Shown: positions 1 to 55,550 of the stretch, in pieces
Layout of the letters: every line of letters begins with the position of its first letter
Numbering within the stretch: the first letter of the stretch is position 1
Source: Escherichia phage CSP1C
Length of the DNA stretch: 55,550 bases
Sequence record: PQ202980
Direction: 5' to 3' (one strand)
Position numbers and translations under genes: made by a program
The notes under the pieces: generated by a model
Told to the model about the DNA's origin: nothing
What the model saw: the letters and a program-made list of their open reading frames with translations, nothing else
Database searches by the model: none

Positions 1-1416
1 ATGCGTTTCCGTAAGAATGTTGGCGTAGGGTACGGTAAATTCTGGAAGGGTATTATATTCGATCGTGAATATAAAAACCTTGATGACCTTGTAACCAAAT
101 CACAGCGTTGGTTTCCTGAATTTAAAGACGGTGCTAAATTCCTTAGTTCCAAGTCTGATTATAAATGGGTTTGGCCTACTGGGGAAGAATTGCTGTTCCG
201 TGTTGCTTGCAAAGAAAAGGATTATTGGTCTTATCATGGTCACGAATACCCGTTTATCGGATGGAACGAATTAACAAAGTATCCGGACGGGCGTTTGTTT
301 GAAGCAATGATGTCCTGTAACCGTTCATCCTTCCTACCCGAAGATAATCCAATCATCAATCCGGACGGTACTGTCACATATTTACCAGACATTCCTCTGG
401 AAGTATTTGCTACCAGTAACCCGTTTGGTGCGGGGCATAACTGGGTTAAGAAACGCTTCATTGACGCTGCACCGATGGGTAAGATACTCAGGAAAACTAC
501 GCGAGTGTTTAACCCGCGGACGCAGAAAGAGGAAGATGTGGTTACGACGCAATGCCATATCTTCGGATCTTACCGTGAGAACAAAAACCTGAGCCCGAAA
601 TATATTGCAGAGCTTATGTCCATCACAGACCCGAACAAACGCGCTGCATGGTTAGGCGGTAGCTGGGATATCACCTCCGGCGGTATGTTCGATGATCTGT
701 GGCGTAGCACTGTTCATAAAATACGCCCATTCCCAATCCCATCAAGCTGGAAGATTACACGTTCTTTCGACTGGGGTTCTTCAAAACCATTCTCCGTTGG
801 CTGGTGGGCTATTAGTGACGGTTCGGATGTTGTACGTGAAGATGGTACTACCTTCTCTACTGTTCGCGGTGACTTGTTCCGTATTAATGAATGGTACGGC
901 ACTAACGGTAAAACAAACGAAGGCCTACATTTGCTGGACTCAGAGATTGCAAGCGGTATACTGGAGCGGGAATTGGCCTGGGGTATACACGACCGTGTAG
1001 TTCCTGGACCTGCGGATAACTCTATTTGGGATTTGGAGAACAATAACTCTACCGCCGCAACAATGGCGAAGAAAATCCGTCTTAACGGCAAGCTGTATAA
1101 CGGTATCCATTGGAAGAGAAGTGATAAATCTGCTGGGTCGCGTAAACGCGGATGGCAGAAAATGCGTGAGTTTCTTAAAGCTGCATTGCGGGAAGATGCA
1201 AACGGTAAACCTTTGCCGGGACCACGTGAAAATCCAGCAATGTATGTTTTCGATAACTGCAATTATTTCTTTGAACTGGTTCCAAGTCTTCCGCGCGATG
1301 AAGTAGATCAGGACGACGTTGATACGGAATGTGAAGACCATATGGGCGATGAAGTACGTTATATGGTTCTGGATCAAGCTGTTTATACAGGTGTTGGTAA
1401 AACTATCGGTATTTAA
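1..1416 (+). CDS. terL: terminase large subunit, C-terminal portion (5' partial in window; N-terminus at 55434..55550)
   Basis: Long ORF in frame from position 1, immediately upstream of portal. Window ends exactly 39 codons after an ATG at 55434 whose product carries Walker A GTRGPGKT, in frame with position 1. Confidence 0.75.
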   Translation: MRFRKNVGVGYGKFWKGIIFDREYKNLDDLVTKSQRWFPEFKDGAKFLSSKSDYKWVWPTGEELLFRVACKEKDYWSYHGHEYPFIGWNELTKYPDGRLFEAMMSCNRSSFLPEDNPIINPDGTVTYLPDIPLEVFATSNPFGAGHNWVKKRFIDAAPMGKILRKTTRVFNPRTQKEEDVVTTQCHIFGSYRENKNLSPKYIAELMSITDPNKRAAWLGGSWDITSGGMFDDLWRSTVHKIRPFPIPSSWKITRSFDWGSSKPFSVGWWAISDGSDVVREDGTTFSTVRGDLFRINEWYGTNGKTNEGLHLLDSEIASGILERELAWGIHDRVVPGPADNSIWDLENNNSTAATMAKKIRLNGKLYNGIHWKRSDKSAGSRKRGWQKMREFLKAALREDANGKPLPGPRENPAMYVFDNCNYFFELVPSLPRDEVDQDDVDTECEDHMGDEVRYMVLDQAVYTGVGKTIGI

Positions 1417-1427
1417 CTGGAGGGTAT

Positions 1428-2924
1428 ATGGGTATTGATGCAACTCACCCGCTATATGACAAGTGGAAGGATGCATGGGTTAAGTGCAACGACTGCTATG
1501 AGGGTGAAGATAAAATTAAGGAAGAAGGTGTTAAATATCTACCACCTTTAGCTTCCATGATTATTGATGGGATGAATAATCCTAATGATTTGGGCTTTCA
1601 ACGTTGGCTCGCTTATCGTCTGCGTGCTAACTTCCCTGACGATTATTCAAGTGCTGTCACAAACAATTTAGGTCTGTTGCACCAGAAGCCTCCTACAATC
1701 CAGCTTCCCCCTGAAATGGAATACATGCGGGAGCTGTGTACTGCGGATGGTGAAGACATTATTGCTCTGCTACGTCGCATCAACGAAATGCAGTTAAAAA
1801 ATGGACGTTTGGGCCTGCTGCTGGACTTGCCAAAAGGTGAGGATGTAAATAACAGACCGTATATTAGCGTTTATGATGCTTTATCCATTATCAACTGGGA
1901 TGATGGTAAAGATGAATTAGGCAATATCAACTTGAACATGGTTGTTCTGGATGAAAGCGGGCCTGTACGTGTCAATCAGTTTGACTGGAAAGAAGAGAAG
2001 CGTTATCGCGTCCTGCAATTAGGCCCGATGGACACAGATGAAGTTGCAGGTGGAGCGGTCTACTCCCAGCATTTATTTATCAACAATACCAATTATGATG
2101 AAGGGCAAATGATTGCTCCTTATTATAAAGGTAATACGCTGGACGAAATACCTTTCCAGTTTGTTAATACGACAGATATTACACCAGCACCGGAAGCGCC
2201 TCCATTGTTGGGGCTAGCTAACATCTGCCTAAGCATGTACCGAAGCGACGCTGATTACCGTCAAAGTCTGCATATGCAGGGTCAGGACACGTTAGTTGTT
2301 GTTGGTGGCTTGGGTGAGAATGGAGATAAAGCCCCTCAGCGCATCGGTCCCGGAGCGGTCATTAACGTTGCTCTTGGGGGTGACGCTAAATATGTAGGCG
2401 TTAGCGGTGATGGTTTGTCCGAGCAACGCCTTGCATTGGCAGCGGATAAGCAGGAAGCTCAGATTAAAGCTGGGCAGATGGTAAACAACACCAAGAGCAC
2501 GCAGGAGTCAGGCGAAGCTATGAAAACGCGTATTGCTGCGCGTACCGCTAGCCTGATTCGAATTGCGTATACTGGTGCGGCAGGTTTGGAAAACTTGCTG
2601 AAGGTCTGCGCTAAATGGATGGGTGCTGATCCAGAGAAAGTTGTGGTTAAGCCTAATCTTGAATTTACCAAGAGCATGTTTAACGGTCAGGACTTTGTTC
2701 AAATTATTACTGCACGCAACCTTAAGGCCCCGATCAGCTTGCAGTCTATTCATGGCTGGCTTGTTGATCAGGGCTTGACCACACTAAGCTTTGAAGAAGA
2801 AATGGCAATTCTTGAAGAAGAGCTTAAGAAGTGGCCTCTGCCCGATGATGCTAAAGCTGATTTAAACGCAGAGCAGCAAGTAAACAAAGATCCTAAGGAA
2901 GACGACGCTTCCGATAAAGAATAG
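1428..2924 (+). CDS. portal protein
   Basis: 498 aa ORF directly after terL, SD GGAGGG upstream; size and position typical of portal. Confidence 0.75.
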   Translation: MGIDATHPLYDKWKDAWVKCNDCYEGEDKIKEEGVKYLPPLASMIIDGMNNPNDLGFQRWLAYRLRANFPDDYSSAVTNNLGLLHQKPPTIQLPPEMEYMRELCTADGEDIIALLRRINEMQLKNGRLGLLLDLPKGEDVNNRPYISVYDALSIINWDDGKDELGNINLNMVVLDESGPVRVNQFDWKEEKRYRVLQLGPMDTDEVAGGAVYSQHLFINNTNYDEGQMIAPYYKGNTLDEIPFQFVNTTDITPAPEAPPLLGLANICLSMYRSDADYRQSLHMQGQDTLVVVGGLGENGDKAPQRIGPGAVINVALGGDAKYVGVSGDGLSEQRLALAADKQEAQIKAGQMVNNTKSTQESGEAMKTRIAARTASLIRIAYTGAAGLENLLKVCAKWMGADPEKVVVKPNLEFTKSMFNGQDFVQIITARNLKAPISLQSIHGWLVDQGLTTLSFEEEMAILEEELKKWPLPDDAKADLNAEQQVNKDPKEDDASDKE

Positions 2925-3019
2925 TTGCAACTTCCAAATTGATTGGTTTATATTAACGAACACGGGGCTGGGACGGCTCAGCCCCAAAAACGTCACACGG
3001 GTGACAACGGAGATAAGAA

Positions 3020-3892
3020 ATGAAAAAGAGTTCTGTAGCTATTAATGTTGGTATGGCTTTAATTAATCCACGCGCTCGCGGTGAAGGTGATGTGGAACTG
3101 GAATACGAATATGCATCTGCGGAAGAGATTCCGGCAGAGTTTGCTGCTCTTTACGCAGAGCAGGGCGGTAAATACGTTCTTGCAAAAGTTAAAGGTGTAG
3201 CCCCTGCTGATAGCGTTCGTCGTCTGGAAAGTGCGTTAGCTAAAGAACGTAACGACCATCGTCAGGTGAAGCAACAGATTAGCGCACTTGGGCGTCCGGT
3301 TGAAGAAGTCCTTGCGGACCTTGATCGTATCCCTCAACTGGAAGCTGCCGCTAACGGTAAAGGTACTCCGGAAGACATCGAAAAGATGGTTAAAGCCCGT
3401 CTTGCTCCACTCGAGCGTCAATTGCAAACTGTAGCAGCTGAACGCGATTCCGTTAAACAGGAAATTGAAGGCTACCGCACTCGCGAAACTAAAGCGAAGA
3501 TTAAAGATGCAGTTATTGCCGCTGCTTCTGGTGCTAAATTGCGTCCATCCGCTATCGAAGACGCTGTAACTTATGCACAGTTGCAGATGACCGTCGACGA
3601 GAACGGCAATGTGGTTACGAAAGATGGGGCTGGTGTAACTCCTTACCTGACTCCGGCTGACTGGCTGAACGAAATCCTTCCGAAACGTCCGCACTGGGTT
3701 GAAGGATCTGCTGGTGGTGGTGCATCTGGTCCGGGCGCTGGTGGCCATCACGGTGAAGATCCATACAGCCACGACGGTTGGAACATCTCTAAGCAGATGA
3801 ACCTCTGGAAAACTAACCAATCTTTAGCTAAACGTTTAGCTGAAAAGAATGGCGTAGACCCGCTGAAGCCTGTACGTCCTGCTAAGAAATAA
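3020..3892 (+). CDS. putative scaffolding / head morphogenesis protein
   Basis: 290 aa, charged and helical with Gly-rich C-terminus, between portal and major capsid gene; SD GGAG. Confidence 0.4.
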   Translation: MKKSSVAINVGMALINPRARGEGDVELEYEYASAEEIPAEFAALYAEQGGKYVLAKVKGVAPADSVRRLESALAKERNDHRQVKQQISALGRPVEEVLADLDRIPQLEAAANGKGTPEDIEKMVKARLAPLERQLQTVAAERDSVKQEIEGYRTRETKAKIKDAVIAAASGAKLRPSAIEDAVTYAQLQMTVDENGNVVTKDGAGVTPYLTPADWLNEILPKRPHWVEGSAGGGASGPGAGGHHGEDPYSHDGWNISKQMNLWKTNQSLAKRLAEKNGVDPLKPVRPAKK

Positions 3893-4014
3893 GTTGACAT
3901 CCCGACGTCCCTGATGTTAAGTTTCAACACATCAGGGACACGGGTTCCTAAACAGCCTTCCACGGGGAAAGGCTACCAACAGTAAACAAATCAATCCTTT
4001 TCCTGGAGACAAGT

Positions 4015-5076
4015 ATGTCTAAATCTAAAATTATTCTACCATTTGGTCGTGGTGAAACTGACCTGACTCGTTTGAAGGATGTCATTGTCCCTGAGATCTT
4101 CACTGGTTATGTGCAGACGCAGACCGCTGAACTTTCTGCCCTGATCCAATCCGGTGCGGTTGTAATGGACGAGCGTTTATCTGCTAACCTTGCTGGTGCA
4201 GGTTTGACTTTTAACGAGCCGTTCTATAATGACCTGAAAGACGAAGACGAAGATATTGCGATCGATAAAGGTGCTCCGTCCAAACCGTCAAACATCACTA
4301 CCGGATCTGAAGTTCAGGTTCGTATGAGTCGCTCAAAATCCTGGGGTTCTGCGGATCTGGTATCTGCTTTGATTGGTAACGACCCAATGACCGCTATCGG
4401 TAATCGCGTGTCTGCGTGGTGGGTTCGCCGTCTGCAAGCTGCATACATTGCAACCTGGAAAGGTGTATTTGCTAATGCCAAGAAATCCCATTCGGACGAT
4501 CTGACGTTCGATATTTCCGGTTCTTCATTTGTAAACAACCAGACCAACTTTACCGCGTCTAACTTCATCAACGCAACTGCAACGATGGGTGATGCTGCTC
4601 GTGGTCTGACCATGATTATGGTACACTCTACCGTTCGTAATCGTATGCGTCAGCTGAACCTGATCGACTTCATTCCGGATGCTCGCGGTGAAACTCAGTT
4701 CGAGTATTATCAGGGTTTGCGTATTATTGAAGACGACTCCATGCCGCACGATCCGTCTACTGGTATCTTTGAAAGCTGGCTGTTCGGCCCGGGCGCGACT
4801 GCAATGGGTGCTGGTTCACCAAAAGTTCCGACCGCTGTGGTTCGTGACGAAGCTGCTAACAATGGCGCTGGTGAAGAAGTTCTTCACAACCGTGTTGAAT
4901 GGATTCTGCATCCGGTCGGTCATGCTTGGGCTGCTGCCCAAACTGCTAAAGGTGGTCCGTCTAACGCTGCTACCACTAACAACCTGGCCCATGAAGATTC
5001 CTGGCGTCGTGCGTTCCCTGAGCGCAAGCAGCTTAAAGTCGCACGCCTGATCACTCGTGAGTATCAGGGTTCCTAA
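4015..5076 (+). CDS. major capsid protein (HK97-fold type)
   Basis: 353 aa ORF with SD GGAG, followed by a strong terminator; position after portal/scaffold. Confidence 0.7.
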   Translation: MSKSKIILPFGRGETDLTRLKDVIVPEIFTGYVQTQTAELSALIQSGAVVMDERLSANLAGAGLTFNEPFYNDLKDEDEDIAIDKGAPSKPSNITTGSEVQVRMSRSKSWGSADLVSALIGNDPMTAIGNRVSAWWVRRLQAAYIATWKGVFANAKKSHSDDLTFDISGSSFVNNQTNFTASNFINATATMGDAARGLTMIMVHSTVRNRMRQLNLIDFIPDARGETQFEYYQGLRIIEDDSMPHDPSTGIFESWLFGPGATAMGAGSPKVPTAVVRDEAANNGAGEEVLHNRVEWILHPVGHAWAAAQTAKGGPSNAATTNNLAHEDSWRRAFPERKQLKVARLITREYQGS

Positions 5077-5107
5077 GGCTTCACTCAACGCCGCGCTGTA
5101 GTATTTT

Positions 5108-5133
5108 GGGGACATTTATGTCCCCTCTTTTTT
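5108..5133 (+). terminator. rho-independent terminator after major capsid gene
   Basis: GGGGACAT..ATGTCCCC stem followed by TCTTTTTT. Confidence 0.7.
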
Positions 5134-5145
5134 AGGAGAACAACC

Positions 5146-5469
5146 ATGCGTTATCAACGTTATGAACGACATGACTTGATGGAAAAATCGTTGCAGGTGG
5201 AGCCAATTTCGATTACTCTCGATCCTGCTAAGATTGACACCACAACTTCAGAAGTAAAGACGGTTACTGTTAAAATAAACTTTGTCCCAGGCGGAACTAC
5301 AAACAAAGCGTATAGCGCGTCAGTTGACGGTTCCTCTGCTACAATTAAAGACAACGGGGACGGTACAATTACCGTGACCACAACCGCAAGCAGTGGTACT
5401 TCAAACTTGACAGTAACGTCCAAGGCAAAGGATAGTGTTACTGGTACATGTGTTATTAATGTGACCTAA
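5146..5469 (+). CDS. Ig-like (Big_2-type) domain protein, possible capsid decoration protein
   Basis: 107 aa, Thr/Ser/Val-rich beta-strand pattern (TVTVKINF..GTITVTTTASSG..LTVTSKA) typical of bacterial Ig-like domains; SD AGGAGA. Confidence 0.5.
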   Translation: MRYQRYERHDLMEKSLQVEPISITLDPAKIDTTTSEVKTVTVKINFVPGGTTNKAYSASVDGSSATIKDNGDGTITVTTTASSGTSNLTVTSKAKDSVTGTCVINVT

Positions 5470-5486
5470 AAAATAAGGATTAAACA

Positions 5487-6140
5487 ATGAAGACATTAAT
5501 TGAAGCATTGTTAGAACTTGATCCGGATAACCCGAATCATTGGACTAGCGACGGTCTACCTAAAGTTGACGCTCTGCGTTTCGCTACTGCTAACCCGTCT
5601 TTAACCCGCGACGATATTACAACTGCTGCTCCGCTGTTTACCCGCGATAACCGCGTGCTGGAAGAGCCAGAGGCAGTGGAACCTGTTAAATCTGCTGATC
5701 CAGTTTTACATGAAGCTGTCAAACAGGAGAAAGCTCATGAAGAACAAAAGAAAGTCGCGGTTGCAACGATGCAAATCGAAGTTAAGATTAGCGAAGCACT
5801 GCGTGCTCTTCTGGAGCCGGAAAAAATCGGTGACACTTCCAGCCTAAGCGATGAAGAGCTAAAAGCGAAGCGTGAAAAGCTTAGCAATGTGGTTAAAGAG
5901 ATTGCCCACACTAAGCACGCGCTGGAGCTCGCTATTGCAGACGTTCAAGCGGATCTGGATAAGATTATCGTTGAGCAGGAAAGTCGTCGTCCTAAGTCCG
6001 GTCTTACTGCAACTCAGATGTATCTCGAGGCGCAGAAAAAACGTAAACCTGAAGACATGCTTTCTGACCATCGCTTCCAGAACCCTATTGACGATCCGGT
6101 TGCCCGTATGGTTGCACGTAATATGATGCGTCGAGGTTAA
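5487..6140 (+). CDS. hypothetical head-associated protein
   Basis: 217 aa ORF with SD AAGGA, located in head module. Confidence 0.45.
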   Translation: MKTLIEALLELDPDNPNHWTSDGLPKVDALRFATANPSLTRDDITTAAPLFTRDNRVLEEPEAVEPVKSADPVLHEAVKQEKAHEEQKKVAVATMQIEVKISEALRALLEPEKIGDTSSLSDEELKAKREKLSNVVKEIAHTKHALELAIADVQADLDKIIVEQESRRPKSGLTATQMYLEAQKKRKPEDMLSDHRFQNPIDDPVARMVARNMMRRG

Positions 6141-6278
6141 TCATGGAAATGAGCCATAGACAATATGTGTTGTGGCTCCTCCGACGTAATAGAAAACGGC
6201 GTCAAGAAGACGCCGTTTCTGTTCCTGAAGAAGAGCTCCCGCCACTTATCCCTACAACCATCGCAATGAGGAAGAAAG

Positions 6279-6785
6279 ATGGAGATTCCACTGATAGTTG
6301 AAGATGGTACTGGTGTACCGGACGCCAACAGTTATGTGACCATTGAACAAGTCCGCATGTATGCCGCAATGCGAGGTATTGTACTTCCAAGTGAAGATGA
6401 AGATCTAAAGACAAGGATCTTCGACGCTATGGATTTTGTGGAAGGGTACGGTCAACGGTTTAAGGGTTATAAAATGGACCCACAGCAACCGCTAAATTGG
6501 CCACGCTACGGGGTGTTTGTGGATGGGTTCGAGCTACCCCAAAGCCCCTTACCAAAGGCGCTTATAAACGCTGTTTGCCAGCTTACAGCGGACTCAGCTA
6601 CTGGTGGTCCTCTTAATGGGAAAACTACTGCATATGCAGTCAAAAGAACTAAAGTAGAAGGTCTTGAGATTGAATATGCAACTGGTAGCACAGCACAGTC
6701 AGGTCCAGCAAAAACATATGATAAAGCTATGACGTTTTTATCACCTTTGCTGGGTTATCAAATGGGTAACAGATTAATACGGTGA
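6279..6785 (+). CDS. putative head-tail adaptor / connector protein
   Basis: 168 aa ORF, SD GAGGAAG, position between head and tail genes. Confidence 0.4.
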   Translation: MEIPLIVEDGTGVPDANSYVTIEQVRMYAAMRGIVLPSEDEDLKTRIFDAMDFVEGYGQRFKGYKMDPQQPLNWPRYGVFVDGFELPQSPLPKALINAVCQLTADSATGGPLNGKTTAYAVKRTKVEGLEIEYATGSTAQSGPAKTYDKAMTFLSPLLGYQMGNRLIR

Positions 6786-6788
6786 TTT

Positions 6789-7169
6789 ATGAGCTTTCCT
6801 TATGAGCAGTTAGTTGAAGCTGCAAAGCAAATGATCAACGACGCTGGCGTGAACTGTACCCTTGTGGTCATGGAAAAAGGTGAAGGTCAAGATGAGTGGG
6901 ACGATCCTAGTGTTGAAAAACGTTACCCATTTATCGGAGCTTTTCTTTCTCCGAAGGAAAAAATGATCGGTGGGAGCCTTGTTGCTACTGGCGAATTGAA
7001 AGTCTTAACCTATCCGATGACTCCACCATTGACACGAGATAAAGCAATGACTGCACGCATTGAACGTATGTCTCCTGATGGTGAGTTGGAAGTATGGACA
7101 ATTAACGAGTTCGTTGATACAAGACCTGCTAATGTTTCTGTTCTTTATACTTTCAAGGTGACGCGATAA
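6789..7169 (+). CDS. putative head closure / connector protein
   Basis: 126 aa ORF tightly packed in the connector gene run. Confidence 0.4.
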   Translation: MSFPYEQLVEAAKQMINDAGVNCTLVVMEKGEGQDEWDDPSVEKRYPFIGAFLSPKEKMIGGSLVATGELKVLTYPMTPPLTRDKAMTARIERMSPDGELEVWTINEFVDTRPANVSVLYTFKVTR

Positions 7170-7576
7170 TGGGATTCGGGGCGGATATACGGCGTGCAAG
7201 TCAAAAGGTGCTTGTCCGGACTGGGGAGCAAGCCAAAAAGGTTGTTGTCAAGTTCACGGAGAATGTAATTCAGGATACTCCTGTTAAGACCGGACGTACA
7301 AAAGGCGGTTGGCGTTCATCCATTGGTGCACCATATGCGACGGAAACTATCCGCCTCGATCCTACTGGGGAATTAGCTAAAGCGGAAGCTAGGGTTATCG
7401 TAAGACAGTTGCCAGATGATAAAGACTGGACTTTCTACTTTAGCAACTTAACCCCGTATGCTCCGAAACTTGAATATCTTGGTTGGTCGCAGCAAGCGCC
7501 AAATGGCATGGTGCGTATTAACGTAGCGAAGCTACCAATGTTGATACGCCAAGCTATTGTAGAAGGAAAACTATAA
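7169..7576 (+). CDS. HK97 gp10-like neck / tail completion protein
   Basis: Motif DTPVKTGRTKGGW resembles the HK97 gp10 family signature; start overlaps upstream stop (TAATG). Confidence 0.5.
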   Translation: MGFGADIRRASQKVLVRTGEQAKKVVVKFTENVIQDTPVKTGRTKGGWRSSIGAPYATETIRLDPTGELAKAEARVIVRQLPDDKDWTFYFSNLTPYAPKLEYLGWSQQAPNGMVRINVAKLPMLIRQAIVEGKL

Positions 7577-8025
7577 TGCTGGGATACGATTTTATCAATG
7601 ACGCATTTAATAAGATGCTACGCGAAGCCGTTGGACCGGATATAGGTATAGCGTGGAAGAACAAGAAGTTTACACCTAAAGCGAATCAGATGTGGTTAAA
7701 GGCAATCAATGCACCTGCATCTACATACGCGGCAACGTTAGGTGACAACGGTCTGAATGAAATTCCAGGATTCTATCAAGTTACAGTGTACAGTCCGTTA
7801 AACACTGGAACGTCTAAACAGAATCAAATCTTGGATTCCATTCGGAAAAAGTTTAAACTGGGCTTGCGTATCCCGTGCCCGGATGACCACACGATACGAA
7901 TTGTCAGCTTAGACTTTTCGCAGGGTGGACAAACTTCGCTGAATGATTTTACCAGAGGCGGGGTTGAAGACAACTGGGACGTTAACTTTATTACAATCTA
8001 TTGGTCGGCTCGTGAGCCGAGGTAA
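7576..8025 (+). CDS. putative tail terminator protein
   Basis: 149 aa ORF immediately upstream of major tail protein; start overlaps previous stop. Confidence 0.4.
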   Translation: MLGYDFINDAFNKMLREAVGPDIGIAWKNKKFTPKANQMWLKAINAPASTYAATLGDNGLNEIPGFYQVTVYSPLNTGTSKQNQILDSIRKKFKLGLRIPCPDDHTIRIVSLDFSQGGQTSLNDFTRGGVEDNWDVNFITIYWSAREPR

Positions 8026-8039
8026 GAGAGGATCTAAAT

Positions 8040-8963
8040 ATGGCTACAGGTTCACGTTATTCGTGTTATTACGTCAAAGAAGATGTGAGCAACACAACTC
8101 CAGCAAGCGCGAAGTTTACCCCGTTTCGTGTAACGAGTTCCGGTCTGGATATTAACATTGCGACGCTGGAGTCTGAAGAACTGCGTGATGACGCAGAAAC
8201 CGCAGACTTCCGTCTTGGCGCTCGAAGCGTTGAAGGTACGGTAACAGGCGAAATGTCCTTCGGTACGTTTGACGACCTCATTGCGGCAGCACTGCGCGGT
8301 GAATGGCAGGACAACGTCCTTAAAGGTGGTATTGTTCGCCAGTCATTTACTTTTGTAGACTATAACGCAGATCTGCCATCAGGTAAATACACAATCTATC
8401 GCGGTTGTGAAGTTAACAGCATGACTTTCTCATTGTCTGCTGAAAACATGACCACAGTAGAGTTCGGCATTGTTGGTCGCTCGATGGAAATTGCTGAATC
8501 ACTTCCTGCTGGTGCTTCCATCAAAGCTCGTACAACTTCTTCACCGATGGACGGCTTCTCCGGTCGCTTGCTGGAAGGCGGTCAGGAAATTAGCGTTATT
8601 ACGGAAATCGGTCTTACCGTTGAAAACGATATCTCTCCGCGCTTCGTTGTTGGCTCGAAGTTCTCCATTGAACCGTCTGCTGGTCGCCGTGCTGTAACTG
8701 GTACAGCTAACGTTTACTTCCTGGATAACAAACTGCGTAAGAAGTATCTGGATGAAGTGGAAACTTCAATCAAGTTTGATCTGATTGACCCAAGCAATCC
8801 GCAACAAAAATACACTGTGGAAATCCCTCGCGTGAAATTCACAGAGGCTCCGCGTCCTATTGACGGTGAAGGCGATATCATGCTTAATATGGGCTACCGC
8901 GGATTGCTGGACCCAACAACCGCAAGTTCCATCAAAATTACCCGCGTTTTAGCGGCAGCATAA
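8040..8963 (+). CDS. major tail (tube) protein
   Basis: 307 aa ORF directly upstream of chaperone and tape measure genes. Confidence 0.6.
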   Translation: MATGSRYSCYYVKEDVSNTTPASAKFTPFRVTSSGLDINIATLESEELRDDAETADFRLGARSVEGTVTGEMSFGTFDDLIAAALRGEWQDNVLKGGIVRQSFTFVDYNADLPSGKYTIYRGCEVNSMTFSLSAENMTTVEFGIVGRSMEIAESLPAGASIKARTTSSPMDGFSGRLLEGGQEISVITEIGLTVENDISPRFVVGSKFSIEPSAGRRAVTGTANVYFLDNKLRKKYLDEVETSIKFDLIDPSNPQQKYTVEIPRVKFTEAPRPIDGEGDIMLNMGYRGLLDPTTASSIKITRVLAAA

Positions 8964-8972
8964 GGATAAGAA

Positions 8973-9380
8973 ATGACCGACACCAAAAAAGCCAAAGTTG
9001 CAGTAGCTAAAAGCTTCCGTGATTTTAAAACTGTGAGCCGGGCAAATGATCCGGCAAACACTAAGCCTATGAATGTGGTTATTCCTGGTGTAGGCGACAC
9101 TGGCGAAAAACTCTACATTCGTAGCCGTTACTGCACAGAGTATCGTGACGCAGAATTGAAAGCACAACGTCAACTGTTGGCACTTATGCAGGGTAAAGAC
9201 GGGGAAGTAACGGATGCTATGAAGGAAGACATCCTTACCCGTTCACTGTGTAATCTTGTAGCAGGTTGGACGTTTGACGAGCCTCCAACCGTTGACAACG
9301 TGTTTGAGTTCTTAACGGAGAACCCAACTGTCCGAGAAGACCTTAACGTATTTGCCGCTAAAGATAGTAATTTTTTCTAA
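8973..9380 (+). CDS. tail assembly chaperone (G-like)
   Basis: 135 aa ORF between major tail and tape measure; ends ...AAT TTT TTC TAA with slippery heptamer T_TTT_TTC. Confidence 0.6.
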   Translation: MTDTKKAKVAVAKSFRDFKTVSRANDPANTKPMNVVIPGVGDTGEKLYIRSRYCTEYRDAELKAQRQLLALMQGKDGEVTDAMKEDILTRSLCNLVAGWTFDEPPTVDNVFEFLTENPTVREDLNVFAAKDSNFF

Positions 9381-9778
9381 AAGCGCGCAGACAGTTAATT
9401 GATAAGAAGATCCTCCAATGGGAACTAAATAGTAAAGTCCCCGGCGGGGGATCTTCTTTATTATCGCAACTGCAAAAGGTTGAGGAACAGTCTGGTAAGA
9501 CGCCACCTAAGCTTAAAGAATATCGGGAAAAGGAAATACCGATTTGCTTCGAATATCTATCTACTTTATTTGATGATATCTACACTGGAGGAGATTTTAG
9601 TTATACAGAATTGCACAGCTATCAAGTGACAATGGGCTTACATCTTCAACCGTACGAATGCGAAATACTGCGGCAGCTATGGCTTGAAAAGCGCGTGTCA
9701 GAAGCTGAACAAAATGCTAAACTCATGGAAAGTCAAATGCAAAATCAAAATAAAGGTAGAAGAAAAAGGAGAAGATAA
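9371..9778 (+). CDS. tail assembly chaperone -1 frameshift extension (GT-like C-terminal part, no own start codon)
   Basis: Open -1 frame of about 135 codons with no ATG, starting at the slippery site and ending at TAA overlapping the tape-measure ATG (TAATG). Confidence 0.55.
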   Translation, partial: FFLKARRQLIDKKILQWELNSKVPGGGSSLLSQLQKVEEQSGKTPPKLKEYREKEIPICFEYLSTLFDDIYTGGDFSYTELHSYQVTMGLHLQPYECEILRQLWLEKRVSEAEQNAKLMESQMQNQNKGRRKRRR

Positions 9779-12700
9779 TGGCCGAAACCGCTTCGCTAGT
9801 AATCAGAGTTGACGCGAGAGGGATTAGTACCGCGGACTCTATGTTGCGGAACTTAGCGCGTACAGGTGACACAGCGGAGCGGTCTGCTCAACGTGTTACC
9901 TCCAGCTATAAAACATTGTCTAACACATCTAACGAACTTGCAACTGTCACAAGTCGTTTAGATGCTGCAATTGTAGGAATGATTAGCGTCGACACCATTA
10001 ACCGTGTTATTTCGCTATCGGACTCCTGGACCATCCTTACCAACAAACTTGAACTAGCTCGTATGGGTAATGAAACCGTTGCGGATTCCCAGCAACGCGT
10101 GTTTGATATTGCCCAGCGTTCGCGTACAAGCTTAGAAGCGACTGCAACTCTGTACTCCCGTCTCCAGCGTGCGATGAAGAATACTGGTATGACTGGTATG
10201 GAGCTTGGACGTATCACGGAAACAATCAACAAAGCAATGATCGTTTCTGGTGCAACATCCCATGAAGCAAGTGCTGCCCTTATTCAGTTTTCGCAAGCAA
10301 TGGCATCCGGTGTTCTGCGTGGGGATGAATTCCGTTCTGTTGCAGAACAAGCCCCGCGCTTAACTCAAATTATGTCCGATTCGTTAGGCGTTACCATTGG
10401 ACAATTGCGTGAACTGGCCTACAGCGGCAAGTTAACCGCAGATGTGGTTATCAAATCGTTGTCTGGTGCCGCGGATACAATTGATAAAGAATTCAGCCGC
10501 ACTATGCCAACGTTCAACCAGCAATGGACGGTTGCAACAAACAACTTGACTAAGTTTATGGGTGAATCCCAAAAGACTCAAGGTGCTGTTGCTGCATTGG
10601 GACAGACGTTTGTTGCTTTATCCGAAAACTTAGGAACGGTTGTAACGGTTGGTTCAGCTTTAGCCACAGTGATTACCGCCCGTATCATCACGGCAATGTT
10701 GGCCAAGACTAAAGCGTCTATAGCTGCTGCAAAAGCATCTCAGATGGAAGCTGCACAAACTGCGGCAACTACGGCGGTGATGCAAAGCTCTATTGGCGTT
10801 ACCGCACAGAAAGCGGCGGCGGATCGTGCTGCTTCGCTTGCATCTTTGCAGGTTGCACGCGGTGCGTTAGCGGTTGCTAAGGGTACGGCAGCGGAAGCAG
10901 GTGCTCGTCTTGCTCTTATTAATGCTACCCGTGCGCATTCCGCAGCAATTATGGCGGACGTACAAGCGCGGCAAGCACTCAATGCTGCGCTTAACGCAAC
11001 CGTACCAGCGGCAAGCCGGGCAGCTACAGCAATGAGCGTGCTGCGCGGGGCTATGGGGTTAATTGGTGGTCCTGTTGGTGTAGCAATGCTGGCAGCGGGT
11101 GCAATTTACTCCTATAAAGCGTCGCTGGAAGCTGGTCGTGCGGAAAACAATCAGTTTGCAGATAGTGTTGATAGTGTACGCGAAAAACTGATGCAAATGA
11201 CGGAAGCTCAGCTGGCAGCTAACGCTGTCAAAGCTAGAGCAATCCTTCCGGAACTTGAAGAGCAAATGAAGCGCGAGCAAACCGCTCTTAAATCTGCAAC
11301 GGAAACGCAGAAGTTCTATGAAGCACAATTGAAGCGTCGAGCTGCATCCGGTCGAGATACTGCTAGTGCGGAAAAGAACTTACAGATTGCTACGGATAAC
11401 GTCAAGCTAGCTGCTGAACGCGCGGAAGACGCACAACGTCGATATAACAATGTGCTTGAAATGACAAGCCCCGCTATCGAGAAGATAATCCCGTTAGCTC
11501 GTCAGCTTGCTGCTGATATGAAGGCTGTTCTTAACATCAAATCCGGTCCGCTTATTGACGAGAAAGTTCTTGATCGTTTTAAAACTCAGCTAGGTGACGT
11601 TAACCGTGAGATTGACGTTAACACTGTTAAGGGTGCTGGTAATGCTCGTCAATCTGCAATCCTTAGAGGTCTGTATCAAACACTAGGTAAAGATGCAGAC
11701 ACCTACGGAAGTCTGATTCGCAAAGTAGCTATGGGTCAGGACGTTAGCTCAGAGGCAACAAGCGAGTCCGCTAAAGAGCTTGTTAAATATGCTCAAGATT
11801 TAGCCCAAGCTCTTGGCAAAAACTACGATCTTGAAGAAGCAGAGAGAAACCGGACTAAAGCTACAAAAGACGCTATTAAGGCAGATCAACAAAACGCTAA
11901 GGTTATTGACGATTTACGAAACAAGCTTAACGAAGTAACCACAGGGGTTAAGGAAAACGCCAAAGCGAAAGCGCAAGCGGTAGCACTTAATAAGCTCAAT
12001 ACGTCTGCAACCGCCGTGGAAAAAGCGGAAGTTGTTAGACTTGCTGCTGCAATCTACGATGCAGAAGAAGCTCAAAAGAAACTGGACGAGCGTAAGAAGA
12101 ATCGTAAGTTTGCTCAGGGTCTGTTAGATGAAGGTATGACAGACTATGAAAAAATCGCGTACGAGCAAAATACAAAGATTGCAGAGCTTAATGCAAAACA
12201 GCGAGCTGATGATTTAGCTTACTATCAGCTTTACGAAGATGCTAAAACCCAAGTCCTGAAGAAAGCAAGCATGGAAAGGGAAAATCTGGATAAAGTTCTT
12301 ATGAACCGAATGATATCCTTTTCTCAGGAATCCTTAGGCATTATAATGGATGGACTGTCACAGGCTGTAAGCCAGCAGAACTTCTTTTATAAAGCTATGT
12401 TTGCAGCACAGAAAGCAATGCAAATCCCGTCAATCCTTGCCAACACGGAAACGGCAGCATCCGCGGCGCTTGCATGGGGTACACAGCAAGGCGGTGCTAC
12501 AATGGGCGCAACTATGGCGGCTATAGTGAAAACTATGGGTTATGCGTCAGCCGCTACTGTGGGTGGCTTAGCAATTGCTGGTATGGCTCACGACGGTATT
12601 GATAACGTTCCGCGTGAAGGTACATGGTTGCTGGATAAGGGTGAACGTGTACTTAATGCTCCGTCCAATGACAAGTTAAATCGCTTCCTGGATAGCCAAG

Positions 12701-12894
12701 CTTCACAACAAGGTGGCGTGAATATGTCCGGTGGTGTTAGCATTGTTCAGTATATCACGGTGCAAGGAAATGGCGATGCAGCACTCACACAAGCCATGCA
12801 AAAAGCAGCCCGTGATGGCGCTGAGCAGGGATATAATAAAGTTCTTAATGACTTTGCATCCCGAGGAACAATTCGTAGAACTGCAATGGGGTAA
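9778..12894 (+). CDS. tail tape measure protein
   Basis: 1038 aa, Ala/Gln-rich helical protein, SD AAGGAG, classical position. Confidence 0.85.
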   Translation: MAETASLVIRVDARGISTADSMLRNLARTGDTAERSAQRVTSSYKTLSNTSNELATVTSRLDAAIVGMISVDTINRVISLSDSWTILTNKLELARMGNETVADSQQRVFDIAQRSRTSLEATATLYSRLQRAMKNTGMTGMELGRITETINKAMIVSGATSHEASAALIQFSQAMASGVLRGDEFRSVAEQAPRLTQIMSDSLGVTIGQLRELAYSGKLTADVVIKSLSGAADTIDKEFSRTMPTFNQQWTVATNNLTKFMGESQKTQGAVAALGQTFVALSENLGTVVTVGSALATVITARIITAMLAKTKASIAAAKASQMEAAQTAATTAVMQSSIGVTAQKAAADRAASLASLQVARGALAVAKGTAAEAGARLALINATRAHSAAIMADVQARQALNAALNATVPAASRAATAMSVLRGAMGLIGGPVGVAMLAAGAIYSYKASLEAGRAENNQFADSVDSVREKLMQMTEAQLAANAVKARAILPELEEQMKREQTALKSATETQKFYEAQLKRRAASGRDTASAEKNLQIATDNVKLAAERAEDAQRRYNNVLEMTSPAIEKIIPLARQLAADMKAVLNIKSGPLIDEKVLDRFKTQLGDVNREIDVNTVKGAGNARQSAILRGLYQTLGKDADTYGSLIRKVAMGQDVSSEATSESAKELVKYAQDLAQALGKNYDLEEAERNRTKATKDAIKADQQNAKVIDDLRNKLNEVTTGVKENAKAKAQAVALNKLNTSATAVEKAEVVRLAAAIYDAEEAQKKLDERKKNRKFAQGLLDEGMTDYEKIAYEQNTKIAELNAKQRADDLAYYQLYEDAKTQVLKKASMERENLDKVLMNRMISFSQESLGIIMDGLSQAVSQQNFFYKAMFAAQKAMQIPSILANTETAASAALAWGTQQGGATMGATMAAIVKTMGYASAATVGGLAIAGMAHDGIDNVPREGTWLLDKGERVLNAPSNDKLNRFLDSQASQQGGVNMSGGVSIVQYITVQGNGDAALTQAMQKAARDGAEQGYNKVLNDFASRGTIRRTAMG

Positions 12895-12897
12895 TAT

Positions 12898-13482
12898 ATG
12901 CTCACTTGGCCCGAAGAAATTAGACCTTCCGAGATGGAATGGTATCTTGTTTCAAACTCTGTTGAATTTACAAGCCCCTTTAATGGGGCTTCACAAACTG
13001 TGTCCTATCCTGGGTCACGATGGGAAGCGACCTTAACATTTAGCAATTTAAATGACTGGCAATCCAGAAAGCTTGAATCAACGTTAGCTAAGCTTGACGG
13101 TAAAGCTGGTCGTATTATGCTTCAAGATTTTGGTCGTTGGGGACGAGCACCGATTGGATCACCTGTGGTTAATGGCGCAAACAATACAGGGACAACTTTA
13201 TCAACTAAAGGTTGGACACCTAACAGAAAGGTTTTATGGGAAGGGGATTACATCGCAGTAAATAATGAATTAAAATTAATAACCGAAGATGCTTGGAGCG
13301 ATTCTTCTGGTAACGTGATTTTAAATATTGCCCCAATGCTGAGGACCATTCCACCAAACGGGGCTAAAATTGAAACTCAAAAGCCACAAGGAGCTTTCCG
13401 TTTATCTGACAATACTAACGGAGTTAAGCGTCAACCAGCATTTAATAACTCATTTACTTTAAAATTCTCGGAGGCGTTCTAA
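12898..13482 (+). CDS. minor tail protein (M-like / distal tail)
   Basis: 194 aa ORF directly after tape measure. Confidence 0.5.
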   Translation: MLTWPEEIRPSEMEWYLVSNSVEFTSPFNGASQTVSYPGSRWEATLTFSNLNDWQSRKLESTLAKLDGKAGRIMLQDFGRWGRAPIGSPVVNGANNTGTTLSTKGWTPNRKVLWEGDYIAVNNELKLITEDAWSDSSGNVILNIAPMLRTIPPNGAKIETQKPQGAFRLSDNTNGVKRQPAFNNSFTLKFSEAF

Positions 13483-14066
13483 TGCTATTCAGTCCTTTCA
13501 GCGATACGCTTCTTAATGCAATGGAGCAGCCAAACGTTAGTTTGGTCCTTGCTGCGGAAATCGACTTTCCTTCTGGTGTAACGCGTGTACATACTGGGAC
13601 AGGTGTTGTTGTTATTAACGGTCAAACGTTCCTAGGCGTCGGCACACTTGGCGACGTAGGATCTGTAACGGAAGAAAACAGCACGAGTTCCAGCACAATG
13701 TCCATGGCGTTAAGCGGTCTGGACATGAGTCTTGTCGGGGAAACGTTAAACGAAGAAGTTATCGGGCGCAATGTTGTTTGTTATATTGCGGTAATGAACG
13801 ATCAAGGTAACGTTACCGCTGCCAATGTTTTATTTGAAGGTTTTATTACGGATACAGCGTTACAAGCAGGTCAACAGAATGCACTGAGTTATGTTATTTC
13901 CAACGTGTTTGAGCGTTGGTCACAAGGTTTACCGGATCGCTATACGGATGAAAGTCAACAGCGTTTATATCCGGGCGACCGTTTCTTTAGATATATTGCA
14001 CAAATGGCTGAACGTTCAATCTTTTGGGGGAGTAAAAAAGATGCGCCAGGGTTCTCCTATGAGTAA
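13482..14066 (+). CDS. minor tail protein (L-like)
   Basis: 194 aa ORF, SD GGAGG, start overlaps previous stop. Confidence 0.5.
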   Translation: MLFSPFSDTLLNAMEQPNVSLVLAAEIDFPSGVTRVHTGTGVVVINGQTFLGVGTLGDVGSVTEENSTSSSTMSMALSGLDMSLVGETLNEEVIGRNVVCYIAVMNDQGNVTAANVLFEGFITDTALQAGQQNALSYVISNVFERWSQGLPDRYTDESQQRLYPGDRFFRYIAQMAERSIFWGSKKDAPGFSYE

Positions 14067-14475
14067 GTTGCCAGGCTGGCAGACACGTTTATTAACCACA
14101 GTAAAGGAGTTGTCATCGACTCCTTTTTCTTGGGGTGAAAATGATTGCTGCACCTTCGCGGCAAAATGTGTTGATGCGCAATACGGAACAAATATCTACG
14201 AACAAGTCGCTGGAAAATATAGTACAGAGCTTGGAAGTAAAAAGTTCACTATTGAAAGAGTTGGAACCGCTTACCTTCCATTGTTATTGGATACATATCT
14301 GAGCGAACGCGTTGACAAGAACTATGCGCAAAGAGGCGATGTGGTTACATTTGAGGGAGCATTGGGCTTAACTGCTGGCATATTATGGACTGGATATGTA
14401 TGGGCTATGGGCCCGAACGGTGTGGAAACATTCCCGCTTAATAAGATCAAAATTACGGATATTTGGAGGGTCTAA
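14059..14475 (+). CDS. minor tail protein, putative NlpC/P60-like (K-like)
   Basis: Start ATG 14059 overlaps upstream stop; product begins MSKLPGWQ and contains WGENDCCTFAAKC with candidate catalytic Cys. The track's longer ORF from 13891 is rejected. Confidence 0.45.
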   Translation: MSKLPGWQTRLLTTVKELSSTPFSWGENDCCTFAAKCVDAQYGTNIYEQVAGKYSTELGSKKFTIERVGTAYLPLLLDTYLSERVDKNYAQRGDVVTFEGALGLTAGILWTGYVWAMGPNGVETFPLNKIKITDIWRV

Positions 14476-17400
14476 TGCCACCAGCAATAATTGGAGCAGC
14501 GATAGCTTTAGGTGCGTCGGCTGCTGCTGCGGCTAGTATTATTTCGGCTACTACCGCTCTCGTTATCGGTATTGCTGCAACTGCGGCAGGTGCTCTTTTA
14601 ACTAAGACACCAAATATGAACTTTGATGCTTACAAGGGGCAGCAAGAGCGTAAACAGGTTCTGCGTGCGGCTACAGCGTCACGCTCTGTTGTATATGGCA
14701 CGACCGTAGCGTCCGGACTATTAGCATTTGCGGAGGAAGAAGCTGGAGATCAAGATGAAGGTGAATGGATGCATCTTGTTGTTGTTCTTGCTAGTCATAA
14801 ATTGGAAGGTATTGAAACAATTTGGTTGGGTGATGACGGAATTGATTGGTTTGGTGAAAACGCTACTTGGGAGTTTCATAACGACCGTCAGACTGTTGAC
14901 CCATTCATGTTAAGACATTGTCCTTCCTGGAAGAATGATATGATTGGCAAGGGTATTGCATGGCTACGTTTAAGCTTAAAGTTTGATGCTGAAAAATTCC
15001 CATCTGGTTTGCCAAACGTCAAGGTGTTGAAAAAGGGACGTAGAGTCTATGACCCACGTTCCGGTCAAACTGTCTTTAGCGATAACGCTGCTCTTGTTAT
15101 TCTTGATTATTTCCGCACGTATTTGAAGCGCAAAGACGAGAATATTAACTGGGACCAATTCAAGGAAGCTGCTAACATCTGCGATGAGTTTGTTACTAAC
15201 GCAGATAACACTACGGAAAGACGCTACCGCATTAACGGTGAGTTTGAAGTGGATGAAGCACCTGCCAAAATCCTTGATGCTATGCTTGAAGCTTGCGGCG
15301 GGGAGCTTACCTATATTGGTGGTAAACACGGTCTGTTAGTTGGTGCTTATTACGGTCCAGCTACCATGACTCTGGATGAAAGCTGCATTGCTGGGGACAT
15401 TAAGATTATCCCTGAGACATCTTATAAAGAGCGCACCAATACCATTACAGGCACATTTGTTGACCCGAAGCAAACATACGCTGAAGCAGATTTCCCTCCA
15501 GTTGTGGTTAAGGAATGGGTGGAAAAAGATGGCGGCGAAATAACGCAAGACATGGATTTCCGCTTTGTTACAAGTGAATATCAAGCTCAACGTCTTGCTA
15601 ATATTATTTTACGTCGTAAGCGTGTTGGTCGAACAATTGAAGTGCCGTGTAACATGAAGGGGTATAAATTCCGCCCGGGCATGTATGTCAACGTGACAAT
15701 TTCAAATATTGGAATGAAAAATGTTGAGATGCGCGTCACTAAATGGTCATTCGATCCTAAAGGTGGGATTAATCTTGTCCTTCGTCAAGACTTCCTGGAA
15801 ATGTGGGACGACGCTATTGGTAAACCAATGGAGCGCCCGGATCTGGTAGACCTTCCGTCTGGTGCTATTGCTCAACCGCAAAACCTTCAGTATCAGGCAT
15901 TGCAGATTAGCGATGTTGTGCAGGGTGTTTTAACGTGGAGCAATATTGGACAGGTAGCGTATAACCGCGTAGCCGTGCGACAGGGAGGTACAACGGTTTG
16001 GACCGCACAAGTCCCTGGCCAAAATGTTCGCGTTACTGGGTTGCTGCGTGGCGCGTATACAGCGCATGTTCAAGCGGTAGCTTATAGCGGAGCAATATCG
16101 CCGGAAGCATATCTGGAATTCAATATTCAAGCACCACCTCCGCCAACTTCTATTGAAGTGCAACAGGGTTACTTTGCAATAACATTGATACCTAAATCCG
16201 CAGATATTGCAAACGTTAGCACGCAATATGATTTCTGGACGTCCGGTGAAACAAGATTGTCTTCCGTATCTACGGATATTGTGGAACGAGAAGCAACTCG
16301 TAAAGGTATGGGTACAACATGGACTTCAGAAGGCTTGAAGAATGACCACACTTATTACTGGTATGTTCGCACTATCAACGCTTTTGGATCGTCTGCATTT
16401 GTAGAAGTAGCTGCATTGTGCTTCACAACCGCTACAGACCTAATGCCACAGATTGATTCTGAGTTCAAGAAGACGGAGACTTATAAAGAGCTTACTGCTG
16501 AAATTACAGGTGTTAAAGACGGTGTTACCCAACTCAGCCAAACTGTAGTAGATACAGAAAAGCGTTTAAGTCAAAGTGTTAGCAACGTTCAGCAGAGTGT
16601 TATTACTTTGGACGGAGTTGTTCAGGATCAGGGTGTTACCATCAATGAGCAAGGGCAACTTATTGATGCACAGGGCCGATTGATTGATACGCAAGGTAAA
16701 ACTATTCAGCAAGTTAGCGCGACTGTACAGGAGACAAGTAAAGCAGTCGTAGATCTGGAAGGTAATGTTAACGCTCAATGGGGTGCTAAAGTACAGGTTG
16801 ACAGTAAAGGGCAAAAATACGTTGCTGGTATCCAGTTGGGTATGGAAGGTTCAGGCGGTGCTGTACAATCTTACTTCATGGTGAGCGCTAACAACTTTGC
16901 TATCTATAACCCGACAAACAGCGTAGCAGAACTGGCATTTGCTGTTAAGAACGGTCAAGTGTTCATGAAGGCTGCGTTTATTGAAAATGGTACTATTGAC
17001 AGCGCTAAAATTTCAAACCAAATTCAGTCAACCAACTACGCTAACAATAGCGCGGGTTGGATGATCAACAAGAACGGTAGCGCTCAGTTTAACAACGTGA
17101 CCATACGGGGTACGGTATACGCTAACAACGGATCTTTTACAGGAACAGTGAACGCAACAAGCGGTAAATTCACTGGTACTGTGGAAGCTACCAGTTTTGT
17201 GGGGGACGTTGCGAATATGTACACAGGATCTGACGTTAGCAGGTTAAAAGATGGCGTACTGGAAAAAACAATTACATACAACGATACATCTAACGCAGCG
17301 TACAGACGACACATCTGCGTTATGGCAAACGTTAAAGGTTTTGGTGGCTGCACAATAGCTATCGGAAGTTCAGAAAAATCCCTTTCTATGAGAGGCGACG

Positions 17401-17543
17401 AGCGCCTTGTTATGCATTCAGCGGCAATAACTACCAAGAGCGTTACAGTTAAAATTAAGGTATCCGCTCAAAATAGTAAGGGGGCTTATATAAATTCACC
17501 GACCGTCATTGTGTCGCGCGGTTCTGGTTCATTCTCAGGATAA
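14475..17543 (+). CDS. central tail fibre / host specificity protein (J-like)
   Basis: About 1020 aa ORF at the end of the tail module; ATG 14475 with SD GGAGGG (track start 14463 is TTG); hydrophobic Ala-rich N-terminus; followed by terminator. Confidence 0.7.
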   Translation: MPPAIIGAAIALGASAAAAASIISATTALVIGIAATAAGALLTKTPNMNFDAYKGQQERKQVLRAATASRSVVYGTTVASGLLAFAEEEAGDQDEGEWMHLVVVLASHKLEGIETIWLGDDGIDWFGENATWEFHNDRQTVDPFMLRHCPSWKNDMIGKGIAWLRLSLKFDAEKFPSGLPNVKVLKKGRRVYDPRSGQTVFSDNAALVILDYFRTYLKRKDENINWDQFKEAANICDEFVTNADNTTERRYRINGEFEVDEAPAKILDAMLEACGGELTYIGGKHGLLVGAYYGPATMTLDESCIAGDIKIIPETSYKERTNTITGTFVDPKQTYAEADFPPVVVKEWVEKDGGEITQDMDFRFVTSEYQAQRLANIILRRKRVGRTIEVPCNMKGYKFRPGMYVNVTISNIGMKNVEMRVTKWSFDPKGGINLVLRQDFLEMWDDAIGKPMERPDLVDLPSGAIAQPQNLQYQALQISDVVQGVLTWSNIGQVAYNRVAVRQGGTTVWTAQVPGQNVRVTGLLRGAYTAHVQAVAYSGAISPEAYLEFNIQAPPPPTSIEVQQGYFAITLIPKSADIANVSTQYDFWTSGETRLSSVSTDIVEREATRKGMGTTWTSEGLKNDHTYYWYVRTINAFGSSAFVEVAALCFTTATDLMPQIDSEFKKTETYKELTAEITGVKDGVTQLSQTVVDTEKRLSQSVSNVQQSVITLDGVVQDQGVTINEQGQLIDAQGRLIDTQGKTIQQVSATVQETSKAVVDLEGNVNAQWGAKVQVDSKGQKYVAGIQLGMEGSGGAVQSYFMVSANNFAIYNPTNSVAELAFAVKNGQVFMKAAFIENGTIDSAKISNQIQSTNYANNSAGWMINKNGSAQFNNVTIRGTVYANNGSFTGTVNATSGKFTGTVEATSFVGDVANMYTGSDVSRLKDGVLEKTITYNDTSNAAYRRHICVMANVKGFGGCTIAIGSSEKSLSMRGDERLVMHSAAITTKSVTVKIKVSAQNSKGAYINSPTVIVSRGSGSFSG

Positions 17544-17547
17544 AAAC

Positions 17548-17578
17548 AACCCCGCTTCGCGCGGGGGTTTCTTTTAGT
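17548..17578. terminator. bidirectional rho-independent terminator between tail fibre and lipoprotein genes
   Basis: CCCCGC ttcgc GCGGGG stem followed by GTTTCTTTT; convergent genes on both sides. Confidence 0.65.
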
Positions 17579-17807
17579 AGTTAGCTACACAGTTTGAAGG
17601 TGAACCAATTCGTCGGTATTCATGATCAATCTCATGGCACCATTGTCCAGTCATTGGAAGCTTTTCGGTATCATAAATTAAAGAACCGTTACCATCACGG
17701 TCTAACGGTTTTGGAATAACGCCGGAATTAGGTTTACCAGTATTCAGACCGTTACCACATGCAGCGAGGGATAAAGTTAATGCAAGCATAATTAAAGCGC
17801 GTTTCAT
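17574..17807 (-). CDS. small lipoprotein, candidate superinfection-exclusion protein
   Basis: ATG 17807 with SD AAGGAG; signal peptide MKRALIMLALTLSLAAC with lipobox LAAC; convergent with the fibre gene. Confidence 0.55.
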   Translation of the reverse strand: MKRALIMLALTLSLAACGNGLNTGKPNSGVIPKPLDRDGNGSLIYDTEKLPMTGQWCHEIDHEYRRIGSPSNCVANY

Positions 17808-17891
17808 TGGGAACTCCTTTTGTGTTGTTGTCAAGGTTCAATTCTAATATACTTGTTGTGTTGAGTAAGTCAAATAAATGTGGGAGATATT

Positions 17892-18062
17892 ATGGCAACT
17901 CGTTTACGTGGTACTTTAGTTGATGGTTTAAATAAACCAATTGTCAACGCTACAGTTGCGCTTTTAGCAAAAGGGAATAGCTTATTGGTATTGTCCGGCA
18001 GTGAAGCTATCTTTAAAACAAGTGCAACCGGAACAACCTGTAGAAGCTCGCGAACATATTAG
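17892..18062 (+). CDS. small ORF with transthyretin-like N-terminal signature (possible gene remnant)
   Basis: 56 aa starting MATRLRGTLVDGLNKPIVNATVAL; SD GGGAGA; another open frame continues to about 18165. Confidence 0.3.
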   Translation: MATRLRGTLVDGLNKPIVNATVALLAKGNSLLVLSGSEAIFKTSATGTTCRSSRTY

Positions 18063-18151
18063 TCCGTGGCCACCAATGATTGATCAGGAAGTTTTGCAGC
18101 CAAAGACCGCTCAAACGGTCCCTCAGAAACCGGAGCAGAAGGTAAAACCAA

Positions 18152-18436
18152 ATGACGAAGAATGAAGGTATTGATAAAGTTGTTGAAGGACTTTCTATTC
18201 GTGCTCATGTTATAGCAGATGAAGGTCATGATCAACTTACTATTATGAAATCCGCATTCAGCGATTTCAAGTCGCTTGGAAACTTAAGCGGGTTAATGAC
18301 TGTGGTGTCGACCGGAAAATTAACCCAGCAGCAAATCAGTCTAGCTCAGCGTATTGCTGTTAAAGTTATTGCGGTACTTGGGATGATTGAAGCTGAAAAG
18401 CCCAGTTCCAAGCAGGATAACGAAAGCGACCTTTAA
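18152..18436 (+). CDS. hypothetical protein
   Basis: 94 aa ORF with plausible SD. Confidence 0.45.
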   Translation: MTKNEGIDKVVEGLSIRAHVIADEGHDQLTIMKSAFSDFKSLGNLSGLMTVVSTGKLTQQQISLAQRIAVKVIAVLGMIEAEKPSSKQDNESDL

Positions 18437-18447
18437 GGAGGTCTACT

Positions 18448-18651
18448 ATGTGTGGTAATACTAACCGTTGCTGTTTAGGCAGTCCTGCAACACAAGCAGG
18501 TATACTTCAGGGGCAATTGGCTCAAGCAGCGTGTAATTGCAAGACGTTTCAACCAGTAGCGCCAACTCCGGTGTTTGTGAATGCTTTTGCACCGCCTGTT
18601 TTCAATACTTTTGGCGTATACCCATACGGTGCTTTCTTTCGTATATTCTAA
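18448..18651 (+). CDS. Cys-rich small protein
   Basis: 67 aa with 5 Cys and an aromatic/Pro-rich C-terminus; strong SD AAGGAGG; followed by terminator. Confidence 0.5.
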   Translation: MCGNTNRCCLGSPATQAGILQGQLAQAACNCKTFQPVAPTPVFVNAFAPPVFNTFGVYPYGAFFRIF

Positions 18652-18655
18652 GAAG

Positions 18656-18683
18656 AGAAAAGGGGCAAACGCCCCTTTCTTTA
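18656..18683. terminator. bidirectional rho-independent terminator
   Basis: AAAGGGGC aaac GCCCCTTT stem with flanking A/T runs between convergent genes. Confidence 0.65.
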
Positions 18684-18962
18684 ACGCTTATGAAAAGCTG
18701 ACAGGATTGCAAGTGTTACAGCACCCAATCCGACGACGGTAGCATAAGTGAGTTGATGTTGAACTTTAACAAAACCGTAATAGGTGCTAGGGATCTCCAC
18801 AATCCCAAACGCCATAGCAAAGCTGGTTCCAAGCAGTGCGACAGCAAGGGCGCGTAATAACGCCCTGCTCATTGCTGTGAAACCTTTCTCGTTACTGTCT
18901 CCGGTCATTATAACCACAATAATAAGAAACAGCGCAACAATTACTAGCAAGTATTCCATCAA
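18681..18962 (-). CDS. small membrane protein (2-3 predicted TM helices)
   Basis: 93 aa, hydrophobic stretches LLVIVALFLIIVVIM and AVALLGTSFAMAFGIV. Confidence 0.5.
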   Translation of the reverse strand: MMEYLLVIVALFLIIVVIMTGDSNEKGFTAMSRALLRALAVALLGTSFAMAFGIVEIPSTYYGFVKVQHQLTYATVVGLGAVTLAILSAFHKR

Positions 18963-19165
18963 CGTCTTCTCCTGTACATGTATTGATCATAAGTAGTTGC
19001 AATAATAGTGACTGGCCAGCAAGCGAGTATACATAGAAGACTTACAATCTTCTCCCAACGTTTCTTATAGGCTAGCGCATAATCATAGTTATTCCAACAA
19101 AAGAAATAAGTCATTGCTGCAATCACAGCACCAATAATGAAATAAATAACTACATATTCATTCAT
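18959..19165 (-). CDS. small membrane protein (2 predicted TM helices)
   Basis: 68 aa, hydrophobic helices, C-terminal RRRR; start overlaps downstream stop. Confidence 0.5.
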   Translation of the reverse strand: MNEYVVIYFIIGAVIAAMTYFFCWNNYDYALAYKKRWEKIVSLLCILACWPVTIIATTYDQYMYRRRR

Positions 19166-19353
19166 TTAGTAAACTCCCATTCTAAAGTATTACGATAGCT
19201 TGATGGTACATAACGCCCAGGGCGTGGATCAAAACTTTTCACTGAAAATTCCAGCGTTCCAGCGCTATATAGTTGTACTTTTTGCCCGTCCCACGGTCCA
19301 CCAATTAGCTTAAAAGTCTGTCTGTAACCTTTTGCTGCTCTAGCCATATTCAC
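19162..19353 (-). CDS. hypothetical protein
   Basis: 63 aa ORF in the same minus-strand run; overlapping start/stop. Confidence 0.4.
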   Translation of the reverse strand: MNMARAAKGYRQTFKLIGGPWDGQKVQLYSAGTLEFSVKSFDPRPGRYVPSSYRNTLEWEFTK

Positions 19354-19390
19354 TCCTTAAAATACCCGCGCGAACGCGGGTATTATTTTA

Positions 19391-19597
19391 TTACGCTTCC
19401 GGTGATTCCGGAGTTGGCTCATCTGGAACAACAATAACGTCGGCTAAAACCTTTAACGCTTCTTGTTGCTCAGCGGTCATATTATTCCAGTAATAGACGT
19501 GAATGTAAACTACTGGTTTGTCACCATGTTGCCACGGTTCGCGACTTACTACATCCACACCTAAATCGCTTGCTACGCTCTTTTCTTTACCAGCCAT
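19391..19597 (-). CDS. hypothetical protein
   Basis: 68 aa ORF; hairpin 19362-19385 downstream. Confidence 0.4.
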   Translation of the reverse strand: MAGKEKSVASDLGVDVVSREPWQHGDKPVVYIHVYYWNNMTAEQQEALKVLADVIVVPDEPTPESPEA

Positions 19598-19629
19598 GCT
19601 AATATACCCCTTTAAGGTTTTACACGCGG

Positions 19630-19923
19630 CTAGCCCCCAAAAGCACCCCTATGATCAAGGGTTCTAATGCGCTGCTCCAGCCAACGTGCGTTCTTTTCAA
19701 AATGTTTATTGGTACGCGCTGCTTTGCACGCATCAATAATACCTAACTCACATCCAAGCTGCGTTTGTCCCATCACGTAAGAATGAGTTAACATGCTGGA
19801 TACAAGGTCTTCACATTGTAACTTAATAGGATGGTCTTGGCATAGTTTCTTTGCTGCATCTTTTAAATCCACAGCTTGGACACCAGGCGCTATCAGCAAA
19901 GTTACGAGTAATAAACGTTTCAT
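19630..19923 (-). CDS. secreted/periplasmic Cys-containing protein
   Basis: N-terminal signal peptide MKRLLLVTLLIAPGVQA; 4 Cys in mature part. Confidence 0.5.
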   Translation of the reverse strand: MKRLLLVTLLIAPGVQAVDLKDAAKKLCQDHPIKLQCEDLVSSMLTHSYVMGQTQLGCELGIIDACKAARTNKHFEKNARWLEQRIRTLDHRGAFGG

Positions 19924-20207
19924 TATGCTTTCCCTTTACGACATAAGGCTTGAAGTTCCAGAAGCGCATCAATGTCTTCCTGTGGAGTTACACCAACGTG
20001 AATTGGATATTTAGCGCGACATTCGTAGCCAACTTCAACAGTGTGGTTAATGTAGCCGTAAACACATCCACCAATAACAATGAAGATAAGCGCAACAATC
20101 ATTGTAAGGTATTTACCTTGTTTGCGTTCTTCATTTTGTTTATTAAGCTGACGGTTAAGTTCCGCCGCGTCAATTTTACCTTTATTGTAATCGTCTACTA
20201 AGCTCAT
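19923..20207 (-). CDS. membrane-anchored protein (single TM)
   Basis: ATG 20207 with SD GGAG (track start 20279 rejected); TM helice LTMIVALFIVIGGCVYGYI. Confidence 0.45.
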   Translation of the reverse strand: MSLVDDYNKGKIDAAELNRQLNKQNEERKQGKYLTMIVALIFIVIGGCVYGYINHTVEVGYECRAKYPIHVGVTPQEDIDALLELQALCRKGKA

Positions 20208-20232
20208 TTTGCATCTCCTCTTGTTGTATGCA

Positions 20233-20261
20233 TATATTAAAACAGACCCGCGAAGGGTCTG
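20233..20261 (-). terminator. terminator-like hairpin after polymerase gene
   Basis: CAGACCC gcgaa GGGTCTG stem followed on the minus strand by TTTTAATAT. Confidence 0.45.
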
Positions 20262-20271
20262 CAAGTAGAAT

Positions 20272-22257
20272 TTAGGCATATCCCATGTCTTCGAGATACT
20301 TCTCTGCTTTAGCTATATAAGCATCATAATCTATGTCGTCCGGTATTTTATCCGGTAGCGTCATGATTGGGACACCTCCCGCGCTACCAGCTACACGGTT
20401 GCCCGAGTTAGCATAGATTATTTCGGGAGTTTCTTCATTGGTGCTTAAATACCAGCGTACAACCTTACCCAAAAATTCGCCATTCCATACCGCGCCGCCT
20501 TTCACCGCACGTAGGATAATGAATTTTCTAATATCGTTGCAATTGCGTATAGTACGAGAAACAGGCGTACCGTGGGCCAAACATTCACATACAGCTTCCA
20601 TAATAATTTCACCAGTACAGTTCTTTTGAAGCCCTGTTTTCGCGAACCAGCCTTTACGTTTAATTTCAACATTTCCTTCCTCATCAGGTTCTTTTACTGC
20701 AACATAGTTATTGACGTTAGCACTGTACAGCTTGTCATAGTAGTTGGATTCCATTTCAAAGCCTGTCACAGACTCCCACCACTTGATCATGTTATCAACG
20801 AAGTCCTGCATGTGGTCAGGATACTTAACCACAATACCATCCGTGTTAGCTGAAATTACTTTAACACCGTTCAGCTCAAACGCTTCAATGAGCATTAACA
20901 GCGATAGCTGTCCGGTGATAGTTACCTGTATCAATAATTGCGGCGCGTACAATACAGACCACATTGAACCCAATTTACCGAACGATCCGTTGATTACGAT
21001 CTTCAGCGTGTTGGCTGTGTTCTTGTCCCCTGAGTGCTTAGCCGCAATACGACGGTCTACAATGCTTTTATAAACACGAAGGAACGCTGGTCCCAACTGT
21101 TCGGGGTATAAGCCCTGATTAAGAATAATTGAAGGGTAATAGGACGTTACGTCAATGTCCCGCTTCTTAATACCGGGCTCTTTACCGTGACCAGCACACT
21201 CTTCGGAGCTATGCAAACCGCCAATACCCATACGGTACACACCGTCCGCAATCTTGATTTCAAGGCCTGTTAACGCTGGGGGCAAGCTAACGCCACCGTT
21301 ATCGCTAACAACAAAGCGGCAGTCCCGAACAATATCCAAAACACTATTCATCAGAGGTGTTTGAAAACGAATAAAGTCCGGTATGTTATACGCATACTTT
21401 GTTCCAGGATAAACTTGTGGACGCTGGGGACGCACACCAGTTAACGCTTGAATTTCGTGTTTAATTACGTCTTCTGCAATCTGCGCATCAGAACGTGAAC
21501 GCAGATCCACACCGTATTCTTGCGACATAATTTCACGAAGGTGCAAAGGCTCTTGCAATGCAATAAAACATTCTTCCGTCTGTACAAGGTCGTTAATACA
21601 GTACCAGCGTACAATCAACATCTGGTCCTGCGTCAACATTGTATTTGGCTTGAACGGTAAATCCTGCATACGGCGAGTATGTACACGTCCGCCATATTGT
21701 TTCAAACCACCGGACCCAGGCAGCACTTCCATAATATCAATGTGGTTAACGTTCTGCATACGCTTAAGGCGGTAACTCTTCAACACATCAGAAGGACGCC
21801 AGTCTTCAACGATTATCTTATCGGTTGCATCTTTAAGCTGAGCATTAGAGCAGCCGTTAAGCGCAAGCGTAGCAATTGGCATATCGTACCCGTTACCGTT
21901 AAAGCTTACGATAAGGAAGTTTGTCATTATCCAGTTAAGTAACAAGCAATTCAAACTACAACCGTGATACATTTCGAAGTAGACAACTTTCTTAGTCCGT
22001 ACTCCGCGAAACGCGATTAAGAAATAGTTTGGATAACATTCAATATCGTATACAAGCGGTTCGCGGTTAATCCATGCTTGAATAAGTTCGTCCTGCGTAT
22101 ACAGGTTGTATTGGAAGTTCCGCGCTTCCTCTAAGTTTGGCAGATAATCCGGACGTTCCCAAGTGCGCTCCGGCGGTAAACGCTTAACCTTTTCTTTCTT
22201 TGCTTTTGGCTCAGGCGGTAAGTCCTGCCAAAAGAAACCAATAGCATCTGTCCGCAT
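20272..22257 (-). CDS. DNA polymerase, family B
   Basis: Motifs DVTSYYPSIIL (motif A type), KIVINGSFGKLGS (motif B type), ISANTDGIVV (motif C type); ATG 22257 overlaps upstream stop. Confidence 0.8.
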   Translation of the reverse strand: MRTDAIGFFWQDLPPEPKAKKEKVKRLPPERTWERPDYLPNLEEARNFQYNLYTQDELIQAWINREPLVYDIECYPNYFLIAFRGVRTKKVVYFEMYHGCSLNCLLLNWIMTNFLIVSFNGNGYDMPIATLALNGCSNAQLKDATDKIIVEDWRPSDVLKSYRLKRMQNVNHIDIMEVLPGSGGLKQYGGRVHTRRMQDLPFKPNTMLTQDQMLIVRWYCINDLVQTEECFIALQEPLHLREIMSQEYGVDLRSRSDAQIAEDVIKHEIQALTGVRPQRPQVYPGTKYAYNIPDFIRFQTPLMNSVLDIVRDCRFVVSDNGGVSLPPALTGLEIKIADGVYRMGIGGLHSSEECAGHGKEPGIKKRDIDVTSYYPSIILNQGLYPEQLGPAFLRVYKSIVDRRIAAKHSGDKNTANTLKIVINGSFGKLGSMWSVLYAPQLLIQVTITGQLSLLMLIEAFELNGVKVISANTDGIVVKYPDHMQDFVDNMIKWWESVTGFEMESNYYDKLYSANVNNYVAVKEPDEEGNVEIKRKGWFAKTGLQKNCTGEIIMEAVCECLAHGTPVSRTIRNCNDIRKFIILRAVKGGAVWNGEFLGKVVRWYLSTNEETPEIIYANSGNRVAGSAGGVPIMTLPDKIPDDIDYDAYIAKAEKYLEDMGYA

Positions 22258-23210
22258 TAGACACGTTCTCCAATTAATACACCGCGAAGATTTTCCCCAA
22301 AGAATGCGCAAGGTTGCGGATATAAACTAAAGTCCGCAGTCTTAACCACATTTTCAAGCAATAGCAGGATATCAATATTGTACACTCCCGTTATTGTTCG
22401 GTCCTGTAATACGAAGCTTGCGCCTTCTGCATCGTCATAATGAGTACGCGCCAGACCGTTTTCAATATATACACGCGGTCGGTCTTCTGCGAACGGTTTA
22501 ATTTTATGTAAGCCTTCAAAAAGACCTGGATCAACAGGATGTGCATTGCATTGAACATTTAAAATACGACGTATATCGGGCCACTCTGCATCAATAAGCT
22601 GTGTGCGCAACCAGCGACCTTCCGGATAATGAAACGTTACGTTATTTTTACTGACCTGAATATGTGTCGGGTTAGCTTTAATACGCAGTATTTCTTTAAT
22701 TGCAACGGAAGGTATTATGCAATCGATAGGGAACTGATTACCAAACCAGTATTCCGCAATAGTGACGTTATTTGTAGCAAAAAGACTACCGTTATTAATC
22801 AGGATACCGCAAGCCCACGGACGGGAAGCATCGGACCCAACAAATGGAGCAACGGACTTTACACCATGCACGAAGCGAGCACCGTCTATTTCGTACAAAT
22901 CACCTTCAGGGAATACGTGAGGCGTTTCCTTGTCAATGCAGCGTATAGCAACACGAAACGGTCCGGACTTGATATTAAGTTTACCGTTAGCCATCATTGT
23001 TAACTGTACGGTTTCGTCACAGTTTGAAATAGCTTTAATCATAGGCCCAGCTTCGGGCTTGCAATCAATATCCAGCTCGATAGGGCTACCCAGTGCAATA
23101 ACACCGTTAAAGCCTTGAACCTGTCCGTCACGGATAAGAAAGCTAGTAAGCCCTTCTACCAGTTCCTTTTTAGCGACGGAGCCTTGAACAAATTTAAGAG
23201 CGTCTAACAT
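22257..23210 (-). CDS. DNA polymerase sliding clamp-like protein (DnaN-like)
   Basis: 317 aa; segment LIDAEWPDIRRIL resembles the beta-clamp LVDGRFPDYRRVL region; immediately upstream of and coupled to the polymerase gene. Confidence 0.55.
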   Translation of the reverse strand: MLDALKFVQGSVAKKELVEGLTSFLIRDGQVQGFNGVIALGSPIELDIDCKPEAGPMIKAISNCDETVQLTMMANGKLNIKSGPFRVAIRCIDKETPHVFPEGDLYEIDGARFVHGVKSVAPFVGSDASRPWACGILINNGSLFATNNVTIAEYWFGNQFPIDCIIPSVAIKEILRIKANPTHIQVSKNNVTFHYPEGRWLRTQLIDAEWPDIRRILNVQCNAHPVDPGLFEGLHKIKPFAEDRPRVYIENGLARTHYDDAEGASFVLQDRTITGVYNIDILLLLENVVKTADFSLYPQPCAFFGENLRGVLIGERV

Positions 23211-23437
23211 TAGCGATCCTCGATTGCTCTAATTGTGGTTAAATCTAATTCACAGGTTGGAGGGTATCCATAAAGTCCCATTTGTTTTCCTTGTGCATTA
23301 AACCATGTGCCTGACGGATCCTGCCACTGCTTAGGTGTCTTGTGGAGAAATACTACTCTGTTTTCACCGTAATAATTAATTCTTACGCCTGTGTGAGTAT
23401 ATTTACGTTTACCTTTTGGTCTTCTTAAGTTAGCCAT
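23210..23437 (-). CDS. hypothetical small basic protein
   Basis: 75 aa; ATG 23437 overlaps dpdA stop, its own stop overlaps the clamp ATG. Confidence 0.45.
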   Translation of the reverse strand: MANLRRPKGKRKYTHTGVRINYYGENRVVFLHKTPKQWQDPSGTWFNAQGKQMGLYGYPPTCELDLTTIRAIEDR

Positions 23438-24357
23438 CAAAATAACTCCATTACACGATCACGGAATGTGCCGTCATGGGTAGCGTTAATGTTTGCAGCA
23501 ATTACACCATACGCCCATAAGTTGAAGGCAGCACGTGATTCATAGATTGTTGATAAACGTTCGTAAGTGAAACCGTTTTGCTCAAGGTATTTAAGGACAG
23601 CGTCTTGTTCAATTTCAGTTAATGTTGACACATGTTTACCAAAATGATGGCGGTCCGGTGACTTATCTGATACGCGCATTGGTCCCCACGGAGGAGTAAC
23701 CACACTTCCAAACGCTGCCGCTTGAATCCAGGAGGATGAGTCGCAGCTATACCACGGGTAACGCTCCATAATGGTCGTAGACGTAATACCAAATGCATGA
23801 AGCTTAATCTTAGGGCGACCGCTACCATCGCAAATGTATTTGTCCCACATGCGGTCCAGCCAAGTCTTAAGCGTGTCCGTTGAACGCCCTACCATGCCCC
23901 CAATGGTGATATATTCGTAGTTCTTCATGTAGTATTCAAGATAGCGGAAGTCCTCACCAAAGTGAAAGCATGGTAACGGTTTGGCGCCTCGTGCTTCCAT
24001 TTCAAGCTGGTTACGGTAGGTTTGCAGTGGGTCCCCGATACCATCAAGTACCGATGCCATTACCGCACCATCTTCTACCCGCAGAATATCTTTGTTGCGC
24101 TTGATGTACTCGCAGTATTCAACAATATCAATATGAGCACCCAAAGAGTGCGCAGAGAATGCACCGGAGTCGAGAAACACTTTAGCCCCGTCCGCACGCA
24201 TTTGATCAACATACTTCTGACGCCCAACGTAGTGGTATGATTCCAAAATATGGGGCAGATTGCGCGTGATATTTTTCTCATGCTCCGACAGCTTTTCATA
24301 ACGCTGCTGTCCAGGCATATATCCGTTTGTGTAAACTGCTGCCATAAAAACGTTCAT
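23437..24357 (-). CDS. dpdA: DpdA-like tRNA-guanine transglycosylase homologue (7-deazaguanine DNA insertion)
   Basis: 306 aa; TGT-like protein sitting beside folE/queD/queC/queE. Confidence 0.65.
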   Translation of the reverse strand: MNVFMAAVYTNGYMPGQQRYEKLSEHEKNITRNLPHILESYHYVGRQKYVDQMRADGAKVFLDSGAFSAHSLGAHIDIVEYCEYIKRNKDILRVEDGAVMASVLDGIGDPLQTYRNQLEMEARGAKPLPCFHFGEDFRYLEYYMKNYEYITIGGMVGRSTDTLKTWLDRMWDKYICDGSGRPKIKLHAFGITSTTIMERYPWYSCDSSSWIQAAAFGSVVTPPWGPMRVSDKSPDRHHFGKHVSTLTEIEQDAVLKYLEQNGFTYERLSTIYESRAAFNLWAYGVIAANINATHDGTFRDRVMELF

Positions 24358-24360
24358 GAC

Positions 24361-24567
24361 TTACTCCACGTTGTTTAAAGCTACTACTTCAATGAGATAA
24401 TTTTCTTTCTTAAAGCATTGCTCGCTTAAGATTTGTTCAACTCTAACATGTAGATCCGCATGAATTTGTTTTGCGTTACTGCTTTCAGCAATACCGTCCA
24501 TACATAACAGAACTCTGAAAGTACCTTTTTCTACAGCTCGAACGTTGAAAAAGTATTGTCTTACCAT
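24361..24567 (-). CDS. hypothetical small protein
   Basis: 68 aa from ATG 24567 with SD GGAGG; between folE terminator and dpdA. Confidence 0.4.
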   Translation of the reverse strand: MVRQYFFNVRAVEKGTFRVLLCMDGIAESSNAKQIHADLHVRVEQILSEQCFKKENYLIEVVALNNVE

Positions 24568-24582
24568 ATTTCCTCCAATGAC

Positions 24583-24620
24583 TAAAAAGCCCATACCAGT
24601 ATTATGACCGATATGGGCTT
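24583..24620 (-). terminator. rho-independent terminator after folE
   Basis: 9 bp stem AAGCCCATA / TATGGGCTT followed on the minus strand by TTTTT. Confidence 0.55.
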
Positions 24621-24638
24621 GATCTGTAAAGCTATCTA

Positions 24639-25226
24639 TTATTTACAAGCTTCAAGGAACTCCCGGCGCCATTCTTTACCAATATCGCTACCATGCTCCA
24701 GTTCTGTAGCGCCCCGGAACGCTTTGGTAATAGTAGAGCTACCACATACCTGCTTAACTCCGCGCGACTCCATGCACATATGTTTGGCGTCAATATAAAC
24801 GCATACAGCTTTCGGATTTAGGTGCTCCACAATAGCATCCGCAATCTGGTTAGTAAGTCTTTCCTGTACTTGTAAGCGACGTGAAAAAGCATCCACCACG
24901 CGAGACAGCTTACTAAGACCGACAATGCGACCGTTGGGGACGTAGCCAACCACAGCACGCCCAATAATAGGGGCCATGTGATGCTCGCAATGACTGTATA
25001 CAGGAATATCGCGGACAATGACCATTTCATTCGAACCTTCCGCACCATCTTCAAAGGTTTTAAACAATCCAGCGATATTTACATCGTAACCACCGAACCA
25101 TGTAGCATAAGCTTTAGCTACACGTGACGGAGTTTCTTGTAAGCCTTGACGCAGAGTAGGTGAAGCATGGTCTTCAATATTAAACAACAGGGACATCACA
25201 GCGTTTTCAACAGCTTTAATATTCAT
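24639..25226 (-). CDS. folE: GTP cyclohydrolase I
   Basis: 195 aa with hallmark HCEHHMAP motif and overall FolE-like sequence. Confidence 0.85.
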   Translation of the reverse strand: MNIKAVENAVMSLLFNIEDHASPTLRQGLQETPSRVAKAYATWFGGYDVNIAGLFKTFEDGAEGSNEMVIVRDIPVYSHCEHHMAPIIGRAVVGYVPNGRIVGLSKLSRVVDAFSRRLQVQERLTNQIADAIVEHLNPKAVCVYIDAKHMCMESRGVKQVCGSSTITKAFRGATELEHGSDIGKEWRREFLEACK

Positions 25227-25261
25227 GGTTTGCAGTTTCCTTGTTTGTTAATGTGGTCATA

Positions 25262-25795
25262 TTACAGGCTATAGTTTACGTGACATTTCGAAGTTTCTTC
25301 GATGGTGCATTCTACAAGTTGAACACCATGTTCGTCAAGCAGTTGCGGCCCAATTACGTTAACCATATATGCAGCTAAATTTTCCGCAGTCGGGTTGAAC
25401 GGTAAAGACACCAGCGAGTTGTCAAAGTCCCTTACATCTTGACCCGTAGTTTCGTCACAAAGTTCACAATCAACCTGAAGAGCTTTAATCAAAGGATCTT
25501 CTTCCCAATGCAGGAACTTATGATCCCAATTATCTTCCAACCACTGGCAGAGTGTAGTTTTAACCACACTAAAGTCAATCACGCGCCCGACGCGGTCCAG
25601 CTTAGCGCGCTCTTTTACTTCAACGTTAACAAGACCTCCGCCCATTTCAATTGGTACTTCTTTGACTGTTTCTTTCGGTGCAACCTTAAAGTGAAACTTA
25701 TAGTTGTGACCGTGAAGGTGACGGCACTTGCTTTCATGACCAACAACACGATGCCCAGCGCAAATTTCATGTGAACGAATTACTGTATAGCTCAT
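25262..25795 (-). CDS. queD: 6-carboxy-5,6,7,8-tetrahydropterin synthase
   Basis: N-terminal CAGHRV..HGHNY motif characteristic of the PTPS/QueD family; longer than bacterial QueD. Confidence 0.8.
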   Translation of the reverse strand: MSYTVIRSHEICAGHRVVGHESKCRHLHGHNYKFHFKVAPKETVKEVPIEMGGGLVNVEVKERAKLDRVGRVIDFSVVKTTLCQWLEDNWDHKFLHWEEDPLIKALQVDCELCDETTGQDVRDFDNSLVSLPFNPTAENLAAYMVNVIGPQLLDEHGVQLVECTIEETSKCHVNYSL

Positions 25796-26382
25796 TTTAA
25801 TACCTCTTTAGACTGTTCAATTTCTAATGCACGCTGTGCGGATGCAATAATATCTTTCAAATCTTCTACCAGACTTTTATGACCACGTTCGCCCGGCTGC
25901 AACGCCTTTTTAATCAAATGTTGTAAAGCTGGGTTAGTTGTTTTCCAAGCTTCCAAGACATCATACACGTCCACGATGCATTTTACAACATTGCCGTTTT
26001 CATCTTTACCATAAATAATTTTCTGATATTTATTCATGGGAATTTTAGATGGTTCATATTTGGTAAAAACTGCACCATTAAATGTATTACTTATGCTTAT
26101 TCCAGAAGAAGGTTGATGGTACACTCCGGAGCGAGTGTTTTCGCTGGCTTGTTTGACGTAATCATCCGCAACGATATATCGCCAGGCTATAATATCTTGA
26201 ACTTTATAAGGGCTATATTCATCCATAGCTGAACGCCCTTCTATAGCCCAATCCCATCCATGTAATAAATTCTTAACGTGTGTGCCGTTGCGCAAACGAA
26301 CTTCAAACTTCTCATTACGAAGAAAAATAGGCATTCCTTTACCGTCGTGTTGGTGCCAAATTTTATTAAGATTATCTTTCAT
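25792..26382 (-). CDS. hypothetical protein embedded in 7-deazaguanine cluster
   Basis: About 196 aa; ATG 26382 couples to upstream stop, own stop overlaps queD ATG; no recognisable catalytic motif. Confidence 0.5.
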   Translation of the reverse strand: MKDNLNKIWHQHDGKGMPIFLRNEKFEVRLRNGTHVKNLLHGWDWAIEGRSAMDEYSPYKVQDIIAWRYIVADDYVKQASENTRSGVYHQPSSGISISNTFNGAVFTKYEPSKIPMNKYQKIIYGKDENGNVVKCIVDVYDVLEAWKTTNPALQHLIKKALQPGERGHKSLVEDLKDIIASAQRALEIEQSKEVLK

Positions 26383-26383
26383 T

Positions 26384-26863
26384 TTACGCTCTCGCTGTAC
26401 GTGAATGAACTTCGTAAACAACCCAAAGGATGGCAGATGCTGTGAACTTGCTTAAGCTCATTGCTACCATTGATCCCGGATTAACAATACCTATAATACT
26501 TAAGAACACAATGGAGTCAATCGGTACAGCTACCAAAGAGCTAATAAATACACGTTGATGAAACGGCTTCTTAGTAATCGTGTATACCGCATAGTCCGCA
26601 AACTCACTGAGGGCAAAAGACGCAACTGATGCAACTACAACAGCAGGATCCCCAAATACCCAGCTAAGGATACAACCGACAATCATTGCAGGGATAACAC
26701 CTTTACCTGCGTTACGCTGTGCATAGTCGCGCAACACAAAGATAATACCTACAAAGAAAGCCATCATTGGGACTACGCCAAGCGGCGTGTTAAGCATTGG
26801 AAGGTAGGAAAAGCCCAGGTTTACGAATGTAATTGCAGCCAGATAAGCAACGATAAATTTCAT
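26384..26863 (-). CDS. putative queuosine-precursor transporter (YhhQ/DUF165-like) membrane protein
   Basis: 159 aa polytopic membrane protein from ATG 26863 (SD GGAGAA); location inside the preQ0 gene cluster. Confidence 0.5.
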   Translation of the reverse strand: MKFIVAYLAAITFVNLGFSYLPMLNTPLGVVPMMAFFVGIIFVLRDYAQRNAGKGVIPAMIVGCILSWVFGDPAVVVASVASFALSEFADYAVYTITKKPFHQRVFISSLVAVPIDSIVFLSIIGIVNPGSMVAMSLSKFTASAILWVVYEVHSRTARA

Positions 26864-26983
26864 ACTTTTGTTCTCCAGTTTTAACAGCGTTATTCGCTGG
26901 TTGTTGGGTTTAAAAGCTTTAGTAGTATAGTTGGGTTCCCGCACCCTAAACAATGCGCTAGCGGTGCGGTTTTCGCGGTAAGA

Positions 26984-27691
26984 TCAAGCTTTGCTAATAA
27001 ATTCGCTGTACCCTTTAGCACGCAGTTTGCACGCAGGGCATTCACCGCAACCATAGCCCCAGTCATGCAGAGTGCGACGGACGCCGTTATAACACGTATG
27101 GGACTGCTCAATTACTGTGGTTAAGAAGCCAACCTTATCCGCCAGCTCAAACGTTTCTGCTTTATTTAAACGCATAAGCGGGGTAACAAAATGAATATCT
27201 GTTTCATATCCAACGTTTAACGTAGCTTCAAGAAGATCAACAAACTGCTGGCGACAATCCGGATAACCGCTATAGTCTGTTTCACAAACGCCTGTAACCA
27301 CATATCGGGCTCCAACTTTCTGCGCGTAGGCGTGCGCGGTAGTCAGGAAAAGAGCATTACGGTTTGGCACAAAGCTAGCCGGAAGGTTTTTGTGCTGTTC
27401 GTGATGTTCGTTAACATCACCTTCGTTCCCGATTAAAGCGCTATTACCAATCTGTTTCAAAGCAGGTAATTCAAAGACAACAAATGGGACATCGTGCTCT
27501 TTACAGATCTGTTCAGCGCAAGCCAATTCCACAGTGTGACGTTGACCGTATGCAAAACCAATAGCGTAAACCTTATCATAGTTATTAAGTGCAAGACCTA
27601 AACAGGTCACGCTGTCCTGGCCGCCAGACAGGACGACAACGGCGGAGTTATGATTTTTTACAGGGAATACCAGTTTATCTAATTTATTCAT
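26984..27691 (-). CDS. queC: 7-cyano-7-deazaguanine synthase
   Basis: PP-loop VVVLSGGQDS and C-terminal Zn-binding Cys cluster CYNG..CGECPAC; ATG 27691. Confidence 0.85.
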   Translation of the reverse strand: MNKLDKLVFPVKNHNSAVVVLSGGQDSVTCLGLALNNYDKVYAIGFAYGQRHTVELACAEQICKEHDVPFVVFELPALKQIGNSALIGNEGDVNEHHEQHKNLPASFVPNRNALFLTTAHAYAQKVGARYVVTGVCETDYSGYPDCRQQFVDLLEATLNVGYETDIHFVTPLMRLNKAETFELADKVGFLTTVIEQSHTCYNGVRRTLHDWGYGCGECPACKLRAKGYSEFISKA

Positions 27692-27692
27692 T

Positions 27693-27881
27693 TTAGAAAC
27701 CTTTAAGGCTAATATTAAGATTAACGACCACTTGTTCAACTACATCATCAGATGTCATCTGACGCTTATGAATTTCAAGCTCCGAATGTATGTTCTTGGA
27801 TGCAGCACGACAGATAGCGTCATTCAGCTCGTCTTGTAAACGTTGCATCTTCTGCATAAGAATCACAGTCTCTTCATTCAT
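27693..27881 (-). CDS. hypothetical small protein (paralogue of 27874..28086)
   Basis: 62 aa, SD AAGGTG; shares ELN.AI..A....EL.I pattern with neighbouring gene. Confidence 0.4.
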   Translation of the reverse strand: MNEETVILMQKMQRLQDELNDAICRAASKNIHSELEIHKRQMTSDDVVEQVVVNLNISLKGF

Positions 27882-28086
27882 CTTCTACACCTTTAATATC
27901 ACAAGGATTGATTGTTACAGTTGACATCACAATTGGATGATTGCGTGCCCCGATTGTACTAACGTGATTAATATCTAATTCTACATGCACTCCCTGCATG
28001 GTAGCGTGAGCAATTGCAGAATTAAGTTTTTCTACCAGCTCAGTGATCATTTCCTGATGCTGTTTCGCTTCTTCCAAAGTGATCAT
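27874..28086 (-). CDS. hypothetical small protein (paralogue of 27693..27881)
   Basis: 70 aa, SD GAAGGTG; alternative ATG at 28050. Confidence 0.4.
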   Translation of the reverse strand: MITLEEAKQHQEMITELVEKLNSAIAHATMQGVHVELDINHVSTIGARNHPIVMSTVTINPCDIKGVEDE

Positions 28087-28342
28087 TTCTTTTCACCTTC
28101 ACTAATGTTTGTTTATAATCCATACCTTCAAGGTCAACTTCTGCCATTTCACAAAAGTTATCATCTTCCCAGTATGATGTCCATTTAGTTTGACTGTCCA
28201 TCAACGTTGGCTCATACTCGAATCCGTAAACTGTACCGTCTTGATCCGTAGCCAGCCACCGTACCCATTCAGGGACATCAAGCTTATTGCCAAAGTATTC
28301 AACTTCTTTAGTATGAACAACCTGACTTAATACACGCATCAT
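28040..28342 (-). CDS. hypothetical protein, member of 3-copy paralogous family
   Basis: 100 aa; VPEWVRWLATDQDGTVYGFEYEPT and EVDLEGMDYKQTL shared with ORFs at 49334 and 50172. Confidence 0.45.
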   Translation of the reverse strand: MMRVLSQVVHTKEVEYFGNKLDVPEWVRWLATDQDGTVYGFEYEPTLMDSQTKWTSYWEDDNFCEMAEVDLEGMDYKQTLVKVKRNDHFGRSETASGNDH

Positions 28343-29046
28343 TCCACCCCGATATATTTGTGAACCTGAAGCTGCAACGTGTACCCGTGTTTCATACAGC
28401 TTTTGACAACCGCTTGGATGTTACTGTGGTTAAGGTCTTCATCCTGCTCGTCCATTGGCTGTAAATATATCTTACCCTTGAACCCCTTCGGAGGTCTAGC
28501 GATAAATGGTGTAGCTTGATGATCTAATGCTTGAAGAGGCAAACCATCTTCCACGTTTACACAGCACGCTTTAAGTACATATTTAAATGCATTAGCGCGG
28601 TACAGCACAGAAGGATGAATCTTTGAGGTCTTGGGGCTACATACAATGACAGGTAGCTGGGAAAAGTCCTTCGGTAAAGGCATAGACCCATTAGTTTCAA
28701 TCTGTACCAAATACCCGCGCGATAACAGTTGTTCGACAAAAGGGTTAATTTGCTGACGGAACGGTTCACCACCAGTGATAACCACAAGTGAGGTGCTATT
28801 GCCTGATTCCAGCTTACGGCTTTCGATTAAACGCATGATATCAACAATGTGGTAAAGAGAACGACCTACAGTATAATCAGTATCACAGCCCGGACATTGC
28901 AGGTTACACCCAGCAAGTCGCACAAATACAGCAGGCTGGCCGCAGAATGGACCTTCACCCTGAATGGTAGAGAATACCGAATGCACGTCTAAATACATAT
29001 CGTTTTCTTTAGAACGAGACTCGGGAGCTTGTTGATTAATATTCAT
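28339..29046 (-). CDS. queE: 7-carboxy-7-deazaguanine synthase (radical SAM)
   Basis: Cys motif CNLQCPGCDTDY and VVITGGEP typical of QueE. Confidence 0.85.
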   Translation of the reverse strand: MNINQQAPESRSKENDMYLDVHSVFSTIQGEGPFCGQPAVFVRLAGCNLQCPGCDTDYTVGRSLYHIVDIMRLIESRKLESGNSTSLVVITGGEPFRQQINPFVEQLLSRGYLVQIETNGSMPLPKDFSQLPVIVCSPKTSKIHPSVLYRANAFKYVLKACCVNVEDGLPLQALDHQATPFIARPPKGFKGKIYLQPMDEQDEDLNHSNIQAVVKSCMKHGYTLQLQVHKYIGVE

Positions 29047-29061
29047 CTTAAATCCTCTAGT

Positions 29062-29090
29062 GAAAAAGAAAGCGCCTCATTGGGCGCTTT
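29062..29090 (-). terminator. rho-independent terminator
   Basis: AAAGCGCC tcattg GGCGCTTT stem followed on the minus strand by TTTCTTTTTC. Confidence 0.6.
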
Positions 29091-29115
29091 CATTATAACG
29101 TGATATGTTTTGATA

Positions 29116-29919
29116 TTACAAGCCGTTCAGGGCTTCCGGTACTGGTACAGGTACGCGACCAGTCACACCATTAAATTTCTTCCAGCGTGCATACTGGGTT
29201 TTAACGGTATCTTCGTTCAAACCATGGCGACCAGCCAGGTTCAGAACATAAGAGATCGGAGCAGGCTGACCCAGCGTAGCGCTAATCTGGTCCATCAGAG
29301 CCCAGGCACGACCGCAGGAAGTTTCCGGTTGTGGACGACGAACACCGTTCTGTTCCGGCATACGATTAGCTTCTTTTTCTTTCTCGCGGAGCTCTTTAGC
29401 GCGTGCTTTTTCCGCTTCTTTTTCTGCCTGTTTTGCAGCACGGATCTTGTCTTTGAAGCCTTTAATAGTAGCTTCCAGACCATCCACCAGACCCTGGGCA
29501 GAAGTTACAGCACCGGACAGGTCTTCACCTTTAGACTTCTTAACGACAGCTTTCAGCTCTTTCAGAGCTTCTTTAATGGTCTTCAGGTTTGCAGATCCCT
29601 GAGTTTCTGCTTCCGTGATTTGTTCAACAGTGCTTTCGTCGGTGACGGTAGCTAAAGAGTTTTTCAGGATTTCAGCAGCGTTAGCAATCGCATTAAATTT
29701 GTTTTCCGCTTCAGTGCGGATTTCAGCTTGTTTCTTTTCAGCGGCAGCTTTTTTCTCTGCTTCTTTTTTCTCTTTTGCTACGCGTGCAGCTTCAGCGGCA
29801 GCGGCTTTCTTAGCTTCTGTATCATTCACAGTAGCTTCTTTCTTTGCAGGTTTAGCAGATTTTGCAGCGGCAGCAGCGGCAGCAGCGGCAGCGGCTTTTT
29901 TATCTTCAATGTTGCTCAT
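29116..29919 (-). CDS. Ala/Lys-rich low-complexity protein with conserved C-terminal domain (histone-like / DNA-binding candidate)
   Basis: ATG 29919 (track start 29928 is GTG); polyAla run plus KKAAAEK repeats; C-terminal TVKTQYARWKKFNG domain shared with ORF 45820..46434. Confidence 0.5.
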   Translation of the reverse strand: MSNIEDKKAAAAAAAAAAAKSAKPAKKEATVNDTEAKKAAAAEAARVAKEKKEAEKKAAAEKKQAEIRTEAENKFNAIANAAEILKNSLATVTDESTVEQITEAETQGSANLKTIKEALKELKAVVKKSKGEDLSGAVTSAQGLVDGLEATIKGFKDKIRAAKQAEKEAEKARAKELREKEKEANRMPEQNGVRRPQPETSCGRAWALMDQISATLGQPAPISYVLNLAGRHGLNEDTVKTQYARWKKFNGVTGRVPVPVPEALNGL

Positions 29920-30046
29920 TCTCTTCACTCCGAATTGTTATGGGTTCGTTTGTTACCAACGGGGTTAAATGTACCAAAGGATTTTGTGACACGCAACCCC
30001 TTATCCGAACATTTTTAAAAATATTTTTGATCAAGCTTAGAACTTA

Positions 30047-30541
30047 TTAGCTCTTTGCCCCTCTGCCCGGCGTCCATGCAGCTTGCAATGCGGGTCGCTC
30101 ACAAATGACCCTGGCACCGGAAATAATACCACCCTCCCGTTCAGCATCGTATTTGACACGGGCAGGTTTCCAAAGTCCTTCATCCATTGACGGAACGTAT
30201 TGCCCAATTTGAGGTGAGCAAAAGCCTTGGATATCGTATTCCACACAGAATTCGGCTTGTGCGCTGATTTGGGCGTGATCCAGGATTGTTTCTGGAAGTT
30301 GCGTAAAGTAATCAAACAAAATGCGCTCAACGATTTCCCGTTCATAAGGTGCAGCTCCTAAGTTTTCTGTCAAGTTAATATAAAGCATTTGAAGATCAAC
30401 ATCTTCAAGATTGTGTAAATCGTCTACTGGTGTTACCAGTGTTGACTCAGGGCAACAAATAATTCCAAGTTGGTGTAGTGTCAGCCAATTGGGATGCTTT
30501 GCCAAGAGTTCAAATTTATCTGTGTCAATTAGGACGTACAT
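30047..30541 (-). CDS. hypothetical protein
   Basis: 164 aa ORF downstream of helicase. Confidence 0.45.
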   Translation of the reverse strand: MYVLIDTDKFELLAKHPNWLTLHQLGIICCPESTLVTPVDDLHNLEDVDLQMLYINLTENLGAAPYEREIVERILFDYFTQLPETILDHAQISAQAEFCVEYDIQGFCSPQIGQYVPSMDEGLWKPARVKYDAEREGGIISGARVICERPALQAAWTPGRGAKS

Positions 30542-30600
30542 TGCAATCCCCTATAAATAAGTAATGCCCCAATAGTAGGGGCATTAGATGTTGAAGTCAA

Positions 30601-32577
30601 TTAGAACGGAACGTAATCCGGATCATCTACTTGTACAGGGTTAACCACATTGTTCACCGTTATGCCTTGCGTATTCTGTGAAACAATATCATCCCAGCTC
30701 ACATCATCATTATAGCTTGGACCTTCTGTTGTTCCATCCTGCCCGTATACTTTAACTTGAATAGCTTCGTCGTCCTGTGGAGCTTCAAACTTACCGAAAC
30801 ACGTACCATCATAATCGTAGTTCAATATCTCAGGCCATTTCTTATTGGTATGAACTTTGATGTATTTCGGTGTTTTAAGCATTGCAGCAACATCAAGAGC
30901 TTCTTCAATAGTTTGTGGTAAAGGAAGATGCGTCCTTTTCTTCCACCATGCAACCGCTTTACGACCTGCCCAGTCACCATGAAGTAGAGCTACCCATTCG
31001 CTGAATATTTTACTACCGCAATAATAAGTCACCTTCATTGTTGGAGGTTTGGAGCTGTCATTGCGTTTAGTGTGCTTCGCATAAGTAACATGCGTAACTT
31101 TAAAGTCTTCAACTACAGGAATGTCCTGCTTAATCAATGCTTCGGTACTTGCTGCCTTTTTAAGTTTGGTTTGGAACTTAAACTCATGACCGCAAAATCC
31201 TTCTTTAACATAATCCGTTCCACGTAGTCTGAATCCCTTCAAATATAATTGTTGAACTTGTTCCTGTGTAACGCTGTCCATAGGAATTGGTGCAAAGCCA
31301 CCGCAATAGCGAGCAGATGCATGATTATACGACCCGCACACATCGCATTCTTTAACCGGAGCAGTACCAGCACCTTTTTCGCCCGGGCGCTTGGGTTTAA
31401 CAGGGTCGTTAATAGGTCCCAAACGGCGCGTATTACCGCTGAAATCCAGTACAAGGCAGTTCTGCTTAGGACTTGCTGCAATAGCTTGCAAGCGACCTTC
31501 CTGCGTGGAAAGATCAAAGCCCTCCGCATATACCGGACGCGTACCGCGACCCAACATCTGAACCCATAGCACCGCCGAGGCAGTTGGGCGAAGCATGATA
31601 ATCAGATCAAGCATTGGATGGTCGAAACCTGTGGTTAAGACGTTGTTGTTTGTCAGCGCTCGAAACTCTCCACGCTTGAACTTTTCAATAATTTCATCAC
31701 GCTCTTTTGCATCAAGCTTTGAGTGAATACATCCGCAACTAATACCCATATCGTTCAGCATATCACACGCATCTTTAGCGTGTTCAATACCAGAACAAAA
31801 TATAAGCCAGCTTTGACGGTCTTCACCACATTCAATGGCTTCCTCAAGTGCGCGGAGTGTTGCGTCGTCGCGGTTTACCGCACTTTGTAGCTCACTCTGG
31901 ATAAACTCACCGCCGCGTTTCCCTACACCATTGAGGTCTAGTTCCATCTTTGTACGCTTTGGCACAACCGGAAGCAAATAGCCTTGCTCCAGGAACCAGT
32001 TAAAGGCTTCAGGGGTAGTTGCATCAAACGTTACTTTATCAAATAAAGCATCATCGTCTTTGTTTTCCTTAACAATTGAACCGTAACCCAGTCGGTAAGG
32101 TGTAGCAGTAAGACCGATAATTTTTAAATACGGGTTAACTTCACGCAATGCTGCAAAGAACTTCTTATACATTGTTGCATCACGCGGACTAATAAGGTGC
32201 GCTTCATCCACAAAGATTAGATCAACCTTGCCGAACTTTTTAGGATGCTTAGCAACAGATGCAATCCCCGCAAATGTGATAAGATTATAGACTTCTTTAC
32301 GCTTCAAACCTGCGCTGTAAATACCTGCTGGCGCTTCAGGCCAGACTTTCATTAATTTATCATAGTTTTGTGCAATTAACTCTTTGACGTGAGTTAACAT
32401 CATTACGCGCTGGTTTGGATACCATTTATAAAGCAGATCGAGGAACCCCGCGATAACGAGCGATTTTCCTGTCCCTGTTGGTAACAGGATCAAAGGGTTC
32501 CCCGCGTTACCCTTTTCAGCATCAAAATAGCGGAATACGCTATAAACTGCTTCCTGTTGATAATCGCGGAGCTGCAT
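30601..32577 (-). CDS. SF2 DEAH-type DNA helicase
   Basis: Walker A PTGTGKSL and DEAH box FVDEAHL; ATG 32577 (track start is TTG); C-terminal Cys-rich region. Confidence 0.8.
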   Translation of the reverse strand: MQLRDYQQEAVYSVFRYFDAEKGNAGNPLILLPTGTGKSLVIAGFLDLLYKWYPNQRVMMLTHVKELIAQNYDKLMKVWPEAPAGIYSAGLKRKEVYNLITFAGIASVAKHPKKFGKVDLIFVDEAHLISPRDATMYKKFFAALREVNPYLKIIGLTATPYRLGYGSIVKENKDDDALFDKVTFDATTPEAFNWFLEQGYLLPVVPKRTKMELDLNGVGKRGGEFIQSELQSAVNRDDATLRALEEAIECGEDRQSWLIFCSGIEHAKDACDMLNDMGISCGCIHSKLDAKERDEIIEKFKRGEFRALTNNNVLTTGFDHPMLDLIIMLRPTASAVLWVQMLGRGTRPVYAEGFDLSTQEGRLQAIAASPKQNCLVLDFSGNTRRLGPINDPVKPKRPGEKGAGTAPVKECDVCGSYNHASARYCGGFAPIPMDSVTQEQVQQLYLKGFRLRGTDYVKEGFCGHEFKFQTKLKKAASTEALIKQDIPVVEDFKVTHVTYAKHTKRNDSSKPPTMKVTYYCGSKIFSEWVALLHGDWAGRKAVAWWKKRTHLPLPQTIEEALDVAAMLKTPKYIKVHTNKKWPEILNYDYDGTCFGKFEAPQDDEAIQVKVYGQDGTTEGPSYNDDVSWDDIVSQNTQGITVNNVVNPVQVDDPDYVPF

Positions 32578-32579
32578 AA

Positions 32580-33488
32580 TCAATCTTTCCCGTAATAGTT
32601 AGCCACTTGATAGTTTTGACAACCAACTTTTTGACCCTGCGTATCTACTGCAACGGAATGGAAATTGCAATACCATGTTCCATCATCTTTTGGCTCAAGA
32701 AATTGACATGTGCGACAGTTTACTTCCGGCATAGTTTTACGCCAGCACAATGAGGCGTGATCGCACCATTTGCATTCGAAGAAGGTAGAGTCTTTGAATG
32801 CACGGTCAGGAATATCCGTAGCAATAGCAATCTGCACACCACGATCAATATACATGTCCGCAGTGACCGGATCAAATGGAATAATTTCTGCGTAAACTTC
32901 ATCATCGTTCTTGTTTACAGCAAGATATAACGCTGCGCCAAGTCCTAGCTTTCGCATGTACACGTTCATCTGTACATAGTGCTCAGGTTTAGCTTCTTTG
33001 ACACCTTTAGCTTTCAGTTTCTTGAAAGACTTATCGTTGTGGGTCTTCATTTCAGTAAGCACAGGCATCCCAGGCTGAACGTCCGGACAACCTATAACCA
33101 CACCATCGCAGGAACCGCCAAAGTGTCCGCCAGCTTCGCTAATACGGAACTGGTGTCCGTTTTCATCCTGCTGGTAGACCTGCATACCTGCCGCAAGAAG
33201 CATAGCAATGAAACGCGCTTCTTCCAGATGTCCGCGGTTAAATAGGCGGAGCTGGCGTCCATCGAACTCTTTACGAGTAGCCCAGCGATACCCGTAGAAC
33301 AGCTTGCGAGCACATTGTTGTCCAATAAGGGAAGCACCTAAGTGACTGCGGTTGCCGCTTTCGGGGCGATATGCGTCTTCAATTGTGGGAATGACTACGC
33401 CAAGATATTTACGGTAAGTCCCACCCTGATCTTTTTGCACACCGTCATTGATTGCTTGAAGTGTTTTTTCTGCAATATAAATAGCCAT
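32580..33488 (-). CDS. PD-(D/E)xK nuclease with C-terminal Cys cluster (Cas4/RecB-like exonuclease)
   Basis: DGVV...LTEMKTH D/E-K arrangement plus four C-terminal Cys (CKWCDHASLC, CRTC). Confidence 0.55.
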   Translation of the reverse strand: MAIYIAEKTLQAINDGVQKDQGGTYRKYLGVVIPTIEDAYRPESGNRSHLGASLIGQQCARKLFYGYRWATRKEFDGRQLRLFNRGHLEEARFIAMLLAAGMQVYQQDENGHQFRISEAGGHFGGSCDGVVIGCPDVQPGMPVLTEMKTHNDKSFKKLKAKGVKEAKPEHYVQMNVYMRKLGLGAALYLAVNKNDDEVYAEIIPFDPVTADMYIDRGVQIAIATDIPDRAFKDSTFFECKWCDHASLCWRKTMPEVNCRTCQFLEPKDDGTWYCNFHSVAVDTQGQKVGCQNYQVANYYGKD

Positions 33489-33499
33489 TGGAGTACCTT

Positions 33500-33527
33500 A
33501 GAAAAATAAGCCGTCTTTCGACGGCTT
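33500..33527 (-). terminator. rho-independent terminator
   Basis: AAGCCGT ctttcg ACGGCTT stem followed on the minus strand by TTATTTTTC. Confidence 0.55.
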
Positions 33528-33552
33528 AGGGACACTACAGAGGGAGGTTAAC

Positions 33553-34422
33553 TTACTGCTGCCACGGCGGGACTGCTGCTTGTGCCGGATGCGGTTCAGC
33601 TTGCTGCTGTGGCTGCGCTTGCTGCTGCGGTGCTGCTGCCTGACCCGGCTGTGCTACCTGCTGCGCCCATGGCTGCTGAGCTGCTTCCGGCGCTACTGGC
33701 TGTTGTACCGGAGCTTGCTGAACTGGCTGCTGCGGCGCTGCGTTTTGAGCAGGATTATCCCACGGCTGCGGTGCGGCATTCTGCCACGGTTGAGCTGCTG
33801 CGCCCTGCTGCGGTGCTGGTTGCTGAACAGGCTGCTGTTGCTGTACCGGAGCTTGCTGCTGTACAGGTGCTTGCTGTTGCTGAGCAAACGGGTTAGCTGC
33901 TGGCTGCTGCGGCGCTGCGCCCGGGAAAGTTGGCTGCTGTGCTGGCGCACCTGCACCGAACGGGTTAGCTACTGCTGGAGCGCCCATTGATGGAGCCTCT
34001 GCTGCTTTTTCTGCATACTTAACCGGATCGTTGATGTTAGCGTAACCGTTCGGCTCGTTGCTGTCTTCATAACCTTCCTGAGAACGAACTTTCAGACGCA
34101 GGTTCAGCGGAATGTTATGCAGTTGAGCAGGAGTATCCCAGCGAATTACACCTACTGCGTGGGAAAGTGCGCCCAGTTGCTCATAAGCGATACGCACAGT
34201 ATCTTCATTGTCGTTGATGACGTTGTAGCGAGCGAAGATTTTACGACCTTTAGCAAAACCGTCAATGATGCTAAACGTTACCTGGATCGCCATACCGCCA
34301 TTTTTGGTCGGTTTAAATTCAGATGCTTCAATTACTGCTTTATACCAACCTTTCGGCAATGCGCCGTAAGAAGGTGCTTGATAGCTGCTCGCGTCAAAGT
34401 GGAAATTAGTTGGCATAGTCAT
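33553..34422 (-). CDS. SSB-like (DUF669-type) protein with Q/P/A-rich C-terminal tail
   Basis: Globular N-terminal ~150 aa, then ~140 aa low-complexity tail with repeated PW motifs; adjacent and coupled to Sak4-like ATPase. Confidence 0.5.
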   Translation of the reverse strand: MTMPTNFHFDASSYQAPSYGALPKGWYKAVIEASEFKPTKNGGMAIQVTFSIIDGFAKGRKIFARYNVINDNEDTVRIAYEQLGALSHAVGVIRWDTPAQLHNIPLNLRLKVRSQEGYEDSNEPNGYANINDPVKYAEKAAEAPSMGAPAVANPFGAGAPAQQPTFPGAAPQQPAANPFAQQQQAPVQQQAPVQQQQPVQQPAPQQGAAAQPWQNAAPQPWDNPAQNAAPQQPVQQAPVQQPVAPEAAQQPWAQQVAQPGQAAAPQQQAQPQQQAEPHPAQAAVPPWQQ

Positions 34423-35150
34423 TAGTTGATACCTTTCATTTTGTTGATAACAGAACCTAAGTGTGGGACTTCAACCGCATCTAAACGTCCCGAACGATCC
34501 TTAGCGATTGTATTAAAGTCCGGTTGAGTTTGCAAGTAACGATATGAGTTACCTTGCTGATCCTTATTTACATTCAGACGAAACACTTCGTCGAAGAAGT
34601 AAGGGAGCATTTGCCCCAATTTGGACCCAGGCATAGATGGAGCATACGCGGTAACACCGGAGACTTCATCTTTGTCTTTGCCCATTTTAGCAGACATATA
34701 AACATGTTTGCCAGGAATATCGCGAAATTTACGGATCAGATCTTGCATCTTTTCAAGCAAAGTACCATAAGCTTGACGAGGATCTTTTGTTCCTTTTTTC
34801 GCATTGTTTAAACATTGTTCAGCAATTTCGCTCAAGCTGTCAAGCGCAATAGAATCGAAATACTGCTGGTTAGCTGGAGTTATACACCACTGATAAGCAG
34901 CTTCAACGTCCTCCAGACATTTAACTTCAATAACTGGGATATCATAAACGATCGGCAATCCCATGTTACCATAAACGCGATTAAGGTTTTCCGCTGCAAT
35001 AGATAACAGACCGGACTCTGCGCTGATCAAAATTGGTTTAGGTAGTGTGGCTACAAGGCTGGTTTTACCCATACCCGCTTCACCGTAAACCAGAATTTTA
35101 ACGCCTGTGTCTTGCACTACTTGTGAAGACATTTTAATTTCAATGGCCAT
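34422..35150 (-). CDS. Sak4-like RecA-fold ATPase (single-strand annealing / recombination)
   Basis: Walker A GEAGMGKTS near N-terminus, ~240 aa, typical pairing with a DUF669/SSB-like gene. Confidence 0.65.
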   Translation of the reverse strand: MAIEIKMSSQVVQDTGVKILVYGEAGMGKTSLVATLPKPILISAESGLLSIAAENLNRVYGNMGLPIVYDIPVIEVKCLEDVEAAYQWCITPANQQYFDSIALDSLSEIAEQCLNNAKKGTKDPRQAYGTLLEKMQDLIRKFRDIPGKHVYMSAKMGKDKDEVSGVTAYAPSMPGSKLGQMLPYFFDEVFRLNVNKDQQGNSYRYLQTQPDFNTIAKDRSGRLDAVEVPHLGSVINKMKGIN

Positions 35151-35215
35151 TTAACGCCTCTCTTTTAAGTTCGTGCTCATTGTAACGTAATATACTTTGA
35201 ACCCTCAATTACTTT

Positions 35216-36130
35216 TTAATCTAATGCCTGATCACTTTCATCGCGGAAATGCATAAAGTTAGCAAAACGCGGTTTATCTTTAACGCCATGAGGAAAGTGT
35301 TTATATGAAATAGTCCGACCTTTAATCTTGTCAGGGTTATTCCAATAATAAATCTTATCCTCTTGCGTTAGTTTACCAGGACTAACGTTGATTGTATTGC
35401 CAGTCTTAACGTCTTTACAAACAAGCGTCCCAATCATACCGTTAGGAACTTTATTTTCCTGATGTGAAGATCGTGTAGTCCTTCCCAGCTCGTTAACGGT
35501 AGCTTCATTAAGATTAGTTTCACCCTCAATAATATCGAGGACAATAGCGTCTTCCTGAATAAAGCGTTTAATACGAAGATATCCACCTTCGCGAACTGTA
35601 CCTCGCCCATGCTTATAAGGCTTTTCAGGATCGCGGATAATAATACCTTCATAACCCATATCAAGCCAGATGTTTTCCCAGTAGAGCAACTCTTGCAAAG
35701 ACTTAACCACATACATTGGCACAACTTGCAGATCGAGCAGTTCACCTTTCGCGTGCTGTGTGGTTATAAAATCTTTCATCATGTTGTAGCGTGCTTCATA
35801 GCCCATCTCTGCAACACTTTCAGCACACAGATCAAAAATGTGCCATTTCAGGAACGGTTCGCCTTCAATTGTGTTTACCGCACTGGTTGTTTTACGGCAC
35901 AGGTCGGGATCTGTTTCAACTCCGGCCGCAAGCTCACCGTCATAGCCCATGTACTGTGGACCACTGAAAATCGCGCTTGTATGGCGGTTTTTAAACAGCT
36001 TTAAGCTGCGCCCTACTATCTGCCCGTCCGGATTTAAACCGCGCACACCGTCGATTTTAGGCAGTATGCAGCACGGAAACTTAATCTTTTCTTCAACCGC
36101 GTCAGTTGCTAAATGTGGTTTAAAAGACAT
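35216..36130 (-). CDS. ATP-dependent DNA ligase
   Basis: Adenylation motif KIDGVRG near N-terminus; ~300 aa. Confidence 0.75.
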   Translation of the reverse strand: MSFKPHLATDAVEEKIKFPCCILPKIDGVRGLNPDGQIVGRSLKLFKNRHTSAIFSGPQYMGYDGELAAGVETDPDLCRKTTSAVNTIEGEPFLKWHIFDLCAESVAEMGYEARYNMMKDFITTQHAKGELLDLQVVPMYVVKSLQELLYWENIWLDMGYEGIIIRDPEKPYKHGRGTVREGGYLRIKRFIQEDAIVLDIIEGETNLNEATVNELGRTTRSSHQENKVPNGMIGTLVCKDVKTGNTINVSPGKLTQEDKIYYWNNPDKIKGRTISYKHFPHGVKDKPRFANFMHFRDESDQALD

Positions 36131-36131
36131 A

Positions 36132-36755
36132 CTACAACCTCATCCAAGTTTGATAGTCAGCTTCTGTATAATGCTGTTCACGCTCACGTTTAGTAAGCAT
36201 ATCAGCTTTCTCCTTCATACGGGTATTACGACGTAAATGCCCGCTACCCTTTTTAGGTCTGTTTTCCTTTTTCTTTGCTTCGGAAATAAGCTCTTTGCAT
36301 TCCTGCAAACGGATCTTGCTTCTTTCCAATCGCATAGCAGAACGCGCACGTTCATCACAAAATCTTTGAGCTTTGCTACGCTGGTCCTGATTACTTGTAT
36401 GACCTTTAACGTGGCGAAACTCAATAGTAAGGTTATATTTACGAAGTTGATCGTTCAACCATTTGAAAGCTGTACCTTCCTGTTCGCTTTTCCAGCTTGC
36501 CTCTTTATACACTTTAATAGCTGTTGAACAATCTGTTTGCACAATTAAATGATCACCCAATTGAATTAAATTAGCTTTCAATCCTTCCCAAATAACATTA
36601 CAGATTGCCATTGTTTCAGCTGCATTGTTATCCGGAGCACCGCGTAATGGGCCACCATTAGCATTATTTCCACGGTTACAGACTACCCATCCACCATATC
36701 CTGCGGCTTTTGTATTTGGGCAAAAACTTGCATCAGAAATAATTGTTACTCTCAT
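36132..36755 (-). CDS. ribonuclease H
   Basis: ISDASF...GYGGW...ETMAI...TDC...HVKGH pattern of RNase H catalytic residues. Confidence 0.65.
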   Translation of the reverse strand: MRVTIISDASFCPNTKAAGYGGWVVCNRGNNANGGPLRGAPDNNAAETMAICNVIWEGLKANLIQLGDHLIVQTDCSTAIKVYKEASWKSEQEGTAFKWLNDQLRKYNLTIEFRHVKGHTSNQDQRSKAQRFCDERARSAMRLERSKIRLQECKELISEAKKKENRPKKGSGHLRRNTRMKEKADMLTKREREQHYTEADYQTWMRL

Positions 36756-36799
36756 TGTTTTTCCTTAATAAACAGGGGGTCGAAAGACCCCCTTGTAAG

Positions 36800-37030
36800 T
36801 TATGCAGGAATAGATTCTTCCGGTTCTTCAGGGATCACGATTTCAATCTCTTCTTCATTTTGGAAGGTTAGACGGAAACCATCTCCTGGGCGCCCGAAAG
36901 CAAAGGTAAGGGCTATCGTATTATCCTGCTCGTAATGACAGATACTTTCTACTTTCATTTCGTTACCGTAAAAGTCACGGTAAATCATTCCAGGAAGCGC
37001 ATCGGTCGCTTTGATCTTTCTTACAGCCAT
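36800..37030 (-). CDS. hypothetical acidic small protein
   Basis: 76 aa ORF followed by terminator-like hairpin (36766-36793). Confidence 0.4.
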   Translation of the reverse strand: MAVRKIKATDALPGMIYRDFYGNEMKVESICHYEQDNTIALTFAFGRPGDGFRLTFQNEEEIEIVIPEEPEESIPA

Positions 37031-37041
37031 TATTCCCCCGT

Positions 37042-37833
37042 TTACAGTTTGTCTTTGAACTCTTCGATATATTGCTCGATCGGATACTGCTTGCGCTTGA
37101 AACGATCAAACAAGATTTTAGCAGATTCTACGTCTTCGTCGCTCTCTTTACTTGCGCCCGGTGCCATAAAATCACGCCATGTAAAACCGTTCAGATTATG
37201 CATCTTAGCGATGTGTTTATTGTAACGACTTTCCCAGTCCACACGCGGACCTTCCATCTTGCGTAAACCGCGCCCAAGCACCTGTACATATAAATCTTTC
37301 TGACGTTGTACAGCTTCGCCATTATAAGGTCCGGTTTTAAACTCAACAACACTACCGTTAAGATCTGCACCATCCGCAAAGTTGTGTAGCATAGTTTCAA
37401 TAACGTCATTCAATGTTGGAACCGTCACTTTGCCCTGGGCAATACCTGCCAAATAACCGACATTTTCTTCACCGTACAACTCGATCAGTTCTTTCTTGGT
37501 CGCTTCTGCTTCTTTGTTTGCGGACAAAGCCAACATCTGTTGTTCGAACATGTGTTCCTGTTCCAGGAAGTGAGCATAGCGCTCTTCGTCCACTTTGCAC
37601 ACAATCCATTTATATTCAACATCCTTGCTGAAGTCCGGATACTGATCCACTTCTACTACTTCCGTAGTAAAGAACTTGCCGTTATATTGAATAACAACAG
37701 TATCGCCCGGTTGTAGTTCGTCGCTTTCCAGGGCACGGTAGGTATAAAGACGACCACCTGCTTCAAACTTAACTTTGACAGTTACAACACCTTTTAACAG
37801 GGTATGATAAGCTTTCTGAAATTCTTTACGCAT
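37042..37833 (-). CDS. hypothetical protein
   Basis: 263 aa ORF in replication module. Confidence 0.45.
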   Translation of the reverse strand: MRKEFQKAYHTLLKGVVTVKVKFEAGGRLYTYRALESDELQPGDTVVIQYNGKFFTTEVVEVDQYPDFSKDVEYKWIVCKVDEERYAHFLEQEHMFEQQMLALSANKEAEATKKELIELYGEENVGYLAGIAQGKVTVPTLNDVIETMLHNFADGADLNGSVVEFKTGPYNGEAVQRQKDLYVQVLGRGLRKMEGPRVDWESRYNKHIAKMHNLNGFTWRDFMAPGASKESDEDVESAKILFDRFKRKQYPIEQYIEEFKDKL

Positions 37834-37874
37834 TTTAGTTTCCTCTTGGGCGGATTGACCGCCCGTTAATGTGG

Positions 37875-38285
37875 TTAAGCTTTATTTGGAACGATTTCCA
37901 GTGACGCAGATCCAACTTTAGATTCAACGCACTGGTTGAAGACTGCGGCTTGCTCCGCTGTAAGTTTACGCCAAGCCGCAACTTTCAATACAGGTTTATT
38001 TTCCACAAGCTGATCAACGTTAACACCAACTTTAATCAGATCGCCCAGGATTCCGTTAAGGCTTGGAAGATCAATCTTACGATCAATCTTGTGGGTCATT
38101 TTCATAACCCCGCCAGTAATTTCAACTTTATTAGTCCCCTCAGACGGCGCTGGGAAATAGGACTTAATAATCTTATCACGGAGTGCTCGCTCGCGAGCTT
38201 GCAGCTTCTGCAATTCCGCTTTAGTTTTATACCACTCAATTACATCTGCTTCTGTTGCTTGTACTGCTTTATCTGCGTCGAACAT
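37875..38285 (-). CDS. hypothetical protein
   Basis: 136 aa from ATG 38285 with SD GAGGA. Confidence 0.45.
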   Translation of the reverse strand: MFDADKAVQATEADVIEWYKTKAELQKLQARERALRDKIIKSYFPAPSEGTNKVEITGGVMKMTHKIDRKIDLPSLNGILGDLIKVGVNVDQLVENKPVLKVAAWRKLTAEQAAVFNQCVESKVGSASLEIVPNKA

Positions 38286-38348
38286 TTTTCTGTCCTCTGT
38301 TGTGTTTCGATGTATGTATAATAGCACATCCATGTGCTTAGGCAAGAC

Positions 38349-38939
38349 TTATTTTTTATCTAAATGACGTGAAGTCATGATCGGATGCGTAGCAGCTTCT
38401 TCCTCTGCTGTAACCACATTGGCAGATGTACCAGTTGACCCGAAACCATTAGCACCGCGCTCAGTGATCTTGAGCTCGTCTACTTCTACCAGTTGCACGC
38501 AAGGCACCTTAATAAGCATAGCTTGCGCGACACGACTACCGTGCTCAACAATGAAGCCTTCTTCATTATCAATGGTAAGCTTAATCTTAACTTCCCCAGT
38601 GTAATCGCTGTCAATAACGCCCACGCAGTTAGCTAGTCGCACGTCATTTTTAAATCCGTGCCCGCTGCGGGAATAGATCATAAGCGCGTAGCCTTCAGGG
38701 ATATCAAATGCTAATCCTGTGCGAATAACTTCACTTTCTCTGAAGTACACCTGATTATACCCATCCGCACGTAGATCCGCGTGCAGGTCAAAGCAAGCTG
38801 CCCCGGCAGTAGCGAACGCTGGTAGAATTGCGGTGTCTGTTAAGCGCTTCACACCGACCGGAATTGTGCTTAATGATGTGGCAAATTTTTCAACATCAAT
38901 TGCAAAAGAATTTTTTGTGATATTTAATACGTCAGTCAT
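38349..38939 (-). CDS. dut: dUTP diphosphatase
   Basis: Motifs GVIDSDYTGEV and RGANGFGSTG typical of trimeric dUTPases. Confidence 0.8.
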   Translation of the reverse strand: MTDVLNITKNSFAIDVEKFATSLSTIPVGVKRLTDTAILPAFATAGAACFDLHADLRADGYNQVYFRESEVIRTGLAFDIPEGYALMIYSRSGHGFKNDVRLANCVGVIDSDYTGEVKIKLTIDNEEGFIVEHGSRVAQAMLIKVPCVQLVEVDELKITERGANGFGSTGTSANVVTAEEEAATHPIMTSRHLDKK

Positions 38940-38948
38940 AATTTCACC

Positions 38949-39416
38949 TTATTGAATTGAACCGCGATCAATTAACCATTGTTTCGCGTGAGCTTTAAAA
39001 ATAATGCGATAGTCATCAAGACTAATCTCCGCGCGGATGGAATCTTTAACTTCGTACCACTGCCACTCACCATTGCTAAAGACAACTGGATTGAGTGGTA
39101 GAACAACCTTCCATCCTTTACGTTCTATTTTATACATCAGAACTGGATATCTGCCAATCTCTTTAGCGGATTGAACAGTCTGCTTCCACCATGTGTTCAC
39201 CTGTGGCGTAGCATGGTTTTTTACTTCAACCGCATGGTGGCATGTATTGCTAATATCGCAACCACCGACCGCACTTTGATTCTGGTTACGCTGAGCAATA
39301 GGTTTCTCCGGTAACTGCATCCCCAGCTCTGCGTAGATTTCGGCATAAATTGCATTAAAGAAATCGCATACTTCCCGCTCACCGCGTTGACCTTTAGCGC
39401 GAATATTTACTGCCAT
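38949..39416 (-). CDS. putative PD-(D/E)xK Holliday-junction resolvase-like nuclease
   Basis: ATG 39416 with SD GGAG; N-terminal AKGQRGERE followed by D...EVK arrangement. Confidence 0.45.
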   Translation of the reverse strand: MAVNIRAKGQRGEREVCDFFNAIYAEIYAELGMQLPEKPIAQRNQNQSAVGGCDISNTCHHAVEVKNHATPQVNTWWKQTVQSAKEIGRYPVLMYKIERKGWKVVLPLNPVVFSNGEWQWYEVKDSIRAEISLDDYRIIFKAHAKQWLIDRGSIQ

Positions 39417-39489
39417 GTTTGTCTCCATAACTTTAATGTAAAACACTTCATAAAGAATTTTATATTGAAGTTCTGTTGATCTCAAGGAA

Positions 39490-39520
39490 CAAAAAAGCCC
39501 AGGCATAAGGATTCCTGGGC
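39490..39520 (-). terminator. rho-independent terminator
   Basis: GCCCAGG cataaggatt CCTGGGC stem followed on the minus strand by TTTTTT. Confidence 0.65.
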
Positions 39521-39833
39521 TCTCTTGATTGTCGGATAGCTTACTTTGACTGCCGTCTTCGTCTATCCTGGCCTACTTGTACAGCCTCGCCAAAGGCTGG
39601 TGACGGTTTGGTACATCTGGCGCCGTCGAGTTAAACATCGTTCACGTCGTTCAGTAAGTTGCGGGTTTATCCTGTCCGCTCCAGGAAGCCCAGCGAAAGT
39701 AGTTGCTGTAAGGAGGTACAGCTACCGCTTTCAAGGGCTTGAGTTAAGCATCGTTCACTAAGTTAATGTTGTTAAATTGTTAAACCTCGTTAACTGTGGT
39801 TATCTTAAAGGATGCAGTCTTGAATGGCAAGCT

Positions 39834-40148
39834 TCAATTTTGCGCGGTTCCCTTTGCCGCTTTTGGTGCTAAAGTACCATCATTTAACATCAACTCAAAA
39901 CCTGTTACTTGATCGGTTGGAACAATAGGGTAATTCATGATAGCCATGTGGATACGACACCCTCCATCACATTCGTCAATGTATTCACTACCCCAATAGT
40001 ATAAATGACCATCTCTTCGAATATCCATTGCTGTAGGGAAATCTACAAGAATTCTTTTGATTTCTTTTCGTCCTTCTTTATGCAGATTAGTTTCAATACG
40101 GATAAGCTCCGCATAAATTGCTTCACAGATAGTATTTACAATACTCAT
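39834..40148 (-). CDS. hypothetical protein
   Basis: 104 aa ORF; start overlaps upstream gene stop. Confidence 0.45.
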   Translation of the reverse strand: MSIVNTICEAIYAELIRIETNLHKEGRKEIKRILVDFPTAMDIRRDGHLYYWGSEYIDECDGGCRIHMAIMNYPIVPTDQVTGFELMLNDGTLAPKAAKGTAQN

Positions 40149-40552
40149 TTTTCATTCCTTACAATTTCATTAGCTTCGTTCCACATAATTTCCCCGTACT
40201 TGTCAATGCAAGATCGAGCAAAATACCCATCACCATAGCAGAAATTCATCATGCTGCGATACTTACCCTTACCCTGAATGCGACGAGCATCGTCCAGACA
40301 CTTAGCGGACGGCATTCTTTTACCCGAGGCAGCTTTTTGGACCTTTTCTTCCGTGGCAGCTTTTTGGTCTTTTATTTTACCGTTCATAAAGCGATAGCCG
40401 TTTTTTCTAGCAACGGAACGGGCTTCATCTTCAGTAATCATAAATACTGTATGATACCCTGGCTCCAGAATTTCCGTCTCGGTTACGCAACCATAACCGA
40501 CTTTCATATGAAGATGACCAATATTCATTTCAAAGTAATGTAAGTATTTCAT
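40145..40552 (-). CDS. hypothetical protein
   Basis: 135 aa from ATG 40552 with SD GAGGTG. Confidence 0.45.
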   Translation of the reverse strand: MKYLHYFEMNIGHLHMKVGYGCVTETEILEPGYHTVFMITEDEARSVARKNGYRFMNGKIKDQKAATEEKVQKAASGKRMPSAKCLDDARRIQGKGKYRSMMNFCYGDGYFARSCIDKYGEIMWNEANEIVRNEK

Positions 40553-40793
40553 TTTACACCTCATAATATATACATAAACCAGAAATAACCAGCTACGAAA
40601 ATGATTCCAGCGAATAATTTTAAGATCTCGAACATTGTTCCCTCCGTTAACTTTATGCTGTAAGTATAGCAGGACTTGAGATGTATGCAACAACTTTAGA
40701 CTTGAAATGCATCTATAAAATAGCACGATTTGCCTTTACATCTGATCAGTCTAACTGTACTATTAACTCATAAGCAAAACGGAGGATTACAAA

Positions 40794-41018
40794 ATGGTCA
40801 TGCTGAATAAAGTATATAGCACAATGGGCGCGGATTATAAAGTTGTACGTCACCCGCGTACTGGCAAATTTGAAGCATATATCCGTCCAATGGGTGAAGG
40901 TTGGATGTATTACGGTACTTATGACGACGCTGAGCAAGCTTATGAAGAAGCGGAAAGTGCAGCGGAAGCATCCGAAATTATGGCAAGGTACGACGTCGAT
41001 GATTACTATCTCAACTAA
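40794..41018 (+). CDS. AP2-like DNA-binding domain protein
   Basis: YKVVRHPRTGKFEAYIRPMGEGWMYYGTYDDAEQA matches the AP2 pattern; SD GGAGG; lone + strand gene inside minus block. Confidence 0.5.
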   Translation: MVMLNKVYSTMGADYKVVRHPRTGKFEAYIRPMGEGWMYYGTYDDAEQAYEEAESAAEASEIMARYDVDDYYLN

Positions 41019-41050
41019 CAATAAAGGGCCGAAAGGCCCTTTATTTATTT
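41018..41050. terminator. bidirectional rho-independent terminator
   Basis: AAGGGCC gaaa GGCCCTT stem with flanking T-tracts on both strands; convergent genes. Confidence 0.7.
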
Positions 41051-43381
41051 GCTTAAGTCTTTGAAAACACTCTCAATTGACTCGTCTATATACCATCCCA
41101 ACCCCCTGAAATTACGCTTCAATGCATCCTCACGCGTAACCGGAACAAGCGCGCCCATGTCTACAAGTTGTTTGATAGTGAGGTCTGTTGCAGTACCTGC
41201 TCCCATCCTGTGATTCTTGAATGCTGCTAACCCGTAGGTTCTGCGTGTGATAGTTGCCTTCGGAATAATACCGTCAACTCGCAGCTCCTTACGATCACAT
41301 GCAATTTTACCGCCAAGATAATCTTTGCAGACCTGACAGATAGCCTTCACACGCGTTTCATCATCACCGCCAATAGTACCTTTTTCCCATGCATTGATCA
41401 TGATGTCCTGTCCATGCGTAACAAAATCTACCGCCCATTGCATGTGATTGGGCTGAACGACAGGATTGATCCAGTTTTCCCCAACTGCTAACAGGGATGC
41501 AAGACGCAGAGCTTTAAGGTGCGCACGGTTCCACGGCTGACGGATAGCTTCGTCTTTAGTTGCGTTAATGTGTTCATCACACAGCAAGTTAAACTCCCGT
41601 TCAATCCTTTCCGCTTCAGGGCTTAACTGGACGGTAACGGTCTGGAACTTCGCCATTGTCACTAACGTGTGGTTAACAAGATGGCACACCATGTCCTTTA
41701 ATTGCTGTGGCATTGTGATTTCAGGATTTTCGTTTGCAGGAACACGATCCCCTTCATATTGCACAATGTGGAAACGGGACAAGAAACCGTCTTCCATCAT
41801 TTCACGTGTTAACGCTTCAAAGAATGTGTCCGGTGTTGTTTCGCCCAGTATGCTGAACGCCACCCCTTCCATTGTCTTGGTATTATTAGCCTTATCAGAA
41901 TACCCAATACCGCCAACAACATCCATCGCACCAGATTTTTGATACACATCTGTAATAGTTTGCTTCAGGGTATAGTTTGCAGTGCCAGGTTGAGCCGTTG
42001 CCATACCTTTAATGGTTTTACCAAACTCACCGTTAATATTCACAAACGAAGTATGATCCGCAAAACTTTTACGCAAGGCAGGACCGGAAGCATAGTTAGT
42101 CATGTCTACAAATTCATGCACTTGCGGTAATTGCTCGCCTACTTGCTTGCAGATATAGCTGGGCCCGGCGTGAAGCATTTCTTTGCCCACACCTGATCGG
42201 GCAATGAGCACAAAGTAACCGTTCAGCCCTGTGTTGGTGATAGTATTCCACACCTTGCCGCATACGCCTGACAAGAATGCTAACGATGCAGTGATTGCAA
42301 TTTCTTTCACCGGACGCTGCGATGCTTTGTAGATATACTTCGCAAGCTCACCAGCAAGTCCCGGCGGCCATTCAATAGCTGTTGCATCAATGGACGTGCT
42401 TTCTGCAACTACTATTTCACCGGACGGGCTGACTGTGGTTACAGGCATTTCCGTTACCTGCTGCATTGCACTGTGTGCGGCTTGCATACGAGCAGCGTAA
42501 TCCCGCGCCAGCGCCGCTACGTTTTCCTGGGCAATGCGCTCACGCTCCATGCGACCGCGGCACATACGCAAACAACGGTCAATATGAACATTGTTCTTAT
42601 TAGCCTTCTCACGTTTACCCAGTGCACTGTAACGGAACAGACGACGACATTGCTCATTACTTTCTGTGTAGAATGCATACATAGAGATAAGAGCAAGGTC
42701 TGCTTCAGACTGGGACGGGAATCCCATTTCAACCCATTCACCATTGAATAGGCGTGCATACTTATCGCCGTTGTCTGCTTCAAGCGCACGCTGGTGAATG
42801 GTTGCATCGTCTTCTACCGGATCTTTTTCTACCAGTTCAATTTCATATGTCTTGCGCTGAAGATCAATTTCATTCACAAGCATAGTAAGGTAATGATCAC
42901 GTTCGGCAACTGGTTTATTGTAGACAGGATTGCCCGTGCAGATAATAAAACGCTCCTGACTATAAACCTCGACACCATCACGTCGGCGACCTTTACCGAT
43001 CTTCCCTCTTAACCACAGGTGGACGCCCAAGCCTGAGCGACTTACTTCGGTGTAAGTATCGAACGCGGTCATGATCTGTTCGAAGCGGCGCAACTGTTCC
43101 GGCGTCGTGTGCTTCTTGGGATCAGGTTCATTGGTAGCGTTCTTCACATCCAGGTCGATGCAGGTGAACGGGTCTTGCGCAGTAAGCACGAAGCCAATAT
43201 AAGGTTTATTGAAATGAGCGGCGCAACCTTTGGCAGCTTCAAACGTCATAAGCATATCCGGATCGGTAACGTCCGCCGCCATCAAACGTCCAATATCGTT
43301 GTCCCATACAAGCGGCTTTTTATCCGCATCGGCGACCGCCCATTGGGGGAAAGCTTTAATTTCAGCGGGAAACAGTTCCAT
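41045..43381 (-). CDS. DNA primase (primase-polymerase-type N-terminal domain) with C-terminal P-loop NTPase domain
   Basis: 778 aa; size and position in replication module; putative P-loop around ARSGVGKE. Domain assignment by eye only. Confidence 0.55.
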   Translation of the reverse strand: MELFPAEIKAFPQWAVADADKKPLVWDNDIGRLMAADVTDPDMLMTFEAAKGCAAHFNKPYIGFVLTAQDPFTCIDLDVKNATNEPDPKKHTTPEQLRRFEQIMTAFDTYTEVSRSGLGVHLWLRGKIGKGRRRDGVEVYSQERFIICTGNPVYNKPVAERDHYLTMLVNEIDLQRKTYEIELVEKDPVEDDATIHQRALEADNGDKYARLFNGEWVEMGFPSQSEADLALISMYAFYTESNEQCRRLFRYSALGKREKANKNNVHIDRCLRMCRGRMERERIAQENVAALARDYAARMQAAHSAMQQVTEMPVTTVSPSGEIVVAESTSIDATAIEWPPGLAGELAKYIYKASQRPVKEIAITASLAFLSGVCGKVWNTITNTGLNGYFVLIARSGVGKEMLHAGPSYICKQVGEQLPQVHEFVDMTNYASGPALRKSFADHTSFVNINGEFGKTIKGMATAQPGTANYTLKQTITDVYQKSGAMDVVGGIGYSDKANNTKTMEGVAFSILGETTPDTFFEALTREMMEDGFLSRFHIVQYEGDRVPANENPEITMPQQLKDMVCHLVNHTLVTMAKFQTVTVQLSPEAERIEREFNLLCDEHINATKDEAIRQPWNRAHLKALRLASLLAVGENWINPVVQPNHMQWAVDFVTHGQDIMINAWEKGTIGGDDETRVKAICQVCKDYLGGKIACDRKELRVDGIIPKATITRRTYGLAAFKNHRMGAGTATDLTIKQLVDMGALVPVTREDALKRNFRGLGWYIDESIESVFKDLSK

Positions 43382-43387
43382 ATTTAA

Positions 43388-43591
43388 TTAAGACCTCCGA
43401 CGCTTATCGCCTTGCATCTTTTCCAGGACGGGTTCTGCTAATGAACGTTTATAGATGTACACGCTACCGATTTTAATAGCGCCGGGAATGCATTCGCGCA
43501 TTCTGGAGAGCTTAAATTTTGAAATACCGAACCGGTTTTCAATTTCGGTAGTTGTTATATAGTTGTGATTAAATTCTTCGACGTGGGTCAT
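43388..43591 (-). CDS. HTH DNA-binding protein (excisionase/AlpA-like HTH_17)
   Basis: ITTTEIENRFGISKFKLSRM...IKIGSVYIYKRSL matches the Xis/AlpA-type helix-turn-helix pattern; SD AAGGAGG. Confidence 0.55.
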   Translation of the reverse strand: MTHVEEFNHNYITTTEIENRFGISKFKLSRMRECIPGAIKIGSVYIYKRSLAEPVLEKMQGDKRRRS

Positions 43592-43652
43592 AGCTCCTCC
43601 TTTGTCCGCACACTATACACAGATAAGAGGAGCCATTGCAATGCGTTTTGCG

Positions 43653-44399
43653 TTACAGGATATGGGGGCAATAATATTTATCCATAACAAACTGAAAAAC
43701 TTCTTCAGGTGTGCGGTCATTACGAAGTTCAATCATATGATTGTCCAGCCATTGCAAACTCTCCTCAGCCTTATCTCTATTATTAAAGTGCAATAGCGCT
43801 GAAGGTGTATCGCCATGAGGTATAACTTCAAGTCTAAATACACCTGTTTCCAGATGAGTTATGTTGCAAGTCGGCCAAACGCCACGGTTTTCCCATATAG
43901 AAGGCGCATCCTCAAACCTGCATGAGCTATACCATTTATTGCGAAGAGATGTGATCTCCTTACTTGTTAACGGGGCACCCTTAACCCTTTCATGCTCCTC
44001 CAGCCAGGCTTTAAATTTTGGGTTAGGTTTGCGCCCGGGCTTCCCACCTTTCGCCTTTGCGCTTTCTTTAAACGCTTGCTCATACGGGTCTGATCCCTTG
44101 CCCATGTGGTAATTGAATTTGCCCGTATAGCTGCGAAGCTCTTTGGCATCCAGCTCACGCCCCAACTTATCGCTCACCCATGTAAGGAAAGCCTCCCGCT
44201 CTGCATCCAGCTTACCAGCTTTCGGTCTTACAGATTTTTTAACTGGCTGCTCCACATCCTCGTTGAAGTAATCTTCTACCATAGCAAGCGCCTGTGATTT
44301 GGTTGGTGCGCCACGCAACCGTGAGCACGCTTGCACAACCCAAGCCGCGAAGCACATATCTTTAACCACAGTGTTGGAGGTAATAATTTCTTCACTCAT
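43653..44399 (-). CDS. hypothetical protein
   Basis: About 248 aa from ATG 44399 with SD AGGTGGA. Confidence 0.45.
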   Translation of the reverse strand: MSEEIITSNTVVKDMCFAAWVVQACSRLRGAPTKSQALAMVEDYFNEDVEQPVKKSVRPKAGKLDAEREAFLTWVSDKLGRELDAKELRSYTGKFNYHMGKGSDPYEQAFKESAKAKGGKPGRKPNPKFKAWLEEHERVKGAPLTSKEITSLRNKWYSSCRFEDAPSIWENRGVWPTCNITHLETGVFRLEVIPHGDTPSALLHFNNRDKAEESLQWLDNHMIELRNDRTPEEVFQFVMDKYYCPHIL

Positions 44400-44441
44400 A
44401 ATCCACCTATACGCGTAGAAAGAAAGGTAATCATATAACAA

Positions 44442-45105
44442 AGTTTTTGTAATCGCAAAACCTTCGCAAAACTTTGTCTTTCCTGCATTATATTAAACGA
44501 TAGTGCTAGTGGCCAGCATAGTGGCATCACCTCTTATAGTGCGCCGTTACTGGCTTCGCTATAGTGTGCCACTATACGCTCACTATACACTAATAACTAA
44601 TTTTATTTTGTTTAGTGGTAATAAAGTTTTGGGTTTTTGGGGGGGACCCCTATATATCCCGGGAAAAACAAAGAAATAGTAGTAGTAGTGAAAAACATAG
44701 TGAAATGCCACTATCCTCACTATCACTACCAATTTAATGTAATTCATGGGGGTGTCTATGTACCAAAAACCTAAAACTTTCAGTCAACAGGCTAAAAACG
44801 GATAGAAACTAAAAGTTAATAAGTAATAACATAAATATATATAAAATAAGGATTTATTAGTAATGTATATAGTACCTATTGATATTATTTGAATGTTTTT
44901 GGGTCATTGTTAAAAAGTCCCAAAACTCGCAAAACCTGAACGGATGCAGATCAAAAATGAGAAATCAAGTGCTTTTGAGGGAAATTTATTGAACTATTGT
45001 GATCGGAAGGTATATCAAGCTATAATGCGCTTAATCGCGGGATATTGGAGGAGGACTTTATTGCGCGGTTAACCGGACCAGTAGGAGGGCTGGCCCGGAA
45101 GTAGT
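44442..45105. promoter_or_regulatory. AT-rich repeat-dense non-coding region (candidate operator cluster / origin)
   Basis: About 660 bp without credible ORF; at least 6 CACTATA/TATAGTG heptamers, 3 copies of TCGCAAAAC, (AGT)4, a G7 run and a TATAAT-like box. Confidence 0.5.
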
Positions 45106-45432
45106 TTAGAGTTGTACAGGTGTGAAGTGGGCTAGCGTATCGTCGGACATAATACCCGACAGTTTTTCGCTTATCCAGTCGGACCAAATGCTATCCGGTT
45201 CCTGGCGGTGCACAAACCAGATTTCGGATGTGCCTTCTTTGCGCATCGGTTGCACTTCTGCAAGGAACTTGTCCTGCATAAGGCGGGTGAAGCAGACGCT
45301 GGTCATTGGAACCGGCTTTTCGTCTTTATTGTAATAAGGGAATAATATTTTATTTCCGAAGTCGGCAACTTCATAAACCGTTCCTTTACGAAGGCCTCTG
45401 ATGTCAGTGTAAGAGCGAATGAACTTTTTCAT
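45106..45432 (-). CDS. hypothetical protein
   Basis: 108 aa ORF. Confidence 0.45.
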   Translation of the reverse strand: MKKFIRSYTDIRGLRKGTVYEVADFGNKILFPYYNKDEKPVPMTSVCFTRLMQDKFLAEVQPMRKEGTSEIWFVHRQEPDSIWSDWISEKLSGIMSDDTLAHFTPVQL

Positions 45433-45434
45433 AT

Positions 45435-45611
45435 TTATTTCCTTACGAACACAGAGCCGACGAATAATGTTGACTGAGTGGCAGCTTGCTCGATTAATTC
45501 GCCAACAAGCTGGGACTGGTTTAGAGGTTTGAGGCCTTCTTTGGCGCGTGCTTCATTTACACGACGTTGAAGGTCTTTTAAGTATTGAGTTGCGAAGCTA
45601 TCTAATTGCAT
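45435..45611 (-). CDS. hypothetical small protein (58 aa, below ORF-track cutoff)
   Basis: ATG 45611 with SD AAGGA; tightly packed with neighbours. Confidence 0.35.
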   Translation of the reverse strand: MQLDSFATQYLKDLQRRVNEARAKEGLKPLNQSQLVGELIEQAATQSTLFVGSVFVRK

Positions 45612-45659
45612 CTTCTTATCCTTAGGGCTCCTGCAGAAGCCCGTCAGTGTGGTTATAGA

Positions 45660-45809
45660 TTATAGCGCTGCAAACATAAGCAGACGAATATTAACTGAAG
45701 TTTGGCTATTAAAGTCTTGACATTCTTTGATAATCTCTTCTTCACTTTTACCACTAAGTTTAGAATATTCTGTGATTGCTTGTTTTAATACAGAATCAAA
45801 ATTGTTCAT
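45660..45809 (-). CDS. hypothetical small protein (49 aa, below ORF-track cutoff)
   Basis: ATG 45809 with strong SD AAGGAGG at optimal spacing. Confidence 0.4.
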   Translation of the reverse strand: MNNFDSVLKQAITEYSKLSGKSEEEIIKECQDFNSQTSVNIRLLMFAAL

Positions 45810-45819
45810 TTTATCCTCC

Positions 45820-46434
45820 TTATGCGTCCAGGCCGTTATATTTGCGCCAGGCGTAGAACTGAATGGCTACCGTCGTCCCGTTGTAAGAAGGCATTGCAGC
45901 TTTCATCTCTTTCAGTTCCGGCGTGCGGCCCAGTTCCTTCAGAAGCTTGTCACCCATTGCCCACACTTCGGCAGTTTTTCCTTTCAGAGGCTTGCGAGCG
46001 CCATTTTTGAAATCACAGCGAGCAGCTTTTACATCTTGTTTTGGCGCGGCAGCTTTTGGCTCTTCAATTTTAATTTCAGAAACCGGCTTGGCAGCTTTTT
46101 CGTGTTTCATATCTTTCTCTTCCTCCTGCTCCAAAGCTTCGAGGCAGCTTTTGACGATTTCCGGATTTACCATCGGGCGCAGTACCGAGACGCTAGCAGC
46201 TGGCGCGGCGGTCGGTGCTGGGACTTTCTGCTCGGGCTTTTGAGCTTTTTCGTGATCGCGCAGCACCTGAAGGACTTCCTTTTCGACGATGTAAAAACCG
46301 ATATCGTCCTGATGGATTAACTGTTCGTGTGCGTCGCGTGCAACCTGACCCCAGCGAGTTTTAAGGGCGCGGCGTGCATTGGTCTTCATGGTGTAACGCA
46401 TTTTGTCCTGTTCGCGGTGAGTTACTTTAGACAT
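45820..46434 (-). CDS. hypothetical protein with Lys/Ala-rich linker and conserved C-terminal domain (paralogue of 29116..29919 C-terminus)
   Basis: ATG 46434 with SD AAAGGAG; C-terminal TVAIQFYAWRKYNG matches TVKTQYARWKKFNG. Confidence 0.5.
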   Translation of the reverse strand: MSKVTHREQDKMRYTMKTNARRALKTRWGQVARDAHEQLIHQDDIGFYIVEKEVLQVLRDHEKAQKPEQKVPAPTAAPAASVSVLRPMVNPEIVKSCLEALEQEEEKDMKHEKAAKPVSEIKIEEPKAAAPKQDVKAARCDFKNGARKPLKGKTAEVWAMGDKLLKELGRTPELKEMKAAMPSYNGTTVAIQFYAWRKYNGLDA

Positions 46435-46507
46435 GGTATAGCTCCTTTCGTTAAAGTTAGTTTGCTTATTATTGCCTACCGTGATAGTAGGCAAGGTATA
46501 AGAAAAC

Positions 46508-46756
46508 TTATTGCACGATTGCTACGAAATCGGCGGTTGCGATATCCATGCTTGCGAAAGCAACGATGCTATAGTCGGTGTCGTTTTCGGCGTTAAACGC
46601 TTTGAGGAACTGCTGTACCGCTGCTTTATGGTTAAGCGTTACGTCGATAGCATAGTCCCAGCTATAGACTTTGCGCTTGCCAAAACCTTTAACTGCAATG
46701 CGCGCGCCTTTGGTGTTAGTTGGTGCCAAAAATTTGGTGATGATAGAAGTAGCCAT
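46508..46756 (-). CDS. hypothetical protein
   Basis: 82 aa ORF preceded by a palindromic promoter-like element. Confidence 0.45.
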   Translation of the reverse strand: MATSIITKFLAPTNTKGARIAVKGFGKRKVYSWDYAIDVTLNHKAAVQQFLKAFNAENDTDYSIVAFASMDIATADFVAIVQ

Positions 46757-46829
46757 GATGTATATCCTCGTTTTGTTTAAGTTGACTTATTATTGCCCAG
46801 TCAGATCAACTAGGCAAGATATAAATCAC

Positions 46830-46979
46830 TTAATTTGTAATTTTATCTACACAGTAGTCAGCATCAAATTCCGCCGGACTAATGCCCAATTTGTCAATTG
46901 CAGCCGCTTCAGCTTCAACGAAATTGTTGGCTTCAATGAACGCGACGATAACACCGTATTTATTAATAACTTCGTACAT
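46830..46979 (-). CDS. hypothetical small protein (49 aa)
   Basis: ATG 46979; product MYEVINKYGVIVAFIEANNFVEAEAAAIDK resembles the adjacent small ORF. Confidence 0.35.
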   Translation of the reverse strand: MYEVINKYGVIVAFIEANNFVEAEAAAIDKLGISPAEFDADYCVDKITN

Positions 46980-46982
46980 GGT

Positions 46983-47138
46983 CTAGCCCTTAATTTGTAC
47001 CAAATCGTATTCCTTGTAAATTTCGCTAATGTACATATCGAACTGGCCCATTAAGAAGATTTCGGCCTCCTCCCAGCTTGGAGCAGATACATAACCAGCT
47101 ATTTTACCGGACGCGAGTTCCACTAATTTAAATTCCAT
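46983..47138 (-). CDS. hypothetical small protein (51 aa)
   Basis: ATG 47138 with SD AAGGGT; product MEFKLVELASGKIAGYVSAPSWEEAEIFLMG. Confidence 0.4.
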   Translation of the reverse strand: MEFKLVELASGKIAGYVSAPSWEEAEIFLMGQFDMYISEIYKEYDLVQIKG

Positions 47139-47350
47139 GATGCAACCCTTAATGTGGTTAAGCAGTATTGCTTTGTTGAAGTAATAATAGCCTTGCATCG
47201 TGATATTGAATAGGCCAAAAGTGCTATTTTGATATTGTTTTGCATCTAGTGAAAATTATGCTTGCCCTGCATGTTTAGCACAAACGGCCTAATTAACATC
47301 ACATCATCTGGAGTATTCGCGCGGGCGCACACATGCTTATAAGGTGGTGC

Positions 47351-47466
47351 CGGATCGACCAGGTGGGAGCGGTGCACAGGATCGACCAGGGGCATCCGGC
47401 GCCCTGCGTGCGCGGAGCCTACCAGGTGGAAGCAGCTCCTGCGTGTGCCGGAAATACCAGGGGCGC
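47351..47466. repeat. GC-rich degenerate direct repeats containing ACCAGG(T)GG (4 copies)
   Basis: ACCAGG cores at 47358, 47385, 47421 and 47456, each in a related 15-20 nt context, inside an otherwise AT-rich intergenic region. Confidence 0.55.
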
Positions 47467-47516
47467 GCGAGCCCATGCACTTTACAAAATATTTTTATAA
47501 AAAGTGCAAAAAGGTG

Positions 47517-47560
47517 TAGACACATGATCGGTCTAGCACTACTATATACACATACCGCAA
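47517..47560 (+). promoter_or_regulatory. promoter/operator-like element TAGACACATGATCGGTCTAG
   Basis: Palindromic AGAC-N-GTCT element with GATC core about 60 nt upstream of the ATG at 47597; near-identical copy at 48357. Confidence 0.45.
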
Positions 47561-47596
47561 GGGTACTACAAATTAACTAATTCACGGGGGTACAAA

Positions 47597-47860
47597 ATGG
47601 TCCGCATCCTGGAACGTTATAAAAACGAAGCTACTGGCGCTATTGCATTCAAACGTATGTTAGTAAAACAAATCGACGGTTTATACCGTGTTGTTAAAGA
47701 AGTCGATTACGGCAACGGCGCAGGGGTGAGCACCACTATCGTCCCGGGCATTAAAGCGTATAAAACTTTAAAAGGTGCCGAGAAAGCCTTAGCCGCCTGG
47801 AAACCTGCTCGTTATCAAATGTCTCGTGTCGAAGGGCTTATGCAGGAAGGTAAAATCTAA
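47597..47860 (+). CDS. hypothetical protein
   Basis: 87 aa, first gene of the + strand block. Confidence 0.5.
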   Translation: MVRILERYKNEATGAIAFKRMLVKQIDGLYRVVKEVDYGNGAGVSTTIVPGIKAYKTLKGAEKALAAWKPARYQMSRVEGLMQEGKI

Positions 47861-47925
47861 GTTTGTTTATACAATGGGCATTAATACAGTGCCCATTAAG
47901 CTAACTAATCATATCGAGGTGTATT

Positions 47926-48210
47926 ATGTCCATCGTTACTATGTCGTTCTTCGACCATTGCAATAACGAAAAACAAATTATTGTTAACCTGCAAAAAGGG
48001 CTGGTTATCGCACGCAATGCTAACCGCCAATGCATCGCGCTAACCGATTTTGCTTTCCGCCTTAACGTGGACAACACCACCGCCAAAAATATCGTTCACG
48101 ATACAGCGATGGAAGCCGCTCATGCTGCGAAGGATAAAGGTATCCGCGCAGCACGCGAAATCATGCACAAAGCGCTCGGCATCACGTTCTTCGTTGGCAT
48201 TAAGGGGTAA
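47926..48210 (+). CDS. hypothetical protein
   Basis: 94 aa ORF. Confidence 0.45.
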   Translation: MSIVTMSFFDHCNNEKQIIVNLQKGLVIARNANRQCIALTDFAFRLNVDNTTAKNIVHDTAMEAAHAAKDKGIRAAREIMHKALGITFFVGIKG

Positions 48211-48215
48211 CTACT

Positions 48216-48359
48216 ATGGCACGCAAATACTCGCTTACACGCGCACAGCACGCGTTATTATTGCAGGTTATGCGCATGAAGTACGAAAAGACTACATGGG
48301 CGCAAGCCATGCAGACAGGGCGCGAGTTCTACGCGCAATTAATAGCACAAAATGCCTAG
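48216..48359 (+). CDS. hypothetical small protein (47 aa)
   Basis: ATG 48216 six nt after the upstream stop; product MARKYSLTRAQHALLLQVMRMKYEK. Confidence 0.35.
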   Translation: MARKYSLTRAQHALLLQVMRMKYEKTTWAQAMQTGREFYAQLIAQNA

Positions 48360-48400
48360 ACAACATGATCGGTCTGGTGGATACTACACACATCAACCAA
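48357..48400 (+). promoter_or_regulatory. second copy of TAGACA-CATGATCGGTCT promoter/operator-like element
   Basis: TAGACAACATGATCGGTCTGG about 60 nt upstream of the ATG at 48418. Confidence 0.45.
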
Positions 48401-48417
48401 ACAACGGGGTAAACAAA

Positions 48418-48657
48418 ATGCGTAGTTTCAAATGTGTAAGCGTAAACGATAATGCTAAGGCTAGTGCTAAGGGTCTGTTCACAGTAGGTAAAGTGTATGA
48501 CTTCAACATGGAAAGTTATATACACATAACCCTCACGGGCGTAATGTTCGGCGACGTTGGTGCTGTACGCTGCGATTTAAACAAGTACACGGAAAAGGAA
48601 TATGCTCTTATCAGCCGCTACACGGGCGAGCCGTTAGCTGTGTTCCATGCAGCTTAA
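48418..48657 (+). CDS. hypothetical protein
   Basis: 79 aa from ATG 48418; the track's upstream extension is rejected. Confidence 0.45.
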   Translation: MRSFKCVSVNDNAKASAKGLFTVGKVYDFNMESYIHITLTGVMFGDVGAVRCDLNKYTEKEYALISRYTGEPLAVFHAA

Positions 48658-48729
48658 GCTATAACGCACACAGCGCCACGCTAGCGAGCTAATGTACATA
48701 GGCAATGGTAATGCATTAGCTCGGGCGAA

Positions 48730-48920
48730 ACAGGCGCACAGCGTCGCGCACAGCTCGCACAGCGCACACCGACCCACGCAGGCCCAGCCGCGCGACCCGA
48801 CCCATCCTTTTCCAGGTACTTGGAGCGCCGGGGCGTGCCCTGTCCATCCTGATAGTAAGTGCTTGTCTAAATCTCACCCATCACATAGCCTATCCACCTA
48901 CATCCATGACCCCACCTACC
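48730..48920. repeat. GC-rich short tandem repeats (CGCACAGC x3; CCACCTAC x2)
   Basis: gcgcacagcgtcgcgcacagctcgcacagcgcacacc and ccacctacatccatgaccccacctacc within a 430 bp gene-free interval. Confidence 0.5.
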
Positions 48921-49091
48921 TTCTTTTTGAATATATTGCGCTCATCCTTTCTAAATATATGGATTTTGGTAGTAAATTCTGAGTCGTCAACGTATAATTC
49001 GTCTTGTAGCTGCTCCATAGCTACCATCTTTAAGCGGATGCAACCAATTTCTATCAATTCTTACCAGTTTTACAGCATCAAGGAGGTATTT

Positions 49092-49343
49092 ATGTGCGAC
49101 TCCAGTGCAAGCACCACGACAAACTCCTCCAGCAATGTGGTTACAGAGGTAAATGCAATGCGATTAGGTCCATATCGCGGCTATTATGGTCGTGCTGCAT
49201 GGAATGACGCTACTCAACGTTTTGAAGGCTGGATTATCTGCCCGGAACGTGTTAAATTTCACTCCGTAAAAGAGAAAAATATCGTTCTTAATTTTCAAAA
49301 ATGTGTCACTAAATATGTAGAGGAGCAAGAAGAATGCGTGTAG
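49092..49343 (+). CDS. hypothetical protein
   Basis: 83 aa from ATG 49092 with strong SD AAGGAGG. Confidence 0.45.
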   Translation: MCDSSASTTTNSSSNVVTEVNAMRLGPYRGYYGRAAWNDATQRFEGWIICPERVKFHSVKEKNIVLNFQKCVTKYVEEQEECV

Positions 49344-49585
49344 GGGAGGGTGAAAAGGTTGTTAACTATTTCGGGACTCAGGTTATAGTACCTGCCTGGG
49401 TTAATTGGCTCGCGGTTGATAAATGTGAAGAGCTCTATGCTTACGAAAACGAGCCTTATATAGACGAATGCGACGATTACGACAAATGGTATGAGGATAC
49501 GGGTAAATCCATCTTTATTGGCGAGTTTCCTTTCGAAGAAGGTTGTTGGGTAAATTCTTTAGTTAATGTTAGTTCGGAGGCTTAA
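49334..49585 (+). CDS. hypothetical protein, member of 3-copy paralogous family
   Basis: VPAWVNWLAVDKCEELYAYENEPY matches ORFs 50172 and 28040. Confidence 0.45.
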   Translation: MRVGEGEKVVNYFGTQVIVPAWVNWLAVDKCEELYAYENEPYIDECDDYDKWYEDTGKSIFIGEFPFEEGCWVNSLVNVSSEA

Positions 49586-49876
49586 ATGCGTGTAGAAGAG
49601 ATTGTTGAAGGTAAAGAGTATCGTTTACTGACCGATATTGGTGGTGTTGGGTATACTCCTGATGATGCAGCTTGTTTTAACGTCCTTCCGCAAGGCGCTA
49701 TCGTAACAGTTAACAAGGTTGTTACCGATTTATACAGCGTTCATGACGGCAGATGGCCACATGCAGTTATTGTTACCTTCGGTAAAGATGGATATGTGGA
49801 TCTTGACGGCGAAGATGACGCTTACGAAGTTGCTTATACCGGTCTTGTAAGCCCCAATTTCCTGGAGGAAGTGTAA
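49586..49876 (+). CDS. hypothetical protein
   Basis: 96 aa ORF. Confidence 0.45.
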   Translation: MRVEEIVEGKEYRLLTDIGGVGYTPDDAACFNVLPQGAIVTVNKVVTDLYSVHDGRWPHAVIVTFGKDGYVDLDGEDDAYEVAYTGLVSPNFLEEV

Positions 49877-49926
49877 TTATCAATCTATAATGGGCTCTAC
49901 GGAGCCCTTAATTATCTGGAGGAGAT

Positions 49927-50169
49927 GTGTTTCCGCGGAATGGTTTAAAGTGGACTGCAAGGGATCTTGCTTTGCTAAAGGTTAACGCTGGAAAGATATC
50001 GGCGGAAGAAATAGCTTACTACCTTAGAAGAGACGTTGAATCTGTACATATCAAAGCAAGTAGGCTAAAGTTGTCCTTAGTAACAAACAGATGCAAGCGC
50101 GGGCACGAACGGGTGTACCGCAAAGGGCGCTGGCGCTGCAATGAATGCCGTAAACTTAAAGGATACTGA
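49927..50169 (+). CDS. putative small DNA-binding protein (HTH-like plus C-terminal Cys/His zinc-ribbon-like motif)
   Basis: 80 aa; C-terminal CKRGHERVYRKGRWRCNEC. Confidence 0.35.
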   Translation: MFPRNGLKWTARDLALLKVNAGKISAEEIAYYLRRDVESVHIKASRLKLSLVTNRCKRGHERVYRKGRWRCNECRKLKGY

Positions 50170-50171
50170 CT

Positions 50172-50468
50172 ATGTTATATTTAGGAATGGACGAAACTGG
50201 ACACGCAATTCCTTCTGTTAACAAAGAAACGCAAGTATTTACAGACTATTACGGGTCTGCTATCCCTGTAGAGCCCTGGGCTAACTTTATCGCTGTAGAT
50301 GCAGACGGTAAAGTACATTGTTATGATGCAAAACCTTCTTGCTATGAATCTGGTAAGCAATGGATGCTTGGCGTATACGGTTTGCATGTGCGCTACTGCG
50401 GTGAAGTTGACCTTGAAGGTGTGGACTGGCGCGATACGCTAAGGGAGATTAAACATGTCCGCGGCTGA
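50172..50468 (+). CDS. hypothetical protein, member of 3-copy paralogous family
   Basis: VEPWANFIAVDADGKVHCYDAKPS and EVDLEGVDWRDTL shared with ORFs 49334 and 28040. Confidence 0.45.
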   Translation: MLYLGMDETGHAIPSVNKETQVFTDYYGSAIPVEPWANFIAVDADGKVHCYDAKPSCYESGKQWMLGVYGLHVRYCGEVDLEGVDWRDTLREIKHVRG

Positions 50469-50544
50469 AGTTACGACATTTATAATAGCTTTTGTAATTG
50501 CTTTATTTCTTCTAGCTAAGTTAGATTTATTTATGGGGTGACTT

Positions 50545-50736
50545 ATGCAAAGACTGTCAGATGATCGTGTTGCTAAGCTTGCGGAATATGACTGTGCAAG
50601 CAATGACGAAGTTATGTCGTTGGCACAAGAAGTAAAGGAACTTCGAGCTGTAGCAAAGGACTTCCTGCGTCGTAATAAATATGGTCCTTTGTTCTATCGT
50701 GATTTGTATAACCGTTTTAAGGAGATTGTGAAATGA
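50545..50736 (+). CDS. hypothetical protein
   Basis: 63 aa ORF. Confidence 0.4.
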   Translation: MQRLSDDRVAKLAEYDCASNDEVMSLAQEVKELRAVAKDFLRRNKYGPLFYRDLYNRFKEIVK

Positions 50737-51002
50737 TTACCGCTCAAGAAGCTCGTGAATTAAGTGATAAGCTGGATATTAGCGAAGATATTGAATTTAT
50801 CAGTGATAGCATTCGCGTAGCTGCTACAAAGGGATACAATAAAGTATCACTTGTAACTAAATACGGGGCTGTTGGCAATCCTGACACTCAAGACCCAACC
50901 ATTATGAAGATTGCTAAATGGTTAGCTGATTCTGGTTTTACTGTCCTATACTATCCTTCAATGGACCAACGGGATAACGAGCGTACTGAGGTGGCCTGGT
51001 GA
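50733..51002 (+). CDS. hypothetical protein
   Basis: 89 aa ORF overlapping upstream stop. Confidence 0.4.
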   Translation: MITAQEARELSDKLDISEDIEFISDSIRVAATKGYNKVSLVTKYGAVGNPDTQDPTIMKIAKWLADSGFTVLYYPSMDQRDNERTEVAW

Positions 51003-51069
51003 TTGAAGAAAATATCAAATATTGGAAAGGTTTTATTGACGAAATGCTGAAACCATTGGAGAAGAAATA

Positions 51070-51462
51070 ATGCTATTAGTCGTCACCGGAGGGCGTAATT
51101 TTAAACATGTAGAGTATATTTATGCTCAACTTGATAAGTTGCATACGCAAAGAAGGATAACCACACTTCGCCACGGTGACGCTTCCGGTGTTGACCGGAT
51201 TTGCGCACATTGGGCAGAGCGCAACGGTATTAAGACAGAAGCGTTCCCTGCGCCGTGGGGCAATCTTTCCTTACCAAATACCAAGATACGGTATAACGCC
51301 AGAGGTGCTTATAATGCACAAGCGGGCGCTTACCGTAATCAATTAATGCTGGATACTGATCCTAGACCAGATCACGCTATTGTGTTTCCGGGCGGAGCTG
51401 GTACTATGGATATGTACAGACGGATTAAAGCATCCGGTATCCCTTACACATTAGCGGAGTAA
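51070..51462 (+). CDS. SLOG/DUF2493-like Rossmann-fold protein (predicted nucleotide-binding)
   Basis: Gly-rich motifs VVTGGRNF, HGDASGVDRI and FPGGAGTMDM in LOG/DprA-like order; SD GGAGAAG. Confidence 0.45.
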   Translation: MLLVVTGGRNFKHVEYIYAQLDKLHTQRRITTLRHGDASGVDRICAHWAERNGIKTEAFPAPWGNLSLPNTKIRYNARGAYNAQAGAYRNQLMLDTDPRPDHAIVFPGGAGTMDMYRRIKASGIPYTLAE

Positions 51463-51465
51463 ATA

Positions 51466-51936
51466 ATGGCTGACGTTAAAACTATTGTTGATGCAATGGA
51501 CGAATCCAAAGACTGCCAACTGAAGAAGTCGTTTGAAGTAAAACAGGTTACAGAGACTCAGTTAATAGCAAGATTCGCACGTCATTGCGGCTTGGGGCGC
51601 GGGAAAGACTGGAACGGGCTTATTGTTATGCCTACATCACAGATCCTTGTCTATGTCCGTAATGTTGTAGAAGATGTTCTGCGTCTTCAGGTTGAAATCG
51701 GTGATGTAGAAATTAACATGACCGCGAGCTCTACCATTGTGGTTAAATGGCAGACGGGCGAGACACTTCGTTTAGAAGCGTGCCATTGCGCTAAGAGCTT
51801 GCATCACCTACGCGGTTGTCACTACCAGTTTGTTGGCTTTGTGCATCTACAAGGGTTAAGCGGGCGTACGGCGATGGTAGCGCGTTTGCTGCTGCGTCCT
51901 TATAATAACGAGCCGGAAGTCATATACGAGGCATAA
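51466..51936 (+). CDS. hypothetical protein with Cys/His cluster
   Basis: 156 aa; ACHCAKSLHHLRGCH suggests metal binding. Confidence 0.4.
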   Translation: MADVKTIVDAMDESKDCQLKKSFEVKQVTETQLIARFARHCGLGRGKDWNGLIVMPTSQILVYVRNVVEDVLRLQVEIGDVEINMTASSTIVVKWQTGETLRLEACHCAKSLHHLRGCHYQFVGFVHLQGLSGRTAMVARLLLRPYNNEPEVIYEA

Positions 51937-51937
51937 G

Positions 51938-52360
51938 ATGATTAAACATGTCAAACAGCCAACTTTAAATACATGCGTTTCTGCGTGTTTGGCAATGATC
52001 CTTAATAGACCTGTAGAAGAAGTAATTGCGGAATTTCATGATCGATATTACAACAACTGGGAAATAACAATTTCCGAATATTTAGTACAAAACAATGTTG
52101 ACCACATCTGTTCTGTGGGCGGTGGGCGTGAGACTATATACATGGGTGGTTTGTTTTTGTGCACTGTCCCAAGTCTCAATGTTCCTGGAGCACTGCATCA
52201 GGTTGTGATCGATACAACTAATCACAAGTTTATTGTACATGACCCAATTAAAGGTTGGGAAGGTAAAAAGTTCTACGTTGGCCCGGATCAAGATCCTGAA
52301 CAGCCAGGAGCATTTATCATTCATACTTGGGTTAAAGACGTTGAGATTGTGCTTAATTAA
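51938..52360 (+). CDS. papain-fold cysteine peptidase, C39-like
   Basis: N-terminal KQPTLNTCVSACLAMIL matches the C39 Q-x5-C..ACLAMI signature; downstream HQVVID and IVHDP give candidate His/Asp. Confidence 0.5.
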   Translation: MIKHVKQPTLNTCVSACLAMILNRPVEEVIAEFHDRYYNNWEITISEYLVQNNVDHICSVGGGRETIYMGGLFLCTVPSLNVPGALHQVVIDTTNHKFIVHDPIKGWEGKKFYVGPDQDPEQPGAFIIHTWVKDVEIVLN

Positions 52361-52422
52361 AAACCTTGCTATCAGATAACCCTTCATTGTATTGTGTACC
52401 CATCGAATAAGAGGGGTACACA

Positions 52423-52608
52423 ATGACCAAACTATACGCCGGATTGTTTTTATTTGCGACGTTAATGTTCGCTGGGCTTTATACCTATACAGTAGTCGAA
52501 CAACCTTCCACGGTTATCCGAATCTTTGCAAGTACAGGGCTTTGTATCTGTCTTATTCTATTTGTTTTATGCATTGTTATTATCCAAGACCAAAGGAAAA
52601 TTAAATGA
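52423..52608 (+). CDS. small membrane protein (2 TM)
   Basis: 61 aa with two hydrophobic helices; stop overlaps next ATG (ATGA). Confidence 0.45.
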   Translation: MTKLYAGLFLFATLMFAGLYTYTVVEQPSTVIRIFASTGLCICLILFVLCIVIIQDQRKIK

Positions 52609-53069
52609 CCACAATTGCGTTTGATGGAAAAGTATTAGCTGCGGACCGTGGAGTTATGCGCGGGGAAGTTGTGACTGCATATAAGAAAGTTCACAGCGTA
52701 AATGGGCATCGTGGACGGTTTTTACTGGGTCTGTGCGGCCTTACAGCATTCACCGATCAAGTGCTGCGTTATTTTAATAGCGCTGAACCTGTTAAGTTCC
52801 CAGATATTAAAGTTTACAGCAAAGATGATGATTACGGGCAAACTTGCGGTCTTGCGGTTACTCCGGAAGGTACTTGCCATTTTATTTACAATGATGGTAC
52901 GTTGAGCGAGCCTATGCTGGACGGCTGGGGGTCGGATGGTAGCGGTTGTGTGTTTGCTGCGGGAGCTCTGGCTGCTGGTGCAAGCGCACGCGAAGCTATC
53001 GAGCTAGCAATCAAGCATACCACATGTGCATTTCTTGGCGTTGATACAATATCGTTTGAGGGTTTTTAA
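52605..53069 (+). CDS. Ntn-hydrolase, proteasome beta / HslV-like peptidase
   Basis: N-terminus MTTIAFDGKVLAADRG (Thr directly after Met) and later GSDGSG motif fit the proteasome/HslV fold. Confidence 0.5.
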   Translation: MTTIAFDGKVLAADRGVMRGEVVTAYKKVHSVNGHRGRFLLGLCGLTAFTDQVLRYFNSAEPVKFPDIKVYSKDDDYGQTCGLAVTPEGTCHFIYNDGTLSEPMLDGWGSDGSGCVFAAGALAAGASAREAIELAIKHTTCAFLGVDTISFEGF

Positions 53070-53330
53070 ATGACTACATTCAGTCACCTGATCCCACCTG
53101 CTTATCACAGCAAGGTAGTTGACCACGGGACGCATGTTGTAATTGGTGGCGAAATCTTTATCACAGATAACGAGGAAATCGCCATTGCAATTATTGACAG
53201 CACTCAGCATGACTTTATGGTTATCCTGCAACACGAACCCGATAACTTCACTTTTTACTCCAGCTACGGGGTCGATAAAGGTGGAAAAAGCCTTGTTAGC
53301 TGGTACATTAGCGAGTGGTTTGACGGGTAA
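53070..53330 (+). CDS. hypothetical protein
   Basis: 86 aa; ATG directly after upstream stop, SD GAGGG. Confidence 0.45.
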   Translation: MTTFSHLIPPAYHSKVVDHGTHVVIGGEIFITDNEEIAIAIIDSTQHDFMVILQHEPDNFTFYSSYGVDKGGKSLVSWYISEWFDG

Positions 53331-53412
53331 TCTCCTTAGATCAATTCTCCTTGCGCCGTATCAAGTTTCTCTGTTACCCTTGAGTGGTTCATGTCAAGCG
53401 GAGGAACTCGAT

Positions 53413-53850
53413 ATGGCACTTCAACCTCGTGGTATTCGTAATAACAATCCAGGCAATATTCGCTGGGGTGACAATTGGCAGGGCTTAGTTCCTGCTGATA
53501 AGCGGACCGATAAATCTTTTGCTCAATTCACGCAACCGATTTACGGCATCCGCGCTCTGGCGAAAGTCCTGACCAACTACACCAAACGTGAAGGCTTACC
53601 CAATGTGGGTAAGAAAAACATCGACACTGTACGTGAAATTATCTCTCGCTGGGCTCCGCCTAACGAAAACGATACGGAAGCGTATATTCGTTCTGTTGCC
53701 AAAGCAATTGGTGTTGAACCTAACGATCCAATCAATGTCTTCGACAAGACGATAATGTCAGGTTTGGTAAAAGCAATCATTCGTCATGAAAATGGCATGA
53801 TGCCTTACACGGACGACGTAATCAACCGCGCTATTGCAATGGTAATTTAA
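53413..53850 (+). CDS. putative endolysin / cell-wall hydrolase (family unassigned)
   Basis: 145 aa from ATG 53413 (SD GGAGGA) with N-terminal RNNNPGNIRWGDNWQG motif; assignment is positional (immediately upstream of holin and spanins). Confidence 0.4.
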   Translation: MALQPRGIRNNNPGNIRWGDNWQGLVPADKRTDKSFAQFTQPIYGIRALAKVLTNYTKREGLPNVGKKNIDTVREIISRWAPPNENDTEAYIRSVAKAIGVEPNDPINVFDKTIMSGLVKAIIRHENGMMPYTDDVINRAIAMVI

Positions 53851-53855
53851 CTGAT

Positions 53856-53877
53856 GGGGCGTCAGCCCCTTTTTATT
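53856..53877 (+). terminator. terminator/attenuator-like hairpin between endolysin-like gene and holin
   Basis: GGGGC gtca GCCCC followed by TTTTTATT. Confidence 0.5.
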
Positions 53878-53886
53878 GGAGGGAAC

Positions 53887-54231
53887 ATGTTCAACTCATC
53901 AAACGAACATTGGGCAGTTCTAGCGGGGTTTGCTCTGATTTCCCTCATTGGGGGAGCTCTCGGTTACGTCATGCGTACGATTGACGCTGGTAAGAAGGTA
54001 CGGATAAGCATTGCATGTCTTGAAGGTTTATCCGCCGCGTTCTTTGGCGTTATAATGTACGCGATCTACAGGGAGTTTAATATCAGCCTTTGGTTCGCTT
54101 TTGGCCTTGCTGGCCTATTCGCTTGGGCGGGTTCACGTGCTACGCTAAAAGCTCTAAAGTCGCTTCTAGCATCGCGGACAGGGATCAAACTCGACTCAGA
54201 GGACTGCAAACATGAAAATGATTCTAAATAA
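53887..54231 (+). CDS. holin (3 predicted TM helices)
   Basis: 114 aa from ATG 53887 with SD GGAGGG; three hydrophobic helices and charged C-terminus. Confidence 0.6.
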   Translation: MFNSSNEHWAVLAGFALISLIGGALGYVMRTIDAGKKVRISIACLEGLSAAFFGVIMYAIYREFNISLWFAFGLAGLFAWAGSRATLKALKSLLASRTGIKLDSEDCKHENDSK

Positions 54232-54688
54232 CTTCTTCAGTTTTATAAAAGCTAAACCGCGTCTATTTATCGAGTACCTGATGATTGGCGCGGTGGTGTT
54301 TCTATGCGGAGTGGCCGCTTACCTGTGGTCACAAAACGAGCTTAACAAATCAAATTTAAGCTTGGCTGAAGAACGTTTAACCGTTGTGGAGAAGGACAAT
54401 GCTAAGCTGAGCGAAGCTGTTGTATTTCTTGCTGCACAAAGGGAGAAAGATACGGACTCTTTCAAGAAACTAACTTCTGCAATTCAGGACGAACAACATA
54501 ACCACAAGTTGCTTCAGGACAAGTTGCAGACACTGGAGAAAAGCAATGCCGACGTCAAAGCTTATCTTAACGAGCGTATTCCTGATGATTTGCGCAGGTT
54601 GCTCGACGCAGACTCAACCTCCCCCAGCTCCACAGATAGTGAAGGTAAGACTACCCGCGCATCTACTGGTGGAATGTCGGGAAGTTGA
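54212..54688 (+). CDS. i-spanin (Rz-like)
   Basis: N-terminal TM helix then coiled-coil-rich periplasmic domain; overlaps the o-spanin gene. Confidence 0.6.
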   Translation: MKMILNNFFSFIKAKPRLFIEYLMIGAVVFLCGVAAYLWSQNELNKSNLSLAEERLTVVEKDNAKLSEAVVFLAAQREKDTDSFKKLTSAIQDEQHNHKLLQDKLQTLEKSNADVKAYLNERIPDDLRRLLDADSTSPSSTDSEGKTTRASTGGMSGS

Positions 54689-54851
54689 GAAAATTCCTTT
54701 GGTTTACACAAGAGATATTATCCGACGTTTACAGGATACAGAAACTGCTCTGACTGAATGTAAGCTAAGGGTTAAGGAAATCATACGCTATGAAGCTGAA
54801 AATGTTTCGCTTGATTTTGTAGGATCAAGCAATTATATTCAGCCTAAATAG
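54546..54851 (+). CDS. o-spanin (Rz1-like outer-membrane lipoprotein), partly embedded in the i-spanin gene
   Basis: Signal peptide ending LMICAGC followed by Pro-rich QTQPPPAPQ; starts in the +1 frame inside the i-spanin gene. Confidence 0.55.
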   Translation: MPTSKLILTSVFLMICAGCSTQTQPPPAPQIVKVRLPAHLLVECREVEKIPLVYTRDIIRRLQDTETALTECKLRVKEIIRYEAENVSLDFVGSSNYIQPK

Positions 54852-54871
54852 CAATAAGAAGGGGAGCTTCC

Positions 54872-55429
54872 ATGAACGGGGCAAGTCAAGAGCAATATGA
54901 TCGTGACTGGACGAACTATATCCAGTATGCAAATAGCTTGTCCGCTGACGAGATGGCAATACGTGACAAAGTTGTTGCTGAGTATATGTTCGACTACAAT
55001 TGGACTAACGCTTGCATGAGATGCGGGTTCAATGCTATGTTTGCACAGGAGCTTGGCCAACGCTTTGCCACGGACTGTTACGTTCGATGGAAGCTCAAGG
55101 AGATTGAAAGATCCCGTGTTCAACGTACTTCTGAGCAAGCTAACATTGAAGCAGACCTAGAGCGTCAGCATATCATTGAAGCATTAAAACGTGAAGCTCA
55201 TTATACAGGACCGGGATCTTCTCAAGCTGCTAGAGTAGCCGCATTGGGCAAGCTTGCACAAATTTATGATTTGGATGCTCCCAAGAAGGCTAAAATTGAT
55301 GTTACTAACAGAGGCGGCGTAATGATAGTCCCTGCTGTAGCAAATATTGACGAATGGGAAAAAACTGCATCCGAGTCTCAACAACGACTAGTTAAAGAGA
55401 CTGAAGATGGAGCTAAACCGACAACCTGA
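54872..55429 (+). CDS. terS: terminase small subunit
   Basis: 185 aa ORF with SD AAGGGGAG directly upstream of the terL N-terminus; assignment positional. Confidence 0.5.
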   Translation: MNGASQEQYDRDWTNYIQYANSLSADEMAIRDKVVAEYMFDYNWTNACMRCGFNAMFAQELGQRFATDCYVRWKLKEIERSRVQRTSEQANIEADLERQHIIEALKREAHYTGPGSSQAARVAALGKLAQIYDLDAPKKAKIDVTNRGGVMIVPAVANIDEWEKTASESQQRLVKETEDGAKPTT

Positions 55430-55433
55430 TAAC

Positions 55434-55550
55434 ATGCCGCGAGTAGTCTGGAAGCCACATCCAGGTTCACAGACGCTCGCTTTATCCTGCCCTGCTGATA
55501 CCATTTTATACCACGGTACTCGCGGTCCTGGAAAGACGGACTGCCAGCTT
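55434..55550 (+). CDS. terL: terminase large subunit, N-terminal 39 codons (3' partial; continues at position 1)
   Basis: ATG 55434; product MPRVVWKPHPGSQTLALSCPADTILYHGTRGPGKTDCQL with Walker A; reading frame ends exactly at window end. Confidence 0.6.
   Translation, partial: MPRVVWKPHPGSQTLALSCPADTILYHGTRGPGKTDCQL

Follow-up and report, generated by a model that had tools for sequence, protein, structure and literature searches.

Through their C-terminal tips, SSB proteins gather and order the proteins of replication, repair and recombination on ssDNA, and to our knowledge bacteria and many phages are taken to share, almost without exception, an acidic tip that ends in Phe. A gene of Escherichia phage CSP1C (sequence record PQ202980; the window, that is, the whole stretch of DNA analysed, has 55,550 nucleotides) raises the question of what is served by an SSB tail of another make, long, nearly uncharged and punctuated by Pro-Trp motifs. 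An earlier note on this DNA had proposed that the tail may be a novel protein-recruitment module. The proposal is supported in part: the evolutionary evidence that the C-terminal PPW motif is functional is strong, and a recruiting role is plausible. The long uncharged Q/P-rich stretch is not new in kind. The explanation that we favour, with a probability of about 60%, is that the gene encodes a DUF669 SSB whose disordered Q/A/P linker presents a PPW docking peptide for phage partners, the Sak4-like annealase being the likeliest of these.

A DUF669-type SSB with a Q/A/P-rich tail

The gene and the two parts of its product are as follows:

33553..34422, minus strand: DUF669-type phage SSB, complete coding sequence of 289 aa plus stop (= CSP1_074, annotated 'hypothetical protein')
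34003..34422, minus strand: predicted OB-fold ssDNA-binding domain, aa 1-140 (from DUF669 and AF2)
33556..34002, minus strand: predicted intrinsically disordered Q/A/P-rich tail, aa 141-289 (from composition, pLDDT ~50 and dN/dS)

Segment 32000-36500 of the window is 100% identical to Cronobacter phage CSP1 (KY982929.1), a Seurat-like phage, and 93-97% identical to the E. coli Seuratviruses (Seurat, CAjan and BASEL Bas21-25). Residues 8-131 of the protein match Pfam DUF669 (PF05037; E 6.6e-14, 52.6 bits, the cut-off being 21), the full length matches PHROG 13350 (function unknown), and weaker matches lead to PHROG 6015, 378 and 7778, all named 'single strand DNA binding protein'. No match to Pfam SSB (PF00436) was seen at E<=0.01. 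The AF2 model, built from a 144-sequence alignment, has a pLDDT >95 over aa 1-140 and an OB-type topology, b1-b2-b3-helix-b4-b5, with predicted elements at 25-38 (b1), 44-52 (b2), 61-69 (b3), 73-90 (helix), 106-113 (b4) and 121-129 (b5). The case has been made that DUF669 is a family of phage SSBs that takes the place of other SSBs (PMC4889955). Judged by the domain match and the predicted fold, the product is the phage's own DUF669-type single-stranded-DNA-binding protein, and the earlier note was right in calling it SSB-like. Sequence searches of the PDB, with the single sequence and with a profile, returned no true homologue; the sole match, ZipA, was rejected as a match of P/Q linker composition. 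In the protein cluster collection the exact sequence is absent, and its relatives stand there without a name or as 'hypothetical'.

Gln (45), Ala (38) and Pro (31) make up 77% of the 149 tail residues, among which four are acidic, none is basic and no acidic cluster is found. The Q/P/A richness and the near-absence of charge reported from the first reading are thus borne out, while the tail, put there at 140 aa, measures ~149 aa by the domain and AF2 boundary; its pLDDT of ~50 agrees with disorder, for which a prediction had been recommended. To describe canonical SSB tails as short and acidic, as the note did, is inaccurate: that of E. coli SSB combines a nearly uncharged, disordered linker of 56 residues with an acidic tip of nine, which binds at least 17 partners (PMC7145534). 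What does set the phage protein apart is its end. The acidic C-terminal tail typical of DUF669 proteins (PMC4889955) is not found here, nor is a tip of the DDDIPF type, the last 14 residues being EPHPAQAAVPPWQQ. The following elements were located in the tail:

33886..33966, minus strand: three Pro-Phe-type motifs, NPF at aa 153-155 (33958-33966), TFP at aa 165-167 (33922-33930) and NPF at aa 177-179 (33886-33894)
33814..33883, minus strand: weak, imperfect 18-nt tandem repeat (6-aa, PVQQQA-like; from TRF and alignment)
33784..33792, minus strand: internal QPW motif 1, aa 211-213
33760..33768, minus strand: internal QPW motif 2, aa 219-221 (QPWDNP block)
33667..33675, minus strand: internal QPW motif 3, aa 250-252 (QPWAQQVAQPGQ block, common to Nonagvirus JenK1)
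33556..33597, minus strand: C-terminal tip EPHPAQAAVPPWQQ, aa 276-289, with PPW at 33562-33570; the element conserved family-wide
33580..33990, plus strand: spurious antisense ORF of 136 aa in CTG/CAG-rich DNA
33582-33896, plus strand: spurious antisense ORF of 104 aa in CTG/CAG-rich DNA
33693-33956, minus strand, another frame: spurious ORF of 87 aa

The tail Trp residues (213, 221, 252 and 287) are all four preceded by Pro, in the contexts QPWQN, QPWDN, QPWAQ and PPWQQ exactly as first quoted; the Phe motifs NPF, TFP and NPF, upstream of them, had been missed. In composition-preserving shuffles, all four Trp followed a Pro in 157 of 100,000 cases, and six of the seven tail aromatics did so in 30 of 100,000. 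The DNA of the tail has a GC content of 64%, that of the window 45%, and uses CAG 33 times; as had been noticed, this CAG/CTG-rich DNA creates spurious ORFs in several frames (136 and 104 aa on the plus strand, 87 aa on the minus strand). We rejected these alternative-frame ORFs as genes: their products are L/C/R-rich junk, and codon-level selection supports the SSB frame only.

Constraint on the tail and on its C-terminal tip

A tail that was variable or absent in close homologues, without effect, had been named as the observation that would speak against a recruitment module. What we found is a tail that is almost invariant there. Nine Seuratvirus SSB proteins are 98-100% identical and 287-295 aa long, and their differences in length come from in-frame indels only, all inside one PVQQ(Q) repeat over the 18-nt tandem repeat. 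The aromatic motifs, Phe included, are invariant in an alignment of 10 Seuratvirus-group proteins, in which the last 18 residues are also identical. In Salmonella phage STP-SP5 the SSB is 78% identical; PFP repeats have been added to it, but it retains the same three QPW motifs and the same last 18 residues; PFP/PF motifs occur at equivalent positions in STP-SP5 and Hafnia phage yong3. Seuratvirus, yong3 and Nonagvirus share one order of motifs: PF motifs, QPW, QPW-x-NP, QPWA..QPG and AEPH..PAQ..PPW. Within the genus (8 Seuratviruses, each comparison resting on 10-21 synonymous differences), the dN/dS of the tail by the Nei-Gojobori method is 0-0.07, and against STP-SP5 it is 0.21 for the tail and 0.14 for the folded domain. 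These codon comparisons indicate that the tail is under purifying selection and is translated in the SSB frame.

How far the tail reaches beyond close relatives was followed in two samples. A word-indexed protein search with the single N-domain gave one match only, and HMMER and a profile search were used instead. With the OB domain as query, the HMMER search, which was exhaustive, retrieved 5,214 cluster representatives (E<=1e-3), whose best 149 usable members, 37-63% identical in the OB domain, form the first sample. The second consists of 116 further proteins from an independent profile search (4,581 hits, E<=1e-8); about 260 of these 4,581 sequence clusters were examined. In the first sample the last Trp stands in a PPW in 115 of the 149 proteins and in a PW in 129, it lies 1-11 aa from the C-terminus in 145/146, the tip has the consensus Q-x-x-[TV]-P-P-W-[AMQ]-[QRK], and internal Trp residues are mostly in QPW. 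The second sample holds mostly short proteins (148-175 aa) with a C-terminal TPPW[KQR]R(K); a Trp falls within the last 14 aa in 113 of the 116, as a PW in 102 of those 113. When 107 short forms are aligned, only 11 columns are invariant, and the tip Trp is among them. Pooled, about 90% of the distant relatives have a PW tip, and the tip Trp is never the last residue.

The linker behaves differently from the tip. Tails are between about 8 and 208 aa long, with a bimodal distribution (n=264): 114 of the 264 proteins have tails <40 aa with exactly one Trp, 138 have tails >=80 aa with 3-4 Trp, and r = 0.77. The comparison of tail lengths that had been called for thus gives a tail that is near-invariant in close homologues and, in distant ones, a linker that varies ~25-fold with the tip kept. 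With their low pLDDT (~50) and tails of 8-208 aa, these proteins have the architecture of a disordered linker of variable length that ends in a conserved peptide. The conserved unit is accordingly the non-acidic C-terminal PPW on such a linker rather than the long tail itself, and the family-wide replacement of the acidic tip by this motif is the unusual feature of the protein.

These data bear directly on the possibility that the tail is neutral low-complexity sequence, grown by replication slippage in CAG/CTG-rich DNA, in which the PW motifs are incidental. The weak 18-nt tandem repeat, the slippage-type indels of close relatives and the ~25-fold variation in tail length across the family are what this account predicts. 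However, it leaves unexplained the strong purifying selection on the tail, the aromatic motifs that are invariant in close relatives, the enrichment of PW above shuffles and a tip retained in about 90% of >260 distant relatives; moreover, a tail of 64% GC in a genome of 45% GC implies selection for amino-acid composition. Shuffles, alignment, dN/dS and tip conservation largely refute neutral slippage, which we consider highly improbable.

Individual members illustrate the range of tips. The SSB of JenK1 ends in ..KTPPWKRSTEGDDAAQ and that of PaMx25 in ..TATPPWAQPQQ, with four QPWQQ besides; those of phage 73 and RcSpartan end in ..AAPWGQR (with GAW/GGW repeats) and ..GGPWGQR, and that of 1N2-2 in ..GKPPWAQ. 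Intermediate tips occur in true DUF669 relatives, ..DDGAAAPWEE in BP63 and ..GDDVPPFE in P0042, and a few true relatives keep acidic tips, ..DDDSDLPF in P0100 and ..FNDDIPF in L009. Two short-tailed SSBs with a PPW tip (modules L036 and L038, from metagenomic/bacterial contigs) belong to prophage-like elements that also carry an integrase or else a LexA-like repressor, in the order (DUF3799 exonuclease)-AAA_24-DUF669-RusA-SF2 helicase-primase; virulent Queuovirinae are thus not the only carriers of the PPW tip.

The long forms invite a second explanation, namely that the tail self-associates, aromatic 'stickers' in a Q/P/A 'spacer' giving cooperative ssDNA coating or condensates with no docking of specific partners. 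Their pooled composition (A 24%, P 22%, Q 20%), with 3-4 Trp at a median spacing of 27 aa and Trp at 2.7% of a low-complexity, uncharged sequence, is in keeping with this, as is the oligomerisation of PrgE, the best structural neighbour, through a terminal tail. One report (10.1101/2022.01.17.476650) also credits the linker of E. coli SSB with non-nearest-neighbour cooperativity and phase separation. Yet the 114 relatives with one Trp in a tail <40 aa have no multivalency, and it is the Trp and its PP context that are best conserved; the [TV]PPW[AMQ] context and the fixed distance from the C-terminus exceed what stickers need. That the short forms have one Trp only, at a strict position, speaks for a specific peptide motif rather than for generic stickiness. 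We therefore find self-association unlikely as the whole explanation; in the long forms it could exist alongside partner docking.

The tip might also act in autoregulation, by folding back on its own or a neighbouring OB fold and there competing with ssDNA or fixing the oligomeric state. Other SSBs provide precedents in the C-terminal Phe of T7 gp2.5 and in the E. coli SSB tip (discussed in PMC5928155), a Trp could mimic a stacked base, and the AF2 model shows a slight rise in pLDDT and a 3-residue helix at the tip. But AF2 with deep alignments gives no docking of the tip, which stays at low confidence (a pLDDT of 63 in the long form and 51-58 in the short form), and a tail that is not acidic could hardly mimic DNA electrostatically, as the tails of the known cases do. 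We consider this account quite improbable. Docking of partners, the reading that we prefer, fits the pattern of conservation, and a recruitment role of the tail is plausible on that ground, although the low pLDDT of the tip counts against this reading as well. In the literature searched, whose coverage was incomplete so that absence is no proof, no description of a PPW SSB tip was found; the tip is probably a tag, as yet undescribed, by which partner proteins dock.

The recombination operon and candidate partners

The SSB gene lies in a minus-strand operon in the order ligase, Sak4, SSB, Cas4-like exonuclease and SF2 helicase:

35216-36130, minus strand: ATP-dependent ligase
34422..35150, minus strand: Sak4-like RecA-core annealase (AAA_24), whose TAA stop overlaps the SSB ATG (TAATG, 34420-34424)
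33507..33528, minus strand: terminator-like hairpin, 9-bp stem and T run, 25 nt past the SSB stop
32580..33488, minus strand: Cas4-domain PD-(D/E)XK exonuclease (PHROG 1990, E 1.4e-117)
30601..32577, minus strand: SF2 helicase, 658 aa, with the last eight residues DDPDYVPF at 30604-30627

The phage also encodes a primase/helicase, RNase H and a DNA polymerase. The hairpin, a strong one, sits inside the operon, ahead of the exonuclease gene, and PaMx25 has an annotated terminator at the equivalent position; its presence suggests that Sak4 and SSB may be expressed above exonuclease and helicase.

The SSB gene adjoins that of Sak4, and an AAA_24 (Sak4) gene lies directly upstream of the SSB gene in every related module with an identifiable neighbour. 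In the HK620 system, both the loading of Sak4 on SSB-coated ssDNA and the stimulation of recombineering depend on the last six residues of the SSB (NDYPPF; PMC5928155). Because of the upstream adjacency, the translational coupling and this precedent, our best guess is that Sak4 is the partner of the PPW tip, with exonuclease and helicase as alternatives. The HK620 precedent serves as an analogy only, since neither BLASTP nor hmmscan nor hhalign linked the HK620 SSB to this family. Likewise, Sak4, exonuclease or RusA, and helicase occur together in most modules, so that the neighbourhood does not single out one partner.

Within the window, terminal motifs of this sort are confined to the SSB and the SF2 helicase. 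The helicase ends in ..VDDPDYVPF, which resembles the host SSB tip (DDDIPF), and the SSB in PPW; a host-type SSB tip has thus been placed on the helicase. Ends that are [DE]-rich and close in [IV]PF were seen in 8 of the 12 related modules examined (besides the window, L029, L030, L008, L011, L025, L036 and L038). They read ..FDDDIPF in JenK1 and ..LDDDIPF in PaMx25, and in metagenomic modules ..DELDEIPF, ..DLDGDIPF, ..DPNFVPF, ..DDCEVPF and ..DDDDDIPF; the exact DDDIPF is present in the helicases of JenK1, PaMx25 and L038. The extension is absent from phage 73, RcSpartan, BP63 and 1N2-2. The helicase tip may be a mimic of host SSB that gives access to the host's SSB-interacting proteins, or else a ligand of the phage SSB. 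In phage T7, C-terminal tails on the SSB (gp2.5) and on the helicase (gp4) mediate contacts, and both are acidic and end in Phe; here, in contrast, acidity is confined to the helicase tail (...DYVPF), the tail of the SSB being neutral and based on Trp. A Seuratvirus homologue of this helicase, 'Heli22', triggers Retron-Eco11 (PMC12746101). No description of phage helicases with a DDDIPF tip was found in the literature searched, of which coverage was incomplete.

Some relatives depart from the common layout. Phage VogelGryff carries a homing-endonuclease-like insert between the exonuclease and the helicase of an otherwise collinear module (L019 575-1081), JenK1 has another between RNase H and ligase (L003 201-731), and STP-SP5 has an unannotated ORF (L002 254-793) at the position of the JenK1 insert. 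In one metagenomic module (L008 3936-4892), the Cas4-like exonuclease ends in ..EIAADWVPW, another aromatic terminal peptide.

A proposed docking mechanism and its counterparts

In the mechanism that we propose, the OB fold (aa 1-140) would coat the ssDNA arising from replication and recombination, and the disordered linker (aa 141-289) would project ...HPAQxx[VT]PPW, followed by 2-6 residues, at the C-terminus. The PPW tip would be a docking peptide that brings partners to SSB-coated ssDNA, the role that the DDDIPF tip has in bacteria; because its code is Trp-centred and non-acidic, the proteins that it serves would probably be those of the phage and not the host SSB interactome. In the long forms, internal QPW and NPF motifs may be weaker, extra docking copies that raise valency. 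The docked partner would most likely be the Sak4-like annealase encoded upstream, or else the exonuclease or helicase of the operon. Bacterial SSB tips are recognised by the side chain and the alpha-carboxylate of the terminal Phe, in a pocket with a basic rim. As the Trp is never terminal and the peptide is not acidic, recognition of the alpha-carboxylate cannot apply here unchanged, from which we infer a separate, phage-specific interaction, the binding of proteins by the tip and the identity of the partner being likewise inferred.

The bacterial SSBs, of which E. coli SSB (tip MDFDDDIPF; PMC7145534) is an example, have the same general plan, an OB core, an uncharged disordered linker and a short conserved C-terminal peptide that acts as a partner hub. 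In spite of this likeness, the phage protein differs from them in several respects: (i) its linker is ~2.5x longer and A/Q/P-rich, whereas the bacterial linker is G/Q/P-rich; (ii) its tip is neutral, with Trp at the centre and 2-6 residues after it, whereas the bacterial tip is acidic with Phe as its terminal residue; and (iii) the phage linker itself contains further copies of the tip motif.

The only experimental precedent is the HK620 SSB (HkaK), which too is a phage SSB encoded beside Sak4 and ends in a Pro-Pro-aromatic hexapeptide, NDYPPF (PMC5928155). It nevertheless has 195 aa only, with a charged and non-repetitive tail; its aromatic is the last residue and has acidic neighbours; and its module is without the exonuclease/helicase part. 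DUF669 proteins were generalised as acidic-tailed by Kazlauskas et al. 2016 (PMC4889955); the SSBs described here belong to the same domain family, but this clade ends in PPW, in short forms often with basic residues added (TPPWKR). PrgE of plasmid pCF10 (PDB 8s4s) is 11% identical, has no long C-terminal tail and carries instead an N-terminal tail for oligomerisation.

The evidence on both tips can be joined into a bolder scheme, which we hold to be doubtful. Here the PPW code would replace the acidic tip in a large DUF669 clade of phages and prophages; the 4-7 P-W/P-F motifs of long-tailed members would act in a BRC-like manner, each docking one Sak4 protomer, so that the tail nucleates an annealase filament; the DDDIPF code on the helicase would plug into the host SSB interactome; and the two codes would keep recombination and host hijacking apart. 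The BRC repeats of BRCA2 are several short, aromatic-centred motifs in a disordered region, each of which binds a RecA-family ATPase core. The parallel is a mechanistic analogy only, as there is no homology and the FxxA consensus is not matched (the +3 position after the Trp is Q or P).

The PPW-tipped SSB is a widespread and apparently undescribed form of linker-plus-tip SSB, and if the docking reading is right, its Trp-based tip would be a second kind of recruitment peptide, orthogonal to the acidic one. It could explain why some phage annealases work only with their own SSB, which bears on the porting of Sak4/SSB recombineering pairs between hosts, and it would provide a ready-made orthogonal tag to tether proteins to ssDNA. 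Seen beside the helicases with a DDDIPF tip, it suggests a way in which phages may hold their recombination proteins apart from those that interact with host SSB.

The surroundings of the recombination module yielded some minor observations. A cluster for 7-deazaguanine (queuosine-like) DNA modification, comprising FolE, QueD, QueC, QueE and a DpdA-like transglycosylase, adjoins the module at 49933-56415 of KY982929.1, about 23437-29919 of the window, an arrangement that is known for the Queuovirinae. Window position and KY982929.1 position add up to 79852, which is more than the record length of 60222, so that the window is circularly permuted with respect to KY982929.1. The host label of KY982929.1 is Cronobacter sakazakii and that of phage SD04, which is 97% identical, is Aeromonas schubertii, the other close relatives being E. 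coli Seuratviruses; the host labels of CSP1 and SD04 may deserve checking.

Follow-up and report, generated by a model that had tools for sequence, protein, structure and literature searches.

A probable small-RNA gene with a modular, strongly conserved fold in the replication module of Seuratvirus phages

CsrB/CsrC and RsmY/Z are stand-alone RNAs of a few hundred nucleotides, transcribed from a sigma-70 promoter to an intrinsic terminator and built from repeated structural modules, short GGA hairpins, whose number varies between strains and whose loops are conserved. Small RNAs of the DapZ and MicL type come from 3' UTRs and have an internal promoter at the end of the coding sequence. ToxI type III antitoxins and the pseudo-ToxI decoys of phages consist of identical tandem repeats of 34–48 nt, which form pseudoknots and lie beside a gene for a ToxN-type RNase. 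Stand-alone small RNAs of phages are thus a kind that is already known. Non-coding DNA in a replication module may also be an origin, of which the P4 ori/crr is an iteron type. For pRN1 and phage BIP-1, a structure-conserved stem-loop of ~100 nt downstream of rep has been proposed as the origin (PMC4234260).

The element described here resembles CsrB/CsrC and RsmY/Z in its predicted stand-alone transcription, sigma-70 promoter, intrinsic terminator and length, and in its repeated structural modules with conserved loops and strain-variable number. However, GGA is not enriched in it, its modules are box-hairpin-pseudoknot units of ~105 nt instead of short GGA hairpins, and it is phage-encoded and has no Rfam match. 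As in the DapZ and MicL type, the promoter sits where the upstream gene ends and the upstream mRNA would share the terminator, but the element is much longer and more structured, and we found no seed-target pairing. As with ToxI, repeats that form pseudoknots precede a terminator, beyond which lies a gene, and the repeat number varies between phages; unlike ToxI, the units are ~105 nt long and diverged, and the downstream PDDEXK_15/RusA-like nuclease gene has its own promoter.

The window, that is, the whole stretch of DNA analysed, is the 55,550-nt sequence of Escherichia phage CSP1C (PQ202980), which is Cronobacter phage CSP1 (KY982929.1) read in the opposite direction. CSP1 belongs to the Seurat/CAjan group (Seuratvirus, Queuovirinae). 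All genes around the element are on the minus strand except one small plus-strand gene, which lies between the prim-pol/helicase gene (41045..43381, minus strand; NrS-1-type prim-pol helix-bundle domain and DUF3987) and two small minus-strand genes of unknown function. The last of these two is 39834..40148 (CSP1_065 in GenBank). Beyond the non-coding gap, also on the minus strand, lies the RusA-like/PDDEXK_15 nuclease gene (38949..39416), followed in order by the genes for dUTPase, a DUF7173 protein, RNase H and ligase. The element is therefore located between the primase-helicase gene and the RusA-like/dUTPase/RNase H/ligase genes; three genes separate it from the primase gene, which is 1.2 kb away. 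The original prediction described a non-coding segment of 310 nt. Its non-coding nature was borne out, but the unannotated gap extends over 417 nt (39417–39833), since 39416, and not the ATG further upstream at 39506, is the start of the RusA-like gene; the GenBank annotation of CSP1 is empty across these 417 nt. The 104-aa protein encoded upstream showed no homology to the 9g protein at the same position.

A promoter scan identified a sigma-70-type promoter on the minus strand at 39802..39830, with the −35 hexamer TTGCCA (39830–39825), a 17-nt spacer and the −10 hexamer TAAGAT (39807–39802), matching the consensus at 9 of 12 positions. The −35 hexamer begins 4 nt past the stop codon of gene 39834..40148, and transcription is predicted to start at ~39795. 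At the other end, an intrinsic terminator (39491..39527, minus strand) would form the 3' end of the RNA. Its GCCCAGG/CCUGGGC stem (39520–39514 and 39503–39497), which is G+C-rich and can be extended to 14 pairs, is followed by U6 (39496–39491), confirming the strong minus-strand terminator that had been proposed from inspection of the sequence. A simple terminator scan had overlooked it because its loop is longer than 8 nt. Promoter and terminator thus enclose ~304 nt of the minus strand, from ~39795 to 39491. Both were retained in phage STP-SP5, in which the element is ~80% identical; the promoter there, TTGACA-17-TAATAT, is nearer to the consensus, with the same spacing and three substitutions in the spacer. 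In the Dru_SM1 lineage, a different hairpin with a U-run takes the place of the terminator. The element therefore has its own same-strand promoter and Rho-independent terminator, conserved in relatives, as is characteristic of small-RNA genes. The RNA may therefore also make up the 3' end of the transcript of the upstream operon.

A further minus-strand promoter, TTGAGA-17-TAAAAT (39457..39485; 10 of 12 consensus matches), is located past the terminator and serves the RusA-like/dUTPase operon. Its hexamers and spacing were retained in Dru_SM1, where the surrounding sequence differs and an HNH gene has been inserted downstream, and in the SA126VB record it carries a promoter annotation from the depositors. 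This separate downstream promoter, as judged from its sequence, marks the putative RNA as a unit of its own.

Two 18-nt direct repeats had been reported at 39628–39645 and 39741–39758. Their positions proved correct; they are alike at 17 of 18 bases, and their starts are 113 nt apart. A search of the 55.5 kb with up to three mismatches returned these two copies only (0.08 expected), and a third, degenerate copy with 78% identity lies at 39777–39794. The 18-mers head two diverged units of ~105–113 nt each, which aligned to each other at z=5.6 with the box and z=2.1 without it. The 18-mers are the boxes of two diverged tandem units and, on this reading, part of the modular build of the RNA, not origin repeats. 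The consensus of the box within the modules is GUGAACGAUGYUUAAC. Box 1, GUGAACGAUGCUUAACUC (39741..39758, minus strand), is the second of the reported 18-mers and heads module B; box 2, GUGAACGAUGUUUAACUC (39628..39645, minus strand), is the first and heads module A. In STP-SP5, box 1 retains its core AACGAUG and box 2 has decayed to GGAAACGAUGUAUAUAG, so that the two copies there have only this core in common and the pair is not conserved.

Module B consists of the box, a 55-nt hairpin and an H-type pseudoknot; module A consists of the box and a hairpin with an invariant 16-nt loop, after which come two more hairpins and the terminator. Between the pseudoknot and box 2, a variable linker (39646..39660, minus strand) holds the 9-mer (U)GAACGAYG, which runs on into box 2. 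The copy number (2 to 3) and the sequence of this 9-mer differ between otherwise near-identical phages: the Dru_SM1 linker contains one additional 9-mer, and the linkers of L019 and L023 also differ. In the metagenomic contig L021, the linker carries a 99-nt insertion that constitutes a third module, with a variant of the box, a hairpin of ~57 nt with a different loop and again a pseudoknot. The module number is therefore two in most phages and three in L021, and such variation resembles that seen in multivalent RNAs.

At its 5' end, the RNA would begin with an AU-rich hairpin or imperfect palindrome (39756..39798, minus strand), which contains the degenerate third repeat copy (39777–39794). 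It is the least conserved structural part and is broken in STP-SP5 by an 8-nt deletion. Hairpin B (39686..39740, minus strand) has 55 nt and 21 pairs, and it folded alike in CSP1 (z −5.3) and STP-SP5 (z −3.8). Six of its pairs have changed on both sides, and 99.2% of the cells are paired. Its invariant apical ACCUCCUUA (plus strand TAAGGAGGT, 39709–39717) is the 3'-terminal nonamer of E. coli 16S rRNA, the anti-Shine-Dalgarno tail, for which the chance expectation in this RNA is 0.001. The third module of L021 lacks the anti-Shine-Dalgarno loop, which is therefore not a feature that unites the modules.

The H-type pseudoknot (39661..39685, minus strand), CCUG-GA-GCGG-A-CAGG-AUAAAC-CCGC, has stem 1 CCUG/CAGG and stem 2 GCGG/CCGC. 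Stem 2 is GUGG/CCAC in STP-SP5, and in the extra module of L021, CCAG-GA-CUGU-A-CUGG-AUAAAC-ACAG, both stems are changed while all loops are identical; the stems therefore covary across the three versions. A scan of IMG/VR for the loop pattern returned only chance matches outside Seuratvirus. Its 27 unrelated matches are a natural control, and none of them has all four stem-2 pairs.

Hairpin 4 (39602..39627, minus strand), with the 5-bp stem GACGG/CCGUC and the 16-nt loop CGCCAGAUGUACCAAA, was invariant in all sequences found. A 17-mer of this loop plus one stem base had 99 matches in unrelated taxa among 185,579 genomes, about the number expected by chance, and none in enterobacteria. Hairpin 5 (39582..39599, minus strand), CAGCCUU-UGGC-GAGGCUG, shows one G-C to G-U change in STP-SP5 and no broken pairs. 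The CGCCA of the hairpin 4 loop could kiss the UGGCG in the hairpin 5 loop, a contact that we infer from complementarity; both partners are invariant, which places it beyond the reach of covariation. Hairpin 6 (39534..39568, minus strand) pairs GGAUAG with CUAUCC around a small GAC/GUC stem.

Folding energies, compared with shuffled sequences, gave z −4.4 for the minus strand and z −2.3 for the plus strand. For covariation, we used a model of 64 pairs and 12 distinct sequences, which represent essentially three lineages; with such low diversity, the covariation rests on few events. Across the 12 sequences, 98.9% of the model was paired. Both sides had changed in 12 of the 64 pairs, compared with 2.4±1.3 in shuffles (none of 500 as high) and 1–3 when the partners were slid. 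The compensatory changes of STP-SP5 lie in hairpin B and pseudoknot stem 2, and at its base, hairpin B of the L023/L010 lineage has U-A in place of C-G. In hairpin 6, the Dru_SM1/L018/SA126VB lineage has replaced the whole outer stem, GGAUAG/CUAUCC, by AAAUAAGG/CCUUAUUU around a similar loop. PLYYY01 shows a further independent flip, in the inner stem of hairpin 6, from GAC/GUC to GUC/GAC.

Standard pairs made up 98.9% when the model was read on the minus strand, versus 90.5% on the plus strand. In 13 pairs, at least one sequence has a G·U, giving 66 G·U cells versus a single C·A. Read on the plus strand, all 66 would become A·C, indicating that the selected structure is that of the minus-strand transcript. 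Compensatory substitutions that keep the structure on the transcribed strand, the other mark of a small-RNA gene, were thus found; judged by these alignments, the substitutions in the helices track base-pairing and not codons.

Searches for the element retrieved 34 phage records together with 8 metagenome contigs and 3 from IMG/VR; in about 30 Seuratviruses it is 96–100% identical. Among the phage records, nine were at least 99% identical to CSP1, 23 were 95–99% identical, one was 94.9% identical and STP-SP5 was ~80% identical. In the same genomes, nucleotide identity to CSP1 was 96.5–99% for the RNA, 93–98% for the RusA-like gene, 74–99% for the upstream gene, ~80% for the dUTPase gene and 74–96% for the 3' part of the primase gene, so the conservation of the element equals or exceeds that of its flanking genes. 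The upstream gene can be as low as 74% identical beside an element that is 98% identical, and the primase 3' part is ~74% identical in phages with a 98% identical element. Such conservation in a sequence that would have no synonymous positions indicates that selection probably acts on nearly every base. BLAST searches of E. coli genomes and plasmid collections returned nothing similar to the element. A covariance model of it detected no homologue in the syntenic regions of 9g, PSTCR4, Vid5 and Vibrio phage 83AMN, nor in those of Ec1-ASingh, Kpn2-P2, Siara and NP1. Nonagviruses have their own conserved non-coding stretch of 457 nt at the same position, ending in a terminator; the same place is a long gap in PSTCR4 and Vibrio phage 83AMN and is occupied by a tRNA-Ser in Vid5.

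Rfam 15 gave no match anywhere in the window at gathering thresholds, searches of 701 nt and 61 nt at E up to 10 returned noise only, and ARAGORN predicted no tRNA or tmRNA. Several identities were considered and rejected. The element is not a mimic of the 16S 3' domain: alignments to 16S, 23S and 5S rRNA on both strands fell within the shuffle distributions, and ACCUCCUUA alone is common to the element and rRNA. A CsrA sponge was rejected since GGA occurs five times (4.8±1.9 in shuffles) and two of these sites are GGG in many relatives. A type III antitoxin was rejected on the length (~105–113 nt) and divergence of the units and on the neighbouring genes, one for a PDDEXK_15/RusA-like protein and the other for a protein unassigned to any family. 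UGUAC, considered as a recognition motif of a TGT-like enzyme, was dropped, with three copies (P ~0.002) of which only one is kept in STP-SP5. GGAUAAACC and GCGCCAG resemble, by eye, the E. coli type I-E CRISPR repeat; the resemblance was judged too weak, and it does not occur in the other module. Pairing of the 5' GAGGU with the anti-Shine-Dalgarno loop was rejected, as it is not conserved in STP-SP5. The boxes and loops had no extended complementarity to the rest of the phage, extended anti-Shine-Dalgarno pairing in the phage was not above chance, and no seed-target pairing was detected. Literature searches on the element, on Seuratvirus transcriptomes and on the octamer described next yielded nothing relevant.

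No other 8-mer of the window comes close in over-representation to the octamer TGTGGTTA/TAACCACA, which has 42 copies where 1.7 would be expected. The copies are spread over both strands, roughly one per 1.3 kb, and related genera have the octamer at high density too. The primase of the NrS-1 prim-pol recognises 5'-TTTGGTTA-3' and has a second site, 5'-GTGG-3'; its helix-bundle domain was reported to bind the recognition site (PMC8718748). TGTGGTTA is one base off the NrS-1 recognition sequence and contains 5'-GTGG-3', and the CSP1 primase carries the NrS-1 helix-bundle domain. The octamers are probably the priming sites of the phage. One copy overlaps the −10 hexamer and the start of the RNA; it is not conserved in STP-SP5 and is unremarkable given the 42 copies in the window.

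Taken together, we consider it likely that the minus strand from ~39795 to 39491 encodes a discrete, conserved, highly structured non-coding RNA of ~304 nt that acts in trans. Of the two readings offered by the original prediction, a structured RNA and a replication origin, the former gained support from the promoter, the terminator, the covariation and the strand-specific G·U pairs, and the latter found little. A DNA-level origin, with the GTTCAC-containing repeats as iterons or the hairpins as a stem-loop origin recognised by the phage primase-helicase, is quite improbable, yet the location invites it. The element sits in the replication module, 1.2 kb from a primase-helicase gene that encodes an NrS-1-type prim-pol helix-bundle domain and DUF3987, and the corresponding position in 9g, PSTCR4 and Vibrio phage 83AMN is taken by unrelated non-coding DNA, a pattern that would fit an origin too and counts against the RNA. 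There is also the precedent of pRN1 and BIP-1, whose replication proteins likewise join prim-pol and helicase and whose proposed origins, like the element, lie downstream of the prim-pol-helicase gene and keep their structure despite sequence change (PMC4234260). In those cases there is one stem-loop, whereas here several hairpins and a covarying H-type pseudoknot lie 1.2 kb from a primase gene whose 3' part is only ~74% identical where the element is 98% identical. The direct repeats recall iteron origins such as P4 ori/crr, and an AT-rich palindrome (39756–39800), which overlaps the promoter −10 and the 5' hairpin, adjoins them together with one copy of TGTGGTTA (39795–39802). Iterons, however, are at least three near-identical repeats, alike within a genome, and this locus has two good copies, 113 bp apart and diverging in STP-SP5, plus one at 78%; the copy number of the 9-mer varies, no DnaA box (up to one mismatch) was present in 39137–39946, and the octamer copy is expected by chance and missing at this spot in STP-SP5. 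Unlike the pRN1, BIP-1 and P4 origins, the element does not maintain its repeats and is enclosed exactly by a promoter and a terminator, the latter substituted by a different one in one lineage; selection for its pairing, with 66 G·U cells that the opposite strand would turn into A·C, is confined to one strand.

The alternatives at the RNA level concern where the RNA would act. Because the −35 hexamer begins 4 nt past the upstream stop codon, read-through transcripts would share the terminator, and attenuators likewise have genes behind a terminator; moreover, hairpin B, with its 21-pair interrupted helix, is similar in size to phage RNase III sites. The RNA could on these grounds be purely cis-acting, either as the structured 3' UTR of the upstream operon, serving as stabiliser, as terminator or as carrier of RNase III or RNase E processing sites, or as a leader/attenuator that controls read-through into the RusA-like/dUTPase operon. 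We regard this as unlikely, given that the element has a conserved promoter of its own, that the downstream operon has another past the terminator, retained even where the HNH gene is inserted, and that the upstream gene can be 74% identical beside a 98% identical element. In addition, a terminator or processing site needs far less than a ~300-nt RNA in which loops are invariant, modules are duplicated and a pseudoknot is present. The pseudoknot could also be an aptamer, for example for preQ0/preQ1, with a topology akin to that of the preQ1-I riboswitch: stem 1 has 4–5 bp, stem 2 joins the loop to the 3' tail, the third loop (AUAAAC) is A-rich, and the loops are invariant while the stems covary. 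The second loop is a single A, however, and the second loop of preQ1-I contains C. A ligand-sensing RNA of this kind is very improbable, since no Rfam riboswitch model, including all preQ1 classes, reached E=10 even in the 61-nt search, and the pseudoknot is adjacent neither to an expression platform nor to a queuosine gene, in whose leader preQ1-I would be found. The downstream gene encodes a nuclease and has its own promoter, and the terminator lies ~140 nt beyond the pseudoknot, past three other hairpins. What speaks for such an aptamer beyond its shape is the phage that carries it: these phages make 7-deazaguanine precursors for their DNA, CSP1 belongs to the Queuovirinae, and in the close relative CAjan ~32% of G is replaced by dPreQ0 (PMC6884629). 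Protein coding is hardly credible. A 71-codon plus-strand ORF (39546..39761) does exist, and relatives have CDSs annotated here, such as bas22_0061 and NGRRMQZB_64, but this ORF has a TTG start and, as had been noted from the sequence before, no RBS; it opposes all local transcription signals. It had been described as lying on the wrong strand. In the 80% identical STP-SP5 it is truncated and reframed, and it is therefore not a gene. Short minus-strand ORFs from the AUG inside each box lack a Shine-Dalgarno sequence, and indels of 2 nt and 1 nt in STP-SP5 shift their frame.

The trans-acting non-coding RNA would belong to a family that is absent from Rfam and from the literature searched, and its modular box-hairpin-pseudoknot build is unusual. 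It would act as a stable RNA recognised through its invariant loops, most likely a multivalent platform or decoy that binds a protein of host or phage. Its length, the near-total conservation of its loops, the possible tertiary contact and the duplicated modules of varying number lead us to infer that a partner, most likely a protein, recognises it in three dimensions, rather than that it is a simple antisense RNA. The module B loop reproduces the 16S anti-Shine-Dalgarno tail exactly and could capture either Shine-Dalgarno sequences or tail-recognising factors. A bolder version, which we think rather unlikely, is that of an abundant, modular take-over RNA of a new class: the nonamer, displayed on its covarying hairpin, would compete with 30S subunits for Shine-Dalgarno sequences or trap a factor or toxin that recognises the 16S tail, the modules would dock a protein, and Nonagvirus and related genera would have non-homologous analogues at this locus.

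Structured non-coding RNAs are seldom met in virulent phages and have for the most part not been explored; this one, better conserved than most neighbouring protein genes, would be a core feature of a whole genus. It is carried by phages that serve as laboratory models, among them CAjan, to which CRISPR editing has already been applied (PMC6884629), and KurtStettler (Bas22), GottfriedDienst, SeppeHuegi and WildeMaa of the BASEL collection. The analysis also corrects database annotation, as several GenBank records place hypothetical proteins on the element. If the RNA manipulates translation or host defence, it would represent a new mechanism of phage take-over; if it is instead tied to replication, it would define the origin of the Queuovirinae.

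The mechanically called open reading frame of the RusA-like gene (38949-39506, minus strand) starts at an ATG at 39506, 90 nt further upstream than the annotated gene, and this extension crosses the terminator and promoter. The true start is the ATG at 39416, which is preceded by GGAGA and agrees with GenBank. A Pfam search assigned the product to PDDEXK_15 (phage putative endonuclease) and not to RusA proper. In several GenBank records, hypothetical proteins are annotated over the structured non-coding RNA gene of Seuratvirus, on either strand. Such ORFs are found at 39546-39761 (plus strand) in the window, at L003:2183-2344 (bas22_0061) and at L005:2712-2801 (NGRRMQZB_64 of Dru_SM1). The window ORF and its equivalents in relatives showed no conservation, and they are probably spurious.

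Hairpin B of the RNA carries a loop nonamer matching the 3' end of 16S rRNA. The sole other perfect copy of TAAGGAGGT in the window was located at 18434-18451 (plus strand); a short Cys-rich ORF (MCGNTNRCCLGS...) begins with an ATG 6 nt downstream of it. Complementarity between this site and the RNA loop stopped at the nonamer, with no extension.

Counting of 8-mers in the window identified TGTGGTTA (reverse complement TAACCACA) as the most over-represented: it occurs 42 times, on both strands, where chance would give about 1.7 occurrences. Copies are spaced by about 1.3 kb and most are intragenic; examples are found at 39795-39802 (plus strand), 37870-37877, 41668-41675 and 45648-45655. A high density of the octamer was also observed in the loci of 9g, PSTCR4 and Vid5. 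The recognition site of the NrS-1 prim-pol is TTTGGTTA, and GTGG is also an NrS-1 site (PMC8718748); the CSP1 octamer differs from TTTGGTTA by one base and includes GTGG. The NrS-1 helix-bundle domain is present in the CSP1 phage primase. The copies are probably priming sites across the whole genome; no strand switch indicating an origin was visible in the window. A perfect 11-bp palindromic hairpin, AATAAAGGGCCGAAAGGCCCTTTATT (41020-41045), lies between the primase gene and a convergent plus-strand gene, and probably terminates transcription in both directions. The plus-strand gene encodes a 74-aa protein, which gave a weak match to the AP2 domain (E 0.006).

In one Seuratvirus lineage, that of Dru_SM1 (L005:2774-3413), SA126VB (L157) and L018, hairpin 6 and the terminator, which make up the final third of the RNA, have been exchanged for an isostructural version of different sequence. 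The RusA-like gene of this lineage is divergent (61% identical), and an inserted gene for an HNH homing endonuclease separates it from the RNA. The arrangement resembles a junction left by recombination or homing at the 3' end of the RNA. A natural variant of the RNA on metagenome contig ERZ1026901 NODE-154 (L021:991-1402) has three modules, the third being a 99-nt unit of box, hairpin and pseudoknot inserted in the variable linker.

Nonagvirus has its own conserved 457-nt non-coding stretch at the same position (phage 9g, L012:2544-3000), ending in a terminator upstream of the RusA-like gene and 90-100% identical between 9g and 17 other Nonagvirus records. It showed no sequence relationship to the Seuratvirus RNA; its folding exceeded that of shuffled sequences (z -2.65), and in phage SP8 it is interrupted by an HNH gene. 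This stretch may be an analogous RNA gene. Remoter relatives have non-coding gaps of 490-640 nt with a strong terminator at the end, directly upstream of the RusA-like gene, as in Providencia phage PSTCR4 (L013:2361-3000) and Vibrio phage 83AMN (L015:2513-3000), the latter with ACCUCC within one hairpin loop. In Pantoea phage Vid5, a tRNA-Ser (L014:2697-2784) occupies this position. The locus upstream of the RusA-like gene appears to serve generally as a site for stable RNAs.

Follow-up and report, generated by a model that had tools for sequence, protein, structure and literature searches.

Introduction

Almost all characterised AP2 domains bind nucleic acid. The plant AP2/ERF proteins (PF00847) that serve here as comparators are the GCC-box domain of AtERF1 (1GCC and 2GCC), WRI1 (7WQ5), ERF096 (5WX9) and TEM1 (7ET4). 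In the phage gene pool the domain recurs in the HNH_3-AP2 endonucleases, such as SA80RD_62, SA80RD_69 and an enzyme of SWJM-02, which are basic overall and sporadic in their occurrence. Stand-alone AP2-like phage proteins are also already known, and the family phrog_22269 is already in the catalogue, with no function attached to it. As a functional precedent for phage AP2 regulators the CasPRs come closest: these phage proteins combine CapR with AP2 and silence cas genes, and they require the AP2 domain both to bind DNA sequence-specifically and to silence transcription (bioRxiv 10.64898/2026.02.23.707548).

The gene considered here lies at 40794-41018 on the + strand of the window, by which is meant the whole stretch of 55,550 nucleotides of Escherichia phage CSP1C (PQ202980) that was analysed, and it corresponds to CSP1_062 of phage CSP1. 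Its product differs from the plant AP2/ERF proteins in being a stand-alone protein of 74 residues with an acidic/aromatic disordered tail, encoded by a lytic enterobacterial phage; in bearing an extra, strongly conserved N-terminal strand (MVMLNKVYS); and in its net charge, which is -7 as against about +6 for the AtERF1 domain. With the HNH_3-AP2 endonucleases it appears to share a domain superfamily, a phage gene pool and, in some relatives, a neighbourhood but, unlike them, it has no nuclease domain, keeps a fixed position, is always present and is acidic. The CasPRs are much larger, require a Cys-rich CapR zinc domain and are found in acr loci of Bacillota prophages, whereas the CSP1_062 protein lacks both cysteine and a CapR domain and comes from a lytic phage that infects Enterobacteriaceae. 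A different analogy may be drawn with T7 Gp2, Ocr and AcrIIA4, three early phage proteins, small and acidic, whose binding targets are host or defence proteins: the CSP1_062 protein is likewise small, strongly acidic, of predicted sheet-plus-helix structure and provided with early-type expression signals. No significant sequence or structural match to any of these three proteins was found.

The gene and its genomic setting

The original prediction of a 74-residue open reading frame on the + strand was borne out, its exact translation being recovered at 40794-41018, and the gene does run antiparallel to its neighbours, both of which are on the minus strand. On its 3' side is the gene for a primase/helicase (41045-43381, -), in which Pfam recognises an NrS-1-type prim-pol helix bundle and DUF3987. 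To its left is a gene for a 24-residue hydrophobic peptide, MFEILKLFAGIIFVAGYFWFMYIL (40561-40635, -), the first of a divergent leftward unit, followed by CSP1_064, also on the minus strand; the peptide gene has a GGAGG ribosome-binding site, and its product is conserved at 62-96% identity across all lineages. CSP1_062 is annotated in CSP1 as hypothetical, has counterparts named CPT_Seurat59 and bas22_0064, and its product matches phrog_22269 ('unknown function') end to end. The surrounding 5-kb region is 100% identical to that of Cronobacter phage CSP1 (KY982929), and 86-97% identical to those of Escherichia phages of the genus Seuratvirus, subfamily Queuovirinae. CSP1 (labelled as a Cronobacter phage), SD04 (labelled as an Aeromonas phage) and coliphages such as Greed are 97-100% identical in this region, so these host labels may not reflect different natural hosts.

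CSP1_062 is confirmed as a genuine conserved gene rather than a chance open reading frame. It is annotated as a gene in every related genome and is under purifying selection, with pN/pS of about 0.08 against Seurat-group orthologues (pS ~0.12-0.16, pN ~0.006-0.017; for example, pS 0.138 and pN 0.011), and 0.21 against an allele of 84% identity (pS 0.447, pN 0.093); the mean over all pairs was left out because the pair involving locus L015 is misaligned. No paper found in the literature mentions the protein or its accessions, and no Seuratvirus transcriptome was found there.

Distribution and allele exchange

The family is small, with some ten clusters at 90% identity among 5.8 billion proteins, and every cluster located on a long contig (~40-60 kb) is in a phage-genome-like context. 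By tblastn, 34 phage records contain the gene; 33, of which 31 are Escherichia phages, have it at 96-100% identity, and the last, Salmonella phage STP-SP5, carries an allele of 39-48% identity. The gene occupies the same genomic position in all 34 records sharing the region and in all the diverged metagenomic relatives; at every locus examined it is convergent on the 3' end of the primase gene and has the same divergent promoter region upstream, and this conserved synteny extends to metagenomic relatives at 51-59% identity.

The degree of divergence of the AP2-like protein does not follow that of its neighbour. Relative to CSP1, the primase of Seurat is only 77.5% identical and its AP2-like protein 97%, whereas the corresponding values are 98.8% and 84% for locus L013, 92% and 56% for L015, and 91% and 39% for STP-SP5. 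The AP2-like allele type is uncoupled from the neighbouring genes, which indicates recombination between the AP2-like gene and the primase gene.

Genes for HNH_3 endonucleases, with or without an AP2 domain, are scattered around the primase gene and the leftward unit in some relatives (L001, 2054-2536 and 6590-7114; L004, 3207-3761), an HNH_3 gene of STP-SP5 being among them. CSP1 has no endonuclease at the corresponding sites.

Relationship to AP2 domains

The AP2-like signature claimed for this protein is supported by weak Pfam and profile similarity and by predicted topology; it finds no echo in a Foldseek structure search or in the most diverged alleles. The Pfam AP2 model (PF00847) matches CSP1_062 with E=0.0059 and 17.3 bits, below the gathering threshold of 33.3 bits, and at E<=1 it matches only two of ten family members, with a best E-value of 0.0018. 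Two PHROG families of HNH endonucleases match the protein over their AP2 part only. When a profile of the Seurat-type alleles was compared with the PDB, the second AP2 domain of WRI1 was found with E=4e-6 (best domain 24.5 bits), followed by matches with E-values of 0.03-0.07, among them ERF096 (0.03) and AtERF1 (0.04); the alignments span residues 14-71 and include the YRG-like and RAYD-like elements. The signal is weaker with a broader family profile (E=0.05), and the acidic STP-SP5 subgroup on its own gives no AP2 signal.

An exhaustive profile search of 1.84 billion proteins returned 39 hits, five of which are members of the family or fragments of them. Twenty of the 39 were scanned against Pfam: three are short family members without a match, and all 17 of the longer proteins contain AP2, in 16 cases above threshold. 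The E-values from this large library are sums of hits of 7-21 bits on related repeats, and full-sequence E-values on repeat proteins overstate the evidence. The second-best hit, P0006 (3944 aa; E=2.5e-22), is an artefact of this kind, being built from 29 repeats that each align with positions 4-16 of the profile at 1-5 bits.

Two AlphaFold2 models were obtained, with mean pLDDT of 77.8 and 83.6 and with 86-96 in the core. Strands are placed at residues 7-9, 13-19, 26-32 and 38-43, a helix at 46-66 and a disordered tail at 67-74. The modelled topology is thus a three-stranded antiparallel sheet followed by a C-terminal helix, as in AP2, with an extra N-terminal strand. A Foldseek search of the PDB with the better model gave nothing significant, and no AP2 domain among the top 50 matches. 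Weighing these results together, we consider it very probable that the CSP1_062 family is homologous to AP2 domains, the protein being a diverged relative and not a Pfam-grade member. That it is instead a generic sheet-plus-helix protein, resembling AP2 by chance or convergence, would come as a surprise; this estimate stands apart from those given below for the functional readings.

A second AP2-like domain was considered in CSP1_059 (43653-44468, -), at residues ~200-240, and rejected. It is AP2-like by eye only, and the C-terminal segment ETGVFRLEVIPHGD...NNRDKAEE gave BLASTP E=0.008 in a single comparison and hhalign E=0.043 with a probability of 1%, neither of which is significant.

Charge and conserved residues

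All 11 alleles are acidic, with net charges from -2 to -12 and pI values of 4.05-5.05. In the CSP1 protein the charge is unevenly distributed, the sheet half (residues 1-43) having six Lys/Arg to three Asp/Glu, and the helix and tail one to 11. The sheet is net positive only in Seurat-type alleles; that of the STP-SP5 subgroup has itself a net negative charge, and the whole protein there contains only three to five Lys/Arg. The tails vary in sequence, yet all end in acidic plus aromatic residues (DVDDYYLN, DDYDYCY, DEPDYDFCY, SDFY, CEF).

Across ten aligned alleles M1, M3, L4, N5, D14, R31, W37, A49 and E61 are invariant, and K6, V7, Y8, S9, Y15, Y29, D44, E54 and Y72 nearly so. The DNA contacts of AtERF1 were reportedly described by Allen et al. 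in 1998. In the HMMER alignments R31 is matched to R162, W37 to R170, R19 to R150 and K16 to R147, which puts R31 and W37 on the canonical DNA-facing side of the AP2 sheet; in the CSP1 allele, Arg19 and Lys25 are also on this face. About three of the seven base-contacting positions (Arg31, Arg19 and Lys16) are retained. The four others are replaced: Trp154, Arg152 and Trp172 by Thr, Pro and Tyr respectively, and Arg170 by Trp.

Expression signals and the divergent promoter region

The ribosome-binding site of CSP1_062 is GGAGG (40781-40785, +), 8 nt before the ATG; it is annotated in Seurat and is retained in six of seven diverged loci, the exception being L017 with CAAGG. Further upstream is a predicted sigma70-like promoter (40735-40763, +), in which a -35 element TTTACA (40735-40740) and a -10 element TACTAT (40758-40763), separated by a 17-nt spacer, match the consensus at 9 of 12 positions. 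The -10 element is present in all diverged loci, as TACTAT or in one case TAATAT, and the -35 element and spacer differ by allele type. Within the spacer, positions 40742-40749 form the palindrome CTGATCAG, containing a Dam GATC site at 40744-40747. The Seurat-type, L013 and L015 lineages share this GATC, which L014, L017 and STP-SP5 have lost; only CSP1 has the palindrome in full.

The original prediction had the gene flanked by a bidirectional terminator. There is indeed a strong intrinsic terminator for both directions, but on the 3' side of CSP1_062 only, at 41020-41045, where it is common to CSP1_062 (+) and the primase operon (-). The GC-rich hairpin has a folding energy of -17.3 kcal/mol on the + strand and -18.3 kcal/mol on the - strand, with U-runs on both; its stability corresponds to a z of about -5 and was equalled by none of 200 shuffled sequences. 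It is annotated as a terminator on both strands in Seurat and SA80RD, and its stem in STP-SP5 shows compensatory changes from GGGCC/GGCCC to GGGTC/GACCC. CSP1_062 is a single-gene transcription unit with a host-type promoter of its own and a strong ribosome-binding site, located where the primase operon gives way to the following minus-strand operon.

The region between the divergent start codons comprises 158 bp (40636-40793), and its conserved elements were identified by alignment of seven lineages. Between the two divergent -35 elements lies a 21-bp non-coding block, TTTAGACnTGAAAnnCATCTA (40695-40715, no strand assigned), which is nearly invariant across all seven, even where the AP2-like protein has fallen to 40% identity, and which could serve as a shared regulatory site. 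An A-rich element, AAAATAGCACGATTTGCC (40717-40734, +), is found directly upstream of the rightward -35; it is conserved in most lineages and deleted in L015. A near copy of it, AAAATAGCACTTTTGGCC, occurs at 47213-47230 (-) ahead of another promoter-like site, and at both sites the shared A-rich pattern AAAATAGCAC(N5)TGCC/GGCC is placed directly upstream of a weak -35. The element could be an UP-like element or a binding site for a shared factor. A putative leftward promoter (40663-40690, -) can be read from the sequence, with TTGCAT (40690-40685), a 16-nt spacer and an extended -10, TGcTATACT (40671-40663). This -10 region is conserved in all seven loci; the promoter scan did not list it because its -35 matches the consensus at only three of six positions.

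Several other readings of these elements were discarded. A regulon of TTTAGACnTGAAAnnCATCTA was rejected, the block occurring as a single copy in the window and a 12-mer recurrence at 43827 being inside the coding sequence of CSP1_059. The ATAGCAC element was considered as a repeated operator, but its six loose matches, where 1.6 are expected, include only one in a promoter-like setting (47213-47230, -), too few to define a regulon. A replication origin in the 158-bp region is not indicated, the cumulative GC-skew minimum falling at ~44-45.5 kb and not at 40.7 kb, and no Rfam family of structured RNA was matched at E<=1 within 39000-45800. A 30-residue open reading frame (40681-40773, +), annotated as SA80RD_66 and bas21_0065, overlies the conserved block and promoter; because indels disrupt its reading frame in diverged loci, it was set aside as spurious and is probably no gene.

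The slot and the promoter cassette in other phages

In Nonagvirus JenK1 (L020, 5076-5306) and Craquatrovirus PSTCR7 (L019, 4900-5079), too, a small acidic gene lies after a related primase gene, runs opposite to it and shares its terminator; the product has 76 residues in JenK1 (AKA61097) and 59 in PSTCR7 (gp22). The JenK1 protein belongs to phrog_17131, and no homology of either protein to the AP2-like family was detected. The 5'UTR of the JenK1 gene (CGGAGGAACACAAAATG) resembles that of CSP1. In Pseudomonas phage NP1, a related primase gene is present with no such convergent small gene.

The promoter region also occurs without the gene. The Felix-O1-like Salmonella phages SWJM-02 (L022, 2005-2700) and vB_SalM_SPJ41 contain a DNA copy, ~90% identical, of positions 40547-40813 of the window, including the gene for the 24-residue peptide, in which the rightward promoter is placed before an unrelated accessory gene of 127 residues and the AP2-like gene is missing. 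Beyond the accessory gene comes a second, partial copy, reduced to the promoter -10, the 5'UTR and 19 nt from the start of the AP2-like gene; it adjoins a convergent gene for an HNH_3-AP2 endonuclease whose AP2 domain scores 45 bits. This arrangement suggests that the promoter cassette was transferred in association with an endonuclease.

Possible functions of the CSP1_062 protein

The reading that we tentatively favour, while placing it somewhat short of probable, is that the protein is a small early regulator, predicted to bind nucleic acid through the face bearing Arg31 and Trp37. This canonical sheet face, to which Arg19 and Lys25 contribute in the present allele, would bind nucleic acid, by default double-stranded DNA; the best candidate target would be the adjacent 158-bp divergent promoter region with its 21-bp block, and the bound protein would regulate the adjacent divergent promoters. 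Binding, target and regulatory effect are all predicted properties of the protein. The regulator is preferred because AP2 domains mostly bind nucleic acid, because the conserved residues lie on the relevant face, and because the layout of the gene is that of a local regulator. Against it must be set the marginal AP2 evidence, the poor retention of AtERF1 base contacts, the constancy of the DNA block while the protein diverges, the two Felix-O1-like phages that have the promoter region without the gene, and the failure to find a motif regulon in the window. The acidity of every allele, extending in the STP-SP5 subgroup to the sheet itself, and the non-homologous small acidic proteins in the same slot of related genera also tell against a regulator, and these same features count in favour of a protein-binding acidic effector, in which an AP2-like scaffold would have lost its binding to DNA. 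Such a protein would act early, inhibiting a protein of the host or of a defence system or serving as a decoy for it, through its aromatic sheet face and acidic/aromatic tail and perhaps by mimicking nucleic acid. This effector, the main rival of the regulator though in our view on the whole unlikely, would also fit the loss of basic residues in some alleles, an apparent match of alleles to hosts, and the use of the promoter cassette ahead of other cargo. Yet every Seuratvirus genome has the gene, which is not how anti-defence cargo typically behaves, and the face canonically used for nucleic-acid binding is where the invariant Arg31 and Trp37 lie. Nor is there significant similarity to known inhibitors: searches of defence-system and NCBIfam collections with the CSP1_062 protein gave no meaningful hit, the matches to AcrIIA4 families over the sheet-plus-helix region (E 0.055-0.077) fall far below threshold (13.8 bits against 27 in Pfam, 13.5 against 40 in NCBIfam), and the acidic subgroup gave no hit to the AcrIIA4 family. 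A more specific form of the effector, in which the AP2 scaffold has been turned into an acidic, aromatic-rich decoy carried in a conserved slot after the primase gene, consisting of promoter, small acidic gene and two-way terminator, is distinctly unlikely; if true, phages would be putting the AP2 fold to a use other than DNA binding, and the slot would be a new one for anti-host cargo.

The constant position beside the primase gene raises another prospect. The C-terminal tails of SSB, T7 gp2.5 and T7 gp4 dock onto replication proteins and, by analogy, the CSP1_062 protein might be a replisome accessory factor tied to the primase, its sheet binding DNA or single-stranded DNA and its acidic/aromatic tail docking onto a replication protein. 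We judge this improbable. The gene is always convergent on the primase 3' end, even at 40% protein identity, small acidic convergent genes are also found beside the related primases of Nonagvirus and Craquatrovirus, and all the tails end in Asp/Glu plus Tyr/Phe; but the AP2-like allele type does not follow that of the primase, a related primase occurs in Pseudomonas phage NP1 without such a gene, the GC-skew minimum is elsewhere than this gene, and no known single-strand-binding fold would suit a protein so small and acidic. The suggestion that a stand-alone AP2 protein of this kind is a homing-endonuclease DNA-binding module, orphaned or domesticated, whether as a decaying relic or as a helper or repressor derived from an HNH-AP2 endonuclease and acting in trans, fares worst and is very improbable. 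It draws on the presence of HNH_3-AP2 endonucleases at variable sites in Seuratvirus relatives, including beside the primase gene (SA80RD_62 and SA80RD_69), on the PHROG HNH matches over the AP2 region, on the truncated remnant of the AP2-like gene adjoining such an endonuclease gene in SWJM-02, and on the precedent for domesticated endonuclease DNA-binding domains offered by CapR and the CasPRs (bioRxiv 10.64898/2026.02.23.707548). A search of relatives for an HNH or GIY-YIG partner revealed none that is fused or consistently adjacent; in CSP1 and most relatives CSP1_062 or its counterpart is bordered by the primase and 24-residue peptide genes, with no nuclease. The gene is found in every relative, under purifying selection and with its own promoter and terminator, and its likeness to endonuclease AP2 domains is weak (hhalign E 0.0063, 0.001 and 0.037, probability 1-21%; for the endonucleases resident in Seuratvirus, E 0.001-0.006, probability 6-21%). 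The lack of a nuclease, the universal presence, the selection, the gene's own signals and the weak similarity together exclude a recent relic, while an ancient domestication from an endonuclease would merge with the regulator explanation.

Conclusions

The label of orphan homing-endonuclease module is wrong for CSP1_062, and the present result provides a first, cautious assignment for phrog_22269, a family so far annotated only as 'hypothetical'. The protein is distinctive in its acidic character, its N-terminal extension and the behaviour of the slot in which its gene resides. If it binds DNA, it would be a candidate for early regulation in a phage group that includes the BASEL model phages Bas21-24. 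If instead it binds protein, the AP2 fold would have been put to a new use, and the slot would become a candidate site of cargo for anti-host functions.

Follow-up and report, generated by a model that had tools for sequence, protein, structure and literature searches.

A predicted iteron-type origin and a candidate exchangeable specificity cassette upstream of the primase-helicase gene of Seuratvirus phages

Gene organisation of the locus

The window, by which we mean the whole 55,550-nt stretch of DNA from Escherichia phage CSP1C (PQ202980) that was analysed, matches the record of Cronobacter phage CSP1 (KY982929.1) at 100%, a Seuratvirus relative within the Queuovirinae. Compared with that record it has an extra A in an A-run at 44457 and an A instead of a G at 44646. 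Every gene between 41 and 47 kb is carried on the minus strand, and the order in the direction of transcription is a set of small ORFs, a non-coding region of approximately 705 nt (44400-45105), an ORF of 248 aa, an ORF of 67 aa encoding a helix-turn-helix (HTH) protein, and a primase-helicase gene that starts 6 nt past the HTH stop codon (Table 1). The coding sequence of CSP1_059 in KY982929.1 begins further upstream, at approximately 44468; the ATG at 44399, which is conserved among relatives and has the Shine-Dalgarno sequence AGGTGGA ahead of it, is the likelier start of the 248-aa gene.

This arrangement is widespread. Of 78 related metagenomic loci, with primase identities of 32-100%, 57 have an HTH homologue that ends less than 65 nt ahead of the primase gene, and many of these loci retain the order of repeats, an ORF of 235-273 aa, HTH gene and primase gene, with other repeat sequences. 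Scans of IMG/VR yielded only 4 and 1 loci. The same order is seen in the distant metagenomic relatives L084 (1173-1460), L102 (2082-2367), L077 (2076-2387) and L063 (8-280), where the repeats are GTTAAC (nine copies), GTTACG (eight), GTTAAT (eight) and GGCTAA (six), respectively. No sequence similarity was detected between the middle proteins of these four loci and the 248-aa protein of CSP1, with the exception of a basic patch that appears AT-hook-like by eye (KRGRGRPRN in L063 and KPGRKPNPKF in CSP1). In relatives, the short stretch between the HTH and primase genes is a hot spot for insertions (L021 3211-3735, L007 3177-3800, L020 3735-4259 and L006 3206-3749); HNH homing endonucleases occupy it in SA80RD, yong3 and ECP2304, and Skure-type phages have one or two small AP2-like ORFs there.

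Table 1. Coordinates of features at the locus, numbered as in the window
Feature	Position	Strand	Basis or remark
Primase-helicase, 778 aa, NrS-1-like primase-polymerase helix-bundle domain and DUF3987	41045-43381	minus	
67-aa winged helix-turn-helix protein, CSP1_060, phrog_11967	43388-43591	minus	ORF and translation, AF2 model
Motif TGTATAGTGTG, containing the -10 hexamer TATAGT (43612-43617)	43609-43619	minus	
Sigma-70-type promoter-like site TTGCAA-N18-TATAGT, for the HTH and primase genes	43612-43641	minus	Consensus scan
248-aa protein, CSP1_059, phrog_27223, no assigned function or fold	43653-44399	minus	Cassette member
Second repeat family, CGCAAAAC(C/T)T, tandem	44453-44474		
Promoter-like site TGGCCA-N17-TATAAT, for the 248-aa gene	44487-44515	minus	Consensus scan
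Proximal repeat cluster: five TAGTG then three CACTA (+ strand, convergent)	44500-44592		Some copies 11 nt apart
Further copies of the second repeat family	44623-44640, 44763-44780, 44919-44937		
Distal repeat cluster: two TAGTG then three CACTA (+ strand, convergent)	44686-44728		
AT-rich stretch, GC 0.17-0.26, candidate unwinding element	44750-44900		Conserved among relatives of all repeat classes

The 67-aa winged-helix protein

The HTH ORF begins at an ATG that is preceded by the Shine-Dalgarno sequence AAGGAGGAG at 43594-43602. In the AF2 model of its product (pLDDT 86) a helix at residues 3-10 and a strand at 11-13 are followed by helices at 14-21 and 25-30, a beta hairpin at 38-48 (strands 38-41 and 44-48) and a C-terminal helix. 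The model has the two-helix HTH and subsequent beta-hairpin wing of a winged-helix fold, with the recognition helix at approximately residues 24-34 (SKFKLSRMREC). The best Foldseek matches were to the RdfS excisionase, BldC, CbpM, Tn916 Xis, the N-terminal domains of MerR-family proteins and RacA. These matches are weak yet consistent, the top four (RdfS, BldC, CbpM and Tn916 Xis) having E values of 0.09-0.3 and TM scores of 0.5-0.6. When searched against Pfam the window protein reached no family threshold, the only hit being to AbiEi_4 at an E value of 0.048, under the cut-off, and by sequence it fell short of the curated threshold for HTH_17 (PF12728). Among 22 homologues, 5 matched HTH_17 (best E value 6e-6) and 4 matched MerR. 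Taken together, these results justify the HTH label for the 67-aa protein.

The C-terminal tail of the protein, (M/L)QGDKRRRS (residues 59-67, encoded at 43388-43414), occurs exclusively in phages with the 248-aa gene and is replaced in those that lack it. It is possible that this tail forms a contact between the HTH and the 248-aa protein.

The motif upstream of the HTH gene

The first-pass annotation had noted the heptamer CACTATA about 25 nt upstream of the HTH start codon and had proposed that the protein recognises such sites and thereby regulates its own gene. The distance is fairly given, as 17 nt lie between TGTATAGTGTG and the ATG and the centre of the motif is at approximately -23. 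One copy of the heptamer ahead of the HTH gene is not significant by itself, however, since its chance of occurring within 61 nt is approximately 0.7%. Read on the strand of the gene, the motif supplies the -10 hexamer of a sigma-70-type promoter-like site (Table 1), in which the -35 hexamer TTGCAA (43636-43641) stands at a spacing of 18 nt from TATAGT, nine of the 12 hexamer positions match the consensus, and the ATG is located 20 nt downstream of the -10. This site has hexamers near TTGACA and TATAAT, a spacing within 16-18 nt and the same orientation as the gene, as is typical of sigma-70-type promoters; its weak points are the imperfect -35 and a short predicted leader of approximately 13 nt.

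Comparison with relatives bears on the nature of this site. Among 15 aligned relatives, the T, the A and the final T of the -10 are invariant, the -35 is either TTGCAA or TTGTGG, and both the -35 and GTATAGTG are held at a constant distance from AGGAGG-ATG. GTATAGTG is present at the equivalent position in 12 of the 15, across phages with TAGTG, TAGGG, GGAATAAT and CCCTATAAAC repeats (the repeat classes are described below). CSP1 and Seurat are 94% identical across the HTH promoter, an island inside the variable cassette described below, while the products of the flanking genes are 47% and 58% identical. Seurat and CAjan, which lack a TAGTG array, are nevertheless identical to CSP1 over 50 nt at this position. 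TATAGTG is also retained in yong3 and in Skure-type phages with GGAATAAT repeats. In contrast, SLUR75, phiG7 and L014 have TATTGT at the position of the motif despite possessing TAGTG arrays and the recognition helix of CSP1.

An operator should follow the protein that reads it, whereas TATAGTG is found alongside four recognition-helix classes; because the upstream site stays constant while the HTH changes, it does not match the behaviour of an operator. We consider it most likely, from these alignments, that TGTATAGTGTG is the -10 box of the HTH promoter. Evidence against the proposed autoregulation through the upstream copy comes from the retention of TATAGTG across repeat classes and from its loss in the three phages just mentioned, and this part of the earlier claim reduces for the most part to an ordinary promoter element. 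The motif would resemble the repeats because the repeat of this class of phages (TATAGTG) happens to resemble a good -10 hexamer. The -10 copy of CSP1 is identical to a repeat over 10 nt (TATAGTGTGC, as at 44558-44567) and matches the repeat copy at 44577-44596 in 17 of 20 nt, so a protein that binds the repeats could also occupy the HTH promoter in the class of phages to which CSP1 belongs.

Clustered repeats in the intergenic region

The same heptamer had been described as iterated between 44.4 and 45.1 kb. Four copies of CACTATA do lie within 44535-44587, but the real unit is shorter and the repeats are restricted to 44.50-44.73 kb. Over the 55.5 kb of the window CACTATA occurs six times against 6.16 expected, which is the level of chance, although five of the six copies fall within 43611-44587 (the four in the array and one at 43611). 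Shorter words give a clearer picture of the clustering. CACTAT has nine copies in 44500-44723, where simulated sequences never contained more than four per 250 nt, and CACTA has 14 copies in the 228 nt at 44501-44728 against 0.61 expected (Poisson P 6e-15, within the intergenic region of approximately 705 nt).

The repeats are arranged as two clusters, each with copies in convergent orientation (Table 1), and this layout is identical in phages with TAGTG and TAGGG repeats. The distal cluster is exactly bracketed by an 18-nt inverted repeat (44623-44640 and 44763-44780), the arms of which are 94% complementary and 122 nt apart. The array coincides with the minimum of the cumulative GC skew of the window (44-46 kb) and directly precedes the replication genes, but the skew minimum is weak evidence for an origin because GC skew in phages largely follows gene orientation. 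Features expected of an iteron origin are present, namely at least three clustered short repeats in non-coding DNA and an adjacent AT-rich element; covariation with a linked replication protein is seen at the level of a cassette comprising the 248-aa protein and the HTH. We infer that the repeats at 44500-44728 are probably the iterons of a predicted replication origin, which would also act as the control region of the replication operon. In the literature searched we found no transcription start, binding or replication data for a Seuratvirus, nor any papers on Seuratvirus origins, promoters or these proteins.

A role in control is suggested by the overlap of the proximal cluster with the promoter-like site of the 248-aa gene, where the repeats concerned are those at 44500-44512 and 44518-44523. 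The annotations of SA126VB and SA80RD place a promoter at the corresponding position, and the -10 of the 248-aa gene promoter in SLUR75 and L022 is itself a repeat copy. The intergenic region as a whole contains several promoter-like sites and a terminator-like hairpin. CACTATA was also considered as a phage-polymerase promoter of the T7/SP6 type and rejected, as the copies occur in both orientations at spacings of 6-25 nt and share nothing beyond 5-7 nt. A search of 43300-45500 against Rfam for structured RNA gave no match at E values up to 1.

Repeat classes and a hypervariable cassette

The Seuratviruses of E. coli possess three classes of repeat, which are found at the same places and in the same layout. 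TAGTG(GC) repeats are present in CSP1, SA80RD, SA126VB, SLUR75, KS_A8, phiG7, L014, L022, L036, L038 and L043. TAGGG(T/G)A repeats are found in Seurat, CAjan, slur01, L023/L024, L032, L037, L039 and L040, and GGAATAAT repeats in Skure, KS_W4, GottfriedDienst, VogelGryff, ECP2304, STP-SP5, L012, L029 and L035. Sliding identity in the pairs CSP1/Seurat, CSP1/KS_W4 and L022/L023 is 94-100% in the flanks and 30-60% within a cassette that extends from just past the landmark GTTGACTGAAAG (approximately 44790 in the window) to the 3' end of the HTH gene (approximately 43420); the right-hand boundary is the same in all three pairs. This pattern suggests a single exchangeable specificity cassette comprising the iterons, the 248-aa gene and the two-thirds of the HTH gene that encode its DNA-binding part. 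Such a cassette would account for the abrupt mosaic hot spot at this point in genomes that are nearly identical elsewhere.

Candidate readers of the iterons

The primase-helicase is not the reader of the TAGTG-type repeats. KS_W4 and GottfriedDienst encode primases 100% identical to that of CSP1, yet have GGAATAAT repeats, and the primases of SLUR75 and Seurat are 99-100% identical while their repeats are TAGTG and TAGGG, respectively. Iteron class (TAGTG, TAGGG or GGAATAAT) thus does not follow the helicase allele in the manner of SaPI Rep or P4 alpha, and since identical primase-helicases are found with different iterons, a separate protein of the cassette must supply the specificity. The small AP2-like ORFs of Skure-type phages were rejected as readers of GGAATAAT, as they are 26-98% identical or absent among phages with the same repeats and as L026 has this ORF with other repeats.

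Two proteins of the cassette come into question, and in all comparisons between them the covariation of gene and repeat is confounded by physical linkage (adjacency). Recognition-helix classes of the HTH mostly track the repeats (ISKFK with TAGTG, VSRYK with TAGGG, LSRRK with GGAATAAT and TLTR with CCCTATAAAC). In relatives without the 248-aa gene the HTH is the only consistent protein of the cassette, small ORFs downstream of it being variable, and these phages have a copy of GGAATAAT right at the -35 of the HTH promoter. It is plausible, therefore, that the HTH reads the repeats, and to this extent the earlier suggestion that the protein recognises CACTATA sites stands at the level of the cassette; what tells against it is the occurrence of the same recognition helix with different repeat cores.

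For example, the HTH of L023/L024 is of the ISKFK type (75% identity to the CSP1 protein), yet the repeats of these phages are TAGGG, and their 251-aa protein groups with that of Seurat (57% identity, versus 44-50% to others). L023 and L022 share a recognition helix and differ in the repeat core; by a hand count, 17 of the 67 residues differ between their HTH proteins, most of them in the DNA-binding half, and nucleotide identity across the gene is 64-86%, so that this pair is a weaker case of the same HTH with different repeats. L084 and L102 likewise share a recognition helix (HTH proteins 73% identical), but L084 has GTTAACG repeats and L102 has GTTACGC, and the identity between their middle proteins is 46%. 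In both pairs the middle protein tracks the repeats better than the HTH does. Seurat and L032 have identical HTH proteins and a shifted repeat consensus. Phages with TAGTG repeats are cleanly separated from those with TAGGG by one segment of the 248-aa protein (residues 53-104, with a 4-aa indel), whereas only six scattered columns of the 67 in the HTH alignment do so, one of them (position 31) in the recognition region and with residues mixed on both sides. A search for an HTH-specific motif common to ISKFK-type phages and absent from Seurat-type phages gave nothing convincing. The 248-aa protein itself has no fold or family match and no recognisable DNA-binding fold.

On these comparisons the 248-aa protein appears somewhat more likely than the HTH to be the iteron reader, and the two may act jointly. 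Taken singly, the assignment to the 248-aa protein is evenly balanced between right and wrong, and that to the HTH is somewhat doubtful.

A second repeat family associated with the primase allele

A further repeat is found around the iterons (Table 1). The core CAAAAC has five copies in 44400-45105 against 0.42 expected, and Seurat-type backbones have TATAAAC at the homologous places instead of CAAAAC(C/T)T. The repeat follows the primase allele in 28 of 28 phages, whatever their iteron class: allele 1 is accompanied by CAAAAC and allele 2 by TATAAAC. Shared lineage may confound this association, since cassette subtypes nest inside the alleles. Between the alleles, identity is 99% in the first 260 residues and drops to 30-60% in the last 120 aa, the most divergent part. 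By analogy with P4 alpha and SaPI Rep, which dock on sites of their own, the primase-helicase may dock on the CAAAAC(C/T)T sites.

A two-part origin code can be proposed on this basis, in which the cassette (the 248-aa protein, the HTH or both) would read TAGTG, TAGGG or GGAATAAT and the C-terminal region of the primase would read CAAAAC or TATAAAC. The pairs would recombine semi-independently and define replication-specificity groups among phages that are nearly identical in other respects, and the HTH would form the link between the origin-bound protein and the helicase. We put this forward tentatively and, taken as a whole, regard it as rather unlikely. If true, it would bear on the replication compatibility of co-infecting relatives and on the engineering of these phages.

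Comparison with known systems

In lambdoid phages the initiator gene and the iterons are exchanged as one unit, which gives rise to replication specificity classes; in lambda itself the O gene contains the iterons, and its product brings in host DnaB by way of P. The iterons and candidate reader genes of CSP1 relatives are similarly inherited as an exchangeable unit. In contrast to lambda, however, CSP1 has intergenic iterons and a primase-helicase gene of its own, and its candidate readers are not related to O. The CSP1 repeats lie in the position usual for phage and satellite origins, those of P4 and lambda among them, directly ahead of the primase-helicase operon, and the anatomy of the region resembles that of the P4 and lambda origins. 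P4 alpha, from the satellite phage P4, is a primase-helicase with a C-terminal DNA-binding domain that reads the ori and crr repeats. Compared by description only, the CSP1 primase is similar in that its allele covaries with CAAAAC or TATAAAC and its last 120 aa are the most divergent; it differs in that another, independent family of repeats in CSP1 is linked to two additional proteins, and in that binding by the CSP1 primase is a prediction.

The fold class of Xis, BldC and RdfS is known for binding repeat arrays, and several proteins of the excisionase/MerR type bind direct repeats cooperatively. The CSP1 HTH matches this group (lambda and Tn916 Xis, RdfS, BldC, HTH_17 and P4-like AlpA) in size and in the order of its fold elements, but it has no integrase or recombination context and its partner gene always encodes a primase-helicase.

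ORF56 of pRN1 is a ribbon-helix-helix (CopG-like) protein. In the pRN1 study (PMC4234260), a small sequence-specific DNA-binding protein is encoded upstream of, and co-transcribed with, the primase-polymerase/helicase gene orf904 and represses the promoter of the operon. The HTH gene of CSP1 is also located directly ahead of the primase-helicase gene. The pRN1 system is archaeal, its small protein has a different fold from the winged helix of CSP1, and the pRN1 study describes no hypervariable iteron cassette. In SaPI and SCCmec elements, short repeats by the primase/helicase genes form an element-specific origin that is matched to the element's own protein (PMC7581432). CSP1 resembles these elements (SaPI Rep, SCCmec Cch2) in having short repeats that adjoin primase/helicase genes. 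In SaPI Rep and SCCmec Cch2 the C-terminal domain of the helicase reads the iterons, whereas the CSP1 helicase is not the iteron reader, and the repeats are downstream of the genes in SaPI and SCCmec and upstream in CSP1. Compared with all of these systems, the iteron specificity of CSP1 appears to be split from the helicase and placed in an exchangeable two-protein cassette.

Proposed mechanism and alternative explanations

We consider it moderately probable that the motif ahead of the HTH gene is the -10 of an ordinary promoter, that the repeats are an iteron-type origin and operator, and that specificity resides in the exchangeable cassette. A host-type promoter, TTGCAA-N18-TATAGT, would transcribe the HTH and primase-helicase genes, and one or more proteins encoded by the cassette would bind the iterons. 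This binding would mark the origin, would repress the operon of the 248-aa, HTH and primase genes, and would help to recruit the primase-helicase, which may dock via its divergent C-terminal region on CAAAAC(C/T)T. If the HTH is the binder, its autoregulation would operate via the 44.5-kb repeats instead of the -10 copy. This reading offers a location and an anatomy for a putative Seuratvirus origin, in a group of phages that is present in collections such as BASEL, and assigns candidate roles to two conserved hypothetical proteins.

A model built on the original proposal, in which the HTH binds both the CACTATA array and its own -10 copy and so represses itself and the primase gene, is unlikely. 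The retention of TATAGTG in phages with TAGGG, GGAATAAT and CCCTATAAAC repeats, together with TATTGT in SLUR75, phiG7 and L014 (all three with TAGTG repeats and an ISKFK helix), is hard to reconcile with an operator at the -10, even though in CSP1 this copy matches the repeats over 10 nt and in 17 of 20 nt. As regards the array, the HTH is inside the cassette that changes with the repeat class, its helix classes mostly match the repeats, and it shares a fold class with the array-binding proteins Xis, BldC and RdfS; in phages that lack the 248-aa gene it is the sole consistent cassette protein, with GGAATAAT at the -35 of its promoter. Set against this are the same or similar HTH proteins found with different repeats (L023/L024, L084/L102, Seurat/L032) and the separation of TAGTG from TAGGG phages by just 6 of 67 HTH columns, one of them in the recognition region.

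It is also conceivable that the repeats serve transcriptional control alone, for example as temporal-switch operators, and that replication starts elsewhere or is initiated by recombination. This would fit the position of the repeats over the promoter-like site of the 248-aa gene, the repeat that forms the -10 in SLUR75 and L022, and the several promoter-like sites and terminator-like hairpin of the intergenic region. We nevertheless think it quite improbable, as the two convergent clusters, the neighbouring stretch of 17% GC, the bracketing inverted repeats and the phased A-tracts are characteristic of origins and as the site is directly ahead of the primase-helicase operon, in the usual position of phage and satellite origins; transcriptional control would also hardly explain why, in 28 of 28 phages, the second repeat family covaries with the portion of the primase gene that contains the helicase. 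That the repeats and the upstream copy are functionless products of chance or of the composition of AT-rich intergenic DNA is extremely improbable. The heptamer count over the whole window is at the level of chance, but the clustering is far above expectation and the layout is conserved, and the concerted replacement of the repeats at all positions across phages refutes this explanation.

A putative antisense transcription unit in the intergenic region

A promoter-like sequence, TTGTGA-N18-TATAAT, is present on the + strand at 44997-45026, antisense to all neighbouring genes. It is followed by a hairpin, CCGGACCAG...CTGGCCCGG (45073-45098), which has no match in Rfam. This unit could yield a short antisense or priming RNA. 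The + strand promoter and hairpin are conserved even in yong3 and STP-SP5.

Follow-up and report, generated by a model that had tools for sequence, protein, structure and literature searches.

Directly upstream of the replication operon of Escherichia phage CSP1C, a virulent Seuratvirus with 99.9% identity to Cronobacter phage CSP1, lies a stretch of non-coding DNA packed with short repeats, which raises the question as to whether it is a replication origin, a cluster of operators or both. In the literature searched, no origin is described for the Queuovirinae, nor are an origin, repeats or genome termini reported for Seuratvirus. We analysed the gap within the whole available stretch of 55,550 nucleotides (the window) and in comparison with related phages. 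We consider it probable from the sequence comparisons that the gap is a replication origin joined to the control region of the replication operon, because two kinds of repeat within it each covary with a different neighbouring protein. The gap and the genes of the operon downstream of it are as follows.

44400 to 45105, unstranded: the whole non-coding gap, from the 108-aa early gene upstream to the replication operon; GC 36.4%
43653 to 44399, minus strand: encodes the 248-aa orphan protein (phrog_27223), which we propose binds the class 1 iterons
43388 to 43591, minus strand: encodes a 67-aa protein whose sequence resembles an Xis/AlpA-type helix-turn-helix protein with a basic tail, GDKRRRS
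41045 to 43381, minus strand: encodes the 778-aa primase-helicase, in which an N-terminal primase-polymerase (NrS-1 type) and helix bundle are followed by an AAA+ helicase (DUF3987) and a C-terminal domain

A preliminary description had the gene-free region start some way to the right of position 44400; the gap is wider than that, with the downstream gene beginning at an ATG at 44399 and not at a TTG at 44441. The genes on either side are co-directional, both on the minus strand. That the region is free of genes is borne out by five deposited annotations of close relatives, in which the gap is either empty or has only ORFs of 42-44 aa called, and by the five ORFs of 42-58 aa within it, none of which has a convincing PHROG family (best E-value 0.025). 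It is also AT-rich as first described, its GC content comparing with about 44-45% for the whole window. The region was found in none of the E. coli genomes searched and is therefore not a prophage or host element. Neither a DnaA box (TTATNCACA, at up to one mismatch) nor the IHF consensus occurs within 44400-45110. The cumulative G-C curve of the window has its global minimum inside the gap, at 44597, beyond which the gene strand is unchanged for another 2 kb; the flip in skew is supported by just ~2 kb, and GC skew in phages is mostly a reflection of transcription.

Repeat counts were set against 2000 dinucleotide-preserving shuffles of the gap sequence itself. CACTAT occurs nine times (shuffle mean 0.39, maximum 4; 0/2000 reach nine), CAAAAC/CAAAAAC also nine times (mean 0.68, maximum 5; 0/2000 reach nine) and TCGCAAAAC three times (mean 0.00, with no shuffle reaching three). 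Since not one of the 2000 shuffles attained the observed counts, the motifs are enriched relative to shuffled sequence, as the preliminary description had supposed. Nine of the window's 24 copies of the hexamer CACTAT/ATAGTG are packed into 224 bp (44500-44723), and TCGCAAAAC has exact copies nowhere in the window but at 44453, 44464 and 44927, in agreement with the three copies originally counted. The (AGT)4 run (44678-44689), the T5G7AC4 tract (44634-44650) and the TATAAT-like box (TATAAT at 45021-45026 on the plus strand and at 44492-44487 on the minus strand) are likewise present. Two counts had been set too high: the heptamer CACTATA/TATAGTG, given as at least six copies, is found in exact form only four times (44535, 44560, 44570 and 44581), and of a word given as two copies GTTTTGGGT is exact once, at 44626, the second copy reading differently as GTTTTTGGGT (44895).

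These repeats make up two separate systems, and the right-hand 165 bp of the gap form a distinct, conserved element. The first system, class 1, has the core word CACTAT (fuller form TGCCACTAT(A)) in two clusters, the first of which meets a promoter.

44500 to 44586, unstranded: class 1 cluster A, with minus-strand sites at 44500, 44506 (variant CACTAG), 44518, 44536 and 44561 and plus-strand sites at 44570 and 44581
44685 to 44729, unstranded: class 1 cluster B, with minus-strand sites at 44685 (variant CACTAC) and 44697 and plus-strand sites at 44709, 44718 and 44724 (variant CACTAC)
44487 to 44515, minus strand: sigma-70-like promoter toward the replication operon, TGGCCA, a 17-nt spacer and TATAAT, matching 10/12 consensus positions (a consensus match only)

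Altogether there are ~12 non-palindromic class 1 sites, each with a 6-9 bp core, in mixed orientation and at spacings of 9-25 bp. The (AGT)4 run lies ahead of, and overlaps, the first site of cluster B, and an (AGT)n run is also present in KS_A8, L011 and L012. The resemblance of CACTATA to the core of a T7-type promoter was considered and set aside, the word being clustered at a single locus in both orientations; no phage RNA polymerase gene was found in the inspected part of the genome.

The class 1 word differs between relatives. At the position of cluster A, Seurat, CAjan and L013 have ACCCTATA and L012 has TACCCCTA, in each case with a differing homologue of the 248-aa protein. Three iteron words thus correspond to three types of 248-aa protein and relatives without the gene are also without class 1 iterons, a covariation that is confounded by the adjacency of the gene and the iterons. 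The two are exchanged together as a sharply bounded cassette: L011 and L013 are 95% identical on either side of a divergent stretch that spans exactly the iterons through to the end of the 248-aa gene, and the homology of CSP1C to Seurat, KS_A8 and GottfriedDienst breaks at 44764-44767, which we take as the cassette boundary. The gap as a whole is a mosaicism hot spot, marked by abrupt breaks in homology. On the strength of this co-exchange we propose that the 248-aa protein binds the class 1 iterons sequence-specifically.

The 248-aa protein itself is an orphan. It has no match in Pfam, including no helix-turn-helix family, and sequence searches of the PDB gave only chance matches to colicins. 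Only 11 clusters among 5.8 billion proteins contain it, a profile of it run against 1.84 billion representatives recovered two family members, one marginal match and nothing else, and Foldseek against viral models returned its own family with no fold relative. By these sequence and fold searches it matches no Rep, O or known regulator family. An AP2-like C-terminal domain, an idea that arose from three predicted strands and a helix and from a weak AP2 match in the protein that replaces it in GottfriedDienst, was rejected (hhalign probability 0.2%). The 67-aa protein encoded next to it is kept in every relative examined, with homologues in GottfriedDienst, yong3, L018 and Vid5, and has a single, weak Pfam match (AbiEi_4, E = 0.048); it was discarded as a reader of either repeat class, its types tracking neither word and the protein being present in phages without class 1.

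The placement of class 1 is compatible with a role in transcription. Both the -35 box and the spacer of the promoter at 44487-44515 are overlapped by class 1 sites, and because this is the only good sigma-70-like promoter that faces the replication operon their placement is operator-like. The whole gap could accordingly be read as a purely transcriptional control region between early genes and the replication (middle) operon, in which both repeat classes serve as operators for phage regulators that set the timing of the operon or its autoregulation, while replication starts elsewhere. In keeping with this, the annotators of SA80RD placed a promoter at the site matching 44487-44515 as well as a terminator in the gap, part of the second repeat class lies in the operon leader, and the helix-turn-helix-like 67-aa protein is also encoded in the operon. 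A gene and its sites exchanged as a cassette is typical of repressor-operator immunity modules, so that class 1 might act on transcription alone. The 248-aa protein is nonetheless without a match to known regulator families, and an array of ~12 class 1 sites and 11 class 2 sites, scattered in mixed orientation across 500 bp, is unlike a set of two or three palindromic operators. The second repeat system also bears on this reading, and we describe it below together with the AT-rich block that it brackets.

44443 to 44472, unstranded: class 2 set i, GTTTTTG (minus, 44443), TCGCAAAAC (plus, 44453) and TCGCAAAAC (plus, 44464)
44626 to 44650, unstranded: class 2 set ii, an inverted pair GTTTTG/GTTTTTG joined to the G7AC4 tract, between the two class 1 clusters
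44763 to 44799, plus strand: class 2 set iii, CCAAAAAC, CTAAAAC and CTAAAAAC (44792), at the left edge of the AT-rich block
44800 to 44893, unstranded: AT-rich block, a candidate DNA-unwinding element, kept in all relatives
44895 to 44935, unstranded: class 2 set iv, GTTTTTGGG (minus, 44895), CCCAAAAC (plus, 44919) and TCGCAAAAC (plus, 44927), at the right edge of the AT-rich block

Class 2 has the word C[C/G]CAAAAC, with ~11 sites across 44443-44935. Set i falls downstream of the -10 box and ahead of the ribosome-binding site of the 248-aa gene, and the equivalent zone of GottfriedDienst holds five tandem AAGTTTTG units. The cassette boundary is just left of set iii. The AT-rich block coincides with the 100 bp that are poorest in GC anywhere in the 55,550 bases (44801-44900, 16% GC), and is flanked by a left set in which all sites are on the plus strand and a right set with one inverted site only. 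The layout is conserved between relatives while the word is not. Set ii keeps its arrangement with the word of each phage's own primase type (two copies of GTTTATA in KS_A8, two of GAATTTTAC in L011), and at the positions of set iv Seurat, KS_A8 and L012 have GTTTAT / TATAAAC / CATAAAC and L011, L013 and L018 have TAAAATT-type words. Class 2 words embedded between the class 1 clusters therefore track the type of the distant primase and not that of the adjacent cassette.

The protein that varies with class 2 is the primase-helicase, a member of a family of ~780-aa proteins with >1500 database members. Its AlphaFold model (mean pLDDT 89.6) matches NrS-1 at 1e-10 and MCM/ORC at ~1e-6 in Foldseek, and its N-terminal part matches PF22763 (E = 1.5e-6) and, by sequence, PDB entries 6K9A, 6A9W and 7RR3; the match to SaPI5 PriRep (7OLA; E = 1.7e-11) is to the primase domain only. 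Whereas the N-terminal 300 aa are 91-99% identical in all types, the C-terminal half comes in three types, and these agree with the three class 2 words in 8/8 recombinant combinations. CAAAAC goes with the CSP1C-type C-terminal half (CSP1C, SA80RD, GottfriedDienst), TATAAAC with the Seurat type (Seurat, CAjan, L012) and TAAAATT with the L011 type (L011, L013, L018), and the genes in between assort independently. This covariation and that of class 1 with the 248-aa gene are two independent patterns. For KS_A8, which combines CACTAT iterons with TATAAAC class 2 words, we had stated before its data were fetched that it should have a Seurat-type C-terminus, and the last 132 alignment columns of its primase-helicase are 100% identical to those of Seurat.

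Genome-wide tiles gave four segments that are near-identical to GottfriedDienst yet diverged from Seurat and KS_A8. By far the largest, and the sole one encoding a replication protein, is the C-terminal half of the primase (40901-42600, 1.7 kb); the other three are small and unrelated. An annotated 'putative DNA-binding protein' near 38.2 kb was excluded as a candidate, with one conservative substitution across four phages and the differences lying in the dUTPase gene and a spacer. We propose from this co-segregation that the C-terminal half of the primase-helicase (~41045-42480) is the class 2 reader, encoded 2-3.4 kb away from its sites. Because the whole half, helicase included, is swapped as one block, the reading cannot be assigned to the last domain. 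Two signs hint at a winged helix in that domain, a predicted helix/strand pattern at residues 698-777 and the fold matches of the model to MCM and ORC; a profile of the C-terminal domain found nothing in the PDB or Pfam, and a word-indexed search with this domain alone returned one protein.

Set against these results, the purely transcriptional reading appears unlikely: class 2 brackets the 100 bp in which the window is richest in AT, some 300-450 bp upstream of the promoter, and it covaries with a primase-helicase and not with a regulator. The same patterns bear on whether the repeats might be non-functional recombination debris at a mosaic junction. Sharp breaks in homology at a hot spot of mosaicism are what such debris would leave, but within each relative all repeat copies share one word, the layout is kept while the words differ, and the words match a protein encoded 2-3 kb away. 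Uniform words within each phage and a layout conserved across differing words call for selection by a shared reader, and we regard debris as very improbable.

We think it just as improbable that the repeats are a packaging signal (pac/cos) for the small terminase subunit. Iterated protein-binding sites can occur in packaging sites, and the deposited record of ECP2304 begins ~50 bp to the left of the counterpart of 44764. The records of relatives, on the other hand, begin at many different positions, and the repeats covary with replication proteins and not with terminase. Sites of the pac/cos kind are normally in or beside the small terminase gene, which here is ~10 kb away at 54871-55428 (mapped over from the CSP1 annotation). 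It also counts against packaging that, in one study, the phage assemblies, Seuratvirus phages among them, are reported to have closed as circles with no reoriented assembly from PhageTerm (bioRxiv 10.64898/2026.05.19.726188).

The right-hand end of the gap is of a different character and has no tie to the repeats.

44997 to 45098, plus strand: conserved right-hand block, with a promoter-like TTGTGA, an 18-nt spacer and TATAAT (44997-45026), followed by two hairpins

The hairpins (45031-45072 and 45073-45098) carry GGAGG in their loops. A small non-coding RNA, made for instance from the 44997-45026 promoter, might be the main product of the gap, with the repeats secondary. The promoter-like site and both hairpins are kept across all phage types, the stems vary in sequence by type and still pair, and in CSP1C the plus strand folds at -31.2 kcal/mol (z = -3.1). 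The z-scores of the other types are weak, however (+0.98 to -2.3), the types align too poorly to support a covariation test, there is no Rfam 15 match at gathering score anywhere in the window, and no U-tract terminator was found. Such an element would span 45027-45098 only and leave the repeats at 44443-44935 unexplained, so that we give this reading little credence.

An origin joined to the operon's control region thus remains our preferred reading, and the initial suggestion of an origin or a dense operator cluster has comparative support for both elements, through class 2 with the primase-helicase and through class 1 over the promoter. From these patterns we infer DNA binding, melting, origin firing and autoregulation as follows. 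The core origin would be ~44763-44935, a ~100-bp AT-rich unwinding element flanked left and right by class 2 sites in both orientations. The 778-aa primase-helicase would read these sites through its C-terminal part, and the enzyme would load itself at the core, melt the AT-rich block and prime synthesis without host DnaA. The additional class 2 sets, one at 44626-44639 and one (44443-44472) in the operon leader, may nucleate a larger complex and damp the enzyme's own expression. To the left of 44764-44767 would lie an accessory cassette, consisting of the two TGCCACTAT iteron clusters and the 248-aa gene, whose product on the iterons may regulate the overlapped promoter and help or license assembly at the adjacent core origin.

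The two specificity systems reassort freely among co-circulating virulent phages, with at least 3 x 4 types, and in some types the orphan protein is replaced by unrelated small proteins accompanied by GGAATAAT repeats. A further step would be to regard the Seuratvirus region as a two-key origin, in which the C-terminal part of the primase-helicase reads one word and the orphan protein reads a second and licenses or gates the origin; we hold this to be possible but doubtful.

The closest parallels are with satellites. In the origins of SaPI Rep proteins, 6-12 iterons of five or six nucleotides surround an AT-rich centre, and a self-loading helicase reads them with its C-terminal winged-helix domain (PMC9371898). 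CSP1C is like these in having many copies (~11 for class 2, 6-12 in SaPI) of repeats of ~6 nt, with at least two per side of a central AT-rich region and in opposite orientations, in having no host initiator sites, in a repeat word that shifts between related elements with the C-terminal part of the helicase and, as in SaPI5, in a primase fused to the helicase. It differs in that its sites are 1.4-3.4 kb upstream of the helicase gene, past the 67-aa and 248-aa genes, and not immediately downstream as in SaPI, that its primase is of the NrS-1 primase-polymerase type, that a C-terminal winged helix is only putative in its helicase, that class 2 sets also lie beyond the core and that a second repeat system, with an orphan protein of its own, is present.

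The alpha protein of P4, one ~777-aa polypeptide with primase, helicase and a C-terminal origin-binding domain, resembles the CSP1C enzyme by description, and the P4 origin, with short direct and inverted repeats (ori), a second distant cluster (crr) and independence of host DnaA, is similar in design. The P4 primase is of a different type, and P4 has no exchangeable cassette of accessory protein and iterons, Cnr regulating alpha through protein-protein contact; also unlike P4, the CSP1C sites are upstream of the helicase gene. As for the vent phage NrS-1, the likeness is in the enzyme, with its primase-polymerase and helix-bundle domains, and not in a DNA element; we know of no report of an iterated-site origin in this phage.

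Lambdoid ori/O modules and iteron plasmids (RepA, pi, RepE) also have initiator-binding repeats adjoining an AT-rich region and sites that overlap the initiator's own promoter, leading there to autoregulation, and related lambdoid phages exchange the initiator gene jointly with its sites. The repeats of Rep/O origins (lambda, P1, F, pSC101, RK2) are nevertheless direct, of 17-22 bp and bound by initiators with a winged helix, those of CSP1C being 6-9 bp and of mixed orientation in a gap without DnaA boxes or IHF sites, and the lambda ori sits within the O gene. The lambdoid immunity cassette, which has a helix-turn-helix repressor and a small number of palindromic operators at divergent promoters, shares with CSP1C the joint exchange of gene and sites with sharp boundaries; CSP1C is set apart by the missing helix-turn-helix match of the 248-aa protein, the number and non-palindromic nature of its sites and the co-directional flanking genes. 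On our best reading, CSP1C would follow a design known from SaPI/P4-type origins, to which an exchangeable cassette of accessory protein and iterons overlapping the operon promoter has been added.

The Queuovirinae, phages whose DNA contains 7-deazaguanine, have several members in the BASEL reference collection, and the present analysis offers for them a base-level candidate origin and a likely initiator, predicting which protein segments read which DNA words. The recombinants provide natural swaps, in which the same helicase type occurs with different cassettes and vice versa. If confirmed, origins of self-loading helicases would extend from satellites (SaPI, P4) to the ~780-aa primase-helicases, including those of virulent phages, and the 248-aa orphan family would gain a role. 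A defined pair of origin and specificity could be of use in engineering phages and in understanding exclusion between co-infecting relatives. Were the two-key origin true, the 248-aa protein would represent a novel type of sequence-specific DNA binder, in which residues ~50-110 choose between CACTAT and CCCTAT, and strictly lytic phages would be under selection for origin incompatibility, or for escape from hijacking or interference.

By sequence search, the 1.9 kb around the gap is 99.9% identical to Cronobacter phage CSP1, and identity is 94.7-97.1% for several Seuratvirus phages of Escherichia; these virulent siphoviruses belong to the subfamily Queuovirinae and have genomes of ~60 kb. Some host labels may be wrong, since near-identical phages are filed under Cronobacter, Aeromonas and Escherichia alike. 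The window corresponds to positions 24302-60222 plus 1-19629 of the CSP1 record (KY982929.1) and so lacks about 4.7 kb comprising the large terminase, portal, scaffold and part of the capsid gene; its end coincides exactly with the start of the large terminase gene. Genes on both sides of the gap are all on the minus strand.

Genes flanking the gap
45106-45432, minus strand: 108-aa early gene, upstream of the gap
43653-44399, minus strand: 248-aa protein gene (phrog_27223, no Pfam match), first of three operon genes downstream
43388-43591, minus strand: 67-aa protein gene of the operon
41045-43381, minus strand: 778-aa primase-helicase gene of the operon, with an NrS-1-type helix-bundle domain (PF22763) and DUF3987

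A gene-free, AT-rich region is present as the preliminary description had it, at 44400-45105 rather than from 44442 because the 248-aa gene begins at ATG 44399. Its GC content is 36.4% against about 44-45% for the window, and the annotations of five relatives leave it empty or with ORFs of 42-44 aa only, for which a family search gave no convincing support. Exact CACTATA/TATAGTG heptamers number four and not the at least six originally counted, while the hexamer CACTAT occurs nine times in 224 bp (44500-44723), the 24 copies in the whole 55.5-kb window being the chance expectation for the window as a whole. The three copies of TCGCAAAAC are exactly three, all within the gap, and of two reported GTTTTGGGT copies one is genuine and the other is GTTTTTGGGT. 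In 2000 dinucleotide-preserving shuffles of the gap itself, none matched the observed counts of CACTAT (9; shuffle mean 0.39), CAAAAC or CAAAAAC (9; 0.68) or TCGCAAAAC (3; 0.00), as expected of a truly repeat-enriched region.

The densest other hexamer cluster (GCAGCA/CAGCAG, 33553-34422, minus strand, in a GC-rich 1 kb of 55.5% GC) was rejected as a regulatory repeat since it is coding: a 289-aa protein has its low-complexity, Q/P/A-rich C-terminal tail here. A tandem GCAGCGGCA repeat at 29864-29892 encodes an alanine run near the N-terminus of a 270-aa lysine-/alanine-rich protein (29116-29928, minus strand). A 660-aa ORF (30601-32583, minus strand) appears to be a Queuovirinae superfamily II helicase, whose 658-aa homologue Heli22 from Bas22 is a reported trigger of Retron-Eco11 (PMC12746101).

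Comparison of the same gap among relatives revealed two repeat classes with different behaviour.

Repeat classes in the gap
44500-44586 and 44685-44729, both orientations: class 1 clusters, core CACTAT, fuller form TGCCACTAT(A)
44443-44472: class 2 (C[C/G]CAAAAC or CAAAAAC) set i, operon leader
44626-44639: class 2 set ii, between the class 1 clusters, fused to the G7AC4 tract
44763-44799: class 2 set iii, one flank of the AT-rich stretch
44895-44935: class 2 set iv, other flank of the AT-rich stretch

The interval between sets iii and iv (44800-44893) includes the most AT-rich 100 bp of the window, at 16% GC. Our strongest result is the covariation of class 2 with the C-terminal half of the primase-helicase. 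Residues 1-300 are 91-99% identical in all relatives, whereas identity between types is 66-79% over residues 300-650 and 41-48% over the last ~130, giving three types.

Primase-helicase types and their class 2 words
Window type (window, SA80RD, GottfriedDienst): CAAAAC
Seurat type (Seurat, CAjan, L012): TATAAAC
L011 type (the metagenomic locus L011, with L013 and L018): TAAAATT

The covarying segment is encoded 2-3.4 kb from the class 2 sites, with the conserved primase N-terminus and independently assorting cassette genes in between, and the three primase types meet the class 1 contexts CACTAT, CCCTAT, CCCCTA or GGAATAAT in eight combinations with no exceptions. KS_A8 combines window-like CACTAT iterons with Seurat-like TATAAAC class 2 words, from which we predicted, before retrieving the data, a Seurat-like primase C-terminus; over the final 132 columns of the alignment its identity is 100% to Seurat and 44% to the window. 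Even set ii, inside the exchangeable cassette, carries the word that fits the distant primase type and not the cassette type. Comparison of the window in 200-nt tiles with three complete genomes (GottfriedDienst, Seurat and KS_A8) left only four segments that are nearly the same in GottfriedDienst but have diverged from Seurat and KS_A8 alike, by far the largest being the 1.7-kb primase C-terminal half (40901-42600); the other three, in a queuosine-cluster gene and in the dUTPase gene and its spacer, include no plausible site reader. The 67-aa protein was rejected as a reader as it follows neither class and is found in every relative, even those without class 1.

A confident model of the primase-helicase built from 63 homologues (mean pLDDT 89.6) matches the NrS-1 primase-polymerase at its N-terminus by sequence and fold (Foldseek 1e-10), and further Foldseek alignments of 350-550 columns, their query span not given, are to AAA+ proteins of the MCM and ORC families (~1e-6). 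Residues 698-777 are predicted to form a compact helix/strand unit. A profile of this domain by itself matched nothing in PDB or Pfam and thus did not confirm a winged helix. The nearest solved full-length relative by sequence is the SaPI5 fused primase-helicase (7OLA), matched over the primase domain only.

Class 1 follows the 248-aa protein. CACTAT iterons are found in all phages whose homologue is 51-98% identical to that of the window (WildeMaa, SA80RD, SA126VB, Dru_SM1, KS_A8 and L011), Seurat, CAjan and L013 (44-45%) have about 9-12 copies of ACCCTATA at equivalent places, and L012 (48%) has the word TACCCCTA. GottfriedDienst, ECP2304 and L018 lack both gene and iterons and have GGAATAAT repeats and unrelated small proteins in their place, one with a weak AP2 match. 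In the protein alignment residues ~50-110 set the CACTAT group apart from the CCCTAT and CCCCTA groups, and residues 7-46 are near-invariant. Homology break points indicate that gene and iterons are exchanged as a single block: identity between L011 and L013 is 95% on either side, their divergence being confined exactly to the stretch that runs from the first iteron cluster through the gene, and homology of the window to Seurat, KS_A8 and GottfriedDienst breaks at 44764-44767, just left of set iii. As the two adjoin, this covariation could reflect linkage; all repeat copies switch to the same new word with the layout kept, however, which requires a shared reader. The same concerted change speaks against the repeats being recombination debris, which we consider highly improbable.

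The 248-aa family is very narrow, with 11 clusters among 5.8 billion proteins and two members plus one marginal match among 1.84 billion representatives. A fold search with its AlphaFold model (mean pLDDT 70.7) found no relative, and comparison gave no support to an AP2-like C-terminal unit of three strands and a helix.

The third word, (T)GGAATAAT, flanks the core AT-rich block on either side, in 5-9 copies, where the 248-aa gene is missing (GottfriedDienst, L007, 4562-5391; ECP2304, L004, 1-330; L018, 1372-2703) and also in Dru_SM1 (L009, 1348-2500), where the gene is present. These four share no candidate reader, and the GottfriedDienst (93 aa, weak AP2 match) and L018 (195 aa) replacements have no detectable similarity. 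A G/C-rich near-palindrome (GGGGT..TACC, 44746-44765) lies directly at the cassette boundary left of set iii and is present in most types at the equivalent place; KS_A8, for instance, has GGGGTATACCCC. This near-palindrome may be a target of the 67-aa Xis-like protein, which is conserved throughout, or may signal a recombination boundary. HNH homing-endonuclease genes, which may drive local mosaicism, lie between the 67-aa and primase genes or beside the gap in some relatives (SA80RD, L002, 3258-3782; Dru_SM1, L009, 3516-4040; L012, 4064-4597 and 1724-2188).

The gap was originally read as a replication origin or dense operator cluster. From this comparative covariation we favour, as somewhat the better bet, an origin joined to the control region of the operon, with every step of binding and initiation inferred. 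Cumulative G-C over the window reaches its global minimum inside the gap at 44597, where the skew changes sign although genes remain on the minus strand to ~47.2 kb; as GC skew in phages mostly tracks transcription this is weak evidence for an origin. No DnaA boxes or IHF sites were found in the gap, which fits a host-initiator-independent origin. The more distant Hafnia phage yong3 (primase 64% identical) has an equivalent layout, with an AT-rich block flanked by TATAAAC-type words upstream of the Xis-like, variable and primase genes. The main rival, a purely transcriptional control region, is rather unlikely: a regulator exchanged with its sites is the behaviour of an immunity region and some sites sit on the operon promoter, but this gives a poor account of why sites on either side of the most AT-rich block, 300-450 bp upstream of that promoter, covary with a helicase. 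A packaging site is also unlikely, with two points counting against it: the small terminase gene is ~10 kb distant, and one study reports that assemblies of a phage set including Seuratvirus closed as circles, none being reoriented by PhageTerm (bioRxiv 10.64898/2026.05.19.726188). The ECP2304 record (63,590 bp) begins inside the gap and is matched by the query at two places, suggesting that a terminus is duplicated or that the assembly broke at the repeats, and not a physical genome end.

Under the origin reading, the core would span ~44763-44935, where the C-terminal part of the primase-helicase would read class 2 sites on both flanks of the AT-rich block, then assemble, melt the block and prime DNA synthesis. 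Class 2 sets i and ii, outside this core, could allow a larger complex and exert feedback on expression of the operon. The class 1 iterons would be targets of the 248-aa protein, for which autoregulation is plausible since the first cluster overlaps the -35 box and spacer of a sigma-70-like promoter (44515-44487) also annotated in SA80RD; the invariant N-terminus of the 248-aa protein could touch some conserved partner, for instance the N-terminus of the primase.

The right-hand part of the gap (44940-45105) is an element distinct from the repeats, conserved in nearly all relatives regardless of cassette.

Features of the right-hand element
44997-45026, plus strand: promoter-like site (TTGTGA, 18-nt spacer, TATAAT), in the window and Seurat
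45031-45072 and 45073-45098, plus strand: two hairpins following it, with GGAGG in the loops (CCUCC on the minus strand)

Stem sequences vary between phage types with pairing kept, in an alignment too poor for a formal covariation count, and the plus strand of the window folds at -31.2 kcal/mol (z = -3.1), with weaker scores in other types. Promoter and hairpins (44997-45098) could represent a small RNA, an unusual early-gene terminator or a protein-binding element.

We found no description in the literature of a replication origin for this phage group. The mechanism proposed follows the one known from SaPI Rep proteins, and the P4 alpha protein works likewise, with ori and crr repeats. SaPI Rep origins have 6-12 penta- or hexanucleotide iterons around a central AT-rich region, at least two per side in opposite orientations, read by the C-terminal winged helix of a self-loading helicase (PMC9371898). 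The gap differs from known origins of self-loading primase-helicases in lying upstream of the helicase gene, in having its sites scattered over four sets and in being paired with a second, exchangeable iteron system with a putative orphan-protein reader; the element fits this known class of iteron origins and involves no new principle.
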